64,000 bases of DNA from Macrostomum lignano (taxonomy: Eukaryota), in NCBI GenBank assembly GCA_002269645.1, contig NIVC01001354.1:36147-100146 (forward strand). Reading direction: 5' to 3'. Under the pieces are notes generated by a model. It saw only the letters and a list, made by a program, of their open reading frames with translations. It did not search any database and was not told where the DNA came from. This document shows, in pieces, positions 1 to 64,000 of the stretch; position 1 is the first letter of the stretch; the number at the start of each line of letters is the position of its first letter. The translations under genes and the position numbers were made by a program.

Positions 1-250
1 TCCCTCTCACCCGGTGTCTCAGCCCAGTATCTCCCTCTCACCCGGCGTCTCAGCCTAGTATCTCCCTCTCACCCGGTGTCTCAGCCCAGTATCTCCCTCT
101 CACCCGGTGTCTCAGCCCAGTATCTCCCTCTCACCCGGCGTCTCAGCCTAGTATCTCCCTCTCACCCGGTGTCTCAGCCCAGTATCTCCCTCTCACCCGG
201 TGTCTCAGCCCAGTATCTCCCTCTCACCCGGTGTCTCACCCCAGTATCTC
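1..250. repeat. 31-bp minisatellite (TCCCTCTCACCCGGTGTCTCAGCCCAGTATC)n, truncated by window start
   Basis: Unit recurs every 31 nt from position 1. Confidence 0.95.
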
Positions 251-519
251 CCTCTCACCCGGTGTCTCTTCTCCTCACACAGTGTGTCTCTCCTTCTCTC
301 TCCTTCTCTCCCGGTGTCTTTTCTCCTCACCCGGTGTCTCACTCTCTCCCGGTGTCTCTGTGACATAGTGACACGATGAACTTTGCTATAGGTTGCATGC
401 ACTGTAGTGTTGACTCACTAGCAGTGGAGTTGTTATTGATCGGCTTAGAGATTGTATTTTATTCCACCCCACCCCATGCGCGCGTTTGAATCTGTCTGCA
501 CCCACCACCTCAGTGCTAA

Positions 520-1347
<828 letters not shown>

Positions 1348-1697
1348 TAAAATGGAGGGATCAGTCTGCAGAGACAAAGATTTGCTTAGGCACCTGTACT
1401 GTACGCAATGAGATGCCAGTAACTTATCGATTTATTCTTAGACCGCACCTTTTCCGACCCTCACTAGCCAGCCGCCCGAGTCAAACACATTCTCTCTAAA
1501 TGCTGTCCTTCCGCCCCGCCACATTCATGAGCGCCTTTTCAGTTAATTAACTTGACCAACCTGCCACCTCTTTTTTTGCACCCTGACGATTCGCGACCCA
1601 GAAGATTTTAAAGCACTGATAGCAAAGTGACATGCCTTTGCGTTACTATGTCCGCCGGACAAATGTTGCCCCCCCCTCGTGAACAGAAAGCCAACAC

Positions 1698-2590
1698 TGG
1701 TGTCTCTCCCTCTCACACGGTGTCTCTCCCTCTCACTCGGTGTCTCTCCCTTTCACTCGGTGTCTCTCCCTCTCACACGGTGTCTCTCCCTTTCACTCGG
1801 TGTCTCTCCCTTTCACTCGGTGTCTCTCCCTTTCACTCGGTGTCTTTCCCTTTCACTCGGTGTCTCTCCCTTTCACTCGGTGTCTCTCCCTTTCACTCGG
1901 TCTCTCTCCCTTTCACTCGGTGTCTCTCCCTTTCACTCGGTGTCTCTCCCTTTCACTCGGTGTCTCTCCCTTTCACTCGGTGTCTCTCCCTTTCACTCGG
2001 TGTCTCTCCCTCTCACACGGTGTCTCTCCCTTTCACTCGGTGTCTCTCCCTTTCACTCGGTGTCTTTCCCTTTCACTCGGTGTCTCTCCCTTTCACTCGG
2101 TGTCTCTCCCTTTCACTCGGTGTCTTTCCCTTTTACTCGGTGTCTCTCCCTCTCATACGGTGTCTCTCCCTTTCACTCGGTGTCTCTCCCTTTCACTCGG
2201 TGTCTCTCCCTCTCACACGGTGTCTCTCCCTTTCACTCGGTGTCTCTCCCTTTCACTCGGTGTCTCTCCCTTTCACTCGGTGTCTCTCCCTTTCACTCGG
2301 TCTCTCTCCCTTTCACTCGGTGTCTCTCCCTTTCACTCGGTGTCTCTCCCTTTCACTCGGTGTCTCTCCCTTTCACTCGGTGTCTCTCCCTTTCACTCGG
2401 TGTCTCTCCCTTTCACTCGGTCTCTCTCCCTTTCACTCGGTGTCTCTCCCTTTCACTCGGTGTCTCTCCCTTTCACTCGGTGTCTCTCCCTTTCACTCGG
2501 TGTCTCTCCCTTTCACTCGGTGTCTCTCCCTTTCACTCGGTGTCTCTCCCTTTCACTCGGTGTCTCTCCCTCTCATACGGTGTCTCCCTC
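1698..2590. repeat. 20-bp minisatellite (TGTCTCTCCCTTTCACTCGG)n
   Basis: About 44 near-perfect units, in register with the 60-nt lines. Confidence 0.95.
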
Positions 2591-2686
2591 ACACTCAGTG
2601 CTTCCCTTTATGAACATTACCCGATTATGCATATATTATTTTAATTCCTGAATTCCTAGAATGCTGAAAATATGAGCAAGCTACAG

Positions 2687-3759
2687 ACAACTGAGGCCCA
2701 ATCCATATTGGCAGGGCCTGATGATCCGCTCACCCAGAGATCCCGCCTACGTTGCCGAGGGCCAAATTGAAAATTCATTCATGTACAGCCGGCCGCGACA
2801 TCCGTTCTTTTGGGACCTCATCGTGTACTTGAATGCCACCACTGGGGAGATGCCAATCATGAGCAGCGGTGGGTCTGTGGGCTTTGAGTTGTGTCTCTAG
2901 AGCACAGACCACTGTGCGCGATTTACCTTGATAAGTTCTAGATAGGGGTGATTCTAGATAGGGCTGATTCTAGATAGGTGTGATTCTAGATAGGGGCGAT
3001 TCCAGATAGGGGTGATTCTAGATATGGGCGATTCTAGATAGGGGAGATTCTAGATAAGGGGCGATTCTAGATAGGGGAGATTCTAGATAAGGGGCGATTC
3101 TAGATAGGGGCGATTCTGGACAAGGGAGATTCTAGATAAGGGGCGATTCCAGATAGGGGTGATTCTAGATATGGGCGATTCTAGATAGGGGAGATTCTAG
3201 ATAAGGGGCGATTCTAGATAGGGGTGATTCTAGATATGAGCGATTCTAGATAAGGAGCGATTCTAGATAGGTGTGATTCTAGATAGGGGCGATTCTGGAC
3301 AAGGGAGATTCTAGATAAGGGGCGATTCGAGATATAGGGGTGATTCTAGATAGGGGCGATTCCACATAGGGGGCGATTCTAGATAGGGGCGATTCTAGAA
3401 AGGGGGCGATTCCGATGTGAGGGACTCTTGTGGGTGCACCTATAAGTAAGTCTCTGCACTTTCCGCCCGGCCCCGCAGGTCCCTACCTCATCATGAGCGG
3501 CATCCACGCGGCCAGGCAGCTGGGCATCGCGCCGTCTGGCATCCGGGTGGACGGCCGCGACTTCCTGACGGTGTACCCGCCAGCCTATTTCAACCCGTAC
3601 AGCTGGATGCTGCTGAACAGCAGGCACTGCAGACTTTATGGAAGATTCGAAAACAGAACACAGCTCAGACAGTGCCGGGACTCCTTTCAAGACAGCTACG
3701 TAATGCAATACCACACTCAGGTGTGGGCGAAGGGCAGCTACCTAATCAGTGGTCCGTGA
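2687..3759 (+). CDS. 3' exons of a glycosyltransferase family 32 (alpha-1,4-GlcNAc/Gal transferase, Gb3-synthase-like) gene; 5' part not located
   Basis: Exon ~2687-2868 (..QLRPNPYWQGL..QIENSFMYSRPRHPFFWDLI..IMSS), donor G|GTGGGT, acceptor CCCCGCAG|, exon 3479-3759 (GPYLIM..VYPPAYFNPYSW..QDSYVMQYHTQVW..stop). The phase-1 junction rebuilds a Gly codon. Motifs N..F...HPF, GP, P..F.P and SY..H.W match the GT32 C-terminal domain. The 5' boundary of the first exon is approximate. Confidence 0.72.
2930..3415. repeat. 16-17-bp minisatellite (GATTCTAGATAGGGGC)n in the GT32 intron
   Basis: Direct repeats filling most of intron 2869-3478. Confidence 0.92.
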
Positions 3760-3929
3760 AGGAGAGAAGGCTGAACTTATGTGAATTGAAGTTAACAATT
3801 TTAATACGCCTTTTATGACTGAGTTGCGTGCAGCATGAATTTGTAGGCATACAGGCATTTTCGGCTAAATTTCATGCCCTCATTGCGTATAATACATCAA
3901 ATAGCCTACTCTGACACGCCCCACAGAGC

Positions 3930-4001
3930 GGCTCAGTGGTCTAGGGGTATGATACTCGCTTAGGGTGCGAGTGGTCCCGGGTTCAAATCCCGGCTGAGCC
4001 C
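3930..4001 (+). tRNA. tRNA-Pro (anticodon AGG)
   Basis: GGCTCAG/CTGAGCC acceptor stem, A-box TGGTCTAGGGG, anticodon arm CTCGC-TTAGGGT-GCGAG, B-box GGTTCAAATCC; a Pol III T-run follows at 4006-4011. Confidence 0.96.
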
Positions 4002-4956
4002 AAACTTTTTTCGTGCAAATAATTTTTTTGTTTCCTTCTCCACGTCGCTTCAATTAACTTTTTGATCAATTGTTACATTACAAGAATTATTAATAAAACT
4101 ACGGTATCTCTTTCTGTAAAAATCATTACGCAATGCAAAATCAAGCCTTTTGTTTAATTTTTAAAACTTGTTTGACTCAACTACTAGCAGTAGAAAAACG
4201 ATCATTTCGTTAAAATTCTTTCTAATTCATACAATTAAATGTGGTGTTTTGATATGTATGCCTAAAAAAGGTATCAAACCGGACCGGTAAACAAGCCGAT
4301 CGATGGGCCTTAAAGGTGTGATTTGATTATAATATTACATTGCGATATCGATCTTAAGTAACATGATTTTTCGCCTTTGAAAAAGAATGAACGGTTTTTC
4401 TCGTGCTTTAAAAGTTTTTAAATTATTTGTTAAAAATAAAATAAATCAATATTAAAAATTCAAACTGCCGCCAAGAACCTAGGATGCGTTCGAAATTGTA
4501 AATCTAAATCGTACTTATCTAGCGAAAAAAACTGGTTAGTTAAAAAACTGTAAAATAACAAAATATACTTCTACTAGACAAATTAAATCATAAATAATGG
4601 ATAATACCCATGGTATCTCATACAGGAAGAGCAATACATACTATAAATATAAAGTATATCAGGTTTCCCAAAAATGCTATAGCTCGTATTATAAATGAAC
4701 TCCAGTTCGGTACTCCTACGCCCTGATCTCCAGCTGCGCAACATGCCGACCGAAAACTGCATTCGATTCGGTAAGCTTTTTGGAACACCCGTTGCACACC
4801 AAGCAATCAAGTTGTCTTTTTTATTGATTAATTGATTATATTGTGGTTTAGTTCCCAATGAATCAAGTAGAGATTTATTTATATAGCTATAGTTTTAGTT
4901 CCAGTCACAGTTCCAGCTGGTAGAACTAATTTCCTAAACAGAATTGACCACCGGAC

Positions 4957-5274
4957 TCAGGCGTGCTGCTTCACTCGCCTCACAATCCCGTCGTAGTCGG
5001 CGCCCTTGAGCTCGTCGACCTCCTTGCCGTCCTTGTAGAACTTGAACGTCGGCATGCATTCGATGCCGGCGGCCGACGCCGCGTCAGCATTCTCGTCGAC
5101 GTCGACCTTGGCGAACAAGACGCTGGGCGTGTCGGTGGCGAGCTGCTCGAACTTCGGGGCGATCATGCGGCAGGGGCCGCACCAGCTGGCGGTGAAGTCA
5201 ATCACCACCAGCTTGCCCTGCGAACCGGTCAGCAGGTTGTCGAAGTCGGCTCTCGTTTTCAGAAAATTCACCAT
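4957..5274 (-). CDS. trx: Thioredoxin, 105 aa, intronless CDS
   Basis: MVNFLKT...VVIDFTASWCGPCRMIAPKFEQL...KVDVDE...IECMPTFKFYKDG; canonical WCGPC active site. ATG at 5274 chosen over the upstream non-conserved extension. Confidence 0.95.
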   Translation of the reverse strand: MVNFLKTRADFDNLLTGSQGKLVVIDFTASWCGPCRMIAPKFEQLATDTPSVLFAKVDVDENADAASAAGIECMPTFKFYKDGKEVDELKGADYDGIVRRVKQHA

Positions 5275-5841
5275 TTTGAATTTGGCGCAGGCTTGCAGGT
5301 CTGGCGGAAAGTCTGGGGCTTTGGGTGCAGCTCTGCGTGTCAATGTAAAACTCAAAGAGCTGGCCTTTCCGCGCCGAGGGCTGCTTTTGTCGACATCTGC
5401 CGCGGGAGGGGGCGGGTGAGTCAGGGTTGGAGAGTGCTGGTGAGCTCGGTATTTTTCCATAGTCTTTGCATGCTTGCCAACTGTATCCTGCATGGCCTCT
5501 CTTCATCTGCATCATTGAGATGCTCAAAAAGTATACAATTGTGGCAGACGTACAATACTGGCTTTGAGCTGATGTAGCATTATAGCAAAAGACACGCCTT
5601 ATAGGTTGCAAACAGTTTTTCAGCACAACATCTGTGCGTGAAGGCCTCATTAACTACGAGTCATTTTTATTTTGAATAAAATGTACTAGCGAAAAGCGGT
5701 GGAGAAGTTCAGTGACACTAATTGACAAAGCAAACTAATTAAGTAGTGAGGAAGGGGACTGGAAGCAGATTAACTTGACGATTTTTCACTGGAAGGCAGC
5801 TGGGCAATTTTAGGCTCGATACTTACATTTTGAAGATCTCA

Positions 5842-6228
5842 GCCATCACACTCTGCGTCACTCAGACTCTGCATCACTCAGTCCCTGCATCACTCAGACC
5901 GCGCATCACTCAGACCCTGCATCACTCAGACCCTGCACCACTCAGACCCTGCATCACTCAGACTCTGCATCACTCAGACCCTGCATCACTCAGACCCTGC
6001 ATCACTCAGTCCCTGCATCACTCAGACCCTGCATCACTCAGACCCTGCACCACTCAGACCCTGCATCACTCAGACTCTGCATCACTCAGACCCTGCATCA
6101 CTCAGACCCTGCATCACTCAGACCCTGCACCACTCAGATCCTGCATAACTCAGACCCTGCATCACTCAGACCCTGCACCACTCAGATCCTGCATCACTCA
6201 GACCCTGCATCACTCAGACCCTGCACCA
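5842..6228. repeat. 16-bp minisatellite (CTCAGACCCTGCATCA)n
   Basis: About 24 direct repeats. Confidence 0.93.
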
Positions 6229-6519
6229 TAGTTTCTAAACAGAATTAAGCTACAACAATGAGTCAAATTCAGTGCTAGGAAAAAGGAAACACAGGCTAAT
6301 AAATCAAATATAGATTGAAAAAATTGCTAATTGCCTGAAATTCCGCTTCTGCCAGTAGTATAAACAGCGCATTTAACTTAATTTTTACTACCAAGAAACT
6401 GTCAGAAAAAGTCCAAAGCGTTTAGCACTACTCATGACTGGCAGCAGCAAGTAGTATTACTAGGAAATTGCGGGAAAACTCGAAGTAAAAATTAAAAATT
6501 AAAAATTCGCTCAGCGCAG

Positions 6520-9899
<3,380 letters not shown>

Positions 9900-10689
9900 G
9901 GCCTTCTTCGACTCGGCTGTGGACTGGGCGATCTGTGCAGAGGTCCCACCGGTCTCGAGCTGGCGCAGTGGGGGAGACCCGAGAGGCTTTTTGTACCGCG
10001 GCTGACGGCTCAAACTCTCGAGGAGAGCCGCTTCTCTTCAGAAGCTCTTCGGAATTCCTTCTGGGGGGAAAATCCTCACCCACGCGCCCACCCCTGCCAT
10101 GCAGGGACTCCTAGAATTAGCACCGGTGGACTCGAAGACCGGCAAAGATAGTAAGTAAACCAGATCTGAAGTGGAGCTGAATAAATTCCCCTGATATAAT
10201 GTAATGTAATTTAAGATGGCAGATATCTTCTGTCAGATAGAATTGGAAAAATCTTATTTTAATCCAAAATAGTTGAATTTTAGGATCCCTTGTTGTTTAT
10301 CCCGGCTTCCAGTCCACAGGCACTTAGAAGTCCCTGCACCCCCCCCCCCTACGAAAAGGAAGCACGAAGCGGTTCCGATCACCCAGTGCTGATCGATATC
10401 TCGAATGCAGTTTCAGCAGCTGCTTTTTCTCCCCTGGCCTGGCAACCTACGCTGCCTACTCTCGCGTGTGTACGCGGCAGTGCGAGTGCGCTGAGCAGTC
10501 TGAGTTTATGCAATTGTTGCTTCCGCGCTTGCTTGTTCTGCTATAGCCTATAGGTCTGCTATATCTGCAATCCGCAATGACCAAGCCATTGCGCTTGGAG
10601 CTGTATTGTGAGAATGCTTATTCATATTAATTGTACGCGCAGGTCACAAGCATTTGCCTTCATGGTGGATGCGATATCCAAGTCTGAGC

Positions 10690-13085
10690 TGATCTACAGA
10701 TTGATCTATTAATATTAACTGATCTACAGACTGATCCATAAATCTTGACTGATCTACCGACTGATCTATTATTAATTTTGACGGATCTACAGATTGATCT
10801 ATTAATTTTGACTGATCTACAGATTGATCTATTAATCTTAACTGATCTACAGATTGATCTATTAATCTTGACTGATCTACAGATTGATCTATTAATCTTG
10901 ACTGATCTACAGATTGATCTATTAATTTTGACTGATCTACAGATTGATCTATTAATCTTGACTGATCTACAGATTGATCTATTAATCTTGACTGATCTAC
11001 AGATTGATCTATTAATCTTGACTGATCTACAGATTGATCTATTAATCTTGACTGTTCTACAGATTGATCTATTAATCTTGGCTGATCTACAGATTGATCT
11101 ATTAATCTTGACTGATCTACAGATTGATCTATTAATCTTGACTGATCTACAGATTGATCTATTAATCTTGACTGATCTACAGATTGATCTATTAATCTTG
11201 ACTGATCTACAGATTGATCTATTAATCTTGACTGATCTACAGATTGATTTATTGCAATATTAATCTTGACTGATCTACAGATTGATCTATTAATATTAAC
11301 TGATCTACAGACTGACCCATAAATCTTGAATGATCTACCGACTGATCTATTATTAATTTTGACGGATCTACAGATTGATCTATTAATCGTGACTGATCTA
11401 CAGATTGATCTATTAATCTTGACGGATCTACAGATTGATCTATTAATTTTGACTGATCTACAGATTGATCTATTAATCTTGACGGATCTACAGATTGATC
11501 TATTAATTTTGACTGATCCACAGATTGATCTATTAATCTTGACTGATCTACAGATTGATCTATTAATCTTGACTGATCTACAGATTGATCTATTAATCTT
11601 GACTGATCTACAGATTGATCTATTAATCTTGACTGATCTACAGATTGATCTATTAATCTTGACTGATCTACAGATTGATCTATTAATCTTGACTGATCTA
11701 CAGATTGATCTATTAATCTTGACTGATCTACAGATTGATCTATTACATGTAATTTTGACTGATCTACAGATTGATTTATTAATCTTGACTGATCTACAGA
11801 TTGATCTATTAATCTTGACTGATCTACAGATTGATCTATTAATCTTGACTGATCTACAGATTGATCTATTAATCTTGACTGATCTACAGATTGATCTATT
11901 AATCTTGACTGATCTACAGATTGATCTATTAATCTTGACTGTTCTACAGATTGATCTATTAATCTTGGCTGATCTACAGATTGATCTATTAATCTTGACT
12001 GATCTACAGATTGATCTATTAATCTTGACTGATCTACAGATTGATCTATTAATCTTGACTGATCTACAGATTGATCTATTAATCTTGACTGATCTACAGA
12101 TTGATCTATTAATCTTGACTGATCTACAGATTGATCTATTAATCTTGACTGATCTACAGATTGATCTATTAATCTTGACTGATCTACAGATTGATCTATT
12201 ACATGTAATTTTGACTGATCTACAGATTGATTTATTAATCTTGACTGATCTACAGATTGATCTATTAATCTTGACTGATCTACAGATTGATCTATTAATC
12301 TTGACTGATCTACAGATTGATCTATTAATCTTGACTGATCTACAGATTGATCTATTAATCTTGACTGATCTACAGATTGATCTATTAATCTTGACTGATC
12401 TACAGATTGATCTATTAATCTTGACTGATCTACAGATTGATCTATTAATCTTGACTGATCTACAGATTGATTTATTGCAATATTAATCTTGACTGATCTA
12501 CAGATTGATCTATTAATATTAACTGATCTACAGACTGACCCATAAATCTTGACTGATCTACAGATTGATCTATTAATCTTGACTGATCTACAGATTGATC
12601 TATTAATCTTGACTGATCTACAGATTGATCTATTAATATTGACTGATCTACAGATTGATTTATTAATCTTGACTGATCTACAGATTGATCTATTAATTTT
12701 GACTGATCTACAGATTGATCTATTAATCTTGACTGATCTACAGATTGATCTATTAATCTTAACTGATCTACAGATTGATCTATTAATTTTGATGGATCTA
12801 CAGATTGATCTATTAATCTTGACTGATCTACAGATTGATCTATTAATCTTGACTGATCTATTAATTTTGACGGATCTACAGATTGATCCATAAATCTTGA
12901 CTGATCTATTAATTTTGACGGATCTACAGATTGATCCATAAATCTTGACTGATCTATTAATTTTGACGGATCTACAGATTGATCTATTAATCTTGACGGA
13001 TCTGCAGATTGATCTATTAATTTTGACGGATCTACAGATTGATCCATAAATCTTGACTGATCTACCGACTGATCTATTAATCTTG
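10690..13085. repeat. 30-bp minisatellite (ACTGATCTACAGATTGATCTATTAATCTTG)n, ~2.4 kb
   Basis: Long near-perfect array; source of the LILTDLQIDL pseudo-ORFs. Confidence 0.96.
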
Positions 13086-14469
13086 GCATCCACAAACAGA
13101 TAAGCACTATTGATCTACATGTACAGGCCCTGGCCAATCTCAAGTCAACAAAAATCTACAGATAGATCTCAGAAAAACACCATTGATCTACAGACAGATT
13201 TGAATTCTCCAGATTTTCCGCTAAAAATTAGCAAATTCGATTTGAACAAATCAGAGTAGAGTTTTGTTAAATTGAAAAACTGCCTTAGAAAAACAGTTAT
13301 TTATGTAGACCCCGGACCCTAATGGCTTCCGTCGTGTTTATTTAGCAAGTCAGCTAGTCGGCTTTGTTTTCAAAATTGGGAAAACGATCTTCTTAATTAA
13401 TATTATTATTATTAATTATATGTAGATATGGCTTACAAAATAGTTAACCACCCAACAAGCGCAAACAGGCGGCTCTTGGCGCAAGCAAAACGCTGATTAA
13501 ATATTTAAGAAATTAGATGACACATCCGGGACACCGGAAAAATGACAGGGGCTGACAGGGGACCGGTGAGTGACAGGGGAATTAAATGCAGCTCGGGCGA
13601 TGGCGTACTTTTTTTCTGCAAATTTTGCCCAGGAAAAAAACGGACAGAACTCGCAGTGTTCTTCTAATCTGGAACTGTTGCTTCTTTCTGTACACGAGAA
13701 GAGGAATTGCCAGGGGGGAATAGCAGAGAGTTCCAGCGGGAGCTTAATGAGAATTTGATTTAAATAAAATAATTAGTAAGGCCGGAAAAGGCAGTGGGGA
13801 GACAAAAAATGAGGATAATAGAGAAGTACATACGAAGTAGATTCGATCAGCGCACACCAGCTAAAGGAGTTTTTAAAGTGCCACGAACAAAATGGAATGA
13901 CTTTTTTCTCAAGCCTTACTACTATTACCAACAAGAAGCGGATTTTCGATTCCAAAACAGCTGATTTCTAAGAAAAAACGTGCACTTTAAAAACACCCCC
14001 AGATCTGATGCAAGGCTAACATAACTGTTAGGGGCGGATTGCTATGCGAGTTGAGTTCAATGAATAAGCGAAATGACAGTCCGAAATGTACTTTATCAGA
14101 CAAGCAGGCGAGCACACGCCGAAACAGGTGAATAACCGTATTACAGATCAGTATTATTATTATTGTTATTATTGACCTACAACTGCTCAAAAACAGTCAA
14201 CAAGACGGAAGAACACGCGCGAACCCTCCTACTAACAGTAGATTACTAAACCGACTTTTGCTGATCTTACCGCCGAAAAAGATTCCTCAAATGAAGCCAG
14301 CAATTTGATTTGAAAAAGAAGAGAATCATCCCGCGCCGTGCGCACGGGCTCAGAAATGTCAGAAAGTTTGTTGGCTTGCAAAATCGATGCGGGAAGGGAT
14401 GATGAAGAACTGAGCAGATGGGAGTCCAAATACTCAAACCAAGACCTTGAGCGACCTTGACCAAGACAC

Positions 14470-14823
14470 ACTTGCGTAGATCATCAGAGAGAGTGACACA
14501 TTTGCATAGATCATCAGAGAGAGTGACACATTTGCATAGATCATCAGAGAGAGAGTGACACACTTGCATAGATCATCAGAGAGAGTGACACATTTGCATA
14601 GATCATCAGAGAGAGTGACACATTTGCATAGATCATCAGAGAGAGAGTGACACACTTGCATAGATCATCAGAGAGAGTGACACACTTGCATAGATCATCA
14701 GAGAGAGTGACACATTTGCATAGATCATCAGAGAGAGTGACACATTTGCATAGATCATCAGAGAGAGTGACACACTTGCATAGATCATCAGAGAGAGTGA
14801 CACACTTGCATAGATCATCAGAC

Positions 14824-14884
<61 letters not shown>

Positions 14885-15345
14885 AGCAGAGAGAGTGATA
14901 CACTTGCATAGATCATGAGAGAGAGAGAGAGAAAGAGAGAGAGAGTGACACAGATGAGGGGAGAGTGACACACACAGATAAGAGAGTCATACACACACAA
15001 TGGTAGAGTGTGACACACAGAGATGAGGGGAGAGTGACACACAGAGATGAGGGGAGAGTGACACACAGAGATGAGGGGAGAGTGACACACAGAGATGAGG
15101 GGAGAGTGACACACACAGATCAGAGAGTCATACACACACAATGGTAGAGTGTGACACACAGAGATGAGGGGAGAGTGACACACACAGATCAGAGAGTCAT
15201 ACACACACAATGGTAGAGTGTGACACACAGAGATGAGGGGAGAGTGACACACACAGATCAGAGAGTCATACACACACCATGGTAGTGTGACACAGAGATG
15301 GGAGAGTGACACACAGATGAGTGGAGAGTGACACACAGATCAGCA
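14470..15345. repeat. Compound array: 30/32-bp (GAGAGTGACACATTTGCATAGATCATCAGA)n, (GA)n, and 25-bp/~68-bp GAGAGTGACAC-core units
   Basis: Direct repeats seen; unit type changes at about 14825 and 14940. Confidence 0.9.
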
Positions 15346-15556
15346 GAGCATTAGTGAGACAGCAACACTGCAAGCCGACGTGCCAGCGCAAATTGCTGCT
15401 GCTCAGAACGCCAGAACAGACGGGGATGTCGGGCATAGAAACACACGGGGCCGCGCCATAGAAACGGAACCATCGCACGCTGGTTGCGGTAGCGCAAAAA
15501 GTAGCGGCACAATCTTCGGCAGGCAGCCGGCAGTGTCAAGAGGAGCCGACGCAAAG

Positions 15557-18500
15557 TCAGTCGGCCGCCTTGGCCTGGCGCCGATCGCTGCCGGGCGCCA
15601 GCGACTCCGGCGGCAGGCGGCCGGCGGTTGACGTCTGTGGCGACGAGGTCGCGACAATGCCGCCGACACCACCGCCCTGGCCGATGACGCCCCAGCCGGC
15701 GGTTGCAGATGGCGGAGCAATCCTGATGCCGCCGCCGGCGCTGGCGGAATTCCAGGAGGATATTGAGAACTGCTGAGAGCTGCTGGGAACGCCGGCGGAG
15801 CTGGCGGAATTCCAGGAGGATATTGAGAACTGCTGAGAGCTGCTGGGCGCGCCGGCGGCACTGGCGGGCGGCCAGTTCTGCGGGAGCTGCTGGGCAGGGC
15901 GCAAGCCGCCGACGCTTCCACTGCTGGCGGCGGGAAGAAGAGCATGCGGCAGCGGCTGCTGCGGCTGCTGAGGGCCGCCAGTGAAGCCCTGCAGTTGGAG
16001 TAGCGGGGATGAGGAGGGGGAATCAGCGGTTGCCGAGCTGGATGCCAAGCTGCTGGCTGGGAAACCAATTGAAATGATGAGGAACCACAGCAGATGGGGA
16101 GTGCGACGAGACGGGGTGGAGTGACAGGAGGGAGTGACGACGACGAGTGACGGGAGGGAGTTACAGGAGTGACGGGAGTGACAGGAGGGAGTGACGGGAG
16201 TGACAGGAGGGAGTGACGGGAGTGACAGGAGGGAGTGACGGGAGTGATAGGAGGGAGTGACAGGAGTGACGGGAGTGATAGGAAGGAGTGACAGGAGGGA
16301 GTGACGGGAGTGACAGGAGGGAGTGACAGGAGGGAGTGACGGGAGTGACAGGAGGGAGTGACAGGAGGGAGTGACGGGAGTGACAGGAGGGAGTGACGGG
16401 AGTGACAGGAGGGAGTGACGGGAGTGACAGGAGGGAGTGACAAGAACAGAAGTGCACAGCAAAGAGTAATACGACCGAGAGGAGTGACATCTGTCGACAA
16501 TAAATGACTCACACTCTTAGTGATAGGCCTGCGAGACATCGGCTGCACCGGGTCCCAGGGTTTGGCGCCGTCGATTACAGCGGAGTCAGAGCTGGCAGCC
16601 GAATGTCCGGGGCTGAACATGGGCTGGTGCTGCTGCTGCTGAAGCTGCTGCTGCAACTGCTGCTGCTGGCTGATGATGCGGCTGCCTTGCACAGCGTTGT
16701 TCTGCGCGTGAAGACGGAGTGCGAACCAGTCAATGAATTATCAGATTGAGAGAGAACGAGTGCTTTAGGCATGCAAGAGTTGAAGGTCAGGCTTATGCAT
16801 TTCAATATAAAACTAATGCTATTGATGAAGCAATGTGTCTGGAATGTCATTCAACCTTCCTGCTACAGTAGCCTTTAAACAAGAACGTTAGTGTCCCTGA
16901 TTGAGGCAGTCGCCTCTAACAGAAAACACACTGTCATTTTGTCAACTTTAAAAAACTGAAAAACTACAAAAGCGCGGGAGAACGGCGAACTTTAAATTGA
17001 ACAAAATAAAACATTTTATTGTCAATTATAACGGATACCTACCACGGCTCTATACCAACGAAATGCCTGAAAATTCGAGAGTTTGTTGCACTGACTCATA
17101 TCTGATTTAAATCTAAATTGCGAGGCTCGAAATTTATTAATATACACACAAAAAAGGATTGGAATGCTGATAGTGGCGGCACACATCAAAGGATTGGAAT
17201 TCTGATAGTGGCGGCACACATCAAAGGATTAGAATGCTGATAGTGGCGGCACACAGCAGAGAATTGGAATGCTGATAGTGGCGACACACATCAAAGGATT
17301 GGAATGCTGATAGTGGCGGCACACATCAAAGGATTAGAATGCTGATAGTGGCGGCACACATAAAAGCATTAGAATGCTGATAGTGGCGGCACACAGCAGA
17401 GGATTAGAATGCTGATAGTGGCGGCACACATCAAAGGATTAGAATGCTGATAGTGGCGGCACACATCAAAGAATTGGAATGCTGATTGTGGCGGCACACA
17501 ACAGAGGATTGGAATTCTGATAGTGGCGGCACACATCAAAGAATTGGAATGCTGATAGTGGCGGCACACATCAAAGGATTGGAATTCTGATAGTGGCGGC
17601 ACATCAAAGAATTGGAATGCTGATAGTGGCGGCACACATCAAAGGATTGGAATTCTGATAGTGCCGGCACACAATAGAGGATTGGAATGTTTATAATGGC
17701 GGCACACATCAAAGGATTGGAATTCTGATAGTGGCGGCACACAATAGAGGATTGGAATGTTTATAATGGCGGCACACATCAAAGAATTTGAATGCTGATA
17801 GTGGCGGCACACATCAAAGGATTGGAATACTGATAGTGGCGGCACACATCAAATTATTCACCTGCGGCAGAAAGTTTCCAGCCTGCAGCTGCTGTGGCTG
17901 CATCAACTGGGCCTTCATTTGCATAGCCAAGGCTGTCTGCAGCTGCTGCAGCTGCATCAGGGGCATCTGCTGTTGCTGTTGCTGCTGCTGAGGAGTCAGG
18001 AGACTCTGCGGCCGGAGCGCGTGGACGCCGCGAGGCGCGGACTGCACCCCTGCCGTGCCGGTAGCCGATGATGACAGAGCCATTGACATCGGCTGCTGCT
18101 GCTGGAACAGCTGCTGTCGTAGAAGCTGCTGCTGCTGCTGCTGCTGTGTCGGCTGCTGTGGCTGTTGCTGCTGACGCTGAGGCTGCTGTACAGCCAGCTG
18201 ACTGAGCAGCTTCTGAATGGCCGCCTGGCCGCTGTCACCCGATGAATTCGAAGCCCCAGCAGCACCAGACGTCAGAGCGCGCAGCCCGGCGGGAGGCTGC
18301 ACTGGTGGAGCCGGGGCGCCGTGACCGCCAGCCAGGGAGCCTTCAATTTCCTCCAGGGTCCTGGCCTGGAGAACCTGCGGACGCTGCTGCGACTGCTGAG
18401 GCTGCAACGGGCGCGGCTGCTGCGGCTGCAGCTGGGCCGGGGTGGCGGACGGAGCGACAGGAGCGGCGGCGGCGCTGACGACGGCGGGTGCTGGGGTGGC

Positions 18501-21500
18501 AGCGGCCCCGCCGCCAGCTTTTAGGCTACCAAACAGCAGCGACTTGATGTTGGCTTCAACTTCTCGAGCGTCCAACTGGCGATTTGGCGCAGCTGACTGA
18601 GCTGCAGGCTGCTGGGGCTGCTGCTGAGGCTGAGGCAGAAGAGGCTGAGGAGGCTGGGGCTGTTGCTGAGGCTGAGGTTTGTTCTGCTGACCGATGCGCA
18701 GATCCTTCAGCAGCATCTGCTGCAGTTGCACAACATCAGCGCTTGGCGCCGGCTTCTTAGCTGGCGCAGAAGCCGGTTTCGGCGCCGGAGCGGCAGCGGC
18801 GGTTGCCGGAACCTGGGCAGTCGGCGGCCTCATTGGTGGGGGAGCGGCGTCGCCAGAGTCGGCGCTGAGCCACTTCGACATGCGGGAGGGTGCGGCAACA
18901 ACTGGCTGCTCGTCGGCCTCCGCCAGCACCGGCATCAGGAGGTCGGACAGGTCAAAATCCAGCGGTGGGGGGAAAGCAGAGTCGGCTGAGGCCGACTTCT
19001 CAGCTTTCGACGCTGGCTGGGAGGGCGGTGGCGGCGGCGGCGGCGGCGCTGGCGCCTGCGATTTAACAGCTGTTGAAGCTGCCGGAGGCTCCTTCGCCAC
19101 TGATTTGGCCGTCTCCGCGGACTTCGCCGAAGTTGTTGCCGTTGTCGCTGCCGACGAGGCGGTTGCTGCAGCCGCGGCCGGGGCCGCTGACTCGGCTGGC
19201 TCAGGCTTGGCCGCCGGAGCCGCGGGCTGCGGGCGCGGGGCTCGCCTCGGCGCCGACTCCTCGGGCAGGCCGGTGAGCTCCAGCTTCTCGAGCTTATCCA
19301 GCGGGCCCTCATCAAACCAAGCAGGGGTTTCGCTGTCGTTATAGTAGGAGCCGCCGCCGCCGCGCTGTACCGACTGCTGCTGCTGGGGCACGATCTCCCG
19401 AGGCCGTTGGCTTCGCTCCCACTGCCCGGCGCTGGCGGGGAAGCGCGCCGGCCGCTCGATACGGCGGCTCGGCTTGCCTGAAGCTGACGCCGACGCCGCT
19501 GCTGCCGCTGCCGCTGCCGCTGCTGTCGAAGCCGCAGCCGTAGCAGCGGCATTGGCTGCGGACGTTGCCGACGCCGTTTCCGACATCGGCGTCGGGGTGG
19601 AAGCCGCCGAGTGGTCGGAGTCGCCGCGTTCGCGACTACCATCGGCCTCAGCAGCAGTCTTGGCACGGTGAGGATTGCAACCCAGTCCCCAGGTGCGCTT
19701 CTGCGGACCCAGCACGATGCCGTCGTCCTTGCCGCGGTCTGTAGCGGTGAAGTTGCCAATTTTTACCTCTTACTTTAGTTATTCTACTTCTTATGTTTAA
19801 GATCCTTTAGCGCCCCTCGCTACTTTCCGGTCCTTCAGCGCCCCCACTACCTTCAGAGCTTCAGCGCCCCCCCCCCCCCCAATACCTTCAGAGCTTCAGC
19901 GCACCCCCCCAATACCTCCAGAGCTTCAGCGCACCCCCCCCCCAATACCTCCAGAGCTTTAGCGCACCCACTACCTTCCGTTCCTTCAGCGCCCCAACAA
20001 CCTTCTGGTCCTTCAGCGCCCCAACAACCTTCTGGTCCTTCAGCGCCCCCACAACCTCCTCGTCCTTCAGCGCCCCCACTACCTTCTGGTCCTTCAGCGC
20101 CCCCCCCCACTACCTTCTGGTCCTTCAGCACCCCCACTACCTTCTGGTCCTTCAGCGCCCCCACTACCTTCTGGTCCTTCAGCGCCCCCCACTACCTTCT
20201 GGTCCTTCAGCGCCCCCACTACCTTCTGGTCCTTTAGCGCCCCCCCCACTACCTTCTGATCCTTCAGCGCCCCCACAACCTTCTGGTCCTTCAGCGCCCC
20301 AACAACCTTCTGGTCCTTCAGCGCCCCCACAACCTCCTCGTCCTTCAGCGCCCCCACTACCTTCTGGTCCTTCAGCGCCCCCCCCACTACCTTCTGGTCC
20401 TTCAGCACCCCCACTACCTTCTGGTCCTTCAGCGCCCCCACTACCTTCTGGTCCTTCAGCGCCCCCCCCCACTACCTTCTGGTCCTTCAGCGCCCCCACT
20501 ACCTTCTGGTCCTTTAGCGCCCCCCCACTACCTTCTGATCCTTCAGCGCCCCACAACCTTCTGGTCCTTCAGCGCCCCCCCTACCTTTTGGTCCTTCAGC
20601 GCCCCCCCCCCACTACCTTCTGGTCCTTCAGCGCCCCCACTACCTTCTGGTCCTTCAGCGCCCCAACAACCTTCTGGTCCTTCAGCGCCCCCACTACCTT
20701 CTGGTCCTTCAGCGCCCCCACTACCTTCTGGTCCTTCAGCGCCCCCACTACCTTCTGGTCCTTCAGCGCCCCCACTACCTTCTGGTCCTTCAGCGCCCCA
20801 ACAACCTTCTGGTCCTTCAGCGCCCCCCCCCCACTACCTTCTGATCCTTCAGCGCCCCCACAACCTTCTGGTCCTTCAGCGCCCCCACTACCTTCTGGTC
20901 CTTCAGCGCCCCCCCACTACCTTCTGGTCCTTCAGCGCCCCCACTACCTTCTGGTCCTTCAGCGCCCCAACAACCTTCTGGTCCTTCAGCGCCCCCACTA
21001 CCTTCTGGTCCTTCAGCGCCCCCACTACCTTCTGGTCCTTCAGCGCCCCCACTACCTTCTGGTCCTTCAGCGCCCCCACTACCTTCTGGTCCTTCAGCGC
21101 CCCCACTACCTTCTGGTCCTTCAGCGCCCCAACAACCTTCTGGTCCTTTAGCGCCCCCACAACCTTCTGGTCCTTCAGCGCCCCCACTACCTTCTGGTCC
21201 TTCAGCGCCCCCCCCCCCACTACCTTCTGGTCCTTCAGCGCCCCCACTACCTTCTGGTCCTTCAGCGCCCCCACTACCTTCTGGTCCTTCAGCGCCCCCC
21301 CACTACCTTCTGGTCCTTCAGCGCCCCCCACTACCTTCTGGTCCTTCAGCGCCCCCCACTACCTTCTGGTCCTTCAGCGCCCCCCCACTACCTTTTGGTC
21401 CTTCAGCGCCCCCCCCACTACCTTCTCGTCCTTCAGCGCCCCCACTACCTTCTGGTCCTTCAGCGCCCCCCCACTACCTTCTGGTCCTTCAGCACCCCCA

Positions 21501-23329
21501 CTACCTTCTGGTCCTTCAGCGCCCCCACTACCTTCTGGTCCTTCAGCGCCCCCCCCCACTACCTTCTGGTCCTTCAGCGCCCCCACTACCTTCTGGTCCT
21601 TCAGCGCCCCCCACTACCTTCTGTTCCTTCAGCGCCCCCACTACCTTCTTGTCCTTCAGCGCCCCCCCACTACCTTTTGGTCCTTCAGCGCCCCCCCCAC
21701 TACCTTCTGGTCCTTCAGCGCCCCCCACTACCTTCTGGCCTTCAGCGCCCCCACTACCTTCTGGTCCTTCAGCGCCCCCACAACCTTCTCGTCCTTCAGC
21801 GCCCCCCCACTACCTTCTGGTCCTTCAGCGCCCCCACTATCTTCTGGTCCTTCAGCGTCCCCCCACTACCTTCTGGTCCTTCAGCGCCCCCCACTACCTT
21901 CTGGTCCTTCAGCGCCCCCCCCACTACCTTCTGGTCCTTCAGCGCCCCCCACTACCTTCTGGTCCTTCAGCGCCCCCCCAACTACCTTCTGGTCCTTCAG
22001 CGCCCCCACTACCTTCTGGTCCTTCAGCGCCCCCACTACCTTCTGGTCCTTCAGCGCCCCCACAACCTTCTGGTCCTTCAGCGCCCCCCACTACCTTCTG
22101 GTCATTCAGCGCCCCCACTACCTTCTGGTCCTTCAGCGCCCCCCCCCACTACCTTCTGATCCTTCAGCGCCCCCACTACCTTCTCGTCCTTCAGCGCCCC
22201 CACTACCTTCTGGTCCTTCAGCGCCCCCCCACTACCTTCTGGTCCTTCAGCGCCCCCCAACTACCTTCTGGTCCTTCAGCGCCCCCACTACCTTCTGGTC
22301 CTTCAGCGCCCCCACTACCTTCTGGTCCTTCAGCGCCCCCACAACCTTCTGGTCTTTCAGCGCCCCCCACTACCTTCTGGTCCTTCAGCGCCCCCACTAC
22401 TTTCTGGTCCTTCAGCGCCCCCACTACCTGGTCCTTCAGCGCCCCTCCCCCTACCTTCTGGTCCTTCAGCGCCCCCACTAACTTTAGAACTTCAGCGCTC
22501 GCGCTATCCTCCAGACTTTCAGCGCTCTACCTTCCAGCTACTTACCGCCTTTGATCATCTTGGACCTGGTGGTCGTATCGCTGCCTTTCTTGTCCCCGTC
22601 AAAAAGCTTGACAGGATCCCACAGGCCGCCGTCGCCAATGAAGGCCCTGTTGAGCTCCCGAGGCCACAGCTTGGACAGATTCGCCACCTGCAGCTTCATC
22701 AGTTGCTCGCGAGAGTATTGCCTTCGCTTTTGCGGCTGCTGAACTTGCTTCTGCTGCTGCTGCGTTTGCTTCTGCTGTGGCTGTTGCTTTTGCTGCTGCT
22801 GTTGCAGCTGCTTGGGCTGCTGCTGTGATTGCTGCTTCTGCTGAGGCTTCTGTTGCTGCTGGTGTTTGTTCGTTGGCTTATTAGTTTGTTGCTGTTGCTG
22901 CGATTGCTTAGGCGGCTGTTGCTGCTGAGGCTGCTTTGGCTGCTGCGCCTGTTGCTGCTGTGTCTGCTTCTGCACAGGCTGCTGCTTTGGCTGCTGCTGC
23001 GGAACCGGCTGCTGTTGCTGCTGCAGCTGTCCAGCTGGTCCGCCAGCGGCCGCAGAGCCGGCAGTGGCTTCCATCCTCCGTTTGTGGCCGGCGCGGGTGC
23101 CCCTGCGCACCTTGCTGCTGGCCGCGCCAGCCCCGGCGGCGATGTTGTTGTTGTTGCTCCCGCCGCCGTTCCCGGCGCCGCCTGCAGTGGCCACGCCGGC
23201 GGCAGCCGCCGCTGGCTGTTCAACGGCCTGCGCGACCGGCTTGCCAGCCGCATTGGCGCCGCTGCTCTCCTTCTGGACTTGCTGCTGCCCTGCCCGGTTC
23301 ATTCTGCGAAGAAGGTGGTGAGACTTCAT
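15557..23329 (-). CDS. EIF4ENIF1: eIF4E transporter (4E-T / EIF4ENIF1-like), Q/A/P-rich, ~1093 aa, 4 exons
   Basis: complement join(23329-22546, 19738-17862, 16701-16513, 15988-15557) = 3282 nt in frame. Motifs: canonical eIF4E-binding YSREQLM followed by [16 protein letters not shown]; [15 protein letters not shown]; Cup-homology-like [22 protein letters not shown]; SRMSKWLS; TLEEIE. The start codon (23329 vs 23302) and the last-exon boundary are less certain. Confidence 0.85.
16120..16445. repeat. 9/13-bp (GGGAGTGAC / AGGAGGGAGTGAC) minisatellite in 4E-T intron 3
   Basis: Direct repeats. Confidence 0.9.
17150..17852. repeat. 35-bp minisatellite (ATCAAAGGATTGGAATGCTGATAGTGGCGGCACAC)n in 4E-T intron 2
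   Basis: About 20 units, starting ~10 nt after the donor at 17861. Confidence 0.93.
19805..22535. repeat. ~27-bp minisatellite (CCTTCTGGTCCTTCAGCGCCCCCACTA)n with variable C-run, 4E-T intron 1
   Basis: About 100 units filling intron 22545-19739. Confidence 0.95.
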
Positions 23330-23373
23330 TAGCTTGATTAGCAAACACCACTAAATGCAAGCTAAACTATGAA

Positions 23374-23626
23374 CACACATGCGCAACAACCGACTGGCTG
23401 GCGAGGGGCCCAGCCAAGGTAAGTCGCAAAAATGCCCACAAGAAAAATATTAACGCAGTACTAATTAGATGACGAGGCATTTATCCCTAATAAGACACTC
23501 GAGTTACTCCTGCCATTTACCCAAAAGCATTAATTCTTGCTTTAGGGTTTTTTTCGCAGGTAAGTCGCATTTTTGGTCAAAAAGTAAGTCACATGGCCAG
23601 TGTAAATCAGAGGTTGCGCATGTATG
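23374..23626. mobile_element. hAT-type MITE copy A (253 bp), 14-bp TIR CA(C/T)ACATGCGCAAC
   Basis: TIRs at 23374-23387 and 23613-23626; the interior is the reverse complement homologue of 33766-34063; the TSD is degenerate (ACTATGAA / ACTTGTAT). Confidence 0.75.
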
Positions 23627-24756
23627 ACTTGTATAAAACCACAGGTGCATTAATTCCTTCATCAATTTTTGATCTGTCTCCTTCACTGTACTGATATAAA
23701 GCAGTTAATTTTTGAATTTTGTAACACTGATAGAAAAATTAGTCTATAAAAATGCCTAACAGTCTCAAGGGTTAAAAACTTTTGCCATTTACCCCATTGG
23801 CCTTTTTCTGCAATGCTTGATAGCCTGCAATAGTTATATCATTCCAGGTAACAAGAATATTATAGATTTTAAAAATCAATTTATTAATATATAATTTATG
23901 ACATTATTTTTTAATTTTTAAAGATAAAATTTTGTGGCTACTAAATCAGTTTTCAATGATGTTATGTGACTTTCTAAGCTTGAGAGTTTTTTTGAGATTT
24001 TGACTTTTCAAGCTTGTGATAATGGATAACTTTTCAACAATGTGACTTTTTGAGCTTGTGATGTGACTCCCTTTTTGTTTGCTAATAGATGAATTATATG
24101 AGTTTTTGAATTAAGTTTGAATTGCATTTGCATTTTGAGTTAGTAGCTATCTAAGAGAAGATACAAAAAGTGCAATAATCCTTTTCTTATTTAGTGCAAT
24201 AATCCTTTTATTTAGACCCTAATAAATCCTTGAATAAAAGCTTTAATAAAATATTTTATTATTTACTAAGACTTGAACCCAGATCATTGCATTAGTAGGC
24301 TTTAGTTTAGTTTGTTTGCATCTAAGCTTGCTTTAATCAATTTTATTAAAAATTAATTGTACAATATACCACTTATAATTCAACCTTCATACTAAATCAG
24401 TTAAAGTAAAAGGCAATTAGTATCAATCCAAATTAAAATCAATAATAGAATTATGCAATCTAAATTAGGTCTCTTGCTATGCTTCCACACTGTATTTTTA
24501 ACATTAATTTAATTCATGTTAGACTAGAGTTATAATTTATTTGATGATACAATCTTTATTAGAATCAGAATTTAGTCAAGCAATTTTTTCTCTCTAGCAT
24601 TCTTTTACTGCATTTCATATTGAAAAGTCTACTTGACCTTTGCAGCTAATGTATTGATTTCCCGACAGACATTCAGACAGACATTCAGAAATTGTTCATT
24701 AAATGTTTAACAAAATTGTCTATTTATTACACAAGATACTGTGAATTTATAGAAAC

Positions 24757-27700
24757 TTTTACGCATGTCTCTGCTTTAAAAAGACACCTCAGACACACAC
24801 AAAGACGCTTCACAAGCTGAGATATTCCCTAGCAACTGTTGTTACGACGTTTCCCAATATACCAAATACTGTATATAGTAGTTTTTTGAGAAGCCGCTAC
24901 ATCGTCCCACTTTGGTCTTTCTGCATGAAATTTGCACAGCTGTTTTACGCATGTCTCTGCTTTAAAAAGACACCTCAGACACACACAAAGACGCTTCACA
25001 AGCTGAGATATTCCCTAGCAACTGTTGTTACGACGTTTCCCAATATACCGAATACTGTATATAGTAGTTTTTTGAGAAGCCGCTACATCGTCCCACTTTG
25101 ATTTTTCTGCATAAAATTTGCACAGCTGTTTTACGCATGTCTCTGCTTTAAAAAGACACCTCAGACACACACAAAGACGCTTCACAAGCTGAGATATTCC
25201 CTAGCAACTGTTGTTACGACGTTTCCCAATATACCGAATACTGTATATAGTAGTTTTTTGAGAAGCCGCTACATCGTCCCACTTTGGTCTTTCTGCATGA
25301 AATTTGCACAGCTGTTTTACGCATGTCTCTGCTTTAAAAAGACACCTCAGACACACACAAAGACGCTTCACAAGCTGAGATATTCCCTAGCAACTGTTGT
25401 TACGACGTTTCCCAATATACCGAATACTGTATATAGTAGTTTTTTGAGAAGCCGCTACATTGTCCCACTTTGGTCTTTCTGCATGAAATTTGCACAGCTG
25501 TTTTACGCATGTCTCTGCTTTAAAAAGACACCTCAGACACACACAAAGACGCTTCACAAGCTGAGATATTCCCTAGCAACTGTTGTTACGACGTTTCCCA
25601 ATATACCGAATACTGTATATAGTAGTTTTTTGAGAAGCCGCTACATCGTCCCACTTTGATCTTTCTGCATGAAATTTGCACAGCTGTTTTACGCATGTCT
25701 CTGCTTTAAAAAGACACATCAGACACACACAAAGACGCTTCACAAGCTGAGATATTCCCTAGCAACTGTTGTTACGACGTTTCCCAATATACCAAATACT
25801 GTATATAGTAGTTTTTTGAGAAGCCGCTACATTGTCCCACTTTGGTCTTTCTGCATGAAATTTGCACAGCTGTTTTACGCATGTCTCTGCTTTAAAAAGA
25901 CACCTCAGACACACACAAAGACGCTTCACAAGCTGAGATATTCCCTAGCAACTGTTGTTACGACGTTTCCCAATATACCGAATACTGTATATAGTAGTTT
26001 TTTGAGAAGCCGCTACATCGTCCCACTTTGATCTTTCTGCATGAAATTTGCACAGCTGTTTTACGCATGTCTCTGCTTTAAAAAGACACCTCAGACACAC
26101 ACAAAGACGCTTCACAAGCTGAGATATTCCCTAGCAACTGTTGTTACGACGTTTCCCAATATACCGAATACTGTATATAGTAGTTTTTTGAGAAGCCACT
26201 ACATCGTCCCACTTTGATCTTTCTGCATGAAATTTGCACAGCTGTTTTACGCATGTCTCTGCTTTAAAAAGACACCTCAGACACACACAAAGACGCTTCA
26301 CAAGCTGAGATATTCCCTAGCAACTGTTGTTACGACGTTTCCCAATATACCGAATACTGTATATAGTAGTTTTTTGAGAAGCCGCTACATCGTCCCACTT
26401 TGATCTTTCTGCATGAAATTTGCACAGCTGTTTTACGCATGTCTCTGCTTTAAAAAGACACCTCAGACACACACAAAGACGCTTCACAAGCTGAGATATT
26501 CCCTAGCAACTGTTGTTACGACGTTTCCCAATATACCGAATACTGTATATAGTAGTTTTTTGAGAAGCTGCTACATCGTCCCACTTTGGTCTTTCTGCAT
26601 GAAATTTGCACAGCTGTTTTACGCATGTCTCTGCTTTAAAAAGACACCTCAGACACACACAAAGACGCTTCACAAGCTGAGATATTCCCTAGCAACTGTT
26701 GTTACGACGTTTCCCAATATACCGAATACTGTATATAGTAGTTTTTTGAGAAGCTGCTACATCGTCCCACTTTGGTCTTTCTGCATGAAATTTGCACAGC
26801 TGTTTTACGCATGTCTCTGCTTTAAAAAGACACCTCAGACACACACAAAGACGCTTCACAAGCTGAGATATTCCCTAGCAACTGTTGTTACGATGTTTCC
26901 CAATATACCGAATACTGTATATAGTAGTTTTTTGAGAAGCTGCTACATCGTCCCACTTTGATCTTTCTGCATGAAATTTGCACAGCTGTTTTACGCATGT
27001 CTCTGCTTTAAAAAGACACCTCAGACACACACAAAGACGCTTCACAAGCTGAGATATTCCCTAGCAACTGTTGTTACGACGTTTCCCAATATACCGAATA
27101 CTGTATATAGTAGTTTTTTGAGAAGCTGCTACATCGTCCCACTTTGGTCTTTCTGCATGAAATTTGCACAGCTGTTTTACGCATGTCTCTGCTTTAAAAA
27201 GACACCTCAGACACACACAAAGACGCTTCACAAGCTGAGATATTCCCTAGCAACTGTTGTTACGACGTTTCCCAATATACCGAATACTGTATATAGTAGT
27301 TTTTTGAGAAGCCGCTACATCGTCCCACTTTGATCTTTCTGCATGAAATTTGCACAGCTGTTTTACGCATGTCTCTGCTTTAAAAAGACACCTCAGACAC
27401 ACACAAAGACGCTTCACAAGCTGAGATATTCCCTAGCAACTGTTGTTACGACGTTTCCCAATATACCGAATACTGTATATAGTAGTTTTTTGAGAAGCTG
27501 CTACATCGTCCCACTTTGGTCTTTCTGCATGAAATTTGCACAGCTGTTTTACGCATGTCTCTGCTTTAAAAAGACACCTCAGACACACACAAAGACGCTT
27601 CACAAGCTGAGATATTCCCTAGCAACTGTTGTTACGACGTTTCCCAATATACCGAATACTGTATATAGTAGTTTTTTGAGAAGCTGCTACATCGTCCCAC

Positions 27701-30417
27701 TTTGGTCTTTCTGCATGAAATTTGCACAGCTGTTTTACGCATGTCTCTGCTTTAAAAAGACACCTCAGACACACACAAAGACGCTTCACAAGCTGAGATA
27801 TTCCCTAGCAACTGTTGTTACGACGTTTCCCAATATACCAAATACTGTATATAGTAGTTTTTTGAGAAGCCGCTACATTGTCCCACTTTGGTCTTTCTGC
27901 ATAAAATTTGCACAGCTGTTTTACGCATGTCTCTGCTTTAAAAAGACACCTCAGACACACACAAAGACGCTTCACAAGCTGAGATATTCCCTAGCAACTG
28001 TTGTTACGACGTTTCCCAATATACCGAATACTGTATATAGTAGTTTTTTGAGAAGCTGCTACATCGTCCCACTTTGGTCTTTCTGCATGAAATTTGCACA
28101 GCTGTTTTACGCATGTCTCTGCTTTAAAAAGACACCTCAGACACACACAAAGACGCTTCACAAGCTGAGATATTCCCTAGCAACTGTTGTTACGACGTTT
28201 CCCAATATACCAAATACTGTATATAGTAGTTTTTTGAGAAGCCGCTACATTGTCCCACTTTGGTCTTTCTGCATAAAATTTGCACAGCTGTTTTACGCAT
28301 GTCTCTGCTTTAAAAAGACACCTCAGACACACACAAAGACGCTTCACAAGCTGAGATATTCCCTAGCAACTGTTGTTACGACGTTTCCCAATATACCGAA
28401 TACTGTATATAGTAGTTTTTTGAGAAGCCGCTACATCGTCCCACTTTGGTCTTTCTGCATGAAATTTGCACAGCTGTTTTACGCATGTCTCTGCTTTAAA
28501 AAGACACCTCAGACACACACAAAGACGCTTCACAAGCTGAGATATTCCCTAGCAACTGTTGTTACGACGTTTCCCAATATACCGAATACTGTATATAGTA
28601 GTTTTTTGAGAAGCCGCTACATCGTCCCACTTTGATCTTTCTGCATGAAATTTGCACAGCTGTTTTACGCATGTCTCTGCTTTAAAAAGACACCTCAGAC
28701 ACACACAAAGACGCTTCACAAGCTGAGATATTCCCTAGCAACTGTTGTTACGACGTTTCCCAATATACCGAATACTGTATATAGTAGTTTTTTGAGAAGC
28801 CGCTACATCGTCCCACTTTGATCTTTCTGCATGAAATTTGCACAGCTGTTTTACGCATGTCTCTGCTTTAAAAAGACACCTCAGACACACACAAAGACGC
28901 TTCACAAGCTGAGATATTCCCTAGCAACTGTTGTTACGACGTTTCCCAATATACCGAATACTGTATATAGTAGTTTTTTGAGAAGCCGCTACATCGTCCC
29001 ACTTTGGTCTTTCTGCATAAAATTTGCACAGCTGTTTTACGCATGTCTCTGCTTTAAAAAGACACCTCAGACACACACAAAGACGCTTCACAAGCTGAGA
29101 TATTCCCTAGCAACTGTTGTTACGACGTTTCCCAATATACCGAATACTGTATATAGTAGTTTTTTGAGAAGCCGCTACATCGTCCCACTTTGATTTTTCT
29201 GCATAAAATTTGCACAGCTGTTTTACGCATGTCTCTGCTTTAAAAAGACACCTCAGACACACACAAAGACGCTTCACAAGCTGAGATATTCCCTAGCAAC
29301 TGTTGTTACGATGTTTCCCAATATACCGAATACTGTATATAGTAGTTTTTTGAGAAGCCGCTACATCGTCCCACTTTGATCTTTCTGCATGAAATTTGCA
29401 CAGCTGTTTTACGCATGTCTCTGCTTTAAAAAGACACATCAGACACACACAAAGACGCTTCACAAGCTGAGATATTCCCTAGCAACTGTTGTTACGACGT
29501 TTCCCAATATACCAAATACTGTATATAGTAGTTTTTTGAGAAGCCGCTACATTGTCCCACTTTGGTCTTTCTGCATGAAATTTGCACAGCTGTTTTACGC
29601 ATGTCTCTGCTTTAAAAAGACACCTCAGACACACACAAAGACGCTTCACAAGCTGAGATATTCCCTAGCAACTGTTGTTACGACGTTTCCCAATATACCA
29701 AATACTGTATATAGTAGTTTTTTGAGAAGCCGCTACATCGTCCCACTTTGATTTTTCTGCATAAAATTTGCACAGCTGTTTTACGCATGTCTCTGCTTTA
29801 AAAAGACACCTCAGACACACACAAAGACGCTTCACAAGCTGAGATATTCCCTAGCAACTGTTGTTACGACGTTTCCCAATATACCGAATACTGTATATAG
29901 TAGTTTTTTGAGAAGCCACTACATCGTCCCACTTTGATCTTTCTGCATGAAATTTGCACAGCTGTTTTACGCATGTCTCTGCTTTAAAAAGACACCTCAG
30001 ACACACACAAAGACGCTTCACAAGCTGAGATATTCCCTAGCAACTGTTGTTACGATGTTTCCCAATATACCGAATACTGTATATAGTAGTTTTTTGAGAA
30101 GCCGCTACATCGTCCCACTTTGATCTTTCTGCATGAAATTTGCACAGCTGTTTTACGCATGTCTCTGCTTTAAAAAGACACCTCAGACACACACAAAGAC
30201 GCTTCACAAGCTGAGATATTCCCTAGCAACTGTTGTTACGACGTTTCCCAATATACCAAATACTGTATATAGTAGTTTTTTGAGAAGCCGCTACATTGTC
30301 CCACTTTGGTCTTTCTGCATGAAATTTGCACAGCTGTTTTACGCATGTCTCTGCTTTAAAAAGACACCTCAGACACACACAAAGACGCTTCACAAGCTGA
30401 GATATTCCCTAGCAACG
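24757..30417. repeat. 186-bp satellite, 30 full units plus a partial one (left arm of the foldback element)
   Basis: Marker ACGCATGTCTCTGC at 24761 and 30341 = exactly 30 x 186; units differ by only a few SNPs. Confidence 0.97.
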
Positions 30418-31020
30418 GTTGCCTGAAGGCATGCTCATATCTAACTTGCATTTGGACACCGGCATGGAATGTACGTTATACTTGTATTTGCCTTCTACCG
30501 ATCTGAAGCACTTTACTTTAGGCAGATCTATCAGCAATATTAACACTGTACAGGAGGCAGTTTTTCTTTATGTACATTCGTTGTCATTTTGCCATGTACA
30601 TTACGCAAGAGGCCTAACACAGAATATGCCTGCACCCTGTTTTGGTATATAATCTTTCTCACTAACAAGCTCATTTTGACAATATGGATGAATTGTCTTT
30701 GCTGACTACAATATCTCTATCTTATATTGGCAAGAGTACAAGCACTAGCATATTTTGGTACTTAATTCATCTGACAGTTTTTTTCGGCATGAGGTTGTCA
30801 ATATGCATTTTGGCTTTGTTCCTGGTCACCATCTCAATGAGTTTCCCTACCAAGGAAGAAGTAAGCATTTTTTTGGCTTTGTGATAGACTGACGTCTACG
30901 AATGGCTATATAGGCAAGGACCACTGTAGTGCGAGAAGAAGGACTCGGCACTCACGAACTACGGAAAAATTTTTGAAGGCTGATTTTCCGCAGGCTTCGT
31001 GTCTGACTACCAGTGCGCCA

Positions 31021-32624
31021 TTTTTGTGCAACCACATAAATTTGTGCTTTATTCATGCTTATTGCTCTGCTCATTTTTGATGCATGTTGTGCACGTAATT
31101 ACATGCATACATGTAATTTTTTCTATTAATTTTTTTTCAATAAATGGCTACAAGCACTAGACTTTCAAGATTTTCAAGTACGAGACACCTCGTGCAATAT
31201 GCCATAATTGCCATAAATTAATTGCCATAATTGCTTACTGAGAACCTCTCATCACAATGTATCACAGAAGAAATCAGCCAGCAGAAGTGAGCATGGAGGA
31301 CATCAATCGCTAATAGCACTGTGGAAGTGGAGGAAGTTGCTATCGATAACGAATTGCATTCACCGGAAATAGTCGAAATGTTTGTCATCCGATACCTCTC
31401 CTACTTTCCCTTATGGGCTGCCTGCGTCTGGAACCATGAATTCTTGGAAAGCCGCGTGAAGTCTCCTTTTTCAAATGCTCACATTGAGAGCTAGTTTAAG
31501 AGAATAAAATCCAAATTTCAGCTACCCGTCTCTGTCGCCGAGTTCTCGAAATTAACCGCAAGTTTCTGTCATGAAAGGATAAAGGAGGCGAAATTACTTC
31601 GGCAAGTTGCTCCACCACGATTTTGCCAACGAAAAAGGAAGGCCGCGGCGGAGACAGCTGATGGGGCTGAAGAAAGCTGGGGCAAAAAATGATGCAGATA
31701 CTCAAACAGTAGGCAGACACCACGAACAAAGTCACAGCCTCCCCCCTGTGAGTTTCCAAAATCGCCACTCGACTCTCAGCAACCGCCACGCGACTCTCAG
31801 CAACCGCCACGCGACTCTCAGCAACTGCCACGCGACTCTCAGCAACCGCCATGCGACTCTCAGCAACTGCCACGCGACTCTCAGCAACCGCCCAGCTCAA
31901 AAATTTCGGCTCTACGAGATGTAAGAGGAACGCCAATTTCAGAAGAGCAATTAGCATCACTCAATGGTACGAACTGGCTGGACTATGCGGTAAGAAATTT
32001 GTAGGAAGTGCTTTGCATCATAGCATTACGCTATGTACGTAATTTAATGTGTAGAAGGTATTAAAAATATTATCAGGTTGTGTACGGCTACTTGGCTGCA
32101 ATTGCTAGCGGAGCAGATGGAGTTGCTATGCAGCAGAGCGATTTTCTTTCCTTGCTAGACGGTGGTAGCAAAGGCTCTCAGCACATTGAATCTCTTTGGA
32201 ACTATTTCCTTGGTCGAGCGGTAAGCATAATGTGAAATTTTAACTTTTAATCTGATGTTGGTTTCACCATCAACCATTGCTACGAGTATAGTTGATATCC
32301 ACATGCAGAGGTGGAACAATCCTGCAACAATTCTATAATTCTGAAGAATTAATTATAAAAAATTTTAGACAGTGAAGAAAATTCTGGCTTGCAAGACCTT
32401 TTCTGCATCATTTTAGATTGAATGCCCCTCCTGCCTCTTTTGGTACCACAAAATCTGTTGGAACAGCTGGAAAAGCACGGCAAATGTTTGCTCCGATTGC
32501 GCCAGACTTGATGCATAAAATGCTGACTGTGTTGAATAAAGAAAGGGACAATGCAGTTATCGCGGATCAAGTCGGACGTGATATTTATGGGGTGTTTTAT
32601 GTTTCGTTGCACGAAATGTTTTGA
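31021..32624 (+). pseudogene. Decayed MULE/NOF-like transposase C-terminus fused to a Ulp1 (C48)-like protease domain
   Basis: One frame reads CSAHF (31063-31077), then from 31321 YLSYFPLWAAC..SNAHIES*FKRIK..EESWGKK*..(DSQQPPR)x6..ISEEQLASLNGTNWLDYA|GTAAGA; intron 31990-32076; exon 32077-32220 VVYGYLAAIA..|GTAAGC. Frameshifted relics NH(C/W)..IVDI, QFYNS and QVGRDIYGVF follow. Confidence 0.62.
31762..31892. repeat. 21-bp repeat x6 (CGCCACGCGACTCTCAGCAAC) encoding the in-frame DSQQPPR linker
   Basis: Direct repeats within the decayed transposase frame. Confidence 0.9.
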
Positions 32625-32724
32625 TGCTTATTTTCTGTAGTTTGATTCTCAGTTGCTGACGGGATTACCCCATCCTGAGTCGATAACATTAATTCTGTTC
32701 GATTTTACTAATGTGCACTGTGCA

Positions 32725-33196
32725 CTAATTTCATGCAGAAAGACCAAAGTGGGACGATGTAGCGGCTTCTCAAAAAACTACTATATACAGTATTCGGTAT
32801 ATTGGGAAACGTCGTAACAACAGTTGCTAGGGAATATCTCAGCTTGTGAAGCGTCTTTGTGTGTGTCTGAGGTGTCTTTTTAAAGCAGAGACATGCGTAA
32901 AACAGCTGTGCAAATTTTATGCAGAAAAATCAAAGTGGGACGATGTAGCGGCTTCTCAAAAAACTACTATATACAGTATTCGGTATATTGGGAAACGTCG
33001 TAACAACAGTTGCTAGGGAATATCTCAGCTTGTGAAGCGTCTTTGTGTGTGTCTGAGGTGTCTTTTTAAAGCAGAGACATGCGTAAAAGTTTCTATAAAT
33101 TCACAGTATCTTGCGTAATAAATAGACAATTTTGTTAAACATTTAATGAACAATTTCTGAATGTCTGTCTGAATGTCTGTCGGGAAATCAATACAT
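32725..33196. repeat. Right inverted arm of the foldback element (~2 x 186-bp units plus outer arm)
   Basis: Reverse complement of 24649-25120; GACATGCGT markers are 186 nt apart. Confidence 0.95.
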
Positions 33197-33765
33197 TTGC
33201 AGCTAGCCACTTTGGGTTTGCAAAAATGCATATTTTTAGACTTTTAAAATTAAACTCTACTAAAGACTTTAGCCTAGTATTGAGCAATTTCTTGGGACTT
33301 AGGCAAGACATAGGCCCCTATTCCTATATATATGGCATTATGGGAAAAAATTATTGAATATAGAATAGTCAAGTTTGAAGAAAAGCAGTTAAGCAATTTT
33401 TTCTAAAATCAATCATACACATGCATAGGCCTATATACACTTATAGCCATAGGCCCTATTTATAAACCATTTTAGTACATGGTCATGATTTATGGATGCT
33501 ACTTCCAACATTAGTTGTCAAAAATATTAGGAAATGATTTAGTTAGGGGCCTATCTTATCACCATCTAAGCATCTTTTTATACACTAAATTTAACGTTGT
33601 TTACTTAATATTTGTTAGACAAAATGATTGTAGGCCCAGAGTCCAGAGTCCAGACCAGACCATTTCATTTTTATCATTTTTCTATTAGTATTAGTATTAG
33701 GGCTTAGAATCTTAGATTATGCCTATAGAAACCAGAAACACTAGGCTAGCTAGGCCTATGAAGCT

Positions 33766-34063
33766 CATACATGCGCAACCTCTGAAATTCGGTCGGCCAT
33801 GCGACTTAGTTTTAACAAAAATGCGACGTAGTTTTTGGCCAAAAATGCGACTTACATGTAAAAAAACCCTAAAGCAAAATTAACGCAACTTTGGGTAAAC
33901 GGCAGGAGTAACTATGACTGTCTTATTAAGCCAAAATGCCTCGTCAGCTACTTAGTACTACTACTTAATTATTTTTTCGGGTGGGCATTTTTGCGACTTC
34001 CTTGGTTGGCCGCCAAATCGGTCGGCCGGATCGGCCGACTCGGCCGACTGTTGCGCATGTATG
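33766..34063. mobile_element. hAT-type MITE copy B (298 bp)
   Basis: Perfect 14-bp TIRs CATACATGCGCAAC / GTTGCGCATGTATG and an exact 8-bp TSD ATGAAGCT (33758-33765, 34064-34071); no coding capacity. Confidence 0.88.
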
Positions 34064-35932
34064 ATGAAGCTTAGCATAACAAAGAATTAAGCCAAGGTTG
34101 ACGACAGGCGAATGCAACTATACCACCATAAAAATGCGACCAATGCCAATAATGACGATGGCTAGCCTATAGCCTATAGGCAAAACTCAAAACTGGCAAA
34201 AAATTGGTCACAAAAAATAATGCGCTTAATATAAAGAGCTGTTAAGTGGATATCCTAACCTAGCTGCTAGCCTTAAACATCAATATTTAGTGCCAAAATA
34301 TAGCCCTATATAAACTGTTTATCAGTTTATGGTGTTCAGTCTCCGGCCGTACGTCAGTCAGTCATGAATCTATGAGTCTCGAATGTCGAATTCGCCATGA
34401 CCGTGTCTCCAAAATATACAATAAAAATGAGTCAAATTTTTATTCATTGCAGCGATGTTTTTAATTACTAAAAAATTTTTTATTACCATTTTTACACAAC
34501 TTCCTCATGAGAGTCTCTTTTACTTTGGTTTTACTTTATATTATCTAGTTTCTTCGTTAAAACTAACGTATCATATTTGAAATATTTGTACTAATCTGGC
34601 CTTTAACATAGCTAAAAATAGTTTACCATTTTTCGTCATTTCTCAAAATTTCAATGAAGCTGTTTTCCTTCATGCTGTAACTATTTTTTTCTCTATATCG
34701 TTGCTTTCGTATTCGCGCTTTCTCAATTGTTGCATTCAATTTTGTGATAGTATGTGCACACTGCGAAGTAGAATTAAACTTACATTGTACTTTTACAATG
34801 TAAGTCACCCTTGACCTTGCTACCTATTGTTAATGTAACTATATATTTATGTCTATAGCAACAGGTGCATGTGGCAAAAGCAAACTGTGTAATAGGAATG
34901 TCCTGAGATACACAATATGAGGAGGTATTATTAGACCGGAGCCTTCTGAGGAGATGTTGAGATCGAAACTCAGAGAGGGTTCAAGTGCTGTTTACCATGC
35001 AAATTGTTCAAAAACAGCGCTTCAGCGCTTCACCATACTCGATCTGAAACACTCGTATTTGTGTACGTTTCTCTACCGATCGCTGCTTGCATGCGTTACC
35101 GCTTCTGATGACCCGCGCTCCGAAGCTTCGCCCCAGCGCTACCCTGCGCTGCATGGCGCCGTGAGATGCTGCTGGGCCACTTCCTACGGACCCTGGACCG
35201 CGGAGCGCCGTCCCTCTGGCCCTGGCCCTGCTGCACCGGCCGACCGCGAGCAATTGCGCCGCGGCCACGCCCGCACTGCCACTCTGACTGACAGCTCATC
35301 GCAGACTTTCAGGCGCGCTTGCGCTGACCCTCAGCTGCTGCTGCTGCCGGCCCCTCCCGCCCGTTCTGCGAGCACGTGCGCGCAAAGGGGTCGTCTCCCC
35401 TTTGCGTCCTAATACATATATCTATATATATATAATATATGTGCTGTTTATCTATATATACACTGTATATCCGTATCCTTTTTTCACCATCTTCACCAGT
35501 TTTATATATGAAACATTATATATGTAGCGATTTCTTCGTTAAGACACTTGTAAAGTTTTCATAAGGCAACATGCGCTCTGCAGCGTATGAGTAAATAGCG
35601 CCCACTAGCGAGATGGCCTACTGGCGAGTACAGCAAAGAATAATTCAATGGAAATAGACAGCTTAAGATAAATGCTTGACTAATGTTTTAAAGGGCGGGT
35701 TGTCCACTGCAAACAATACAAAACAGAACGAACAATCCCAAGTTTGCACTTCAATTTGGGGGCTACATGTATAAAGAGAGTTAATTTCGAATCTCACTAT
35801 GAGAAATATTTTATAATTGCACAAGCTTAAAAACGTTCAAAAGAGTAATGAACCAGGAACCAGGAACTTCTGCAACATTTAACATCCGTTCGCTATGCAT
35901 TACGAGCGCATATAATTGACTTATTAAACTCT

Positions 35933-36457
35933 ATGGCACAGGTCTACGCCACAAACTTAGCCAAAATCCAAAAATCGACACTCCGAGAGAGTCCTGAGAG
36001 TCAGTTTGCAGCTATAGAATATGATATGAAAAAGTCCATCACAATGAAGGAGAGACAGCGCAGCAGAGAAGAGCAAACCATCCTGGGCTTGTCCATGCTC
36101 GGAGACAACACGTCCGTGGCCTCGGACTCTTTCATTTGCGACGGCTGGAAGACCAGACTGTTCCGGCGTTGTCGTCGACTTCACAGCAGCGTGATGCAGG
36201 TCAGCTTCCTGCAGAGCGCCTGGCTGGCTAACATTGCCAAGACCGTCCGGGTGTCCACCTGCCGACAGGAGCGCAGCATGTCCATCACGGAGCTGGCCTA
36301 CGCTGGCGTGGTCGGCGCCAACGTAGTCTTCGACGCCGAGACGTCGGCCAGCATCGCCAACAAGCTGGACGATGGGGGTGCCGCAGAGGACAATCGCGCT
36401 GGTGCCGATGACACTGCTGCTAAACAGAGTTCGGACAGCGCTGCTCAAAGTCAGTGA
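35933..36457 (+). CDS. Hypothetical protein (174-aa ORF, or the terminal exon of an unresolved gene)
   Basis: Non-repetitive ORF with strong GC3 bias in its 3' two-thirds (GTC AGC TTC CTG CAG AGC GCC TGG CTG...); possible acceptor GGCACAG| at 35940; AATAAA at 36540-36545. Family not recognised. Confidence 0.55.
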   Translation: MAQVYATNLAKIQKSTLRESPESQFAAIEYDMKKSITMKERQRSREEQTILGLSMLGDNTSVASDSFICDGWKTRLFRRCRRLHSSVMQVSFLQSAWLANIAKTVRVSTCRQERSMSITELAYAGVVGANVVFDAETSASIANKLDDGGAAEDNRAGADDTAAKQSSDSAAQSQ

Positions 36458-38786
36458 CGGTCTCCGAAGTCCTTTATAAACGAGCAGAAGAAATATTTTT
36501 ATACTTTTTGCTTAATAACTCTGCGATGGCTTTTATTTAAATAAAATGTAGTTCGATGTCTGGATTTTTTATTGTCTAATTTTCAGTCTCCTCGGTATCC
36601 CCGGTTTAAGAGCGCATGCGCACATTTTATTTGCTGTAATGGAAGCCGCAGCGACCACCGAAGGATCGAGGTTTGCTCCACCTGTCACTGAAGGCTGTCT
36701 CTCGTACAGATCAAGCGTTAGCCTCGAAGGCTGTTCCTGTTCACTTGACGCCACTACATGAAGACGCAAGTAACTTGGATCTTCTGCTCTAGAGATTCAA
36801 GGAAGCCGAACAGAAACTAGATTACAAGTCCAAAAAAGAACTCCCCGCAGTCCGGACTGATCCACTCAGTTGCGGTGGGCGTCGGCCTCGCAGTTAATGG
36901 CCTACAGAGACATCCCGGCGCGCCTTTGAGCGAATTAGCTAACCGACGAGAAGACGTGCAGCTGCAAGACAGCGCGAAGAAAATTTTGCAAATGGATGCC
37001 ATTGAGAAATCAGGCCTGACAGCTTTTCATATATCGCGCCTCCTGCGTAGCTGTAGTTATGCGAGCGGCCGGGAGGGTGCAGCGCCCTTCATTCTTAGCG
37101 AACTGCCTGCCCGCACCAGCACGTGCAGCTGCGTGGACCTCCCGCCGAGAGACAGCTGGATAGCCAGCAGAGTGCAAAGCTTTGGCAGCGCATCGAGCTG
37201 AATTACCGCCCGCTAACTACCTGCTAGCGCCAACGCAAGTTTCCCAGTCAAGATGAGTGGCGTGGCGCGGTGGCTGACCAGGCAGCACCCTGGCAAAAAA
37301 GAACTTTCCCATTGCCAATGAAAGCAAACGGACTGACCCGTACCGGCTGAACAGGCAAAGATATGGCGATTGAAAATCTGCATTGGATATGAAGTGATAG
37401 AGTGATCCACAGTGATTGCCAGTACTGAGGGGGGCGATTCCCCAAGCTGCGCGCTGATTGGCCAGAGCTGATAACGGCAGAGCTCCTGTAGATAAACGCA
37501 GATCGTTCTGGTTGGGAAGGCATCGGCAAAATTTTGCACCTGTCTGTTCGGCAGAAAAGTTAACTAAGGAAGCAAAAGAAGCAGTTGCTCTCGTTTGTTT
37601 GCTCTTCTTAACAACGCGAAAGCTTCAAAGGTGAGTTCGCTGCTAAAGAATTTTCTGCTTTTCAAACTTTTAATTTCCTTCTACAAGTGCCGTGATGCGG
37701 AAGGCGCTGCTGCTGACGCTGCCTAACAGGCGAGGACAGGCGCGCTACGTATGCAATCAAGGCTTGAAGCTATTTGAAGCAGTTGGACATAATTATAGAT
37801 TCAGAAGCTTATGACCTGGTGGTGCAGCAGCAAGAAAATAGTTGCAGAGAACCTGCTCCCGTCCAGCCCACAGCCAGCCCCAGCTGCTCAGGATAAAAAA
37901 TCGATTTGAACCAGAATCCCCCCTTAGCCTCACTCGTTAATGAGGCAAATTTGCCGAGCTCGCTCTTCGGATTTCCTCCAAACTTTTTTCTCCGCCAGCG
38001 AGGCGCCGCCAGGCTGCAGATCGAGTTTCATCGTCTTTCTCGCCGCGATTTCCCAGAGTGGTAGGACGAACTTTTAAGTTGGTCTGCTGACGGGCAGCTC
38101 CGAAGTCCGCTTCCGTTTCTTTTGTGTAACCGGCGCCGGCCGCCGCCTCCTTTAGCGGTTTTTTCAAGTGGGCCGCGCCAGTTGAGGAGAGAATACTCGT
38201 GTACACGTAAAATGGTGGATGGTCATAAATTATCGAACCGAATGGACTATGGCTATTAGTGCTTTTCGACAGCTCAGGTAAAACCGGAGCCTGAACTCAT
38301 GAATGGGGCCCGCCGGGAATTTAAAGTGGCAAAAACGGTGTGCCAGACAATACAGACTGGCCATACTGTGGTCAAGATGCGCATTCTGGCAGAACTATTC
38401 GGTAAGAATCAATAATAACCCGGGAGGATCTCTCGCAAAGGATGCCGGCAGCCTCATTAATCACACAGTAGCGTTGGCGAAGCCACTTTTTGCAGAGGCC
38501 GATGCAGCCGATGCAGCCGCTGCCCCAGGCAACACAGAATTATCGCGAAGACACGCTGAAGGGGGGCTTGAGACACGTATAGTTATGAATGTATATGCAG
38601 AAATGATTCCCATCTCCAGCATTTATTGCCCCACTGCATGCCCTCTCGAGGTCGGCGAGAGAGGCTTTTTGGGGGTGCGGAAACAAGGGGCTTTGATCTT
38701 CTATGAAGAGGCAGCCGCATTGGTAATAAATTGGGCCGGCAATCCTATTGATACAACAACCATAAAAATTCTCCACAGAACCGCCC

Positions 38787-41700
38787 ATGAGCTCCAACAC
38801 CAGCAACCTGAGCTGCGGCAACATCACTGAGTACACACCCGCCATCGGAGTCCAGGAGGTGGTGCACATCAGCCTGCAGAGCCTCATCTTCTGCTTCGGC
38901 CTGGCCGGCAACCTGATTCTCCTCTCCATCATTGTGAGCCAGAGAAACCTGCGCACCACGCCCAACCTGTTCATTAGCAACCTGGCGGTGGCCGACTGCA
39001 TCTACCTGCTGCTCTTCGTGCCCTGCGACATCGCCAGCAACTTCGGCTTGCAGCTGCCCACCGTGTTCTGCAAGACTCTTTACTTCTGCCGCATTCTCAC
39101 GGTCGGGGTGTCCGTCTACACCCTGCTGGCTATGGCGATTGACAGGTGAGCCGCGCTCCCAGCAGCAATGGCGACCCCCATAGCGCTTGTTATCGATTTG
39201 AAGTTGATTTTGTGTCAGCGAGGTCTGAGCAGGGAGTATTGAGTATCGAACCTGTTTGAAGATTCAATCAGTTATGCCGAATCAGATTCAACACTTAGCT
39301 AGTCAACGCGGGAGCTGTCAATCATGACACTGATAATCTTGACAGCCACAGACTGAGGCAAATTCAAGCCACTGCAATATCGCCAGCTTCTTCAATTCAA
39401 GGCAAGACTTGAGAAACCCGACACCAGTCTAACTCAAAGGTGTTAACAAATGACAAAGGCGGCGAAACGGGCAAATGCCCTCAAAGACTAGCGTACATGT
39501 AGAGTAGCTTTGAGAAAGCCTTTGCTTTTGAAATGTTTGGCAATCCCGGTTCCATGGCAACGGCAGCCAGTTTTGCCTAAACATCGGCAGACTAAAACAT
39601 AGTCGGCACCTGTAGTGTGAGCATCAGCGAATTCCGGCTAGCGGGCCACATGCCCTCTGGTCCGGAACTTCACAATAGCAATTCGGCCCGCTCAAGGTTT
39701 GTGTCTTCTCAGCTCTCTTTTCATTTTTCTCCCCTCTCATTTCTCATCTCCTCTCTCTCTCTGGCCCGCATTCATGCGCTTAGATTCTATATCTGGTCCT
39801 TAAATTAAAGATGTTTGCCGACCTTTGTCATAGAGCGACTGTAGGCGGATACGAAGGCCAGAATGAAAGCATGTCGAGAACCAACACTTGCCCGGTTTGA
39901 GTCCCCTTACCAGGTTTTCAGGACGCGGTCCCTCGCTCAATACGCGGATATTTTTCAATCCACTTCGACTTCCCCCTTCCTCCATTCCGTGGGACGCGGC
40001 TCCCAGGCATTGCCCAAACAGGAAAAGTCTTGCATTCCACGAGAGGCGGCGACGAGGGCGTCTTTCTGTGGAAAAAGTCCCATGCTCAGGGGCTGCACTG
40101 TTTGCTGTAGACAGCGGCGAGGCCGAGGCCGCGCGGACTTCCATGCTGCCTGCTTCAAGTGTCAGCTTATCGTGTTATAATTTATATGGGCTGCAGGCAA
40201 ACACTCGAAACCCGCTGGGAGCTTTTTGCACTGGGAGATCTGGAGATCTGGAGTGCGCGGACACTCCACAGCTGATCAGCTCATCAGGAGGATAGAATTA
40301 TCAAAGAAAGTAATTCCACTGCTCAAAAAAAGATAGCTCGTACAGAAGTTTATCTTCAAAATCAATACTGAGTCATTTAGCCATCCCACGGAAGGTCCAG
40401 AGGGGGAAACCGCGTCTGATTCACAGAGTGTGCACTGCCTGACAATGAGAGAAAGTCAGGGCTGCTGCAGTGTGCACCCTGTGTGAGAGCGCGTGCTCAG
40501 GGAACAGCCGCCTCGATGCTTGCACTCAGTCCCGCAGTCCCTCACTTGCAGGAGGCACTACACAGAATAACCCCCGCGACTCTGTGAAACCCTGCAAGTT
40601 GAAGAAGTAGTCTCTAGGCTGCATTAGTCAGCTGTGCTCACAAACTGTTGGCTTCATTTTAATGCAAAATCGTCTCAAAATAAATTTGTCAAACAAGATC
40701 AATTGTTGTCGGGGGCTGCCTAGTTTTCTTCTTAGCAAAGCCGGGCCAATGAGTGCACAGCAACTCGCCTCTCTGCAAGCGACAACCTTGAGTAGCAGGG
40801 AGAGGCCCACCCAGCAACTCAGGTGTCAGGCGGGCATCCGCTCTGCGCGTACAGACGCTGCACTCGCGTGGAAAACTCTGATCTTTTGAAAAACATGTTT
40901 TTTCAAACCCATCGGTTGTAAACACGGATGAAGGGCACGGCAGCTCAGATTGATTGATCAACAAATGCTGATTGACTCCGCCGGCTTGATTGATAAGCTT
41001 GGCGCGTGGTGACTAGAGAGTAAACAGACTCTGCCAGATTTAGAAGTGCATTTCACCTTGACAGCAGCCCCCCCGATGCCGGAAAATATCTGTTCCATAA
41101 TCCGCGCCTCATCCGAGACTAGAGAAATTGGAATGAAGACAGCAGAGCCGGCAACGGGGGAAGCCCTGAGGGGAGAGCGAAAATAATTGCAGTCACAAAA
41201 TCCCCGCCGAGCGGAGCTGTCAGCAACAAGACGAAAAAAACAACAAAAAAGCAGAGACTGATGCTCAACATCTCGAGGAACAGCTGTACTGCATCGCAGA
41301 AGGATCTGCCAATGGGATGCGGAGTCACGGATTCTGGATGGGATTGAAGTGTCTCGCAGATAACTGCAGCTATGCGGAGCTGAGACTGACGGATTCAAAT
41401 TAGTCTACTCAGACAGCGTTGAGTGAGCTTTGTAATGCTAATTGGGCCATGACGGTAGAGTGGCTCTTTGTATTGCTGAGCTGCAATTGCCGAGTGAAGA
41501 GCTTTTGAATTCGGGTTAAAAGAATTGGATTCTGAATGGATCGAAAATTTGAATGCAGCTGGCGCCAATTTGAATACAGCTGGCGCGAATTTGAATACAG
41601 CTAGCGCCAATTTGAATACAGCTGGTGCAGATTTAAATACAGCTAGCGCCAATTTGAATACAGCTGGCGCAGATTTAAATACAGCTAGCGCCAATTTGAA

Positions 41701-44700
41701 TACAGCTGGCGCAGATTTAAATACAGCTAGCGCCAATTTGAATACAGCTGGTGCAGATTTAAATACAGCTAGCGCCAATTTGAATACAGCTGGCGCAGAT
41801 TTAAATACAGCTAGCGCCAATTTGAATACAGCTGGCGCAGATTTAAATACAGCTAGCGCCAATTTGAATACAGCTGGCGCAGATTTAAATACAGCTAGCG
41901 CTAATTTGAATACAGATGGCGCCAATTTAAATACAGATGGCGCCAATTTAAATACAGCTGGCGCCAAAGTAAATACAGATGGCGCCAATTTAAATACAGA
42001 TGGCGCCAATTTAAATACAGCTGGCGCCAAAGTAAATACAGATGGCGCCAATTTAAATACAGCTGGCGCCAAAGTAAATACAGATGGCGCCAATTTAAAT
42101 ACAGCTGGCGCCAAAGTAAATACAGATGGCGCCAATTTAAATACAGCTGGCGCCAAAGTAAATACAGATGGCGCAGATTTAAATACAGCTAGCGCCAATT
42201 TGAATACAGCTGGTGCAGATTTAAATACAGCTAGCGCCAATTTGAATACAGCTGGCGCAGATTTAAATACAGCTAGCGCCAATTTGAATACAGCTGGCGC
42301 AGATTTAAATACAGCTAGCGCCAATTTGAATACAGCTGGCGCAGATTTAAATACAGCTAGCGCTAATTTGAATACAGATGGCGCCAATTTAAATACAGAT
42401 GGCGCCAATTTAAATACAGCTGGCGCCAAAGTAAATACAGATGGCGCCAATTTAAATACAGATGGCGCCAATTTAAATACAGCTGGCGCCAAAGTAAATA
42501 CAGATGGCGCCAATTTAAATACAGCTGGCGCCAAAGTAAATACAGATGGCGCCAATTTAAATACAGCTGGCGCCAAAGTAAATACAGATGGCGCCAATTT
42601 AAATACAGCTGGCGCCAAAGTAAATACAGCTGGCGCCAAAGTAAATACAGATGGCACCAAGCAAAGGCTACGGGGTGCCTGAGACATGGTAGGAACGTTG
42701 ATTTAAAGGCAGCCACCCGTGTCAAGCAAATGATTTAAGAAAAAAAATTTCGCTGACTGGCAAAATTCACTCTGATTTCTACCCAATATCGCCAGTTCGA
42801 CCTGTTCGACCCGTCCTCTCCGATACTCCGCACTGCAGATGCCTCGCCATCACGCGGCCGCTGTCAACGCTGAAGTCGTCACGGCCGAATCTGGTGCCAC
42901 GGCTCGGCCTGGGCGCCATCTGGCTGCTGGCCAGTAAGTCTCCGCTGCCGATCCCAACTCCTGTTGGGGACTGGGAGAATCTCATATGAGAATCGCCCCT
43001 CCTTAGAATCATTACGAAAATCTCATATGAGAATCGCCCCCTTCTTAGAATCATTGGAAGAATCTCGTATGAGAATCGCCTCCCCCCGTAGAATCATTAG
43101 CAGAATCTCATATGAGAATCGTCCCTCCGTAGAGTCATCAGCAGAATCTCATATGAGAATCTTCCCTCCGTAGAGTCATCAGCAGAATCTCATATGAGAA
43201 TCGTCCCTCCGTAGAGTCATCAGCAGAATCTCATATGAGAATCGTCCCTCCGTAGAGTCATCAGCAGAATCTCATATGAGAATCGTCCCTCCGTAGGGTC
43301 ATCAGGAGAATCTCATATGAAATTGCCCCCGTAGAATCATTAGGAGAATCTCATATGAGAATCGTCCCTCCGTAGGGTCATCAGCAGAATCTCATATGAG
43401 AATCGTCCCTCCGTAGGGTCATCAGGAGAATCTCATATGAGAATCGTCCCTCCGTAGGGTCATCAGGAGAATCTCATATGAGAATCGCCCCTCCGTAGAG
43501 TCATCAGGAGAATCTCATATGAGAATCGCCCCTCCGTAGAGTCATCAGGAGAATCTCATATGAGAATCGCCCCCCGTAGAGTCATCAGGAGAATCTCATA
43601 TGAGAATCGTCCCTCCGTAGAATCATCAGGAGAATCTCATATGAGAATCGCCCCCTCCTTAGAATCATTACGAGAATCTCATATGAGAATCGCTCCCACA
43701 TAGAATCATTAGGAGAATCTCATGAGAATCGCCCCCTCCTTAGAATCATTACGAGAATCTCATATGAGAATCTCCCCCCTCGTAGAATCATTAGGAGAAT
43801 CAAACCTTAAAAGCGAGTGCCTGTCGACACAAAATTGAAAAGTGCAAATGTTTCAGCATTCTTGCAGTTGCCATGACTCCCCCCAGCGCGTACAGAAGTC
43901 TGCCCGACGCGTCACAAAACCCCAGTTAGAGTTGCAGTAAAAAGCCATGTTCCTAAATATCCAGCCGCCTACCTGGCACTTCGCGTCTCTCCTGGGGGCG
44001 CGCAGCTTCGCACTTCATCAATTTTCCTAGCAGCTGACGCGATCGAGAAGCCGTGAAAAGCGCCAGTTAGCAGTGCATTGAATTTCGCAAACAATTTCCA
44101 ATGCAGCGCGCCTGAAAATTTATGTTGCTGAGCGCGAGAAATTCCACGCAAAGTTGTCTGGGGGATTTTTTACAGCAAACTTCAACTTGCAGCAGCATTC
44201 AAGCTCTCGTCAACATATTCACCGATTCTGTTGTGAATGTGAACAGAGCGAGTTGCCCTGTGGCTTGTCAGAAAGACATGTGACTGCCAGCCATGTGACT
44301 GCCAGCCATGTGACTGCCAGCCATGTGACTGCCAGCCATGTGACTGCCAGCCATGTGACTGTCAGCTATGTGACTGCCAGCCATGTGACTGTCAGCTATG
44401 TGACTGTCAGCCATGTGACTGCCAGCTATGTGACTGCCAGCCATGTGACTGCCAGCCATGTGACTGCCAGCCATGTGACTGTCAGCTATGTGACTGTCAG
44501 CTATGTGACTGTCAGCCATGTGACTGCCAGCCATGTGACTGTCAGACATGTGACTGTCAGACATGTGACTGTCAGCCATGTGACTGCCAGCCATGTGACT
44601 GTCAGCTATGTGACTGTCAGCTATGTGACTGTCAGCCATGTGACTGCCAGCCATGTGACTGTCAGACATGTGACTGTCAGACATGTGACTGTCAGCCATG

Positions 44701-47700
44701 TGACTGCCAGCCATGTGACTGTCAGACATGTGACTGCCAGACATGTGACTGTCAGCTATGTGACTGTCAGCCATGTGACTGCCAGACATGTGACTGTCAG
44801 CCATGTGACTGCCAGCCATGTGACTGCCAGACATGTGACTGCCAGACATGTGACTGCCAGACATGTGACTGCCAGACATGTGACTGCCAGCCATGTGACT
44901 GCCAGACATGTGACTGCCAGACATGTGACTGCCAGCCATGCGACTGTCAGCCATGTGAATTCAATGTGCTTCATTCACGCCTTGTTTACAAAAACGCTGT
45001 TCACACCAAGGCAGTGAATGGTTGATCTTAAGAATTTTTCACTGGGCCGCTGGGATTCTGGATCGATACAGCTGCTCTGCACTGGGCTGCGTGGTTCGAT
45101 CAGCCGGATCAGATTACTCGAGCTCTGATCGATGAGGCATCTGTCTTTTACAGTAGCCATCGCATTTTCCCTACTTACTTCGTTACTAAAATTCTTTTTT
45201 GTCGATTTGTGAAACCCGATCTCGAGGGTTTGATGAATCTGACTTGGACTGACGTTGCGAGAGGGCGCAGATCAAAACCCGGAAAATTTTGACTGGAATG
45301 CTGATACCCTTGTGAAGCCAAAAAATGGACACAAAAGGCGTTTAAACACCCCCGAGCCATGGCCAGTGCGCAGGCTGCTCTCTCCCATGGCTCCAAGGAC
45401 TGCTAAATCCACAACGATGACTCCCAAGGATCCTTGGATCGATAAAATAGGACTGTTGGGCTATAAAATTGTGAATTTAAAAGTATTTGAAAGTATTTGA
45501 TAGTTGATCTATAGGAAATTTATTCTTTGCAGTGTACAAAACACTAGCTTTGCCTTTGCAGTGTACAAAACACTGGCTTTGCAGTGTACAAAACACTGGC
45601 TTTGCAGTGTACAAAACACCAGCTTTGCAGTGTACAAAACACTGGCTTTGCAGTGTACAAAACACCAGCTTTGCAGTGTACAAAACACTGGCTTTGCAGT
45701 GTACAAAACACTGGCTTTGCAGTGTACAAAACACCAGCTTTGCAGTGTACAAAACACCAGCTTTGCAGTGTACAAAACACCAGCTTTGCAGTGTACAAAA
45801 CACCAGCTTTGCAGTGTACAAAACACCAGCTTTGCAGTGTACAAAACACCAGCTTTGCAGTGTACAAAACACCAGCTTTGCAGTGTACAAAACACCAGCT
45901 TTGCAGTGTACAAAACACCAGCTTTGCAGTGTACAAAACACCAGCTTTGCAGTGTACAAAACACCAGCTTCGTAGTGTACAAAAGAAAATGTTTGTTAAG
46001 TTTTGGAGCAGAGCAATTAAACAAAGATTTTCAATAAAATTTAGGTCTCAATGCAATTAACGCAATCCTTGCTCATTAATTAATGAAAAACTCGCTTTTG
46101 AGGTTGTTTTGAAAAATAATAAAATTTTATGAGCACCAACTGAACCTCAGGCAATTAAAGAAAGCGCAAATACCTACCCAGCTATTCCCTAATGAGGCAA
46201 AAAATCCAAATGCATTCGTTGCTTAATCCAGGTACTTTGTTGATTCTGCTTATCTCTCTGTGTCATGCGCGTTTGCATCGGGGGATTCTGTTCCAGGATT
46301 TAGCATAGGTGCAAATACCTGCCACCCAGGATCCCAGGATTTAGCATAGGTGCAAATACCTGCCATCCAGGATCCCAGGATTTAGCATAGGTGCAAATAC
46401 CTGCCATCCAGGATCCCAGGATTTAGCATAGGTGCAAATACCTGCCACCCAGGATCCCAGGATTTAGCATAGGTGCAAATACCTGCCATCCAGGATCCCA
46501 GGATTTAGCATAGGTGCAAATACCTGCCATCCAGGATCCCAGGATTTAGCATAGGTACAAATACCTGCCATCCAGGATCCCAGGATTTAGCATAGGTGCA
46601 AATACCTGCCATCCAGGATCCCAGGATTTAGCATAGGTGCAAATACCTGCCATCCAGGATCCCAGGATTTAGCATAGGTGCAAATACCTGCCATCCAGGA
46701 TCCCAGGATTTAGCATAGGTGCAAATACCTGCCATCCAGGATCCCAGGATTTAGCATAGGTGCAAATACCTGCCACCCAGGATCCCAGGATTTAGCATAG
46801 GTGCAAATACCTGCCATCCAGGATCCCAGGATTTAGCATAGGTGCAAATACCTGCCACCCAGGATCCCAGGATTTAGCATAGGTGCAAATACCTGCCATC
46901 CAGGATCCCAGGATTTAGCATAGGTGCAAATACCTGCCATCCAGGATCCCAGGATTTAGCATAGGTGCAAATACCTGCCATCCAGGATCCCAGGATTTAG
47001 CATAGGTGCAAATACCTGCCACCCAGGATCCCAGGATTTAGCATAGGTGCAAATACCTGCCACCCAGGATCCCAGGATTTAGCATAGGTGCAAATACCTG
47101 CCATCCAGGATCCCAGGATTTAGCATAGGTGCAAATACCTGCCACCCAGGATCCCAGGATTTAGCATAGGTGCAAATACCTGCCATCCAGGATCCCAGGA
47201 TTTAGCATAGGTGCAAATACCTGCCATCCAGGATCCCAGGATTTAGCATAGGTGCAAATACCTGCCATCCAGGATCCCAGGATTTAGCATAGGTGCAAAT
47301 ACCTGCCATCCAGGATCCCAGGATTTAGCATAGGTGCAAATACCTGCCATCCAGGATCCCAGGATTTAGCATAGGTGCAAATACCTGCCATCCAGGATCC
47401 CAGGATTTAGCATAGGTGCAAATACCTGCCATCCAGGATCCCAGGATTTAGCATAGGTGCAAATACCTGCCATCCAGGATCCCAGGATTTAGCATAGGTG
47501 CAAATACCTGCCATCCAGGATCCCAGGATTTAGCATAGGTGCAAATACCTGCCATCCAGGATCCCAGGATTTAGCATAGGTGCAAATACCTGCCATCCAG
47601 GATCCCAGGATTTAGCATAGGTGCAAATACCTGCCACCCAGGATCCCAGGATTTAGCATAGGTGCAAATACCTGCCATCCAGGATCCCAGGATTTAGCAT

Positions 47701-49628
47701 AGGTGCAAATACCTGCCATCCAGGATCCCAGGATTTAGCATAGGTGCAAATACCTGCCATCCAGGATCCCAGGATTTAGCATAGGTGCAAATACCTGCCA
47801 TCCAGGATCCCAGGATTTAGCATAGGTGCAAATACCTGCCATCCAGGATCCCAGGATTTAGCATAGGTGAAAATACCTGCCATCCAGGATCCCAGGATTT
47901 AGCATAGGTGCAAATACCTGCCATCCAGGATCCCAGGATTTAGCATAGGTGCAAATACCTGCCATCCAGGATCCCAGGATTTAGCATAGGTGAAAATACC
48001 TGCCATCCAGGATCCCAGGATTTAGCATAGGTGCAAATACCTGCCATCCAGGATCCCAGGATTTAGCATAGGTGCAAATACCTGCCATCCAGGATCCCAG
48101 GATTTAGCATAGGTGCAAATACCTGCCACCGCCCGCAGCTGCCCTCGCCGTGCCCTACGCTGTCGGCTCGCACATCGAGACCAACCTGCACCAGCTTCCG
48201 CATGGCAACTGCCTGGCCGTGCGCAGCTGCTTCCCGTTCCCCAGGGAGTGGGGCTCGGGCTACAGCCGCGCCATGCGCATCCTCAAGCTGCTGGCCTACT
48301 ATGCCGTGCCCGGCCTGCTCACTGTGCTCTTCTACGGCCTCATGGCCGGCCGGCTGCTCCGCTCGGCCAGGCAGCACGGCCAGGCCAACAGCTCAACGGC
48401 CGGCCAGGCCGAGGGTCGCCGGAAGCTGGCCAAGCTGGTGCTGTGCCTGGCCCTCGTGTTCTTCATCGCCTGGGGACCGGATCACGCTATCACGCTGTAC
48501 TTTTTCATGGCTAAGCAGGTTAGCGGCTCGTTCCTGCGATTCAAGATGATTGCGAAGGTGAGTGGCGCTGGCACTTTGAGTTAACTGGTGGGGCACCAAC
48601 TTGCAATCGCGAGGCTTCGAATTGCAAAGTTGAATGTCCGTTTCAAAATTGAATTTGAAGAGTTGTCCATTTTATGACTGGTGTCCATGTCCACTTCTAG
48701 ACAGGTGTCCACTTCAAGACAGGTGTCCACCTTAAGACAGGTGTCCACTTCAAGACAGGTGTCCACTTCAAGACAGGTGTCCACTTCAAGACAGGTGTCC
48801 ACTTCTAGACAGGTGTCCACTTCAAGACAGGTGTCCACCTTAAGACAGGTGTCCACTTCAAGACAGGTGTCCACTTCAAGACAGGTGTCCATCTTAAGAC
48901 AGGTGTCCACTTCAAGACAGCTGTCCACTTCAAGACAGGTGTCCATTTCAAGTCAGCTGTCCACTTCAAGACAGAGTTGGCCACTTCAAGACAGCGTTGT
49001 CCAATTTAAGACAGATGTCCACTTTAGAGCTGAATGTCCACTTCAAGACACAGTTGTCCACTTTAAGACACATGTCCATTTCAATACAGATGTCTACTTT
49101 AGGACAGAGTTGTCCACTCCAAGACAGGTATCCACTTTAGAGCTAATGTCTGCTTCAAGACAGAGGTGTCCGCTTCAGGATGGCAGGTATCTACATGTAC
49201 TTCCAGAGAGACGTATACTCGCTTAGGCGGGGACATCAGTTCAAGACGCGGAGAGGCATTCAAAATTTGTTGAATAGAGCATCAGCAAATGCTTGACGAA
49301 GCTCCGACTCTGCAACCGCCCGCAGCTGCTGCCATCCGCCTATTCGGCCAGCAACCCGGTGACTCTGTGCATCATCAGCAAGCGCTTCCGGGCTCACTTC
49401 CTCCAGGTGATCACCTGCGGCAGGCGGGCCGTCAATGAGGGCGGTACAACTGGCGCCGGAACCCAGTACCGATCTGGCGCCGGGTGCCGCGCCGGTCGGG
49501 CCGGCCGAAACTCGACGGCTCTGCTGACGAGCGTGGGCGGTGGTGGCGCGGCGGCAGCTGCTTCTGAAAAGGCAATTCCGCTGCTGCCAATTCGCGGCGA
49601 TGGCAGGCGGGAATCCCGCGACTACTGA
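38787..49628 (+). CDS. Rhodopsin-class neuropeptide GPCR, bombesin/CCHamide/endothelin-receptor-like, 391 aa, 4 exons
   Basis: join(38787-39145, 42839-42933, 48139-48557, 49326-49628) = 1176 nt, phase-consistent. GLAGN (TM1), PNLFISNLAVAD (TM2), GVSVYTLLAMAIDR (TM3), YYAVP (TM5), RRKLAKLVL..FFIAWGPDH (TM6), SNPV..IISKRFRAHF (TM7/H8). Confidence 0.88.
41545..42660. repeat. 21-bp minisatellite (AATTTGAATACAGCTGGCGCC)n with a 462-bp higher-order period, GPCR intron 1
   Basis: Variant blocks alternate A-B-A-B; a marker variant recurs at 41901 and 42363. Confidence 0.93.
42975..43802. repeat. 41-bp minisatellite containing palindrome TCTCATATGAGA, GPCR intron 2
   Basis: Direct repeats, 41-nt period. 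Confidence 0.92.
44278..44957. repeat. 15-bp minisatellite (CATGTGACTGCCAGC)n, GPCR intron 2
   Basis: About 45 units. Confidence 0.94.
45525..45985. repeat. 23-bp minisatellite (TTTGCAGTGTACAAAACACCAGC)n, GPCR intron 2
   Basis: About 20 units. Confidence 0.94.
46294..48130. repeat. 41-bp minisatellite (CCAGGATTTAGCATAGGTGCAAATACCTGCCATCCAGGATC)n, GPCR intron 2
   Basis: About 45 near-identical units ending ~8 nt before the acceptor at 48138. Confidence 0.96.
48690..49190. repeat. 18-bp minisatellite (GTGTCCACTTCAAGACAG)n, decaying 3', GPCR intron 3
   Basis: Direct repeats. Confidence 0.9.
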
Positions 49629-51035
49629 GAAGCAGCGGACTGACCGAGAGCACATTGCTCACTTTTTCTCTGTACTATGACAAGCGGAACTTTGAATGCC
49701 AGATTGTAATTACAGGGCGTTCATGTTTCTCCGAGTAATAATTAGGGCGCCACGATGGACTTCTGGGGCGGCCCGTGACATTGCGGCACCTCCTGACGCC
49801 CAGCAGCAGCCGAAGCGGCAAACTGAACCATAGGCTTAAGGGTGTTTGATTTATGGTTTGCGCCCGCAGTGAGCAAATGCTCCTCAACTCTACAAACCTA
49901 TGCATGATGAAGTTTTCGACGATGTGAATTTATAATAGCACCCCCTCGCTGCTTGTGCGATCTTTTAGGCAAAAAAATGCTATATTTGACATGCATACGT
50001 GAATTAATAGTTGCAAGACTGTAATTACATTAGCCGGTCAAGTGAGTGTCCGGCATCTGCACATGCACATTTCGATGCTGATGTCCCTAAGGAGAGAGGG
50101 TTTGCTGGCACCATGCTTAAACTTTGCTTACGCTGTATATCATTATCGGCAGTTTTATAAAAGACAAAAAACCCGTCTCGAAACCCTCATAATTATGAGA
50201 ACGAGCTGATGTCCCACTGCTTCGAATATTCGTCCATAAAGTCACAAAAAATGACTCGTATTCATGTGCATGCAACCGAATCTATATAGGACAACTGTTG
50301 TACTGCAGTAACTTGTCGAACTTGCAATTCTATATACTTTTGCCCTCGTTTATTATTGTCCTTCAATGCCCTGCATGCTCTACTTGAGGACACCGGCGCA
50401 CAGTAGCGCTAAACGACTATGTTTATGATTATGAATTTTTGATAGCACTTTGAGCACCGAAACATCAGCACTAATTGATGGACGATTTTTCCCATCGATT
50501 CAATTCTCTCCATCCATATTTTATGCTGCTGCGCCCGAACACAGACGCGACATCCAGACTTCAAAGTGCTGCGCGTTGCTCGATCTCTGCGATGAAGGAC
50601 GCGAAACCCAATGATCTGCTATTCCTACTAGCGAACCAAACCATTCACCTCTTCGCTTACAGACACAACAGACAGACTGACATGCACCCCACAATGATAA
50701 GCGTTATTACTAAATTATAAATAGTTATAGAATCGCACCGCTTTCACTGACACCGCACAACAACAGCAGCTTCGACAATAAAGACAAGCACAAATAACAA
50801 AAACTATTATAATTTGAATTATTTAAGAAATTCAATTTACACAATTAATGCAGTTTGCTTTGATTTTTTCAATTTGTATTTTATTCTACGCACTATCGTT
50901 CAGTTTTGTTTAAAAAATGCAACAATTTTTTATATACGCATAACTATGGATGGACAGGGGGGGGGTTTCTAACAGAAAAACCAGCTGATTAATCCCTATA
51001 AACATTCCTCAATCAAAGCGAGGCAAGGCAAAACA

Positions 51036-51139
<104 letters not shown>

Positions 51140-51645
51140 GGATTGACGATGTCTGCTAACAAGCACGTAATATTAACCTAATTGGGAATTAATATGACTG
51201 ACACCGTGGTGCCAGTTAGTAGCGGGTTTTACACATTGGGAGTCAAAATTTGTTAGCAAAATATCTGCTGCCGAAGCTGCATTAAGCTGTGGCAAAGTTA
51301 TCATTTATGATGTATGGGGTGCCAACTTTGGAATCATAGGGCATTTTCAGCTGTCTGTCTGTCAGTCTGTTTATCTATCCATCTATCTATTCGGAAGTCG
51401 GGCCAAACCAAAAGTCGCGTTTTGAGGCAGTTTACCCTGACAAAAGCCACATAAAAACTATTTTTAGAAGGCCGATATTGAGAATGTTGAGCGACCCATC
51501 TAGACTGGTGTATAGCCTATATGCGTGTTATATTAGTCGGGTATAGCCCCTGGCAATGCTACCCATACAATCAATTGGTTGGGAAAAAAGTTAAACAAGT
51601 CAGTATTAGCGGCTTCCATCAGCTGGCAGGCAATGCGCCGGCTAA

Positions 51646-51936
51646 TCACGTGACCACAGGCCGCAACGGATCGGCCTGCAGCCGGCTCAAGTCCATGCGC
51701 CTCTCAACCTCGGGATCGAGCTCCCCAACCAGACTCACATTGTCGCCACGGATGACATACAGGCCGAGGGGAACAGCCTCCACGGGACTGTTAGCTGAGA
51801 ACACTCTCTCGACTGAGTCCTCTAGGATCAAGTTGATGGCATTGTCAAAGCCACGGAGGATGCCAATGATGACACGGCCATCAGCCGTGATCACTGACAC
51901 CTGCTGTTTAATCATCGTCTCCAGCAAGGTTGCCAT
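51646..51936 (-). CDS. LSM8: U6 snRNA-associated Sm-like protein LSm8, 96 aa, intronless CDS
   Basis: VSVITADGRVIIGILRGFDNAINLIL (Sm1) and VEAVPLGLYVIRGDNVSLVGELD (Sm2), with the LSm8-type tail ADPLRPVV. Confidence 0.95.
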   Translation of the reverse strand: MATLLETMIKQQVSVITADGRVIIGILRGFDNAINLILEDSVERVFSANSPVEAVPLGLYVIRGDNVSLVGELDPEVERRMDLSRLQADPLRPVVT

Positions 51937-54900
51937 GATGCTGAAGGTGGGGTAAGCAAGGCATTGTGCTAATTTATTGTCATATTAAAAAATCTTACTT
52001 TCCTACTAACAGTAACCTAAATATTCACAGTTTTCTTAAATGTTTGGCTTGAAAATTAATGATTAATTTTATAAGTTTCCATAGAATAATTAATATATGT
52101 AAAAACACACTTAAAATATAAATTTCTATACTTAGCAATACTATACTTAGGCCAGCATTAATTATATATAAGAATCTAATCAAGGCACAAAACTATCATC
52201 TCTAGCACTCACAGATGGTTAAGAAATAGTAGAAACAGGCAGATTTAGAAATATAAAATGAGGGATGGATTTTAATCAAAAGAGTAAGGGTGCCATAATA
52301 TAGCCAAGAGGGGCACTATAATATTAGACTGAGGGGAGTGGGGACCCTTTTTAGCCCAAAGGACAAGGGGCACCATTATCACCAACTACAAGTAAAGGCA
52401 AGGTTTGGCCACCCCTTGCCTTACTTAAATCTGTTAATTTTTAAAATAAACAATAAATAATTTTAATTTTAATTTTAATAATAAAAAACAAGCCTATATA
52501 GAATAAAATGTTGGTTATTTAGCATTCTATTTTGATAATTGCATTCTATTTGCATTCTAAGCTTTGTTAACTAGAATCCAAATTCATGATATCAATATAA
52601 AGTGATTGAAGTCTTATAAGAGCTAAATGCAAATTTGATATATAAAATAGTAAAATACTATTAAGGATAAATCCCAAGTCTAGATTTCTTACATAGCCAA
52701 AAATTGAGCATCATATGCTTTGCCTTTACTTGTAGTAATACTCTAGTGTATAAATAAAATTAAAGAAATAAAAAAATAAATAGAACTAATTATATAGCCA
52801 AGATATATCAAATTAAAATCAGGGTCATGATATGCTTTAATCAGTATTGTCACTAATAGATTTTCCATTAGAACTATAAACTATAAAGTATAGATAAGAG
52901 AGTTTGTATATTAATGAATACATTATTTCATTTGCTAGCCTATTTTTGTATAATTGATACAATGATATTACTGAGAAATTTAGGCCTATACAATCTACTA
53001 GATTTTTTGCTTTGGCAGAGTATTGAATTGGCAACATTAGCTATGCCTATGTTTATATAAAAAACTGATCCATAATATAGGAGCTGAACTATTTTTTTTG
53101 CTCTTGTTATTTATTTATTTATTAAATAAACTATATATTTCAATATACACTTTTAAGATTATTTTTATTTATGGACCTATTTTTTATCTAGAATCTCCAG
53201 CTAGAAATGTTTTTAAAATACTAAGTCTAGCCATATAAGCATTTTTAGCTTAGCAAAATAAGTGGCGCACGATCAAGACTGCCACAGCTCTTACTGGCTA
53301 CTGGAATTGAGGGGGAGCTACGAATCTTCCAGCATTGCTATTGGTTGTGATGGGTTATGGAGTTAGATGAGGAGGAAGTGTCCCAAGATTGGTCACAAAT
53401 AAGTGGCCCAAAACAATTGCAAGTCAATCAAGGCAATTTTAACAATATCTCTAACAAAACTATAATTTGTTACTTTTAGCAATAGATAAGCATGAATATT
53501 GCTTTTGAGAGCAAAAGCTTGAGTAATTAGATTTAACTTCACTTTCAAAAAAGCGTCTCTCAAAATGCAATTGCAGGTTGCTGTAATTTGAAAAGTTTTT
53601 TTACCAGCTCGCACATTCGTATATTTGGCGTCTGGGTGCATAGTGCATTATGGACAAACAAACCAACTCAGGACCACATTTGAAACTGCAAATTAAGAAT
53701 GCAGTTAAGTCAAGAGCCTTTTTCACAGCTTTCTACTAATAGTAGCTGTTTAATTAGGATTGATAGTTCCTTTACAATTCAAATTGAATGAAAAAAACGA
53801 GGAGGGCTCACTTACCCACCCAGCCCGCTCACTGGTTCCTCTCTTGCGGCCTTGTTGTCCCCATCTCACCCTGCTCCCCCAGCACCATCCAATAACATGG
53901 CGAGCTAAATTCCTCCCCCTAGCTCCCCCAAGTGTGGCGGTCTTGGTGTGTGGCAGTCTTGGTCCTACACCAAATAAGTCAATAACAAATAAGACAAGGA
54001 TTAAAGATCATCTATACTACTTACTAGGATTAGCAATGCTAGGTTATTGCGAGGTTATTATCAAAAAAATCCAAATTTTGTATATTATCATTTATTTGTC
54101 TATCAAATTTGATTCTTTTTGTTTGTATAATTATTATTTGTTGTGTGATTTGATACAATGGTTTAAATGCTCAACTAGCCTCATCTGATAAGTGTGAATA
54201 AGCTTTAAGTCTTTACAAGTAAAAAGTCACAGGGTAAAAAGTCAACAAGTGACGCAAGGTATTAGTCCAAAGCAAGAGATTGAAATCACAATATACTAAA
54301 TCTCTAATAGGTTTCTGAATTCCTAATCTGGAAATGCCAGCAGACAAAAAGGCGGCAGACTTTTCATTTATGATGAAAAATAAGTTGGCGTCACTTTCGA
54401 CGAAAATTTTCAAATATGAACGAAACATAAATTTTAATAAAATAACTACAAGCTGATATAATTAAGCACCTCGTGTCACTAAAATAACTACATCTATAAA
54501 TTTTATTTTTTATAAAAAATAAATTGTGTCTGTAACAAAAGCAACTTGTCACCGAAACGACTATTTGTCACGAAAACGTCTGTTCCACAGAAACGAAGCT
54601 GTCACCGAAACGACCGGTACCCTTCTCTATCATGATAGGCCTAATAGGCTCATCTTCTATTATTAGCACCTGCTCTTGGGTATAGGTGTTTCTTGTCTCT
54701 TTTTAGCTAGTCCTACAGATTTTTTACTTCTATATTAGTAAAGCTTAGCTAGCTTCAGGCTTCCTAAGTGTAAAATGGCCACAAAGGACTTAGCATCTTT
54801 GCTAGACAACTAGTATTATTAGCAGAATTAGAAGCAAGTTACTAGTATATTGGCTTCTTGTGAAAATTAAATTGTATCTAGTTTCATCTTCATCTACCTA

Positions 54901-57104
54901 TGTAAATCTTGCTGCAAGTGCTTGCTTTGTCTTGACAATATGCTGACCTTTGATTGATTCTAAGCAGGTAAAGTAGCCTAGCAGATTCTTCTTTGTAGGT
55001 TCTCCTTCCAATTACCCTTCTAGCTCCCAAAACTGGGATAATAGGCCTACCGCCTATATAATAGAACTTGAAGGCATCTAGCCATCACAGCTAATAGACT
55101 TGTCAAATTGACAATTAACTAATATAAGTAATTGGCAATCTTCAAGTTTCGTTCGTTTAATTATTTCCGGAATTATTTCGCCCTCTATTCAAGGGTGGTG
55201 GGGGGGGGGGGGGGGTGTTGGAATTAAACGAACGAAACTTGAAGATACCCAAGTAATTAATAAGGCAGAAAAGAAATGAAGCAGAGGACAAGGACAAGGG
55301 CCAAAGCCACGGGTCTGCGGTCATTTTGTCTGCTGCCTTTTCGTCTGCCAAAGAATTTTAGCAGACGAAACGACTTTTTTATTTATGTTTATTTTGGTTC
55401 ACTTATTTAGTATTTTTTATGTAGGGAATTAAAATAAATTAGTATAAGCAAGTTTTAAGTATGTTTTCTTATTTATTTATATTAATATAATGAATAGATT
55501 AGCTGAATTATCTATGATCAATTAATAGTTACAATAGTTTGTGGGAAAAAGCATAGACATAGTAGACAAATTGAGTCAACTAAATTGAAAAGTACAAGGC
55601 TGAATTGCAAAACAGAAAGTAGGCCTACAAATATTTGGTAGTTAGAAATATGATAAGACTGAAGGTTGTCTACTCATAGGAAAAGTGCTAGTGCTAGAAG
55701 GCTAGGTCTGCTTATTTTTGTTAGTAATAATAATATAGTATTTTATAATAAAAGACTAACAAAAGACTATTATTAATTGAATGAGTATAATTATAAACTA
55801 GAAAAAATTTTCTACTTAATATACAATTAGCACTTATATTTGTACCAAATCATAAATTATCTCATAATTGACAATGTTTTGCAATATAGAGAGTAATTTG
55901 TTTTGCATATCATTTTTATAGACATTACTTATAGTAAAGTAATAAGAAAATTGTAGTTGTTTAAAACTTAGTAATTAATAAAATGGCATTTCTTAAGGAC
56001 CCCCTTAGTCTTATCACGACACAACATATTTATATTTAAATAATAAAATGCAAGTGATTAGGTAGGCCCTAATTAATGGATAATATATATAACTAAAATA
56101 AAATCTATCAAAAATGGATTATTTTGAATGTTTTTATTATTTAGTTTTAGCTTTTAAAGTCATTTATTGACATTCATTCATATTCATGATATATTCATGA
56201 CATTTATATTGATTGACATTGGTAACTAGTTTATCTGATACTAAGTAGTGACTGAAAAGTGCTTAATTGATACTTTCATGTAAATATATTGTATATAAAT
56301 GTACTATTCATTTTTTATCTCTTCTATATGCTATATTCAAAAACCCTTATTGGCTCAAAAAGATACTAGAAAATCAATGTAGGCTTTTAGCAACTTGTTT
56401 CAAAAATATACATGCCCAACCTCAAAATTTCACCTGTCTAGTGCAACTTAGTTCCTCTCAATTGTGACTTAGTTCTCCCAATTGCAATTTAATTTTCACT
56501 TTGTATATTACTTTTCTTGCTTTTTTTCTGTTCTTCTCTCTCTCTTTCCCCTCTCTTTCTTTTCTCTCCTTTCTTTTTCTTTTCCTCCCCTTTCTTTCTT
56601 CTCTCATTTTTTTGTTTTTTTTTGAATTTTTGATTTTGCAACTTACCTTGGCCAGTGGCCATTTCAGCCATCTAGTTTGGATGGGTTGGATGAGTGTTGG
56701 GCATGTATGTTCAAAAATGATCATTTGTTATCTTTATCTTTTGGTTAGTCTTTTGAAGAGTTCACTTAATATACCTATTTAACATGATTAATAAGACTTT
56801 ACTAACAAGACTGTAAAGTTAGAGCTACAATATTGTGACAAAATTTTTAATGTCTAGAATTCAAATAATTTGAAATTCTGAATTAGCATACTTGTACTAT
56901 ATATCTTGTTTCATCTTTCATTGTATTTTTATGACCTACCCTTGGTCTACCATAGCTTTGGCTAGTTGGGCTGGAAGTTGCACATTTTTTATATTTTTAA
57001 CAAATTCAGATATGCCTGAAAAAAAAATCTACCGCATTATATGTAAACATCAATTGATATTTGAGCTTCTAATGTAGCTTTTATAGATTTGATCTTCTTA
57101 TCTC

Positions 57105-60100
57105 ATGGACCCAGTGCAGCAGCTGGGTGTCCCCAGTCAGCTACCAGGCAGTTTGAGCTGGCTGCTCACCTGCCAGGTGGACTGCATGCTGCAGGCTGCT
57201 GGTGAGCCATCGCTAGCTGCTGACTGCCAGCTCAAGATGGAGCAGCTGCTGGCTTCACTGGAGGCATTCGTGTCTGGCCCAGAGTCTGTCCAAGGGATTT
57301 TTCAAGAGGAGGAAGCCAGCAGAGTTTTTGGCACTGCATGCGGTGCTGCCATAGCAGAAGGGCAGCCAATTTTCTACTGCATGTAAGCAACAAAATAAGA
57401 GCCGTGTTGTCTTTTTGCTAATTTATGCCAACTAGAAAGTAAACCGTTTGTTAATTAGGCCTATCCAGCCATTTAGGTCTTGCAATTCTGTTCTGTTGCT
57501 CCAGAGACTGCTCACCGGACAGTGCAGACTGCGCTCTGTGCTCAGCCTGCTTTCTGCGCTCAGAGCACAGGCAGCATCGGTACCGGGTGAGTGAGTTGCG
57601 AACTTGCTAATGAATGGCTGACTGTTTTATCATGGGTGACAGCATGGCATTTGACTGCCATGTGGACCCTGTTTTCATGCAGGGGGAGGGGCTTGAGGAT
57701 ATCTAGAAGTTGAGGCTTGCCTGATGTCAAAGAAATTCGCAGCAATAAGGTGTCCATAGTCACCTGGTGCCACCTGTTGAAGGCCCAGAATCTCCGTCTG
57801 GGTGAATACCAGTGATTAACGAAGTCAGAGCTGATGCAGACGCATGCGGTTGATGTGCTGATGAAATTTGGAGACTTGGCAAGGCGACACTTATGGGGAC
57901 AAAAATCCGACCTTCTGGAAGAATCGTTGAATATCTCGACGGTCTCGAGAGCTGGCGTCTTGATTCTTGCGACAAAAAGTTAGTCCGTGTTCTTGAATTT
58001 CGTGTGCCTGCATTGCTCCGTTCCGGCGCACACGCTCATACGGGGTGTACAAAAGCTCTGACGACTGACGTCATCGCCAGATATTCAAACATGTCCTTAC
58101 AATTCATCTGACTCCAGTCTGTCAACTGGTGCAACCACGGGTTTCTTCTAGGGCAGTTGCCGGTTCCAACTGTGCTTTTATATTGACCTTGACAGTGGGA
58201 TCTCGCTGGCATCTGTGGCGACCTCTGCGACTGCGGCGATCCGGACGCATTGTCCAGCGGCAGCATCTGCGGCTGCTCGGAGCACCGCATCGACACGCCG
58301 CGGCCTTTGCCGCTGCCATCTGGCACAGTTGACCGATTCGACGCGCTGACAGTCCAGCTGCTGCAGCTCGGCACTGACGCTGAGCCTGGCAGCGACGCCG
58401 GCACCAACGATTCCGACCCTCTGGACGGCAGGCTCGCGCCGGCCTCCTCAAAGCCAGACTTCGCCGTTGTCCTGCTGGCCGACGGCCGACTCCGCCGGTC
58501 CGCCTTGGCCTCCTGCCTCGGCCTTCGCCCGGGCCCCGCCGTTGCCGGCATCGGCGCAGAGGCCGAGGCCGAAGGTCGCTCAGTTGCTCCGGTCGCTGGC
58601 GGCCGGGAGGCGGCCGACGCAGCCTGCGCCGACCTGCTTGAAGCCGACGGTGGCAAAACAACTGGAGGACTGCGGCGCTGCTGGGTGGAGCCGGCGAGGC
58701 GGGCAATGCTTCGAAGCCTCGCCTACCGACTGCTCGGCTGGCTGGCCGCGGCTGCTCAGAAGCATCGTGAGTGGCTTCCGTGATTGCTTGTGCGGGCTCG
58801 CTATGCTCAGTGGCTTCCGTGATTGCTTGTGCGGGCTCGCTATGCTCAGTGGCTTCCGTGATTGCTTGCACGGGCTTGCTATGCTCAGTGAGAAAATTTG
58901 TCCCACATCTACCATGAGAATCGTGCCACTTCTACCCTATATACCATAAAAAATCGTCCCACTTCTACCTCATCTACCATAGTCGTTCCATTTCTACCCT
59001 ATCTACCCTGAGAATCATTTCAATCCTATTCTATCTATTATGAAAATCGTCTCATTCCAACCCCCTCAGCTGACCTTCACACCGTCCTGTGCCGCCGCCT
59101 GCTGTCCGGCGCCCATCCCGCAGCCGAGCGGCTTCTGCTTGCCGCCGATCGCCTCTGGCGCGGCGCCCGACGCTCCGTCGCGGCCGTGCTGGCGCGGCTG
59201 CTTGCCAGCGGCGAGTCTGAAAGCCGGCAGCGGCTGGCGGAAATCTGCCTGCGCAACTATGCCGTCCTGCTGCGGACTCGATGCGAGCTTGGCGGCGACG
59301 GGGCCGAGTCAGTTATGCGGCTGTGCGGCCGAGCCTATGGATCCGCTGCGCTGGTGAGTTCTGTTGAGTAGCTGAAGACCAGCAGATGTTGTGTAGCTGC
59401 TGGGATATGCGAATACAATATAGTCAGTCAGTCAGTCACTCACACACACACTCGCTCGCTCACTCACTCACTCGCTCACTCACTCACTCACTCACTCACT
59501 CACTCACTCACTCGCTCACTCACTCACACTCACTCACTCACACTCTCACTCACTCACTCACTCACACTCTCACTCACTCACTCACACTCTCACTCACTCA
59601 CTCACTCACTCACTCGCTCACTCACTCACTCACTCACTCACTCGCTCACTCACTCACTCACTCACTCACTCACTCACACTCTCACTCACTCACTCACACT
59701 CTCACTCACTCACTCACTCACTCGCTCGCTCACTGACTCGCTCACTCACTCGCTCACTCACTCACTCACTCACTCACTCACTCACTCACTCACTCACTCA
59801 CTTCTGGCATTCCCGCTGTTAATTGTCAGACTCGCCACCTGCTGGCCAAACATGACGGCCTGGCAACAATGCTGCGCGCTCTTGTCGGCGCCGCCCTGAC
59901 TCGCGGGTCAACGGCAGCGGAGGAAGCAGCCAAGCCGCCTCTGGAGCCGCTCGACTTCCCAACTGGCGACCCCAGGGCCCGCTCGGTCTGGTCCGGCGCT
60001 GAGCTCGCCTTTGCCGACGCCCTGCGGCTTCTCCGGGCGGCGTCAGCGGCTGGCCAGGCCGGGCCGGCGCTCGCCTCGGCGCCGCCCGCCCTTCTGGACG

Positions 60101-63100
60101 CCTGCGCCGCGCTGCAGGACGCCGGCCGGGTGCGTCGCCTGTCGCCTGCCGACTGTCTGCCTGACCGCGAGGTCGACTGGGAGGCCGCGCAGCGACTCGA
60201 CTCGGCCTGCGTCCAGCTCTGCTGCTGCTTCAGCCAGCAGCTCCTGCAGCTCAGCGCTGCCGCTGCTGACGCCTGCGGACCGGCTCTGAGCGCGGCCGCC
60301 GAGCGACTTCGACAAACTCCTCCAGATTGCGCAACGCTGGAAGCGGAGGGCGACGACGACGTCTCAGAGATGCGGCTCGGCAGCGGCCTGCGGCTGGTCG
60401 GGCGGCCGCTCCGCTCGCTGATGAATGGCCGGGTCGCCGCTTCGCACTCGCAACCGCTGGCTCGTCTGGTCGGCACCCTGGCTTTGGCGGCCGTTCAGAG
60501 CGGCTCGCCGGCCTCCATTGTCCGCCTGGCCGCCTCCGGCCACCCCGGCTGGGAGGCGGCGGTGGCCACTTGGCTGCGCCAGCTGGCCTGGTCAGGGCAG
60601 TCCGCTGCCGGTCTCTGGCGACGAAGCGGCAACGCGCTCTGTCGGGCCAACGTTCGCTATGCACAGGTGAGATCCTGCACGGATACTTTTGACTGCATGA
60701 CGATGCCCCTCCTTTATCCTCAGTTGCTAGGCTGCCATCCACCCAAATCCTCAGTTGCTAGGCTGTCACCCACCCAGATCCTCAGTTGCTAGGCAGTCAC
60801 CCACCCAGATCCTCAGTTGCTAGGCAGTCACCCACCCAGATCCTCAGTTGCTAGGCGGTCACGCACTCAGTTACACAGGCCCCTCAGTCTAGGTTGTTTC
60901 CTCTCCGAATACTTCGATTTACTGCCAGTAAAAATTGGCAATGCTGCCGCAGGAGCCGGTCCCCCAGCTGCTAGACATTCGAGCCCTGCAGGCTGCCGCC
61001 GCCGTGGCTCCGGACGCTGATCAGTTCGTTCTTCGCCTGCTGGACGCCTTCGATCTGCGCCGCTGGGCAGCCGTCGACTTGTCCGGAGACCAGCAGCTGC
61101 CAGAGTGCGACGGCGAGGAGGCGGCCAACCGGTCCAGCGTTGAAGAGGCGCTCCGGCTTCTGCTCTGCCTCGCTTGCCTGCGCCGTCTGCCCGGCGTGTC
61201 GCCCGATGCCAGCGTGTCGGACGCGGTGGAAGAGGAGCTGTCGGTGCGCCTCCTGACGACGAGCGGCCCGCTGTCGCATTCAGCGCTGACCGCCGTGGCC
61301 AACTCAGTAGCTCGCGCCGCGTCCATTGGCCGCCTGCCAGCAGCGTCGGCGCCTTCGGCTGCTCAGATCGACGCCCTGATCGGCCGCCTGGCCGAAGCCG
61401 ACTCCCCGTCCCGCGGTTGGCGACTCCGCGATGCCGCCCGTCAGGCAGCCGCCGTGAGCCCGGGCCACCCCCGCCTTTCCCGCCCGGGCCTCGCCAAAAT
61501 TCTCCTAGCGGCTCGTCCTGACGGATCGCCCGACCTCCGCCTGCCGTCGTTGCTGCCGCTGGCAAAGGCCTTCGCCCCGCTGAGCCGGCTGCTGGTGTGC
61601 GAGGCCACCCAGCTGGTCCTGCTGGCCGTGCTGGAGCGCTGCGCCCGCAGCCGAGTGCACCGCCTCTGGTCTGAGGCGCAGGTCGAGCGCTGCCTCCTGC
61701 TGCTGATCTACGGCATCGGCGAGTCGCCGGGCTCTGTGCAGTGCCGCCTTCTATCAGCCCTGGCCGCCGTGCCTCGCTGCCACCTGCCCGCCGAGTCGCT
61801 GTCCCGCCGCCTACTCGACCTGGCTTTGACCGAGGCCCGCCGAGTCTTCGGCCTGCAGCCGGGCGACCCTGTCATTGAAGACGACCTCGGCGGCAAAGTT
61901 GATGCCGAAGCCGACGATGATGGCGACTCGCGGCATCGACGTCAGCGAATGAAGGCGGCCCGCCAGGCGGCTCTGGCGCGGATGGCCGCCCAGCAAAGGC
62001 GGTTTTTGGCCGGCCTGGCCGATGATGCGCCGGTCGCTGGCGACTCTGCCGTCGACTTCGTGGCAGCGACGCCGAGCGCATCGACAGCGTCACGTCACCT
62101 GATCGGCAGTCGGCTGTCGCAACCGCCGCCTCCCTGGCCAAGCGCCGTCTGCATCGTCTGCCAGGTCGAGGACCCGTACGTCCGCGGTTCGAGTCTGCTT
62201 GTCAGCGGCTGCCTTGTCCAGCTGTCCACGGCGCTGTCCTGTCAGCGAGGCCGCATCAGGCAGCCGGACTGGCCTGCTGCACCGGTGGAGGCGGACCTGC
62301 TTGAGGGCGTTCACGTGGCCTCCTGTGGGCACGCCTTTCACCTGGCTTGCTGTCCGCAGGTGAGCGGCTTCGTTTAACCCCTGGTGCCACTTTTAGACTG
62401 AATATATAAATAAATCTAAAGGTATAAAATGAATAAAAGGTCTGGGGTTCGTGAGGGACTGTAGGATATATATGAGAAACCGAAACCAAGGACACAATGG
62501 GATACCAGAATCCCATCCCAAATGGCTGTGGGATGCCAGAATCCCATCTCATATGGCTGTGGGATACCAGAATCCCATCCCATATGGCTGTGGGATATCA
62601 GAATCCCATCCCATATGGCTGTGGGATGCCAGAATCCCATCCCATATGGCTGTGGGATGCCAGAATCCCATCTCATATGGCTGTGGGATACCAGAATCCC
62701 ATCCCATATGGCTGTGGGATATCAGAATCCCATCCCATATGGCTGTGTGATACCAGAATCCCATCCCATATGGCTGTGGGATACCAGAATCCCATCCCAT
62801 ATGGCTGTGGGATACCAGAATCCCATCTCATATGGCTGTGGGATATCAGAATCCCATCCCATATGGCTGTGGGATCCCAGAATCCCATCCCATATGGCTG
62901 TGGGATATCAGAATCCCATCCCATATGGCTGTGGGATACCAGAATCCCATCCTTAAGTACATTAACTACGAATTGGCGCCACAGTTATCCAAATGCAACC
63001 CGCTGTGCCTCTCAAGATTCCGCAAGATGTCGCTGGTCCGTCTGCCGTCTTCCACTGCCCTCTGTGCCGCCAGCCCTGCAACGCCATTCTGCCGCTGCTG

Positions 63101-63236
63101 CCGCCAACCGCCGCTGCTTTTCCTAAACGGGCTCGCGCTCTCGACTCGGTGGACGTTGCCTTCGACGACTGGCTGGAGGGACTGCGGTTTACCGTGGCCA
63201 ATTCCTTTCATTTCACCGGCCAGACACCTGGCGACG
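57105..63236 (+). CDS. Divergent UBR1/UBR2-like N-recognin E3 ubiquitin ligase (5' part; continues beyond the window)
   Basis: Exons 57105-57382, 57505-57586, 58196-58766, 59070-59353, 59830-60666 and 60953-62359 are phase-consistent; a further exon lies at ~62985-63236. UBR box (C..CSPD..CALCSACF..H..HRY..CDCGD..C..H); LWRGARR..NY; GLWRRSG; DIRALQ; RQAALARMAAQQRRF; RING-H2 CIVC..GVHVASCGHAFHLAC..FHCPLCRQPCNAILP. Confidence 0.85.
58770..58890. repeat. 39-bp repeat x3 starting at the donor of UBR intron 3
   Basis: GTGGCTTCCGTGATTGCTTGTGCGGGCTCGCTATGCTCA units. Confidence 0.88.
59428..59802. repeat. (CACT)n microsatellite, UBR intron 4
   Basis: Tetranucleotide run with variants. Confidence 0.95.
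60715..60860. repeat. 31-bp repeat x4-5 (CCTCAGTTGCTAGGCAGTCACCCACCCAGAT), UBR intron 5
   Basis: CAGTTG recurs at 60721, 60752, 60783, 60814 and 60845. Confidence 0.9.
62497..62952. repeat. 31-bp minisatellite (ATATGGCTGTGGGATACCAGAATCCCATCCC)n, UBR intron
   Basis: About 14 units. Confidence 0.93.
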
Positions 63237-63297
63237 GTGGGTTTTGAATTCAGACTGCTGGCGATCTTGGTTCCCAGGTTAGGGTGCTTAATACGGG

Positions 63298-63880
63298 TTC
63301 CCTGTTCTGGATTCCCCGTTCTGGGTTCCCCGTTCTGGATTCCCTGTTCTGGATTCCCCGTTCTGGGTTCACCATTCTGGATTCCCGTTCTGGGTTCCCC
63401 GTTTTGGGTTTCCCGTTCTGAGTTCCCCGTTCTGGATTCCCCGTTCTGGATTCTCCGTTCTGGGTTCCCCGTTCTGAGTTCCCCGTTCTGGGTTCCCCGT
63501 TCTGGGTTCCCCGTTCTGGGTTCCCCGTTCTGGGTTCCCCGTTCTGGGTTCCCCGTTTTTGGTACCCCGTTCTGGGTTTCCCGTTTTGGGTTTCCCGTTC
63601 TGAGTTCCCCGTTCTGGATTCCCCGTTCTGGATTCTCCGTTCTGGGTTCCCCGTTCTGGATTCTCCGTTCTGGGTTCCCCGTTCTGGGTTCCCCGTTCTA
63701 GGTTCCCCATTCTAGGTTCCCCATTCTGGGTTCCCCATTCTGGATTCCCCGTTCTGGGTTCCCCATTCTGGATTCCCCGTTCTGGGTTCCCCATTTTGGG
63801 TTTCCCGCTCTGGGATTCCCCGTTCTGGATTCCCCGTTCTGGATTCCCCGTTCTGGATTCCCCGTTCTGGGTTCCCATTT
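63298..63880. repeat. 14-bp minisatellite (CCCCGTTCTGGGTT)n, UBR intron
   Basis: Direct repeats after the donor at 63237. Confidence 0.92.
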
Positions 63881-64000
63881 GTGAGCTCCGGGTTTCTATC
63901 TAAGTTTTCAGTTCTGGTTTCCAAGTAGTGGGTTCCTGGTTATGAATTCTGAATCCCTGGTTTTCGAGTTCGGGATCTGAGATGCCGGGACAAGTGCATT

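Follow-up and report, generated by a model that had tools for sequence, protein, structure and literature searches.

Rehavkus elements are placed inside the MULE superfamily, as a sister group or outgroup of Mutator, and have been described as foldback transposons that duplicate 9 bp of their target site (target-site duplications, TSDs), contain satellite-like repeats in subterminal position and feature a PHD finger as well as a C-terminal minisatellite (PMC6446971; bioRxiv 10.1101/2024.12.02.626372). The PHD finger and the C-terminal minisatellite distinguish their transposases from those of other MULEs, and the reported elements range from 5 to 18.5 kb in length, with TIRs of 26–412 bp (PMC6446971). 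The subterminal tandem repeats have a 164-bp unit that is present in up to 50 monomers, such that the termini can exceed 11 kb. In 2019, the known elements amounted to a handful of Repbase entries, which came from insects and one leech. The group is one of the least studied among DNA transposons, and Pfam has no model of its transposase.

We present here an additional example of this previously described element type, the foldback Rehavkus transposon, found in a 64-kb stretch of DNA (the window). The features of the element are collected in Table 1. Taken together, they very probably record one cut-and-paste insertion event, that of a non-autonomous Rehavkus-group element of the MULE superfamily with an internal deletion and foldback architecture.

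Table 1. Features of the foldback element, with positions numbered along the window
Feature	Positions	Strand	Remarks
Left TSD, TTGCAGCTA	24640-24648	.	9/9 identity with right TSD
Transposon body	24649-33196		8,548 bp, between perfect 9-bp direct repeats
Left terminal (outer) domain	24649-24756	+	108 bp, inverted relative to right domain
12-bp direct repeat GACAGACATTCA	24664-24689		2.2 copies, in left terminal domain
Left inner arm	24757-30421	+	30.5 tandem 186-bp units, 98% matches
Loop between arms	30422-32726		2,305 bp, gene relic on + strand
Non-coding spacer of middle domain	30422-31290	.	GC 0.39, stops in every frame, no profile match
Relic exon 1	31291-31989	+	233 codons; 2 stops (TAG 31492-31494, TGA 31690-31692); GT donor at end
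Rehavkus catalytic C-terminal block	31303-31509	+	W at 31414-31416, catalytic E at 31486-31488
21-bp minisatellite	31763-31892	+	6.2 copies, in frame within relic ORF, PRDSQQP repeats
Relic exon 2	32077-32220	+	48 codons, open, AG acceptor and GT donor
Relic exon 3	32417-32518	+	Half PHD/RING-like finger, then stop TAA
Poly(A) signal AATAAA	32535-32540		17 nt past relic stop
Right inner arm	32727-33088 (array start 32718/32727)	-	~1.95-2.0 units of 186 bp, inverted
Right terminal (outer) domain	33089-33196	-	107/108 complementary to left domain
12-bp repeats, right terminal domain	33156-33181
Right TSD, TTGCAGCTA	33197-33205	.	Identical to left TSD

The group assignment follows from the gene relic in the loop. 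Using an HMM built from six published Rehavkus DDE domains (supplement of PMC6446971), we obtained one match in the six-frame translation of the window, at the position of the catalytic block in Table 1 (HMM positions 240–305, 19.3 bits), with the next-best match in the window at 1.3 bits and a maximum of 2.7 bits over 150 block-shuffled windows. When isolated, the relic scored 27.9 bits on this HMM, compared to −2.0 on a plant MuDR/Jittery HMM, which falls inside the range of 21.6–30.8 bits given by true Rehavkus C-termini in a leave-one-out comparison. Alignment of the relic to the Rehavkus profile by hhalign gave a probability of 93.7% (E = 1.9e-7). The homology takes the form of a block of 50–66 residues at ~24% identity, in which the covered stretch retains all five invariant columns (N, W, E, F and K), the catalytic E among them. 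HMM positions 1–239 found no match in any frame of the window; both catalytic D residues are absent from the element, and the N-terminal three quarters or more (~4/5) of the DDE domain is gone. A first-pass annotation, made from the sequence alone, had described a 2.3-kb loop with transposase relics and had taken the element to be non-autonomous, and we find both statements borne out, the former by this match and the latter because most of the transposase domain has been deleted, both catalytic D residues with it.

Other searches returned little. Pfam gave nothing significant on the relic pieces or on the six frames of the loop, which is to be expected, as Pfam barely detects genuine Rehavkus transposases: of the six Rehavkus domains themselves, one matches MULE (E = 0.026). 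A library of 5.8 billion proteins gave no hits for either the 125-aa relic or the 190-aa spliced concept, an exhaustive phmmer search of 1.84 billion representative proteins gave 0 matches, and a PDB sequence search returned noise only (E > 0.2). An AlphaFold single-sequence model of the relic (pLDDT 58) was of insufficient quality for a fold search. Standard annotation and searches of billions of sequences are thus blind here, as the transposase is unmodeled in Pfam, whereas a six-sequence profile detects the relic. Two other readings of short motifs were abandoned: a Merlin/IS1595-like interpretation of 'IESxFKRIK' was replaced by the Rehavkus match, and a likeness of 'LNGTNWLDYAV' to Ulp1 proteases was unsupported by every search. 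At the nucleotide level, Rfam had no match inside the element, metagenome and viral contigs contained 0 exact matches to the terminus or the 186-bp unit, and four sequence strings occurred in 0 papers in a full-text literature search.

The relic has the structure of a decayed gene. Exon 1 carries 2 stops where 10.7 would be expected (P ~6e-4), the introns are canonical GT-AG with a GC content of 0.30–0.32 (compared to 0.47–0.50 in the exons), and the splice junctions are in phase 0. The minisatellite lies between the end of the DDE domain and the finger exon, in the C-terminal coding part. The finger pattern of exon 3, C-x2-C-x4-H-x2-C-x10-C-x2-C, corresponds to the latter half of the PHD/RING pattern and scores 14.1 bits against Pfam PHD (E = 0.048), under the cut-off of 24; the first Cys pair is absent from all frames upstream.

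These features bear on the possibility that, in an otherwise genuine Rehavkus element, exons 2–3 (32077-32518), and perhaps also the minisatellite, come from host gene fragments captured in Pack-MULE fashion. Kept introns are what a genomic capture would leave, exons 2–3 have no detectable homologue in the protein libraries or PDB searched, the first Cys pair is missing from the PHD-like finger, and MULEs are known to take up host fragments (PMC6446971; PMC8277862). However, a finger and a minisatellite are hallmark traits of Rehavkus, found here in the expected order and in one reading direction, and the phase-0 junctions and poly(A) signal likewise argue for one transposase gene. In addition, the GC3 of the relic (0.44–0.56) is far under that of host exons in the window (0.69–0.89), which disfavors a freshly captured host gene. 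We therefore consider host capture improbable, and take all three exons to be probable remains of a Rehavkus transposase.

The first-pass annotation had also described inner arms of 186-bp tandem units in inverted orientation. These are real, with the unit counts of 30.5 (left) and 2.0 (right) being those of the assembly, on which array length depends. The left inner arm breaks off in mid-unit, at about position 84, and the arms as a whole are strongly unequal (5.77 kb on the left vs 0.47 kb on the right), an imbalance that went unmentioned in that annotation. The description of the element as complete can thus be kept for its two ends, but not for its transposase domain or for its arms. The units are ordered variants rather than identical copies; the variants are mostly transitions, with 5 of 9 at CpG, and their local clustering was not significant (814 of 5000 permutations). 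We dropped the idea that the unit derives from the outer domain, as the two share only an 18-bp match (83%, E = 0.59).

A 5.7-kb array of 98%-identical units beside an inverted copy is hard to assemble, and it could be argued that the right arm is mis-joined or the array length wrong, such that the "complete element" is partly a product of the assembler. We regard this as very unlikely: a perfect 9-bp duplication is found exactly at both ends, which a mis-join would not create, the flanks are unique and AT-rich, the unit variants in the array are ordered, and the inner junction of the right arm is unique sequence that continues the 3′ UTR of the relic.

The identity of the 9 bases outside both inverted ends, proposed in the first-pass annotation as a perfect TSD, would arise by chance with a probability of ~1.2e-5 given the composition of the flanks (1.5e-4 for 7 bases), and a third occurrence of TTGCAGCTA, at 36006, is consistent with chance. 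The outer arms, previously put at ~110 bp with about one mismatch, were measured at 108 bp, with an A/G difference at offset 83 as the single mismatch. The terminal 20-mer occurs at both ends of the element only (shuffle expectation 0.01), and neither the outer arm, the 186-bp unit nor the loop has further copies elsewhere within the 64-kb window. The 12-bp repeats of the terminal domains are candidate transposase-binding sites. We note that TSDs of 7 bp (TGCAGCT, as the first-pass annotation had pointed out) or 8 bp are also formally possible readings, since the base beside each end may be counted as part of the TIR or of the duplication; the 7-bp reading requires one base to be shifted into each TIR, whereas the 9-bp reading involves no terminal mismatch.

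This latitude is relevant to the alternative that a foldback-shaped element of another superfamily, Galileo-like P (7-bp TSD), hAT or Merlin (8–9 bp), carries the relic as unrelated cargo. Foldback shape is polyphyletic, with Galileo also having repetitive, unequal TIRs and 7-bp TSDs (PMC4079207, PMC3573991), and Pfam shows no transposase domain. Against this, the relic match is specific to the Rehavkus profile and as strong as in members of the group, Pfam misses most true Rehavkus domains, as seen above, and the mismatch-free reading of the ends is the 9-bp one. No THAP or P transposase signal was found in a six-frame Pfam scan of the loop. Assignment to another superfamily is thus highly improbable in our assessment. 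The chance that there is no transposon here at all, but a local satellite array that acquired an inverted duplication through replication or repair (palindrome formation), is negligible: although 37% of the window consists of tandem arrays and repeat instability is common, the TSD coincides precisely with the TIR ends (P ~1e-5), the arms enclose a transposase relic, and the 186-bp unit differs from the other arrays of the window (units of 4–92 bp).

The Rehavkus-group element lies next to a gene that the first-pass annotation had named as 4E-T, with the insertion ~1.3 kb upstream. The identity of the gene is supported by a Pfam EIF4E-T match of 29.6 bits (cut-off 28.5), and the distance agrees with that from the upper end of the first 4E-T coding ORF (23344). 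A homology search with 4E-T gave no hits, and neither a unit ORF nor the thioredoxin had an exact match on record. An 83% inverted match between 23410-23594 and 33821-34009, which raised the possibility of an older, larger enclosing element, was found to be two separate MITEs, each with its own TIRs.

On the reading preferred here, that of a Rehavkus-group insertion, a plausible history can be outlined. Rehavkus transposase supplied by an intact copy elsewhere would have bound to the terminal domains, perhaps via their 12-bp GACAGACATTCA repeats and possibly also via the 186-bp units, and cut the target with a 9-bp stagger, the TSD arising by gap repair. Before insertion, the target would read ...GAAAAGTCTACTTGACCTTTGCAGCTAGCCACTTTGGGTTTGC..., with a single TTGCAGCTA. 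The element itself may descend from an autonomous one through a deletion in which four fifths of the transposase gene were lost from the 5′ side, and one deletion breakpoint was probably in the left array, as this array ends in mid-unit. Unequal exchange or replication slippage in the arrays, such as has been reported for Rehavkus, Tetris and Galileo, could have produced the asymmetry of 30.5 to 2 units, and the two relic stops and the array variants would then reflect decay after inactivation.

Several implications follow. The copy is well bounded, having its TSD, its two termini and a transposase fragment that is diagnostic, and so offers a handle on the family and on its autonomous partner in the genome; it may also widen the host range of Rehavkus. 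For genome annotation, a 5.7-kb 'satellite' beside the 4E-T promoter region is part of a mobile element. With 2 copies of the 186-bp unit on one side and 30 on the other, the element illustrates how a transposon can give rise to satellite DNA, a path described for Tribolium and Drosophila virilis. A bolder reading is that a still-active Rehavkus lineage exists in an animal that is neither insect nor annelid, the two groups to which Rehavkus was supposed to be confined, and that the one-sided 30-unit array is satellite DNA at birth in a transposon arm, 1.3 kb upstream of the conserved translational repressor gene 4E-T. We put this forward tentatively, considering it rather unlikely.

Comparison with known systems places the element as follows. 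Galileo (P superfamily, Drosophila) resembles it in having long TIRs and ~210-bp internal repeats whose count is unequal between the arms, but differs in its 7-bp TSD and its THAP/P-type transposase, the relic here being Rehavkus-like (PMC3573991). Drosophila FB and Phantom-type MULEs, and Tm1 of Meloidogyne, share foldback arms of tandem motifs, 9-bp TSDs and membership of the MULE superfamily, but their repeats are short (10–31 bp, and 14 bp in Tm1), and the FB/Phantom-type transposase combines FLYWCH and Pfam MULE domains (PMC3169594). Neither domain was found in the present loop in a six-frame scan at E ≤ 1, which is weak evidence, as the N-terminal part is deleted. The view of the first-pass annotation that this is a foldback-type element of the Mutator superfamily with a decayed transposase is upheld by the 108-bp inverted ends, the 186-bp arrays and the Rehavkus-like relic; its choice of FB/FB-NOF and Phantom as the nearest type is not, as the surviving block fits Rehavkus (27.9 bits). 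Tetris of Drosophila virilis is similar in its unique flanking domain, ~220-bp tandem repeats and middle domain, in being non-autonomous, in its TSD of 8–10 bp, and in having TIR repeats that seed satellite arrays (PMC4079207). However, Tetris lacks a coding relic, and its assignment to Mutator was made by TSD length alone (PMC4079207), whereas here a transposase fragment assigns the group.

The greatest similarity is to Rehavkus-1_TC and Rehavkus-3_TC of Tribolium castaneum (Repbase), a likeness of described features and of a protein block. These elements likewise have a 9-bp TSD, at lengths of 9.5 and 18.5 kb (8.5 kb here), and tandem satellite-like units in inverted termini, of 164 bp (5–8 copies, up to 50) as opposed to 186 bp. 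The C-terminal block of Rehavkus-1_TC reads ...KKYLPILPLWS...RFSNAPVENWFCQVK, compared to ...IRYLSYFPLWA...PFSNAHIES*FKRIK in the relic. The C-terminal minisatellite is shared as well, and so in part is the PHD finger, of which only half is present here; unlike the Tribolium elements, moreover, the present copy has no transposase sequence before HMM position ~240, and has arms of 30.5 and 2 units. With its 9-bp TSD, long inverted ends with subterminal repeats, DDE C-terminal block and C-terminal minisatellite, the element thus finds its closest known kind in Rehavkus, rather than FB-NOF or Phantom, an assignment supported at the sequence level by direct scoring of the relic against plant MULEs and, for Phantom, by domain descriptions.

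The 8,548 bp at 24649–33196 are one element, with inverted ends, a 9-bp target duplication and a fragment of a Rehavkus-type transposase (Rehavkus being a group of DNA transposons within the MULE superfamily). Its target-site duplication (TSD), TTGCAGCTA, lies at 24640–24648 and 33197–33205, with 9/9 positions identical (P ~1.2e-5 by chance at two fixed sites, as estimated from the base frequencies of the AT-rich flanking DNA), and both terminal domains (the outer 108 bp of each inverted repeat) directly adjoin the TSD copies on the inner side. The terminal domain at 24649–24756 matches the reverse complement of 33089–33196 at 107 of 108 positions, such that the identical flanks and the inverted outer arms with about one mismatch described in the first-pass annotation are both borne out. 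The terminal 20-mer is found only at the element's two ends (0.01 matches expected from shuffles), and both terminal domains contain a 12-bp direct repeat, GACAGACATTCA, present in 2.2 copies at 16–41 bp from the tip. We found no other sequence similar to the terminal domain, the 186-bp unit of the arms or the loop within the 64-kb window, and no match to the element's sequences in metagenome and viral scans or in a full-text literature scan.

Past the first 870 bp of the loop, the plus strand resembles the 3′ portion of a gene. The stops in exon 1 (TAG at 31492 and TGA at 31690) compare with 10.7 expected (P ~6e-4), and AATAAA lies 17 nt past the TAA stop of exon 3. The latter exon holds the pattern C-x2-C-x4-H-x2-C-x10-C-x2-C, corresponding to the C-terminal half of a PHD/RING finger, and matches Pfam PHD at E=0.048, under the Pfam cut-off. 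The GC3 of this relic (0.44–0.56) is much lower than the 0.69–0.89 of the window's host exons, which counts against a freshly captured host gene.

Features of the element and of the surrounding window
Feature	Position	Strand	Remarks
Left array, 186-bp units	24757-30421		Head-to-tail, 30.5 copies, 98% matches
Loop	30422-32726		2,305 bp; first 870 bp non-coding
Relic exon 1	31291-31989	+	233 codons, 2 stops, GT donor at end
Minisatellite, 21-bp unit	31763-31892		6.2 copies, in frame in exon 1
Relic intron 1	Between exons 1 and 2		87 bp, GC 0.30
Relic exon 2	32077-32220	+	48 codons, open
Relic intron 2	Between exons 2 and 3		196 bp, GC 0.32
Relic exon 3	32417-32518	+	33 codons, TAA stop
Right array, 186-bp units	32718/32727-33088		Orientation opposite to left, 2.0 copies
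tRNA-Pro, anticodon AGG	3930-4001	+	Rfam 56.5 bits, confirmed by ARAGORN
Thioredoxin gene	4957-5274	-	105 aa, apparently intronless; Pfam Thioredoxin E=4.5e-28
Rhodopsin-family GPCR, first part	38787-39149	+	7tm_1 E=1.5e-16
Rhodopsin-family GPCR, middle part	48150-48584	+	7tm_1 E=2.9e-8

General searches returned no significant match for the relic pieces and all six frames in Pfam, no match for the relic in 5.8 billion proteins (word-indexed, two queries) or 1.84 billion representatives (exhaustive phmmer), and nothing significant among PDB sequences; its single-sequence structure prediction (pLDDT 58) was too poor for use. These negative searches are explained by Pfam being nearly blind to Rehavkus domains, as it detected one of six genuine ones, and that weakly (MULE, E=0.026). 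The literature pointed to Rehavkus, and an HMM made from six Rehavkus DDE domains (supplement of PMC6446971) gave, in a six-frame translation of the whole window, a sole match at 31303–31509 (HMM positions 240–305, 19.3 bits), with a runner-up of 1.3 bits and a maximum of 2.7 bits across 150 block-shuffled windows. Scored by itself, the relic reaches 27.9 bits, inside the leave-one-out range of 21.6–30.8 bits, for which the last 55 residues of every known Rehavkus domain were run against a profile built from the remaining five. A profile made from five plant MuDR/Jittery domains, likewise taken from that supplement, gives the relic −2.0 bits, and hhalign aligns it to Rehavkus with 93.7% probability (E=1.9e-7). 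Within the matched stretch, the relic retains all five residues that are invariant across the six references (N, W, E, F, K), among them the catalytic glutamate (codon 31486–31488) and the F three residues past it, where the plant MULEs have N. The TAG stop aligns with Y, C, W or S in the references, and so lies a single substitution from a Tyr or Trp codon. The DDE domain upstream of HMM position ~240, including the two catalytic aspartates, is absent from every frame of the window. The transposase relics noticed in the loop are borne out, as a Rehavkus-type C-terminal block.

The inner arms do consist of inverted 186-bp tandem units, as had been proposed, and are strongly unequal as assembled (5.77 kb left vs 0.47 kb right), which had gone unmentioned. 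The left array ends mid-unit at about position 84, and the right near the close of its second unit. Of the nine variable array positions, eight show transitions and five fall within CpG, which fits the decay of methylated repeats. Within the left array, unit variants repeat in similar order ~20–22 units apart (units 2/24, 6/26 and 8/28), and units 20 apart differ least on average, which hints at duplication of a ~20-unit block within the array. A frame also runs open through these units (186 = 62 codons), with ORFs of up to 430 aa, closing in those units where G>A at position 159 changes TGG to TGA; an exact-product look-up for one such ORF returned no record, and we consider the frame to be open by chance and liable to mis-annotation by gene callers.

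Cut-and-paste transposition is established for DDE transposons, and MULEs in particular. On this basis, transposase from an intact copy would have bound the element's ends, with the 12-bp subterminal repeats as candidate binding sites, and cut the target with a 9-bp stagger, gap repair then yielding the duplication. The element would be an internal-deletion derivative, with one breakpoint probably within the left array, and unequal exchange or slippage may have produced the unequal arrays. Repeat numbers differ between the two arms of a single Galileo copy (PMC3573991), and widely between copies and species in Tribolium Rehavkus. The near-identical terminal domains and intact TSD are compatible with a fairly recent insertion, without dating it.

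The minus-strand neighbour scores 29.6 bits against Pfam EIF4E-T (cut-off 28.5), supporting its identity as a 4E-T gene, and the upper end of this gene's first coding ORF is ~1.3 kb from the insertion, in agreement with the distance upstream reported initially. A 4E-T query returned no homologues, and an exact look-up of the thioredoxin (4957–5274) gave no record. We note that two MITE copies (23373–23627 and 33765–34064; ~260–300 bp each, 83% alike over ~190 bp), with 15-bp terminal inverted repeats TCATACATGCGCAAC / GTTGCGCATGTATGA, flank the element on either side, mutually inverted; the right copy is bordered on both sides by TGAAGC, a possible 6-bp TSD. We rejected this pair as arms of a larger enclosing element; they are separate elements. 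The window is very rich in minisatellites: tandem arrays with a TRF score of at least 300 occupy 23.9 kb of the 64 kb (37%), of which 17.8 kb lie outside the transposon. Minisatellites (e.g., 612–1318, 1695–2586, 8852–9564, 10689–12956, 19957–22498, 41545–42650 and 46293–48128) have units of 4–92 bp, and a 27 bp × 91 array lies inside the 4E-T-like gene region. The two GPCR ORFs are probably exons of a single gene, separated by a ~9-kb minisatellite-filled intron. Host coding ORFs (GC 0.59–0.70, GC3 0.69–0.89; e.g., 4957–5274, 17814–19715 and 60935–62377) contrast sharply with intergenic and intronic DNA (GC ~0.27–0.39; e.g., 23500–24500), the relic's GC3 being intermediate.

The TSD, the repeat-bearing inverted termini and the transposase fragment uphold the original description as foldback-type, Mutator-like and non-autonomous; the nearest kind is Rehavkus, by the transposase block and shared traits, and not the Foldback/FB-NOF and Phantom-type elements with which it was first compared. 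On the transposase evidence, the element does not fit Galileo, nor, as judged from Pfam scans and the Rehavkus and plant MULE profiles, Phantom/FB. For Rehavkus, Dupeyron et al. 2019 (Table 1; PMC6446971) list a 9-bp TSD, TIRs of 26–400 bp, a "minisatellite in Cterm" and a PHD finger. In Tribolium, these are foldback transposons whose long inverted termini carry tandem repeats in varying number; examples include the 164-bp unit of Rehavkus-1_TC (9.5 kb), arrays of up to 50 monomers and termini of >11 kb. The Rehavkus literature thus already describes such an architecture. The present element, a genuine, well-bounded but defective Rehavkus-type foldback transposon known here from one copy, is a neat case of a seldom-annotated group and of satellite growth within a transposon arm: it shares with Rehavkus the 9-bp TSD, tandem-repeat foldback termini, C-terminal catalytic block and C-terminal minisatellite, while only half of the PHD finger is present and the N-terminal part of the DDE domain is deleted.
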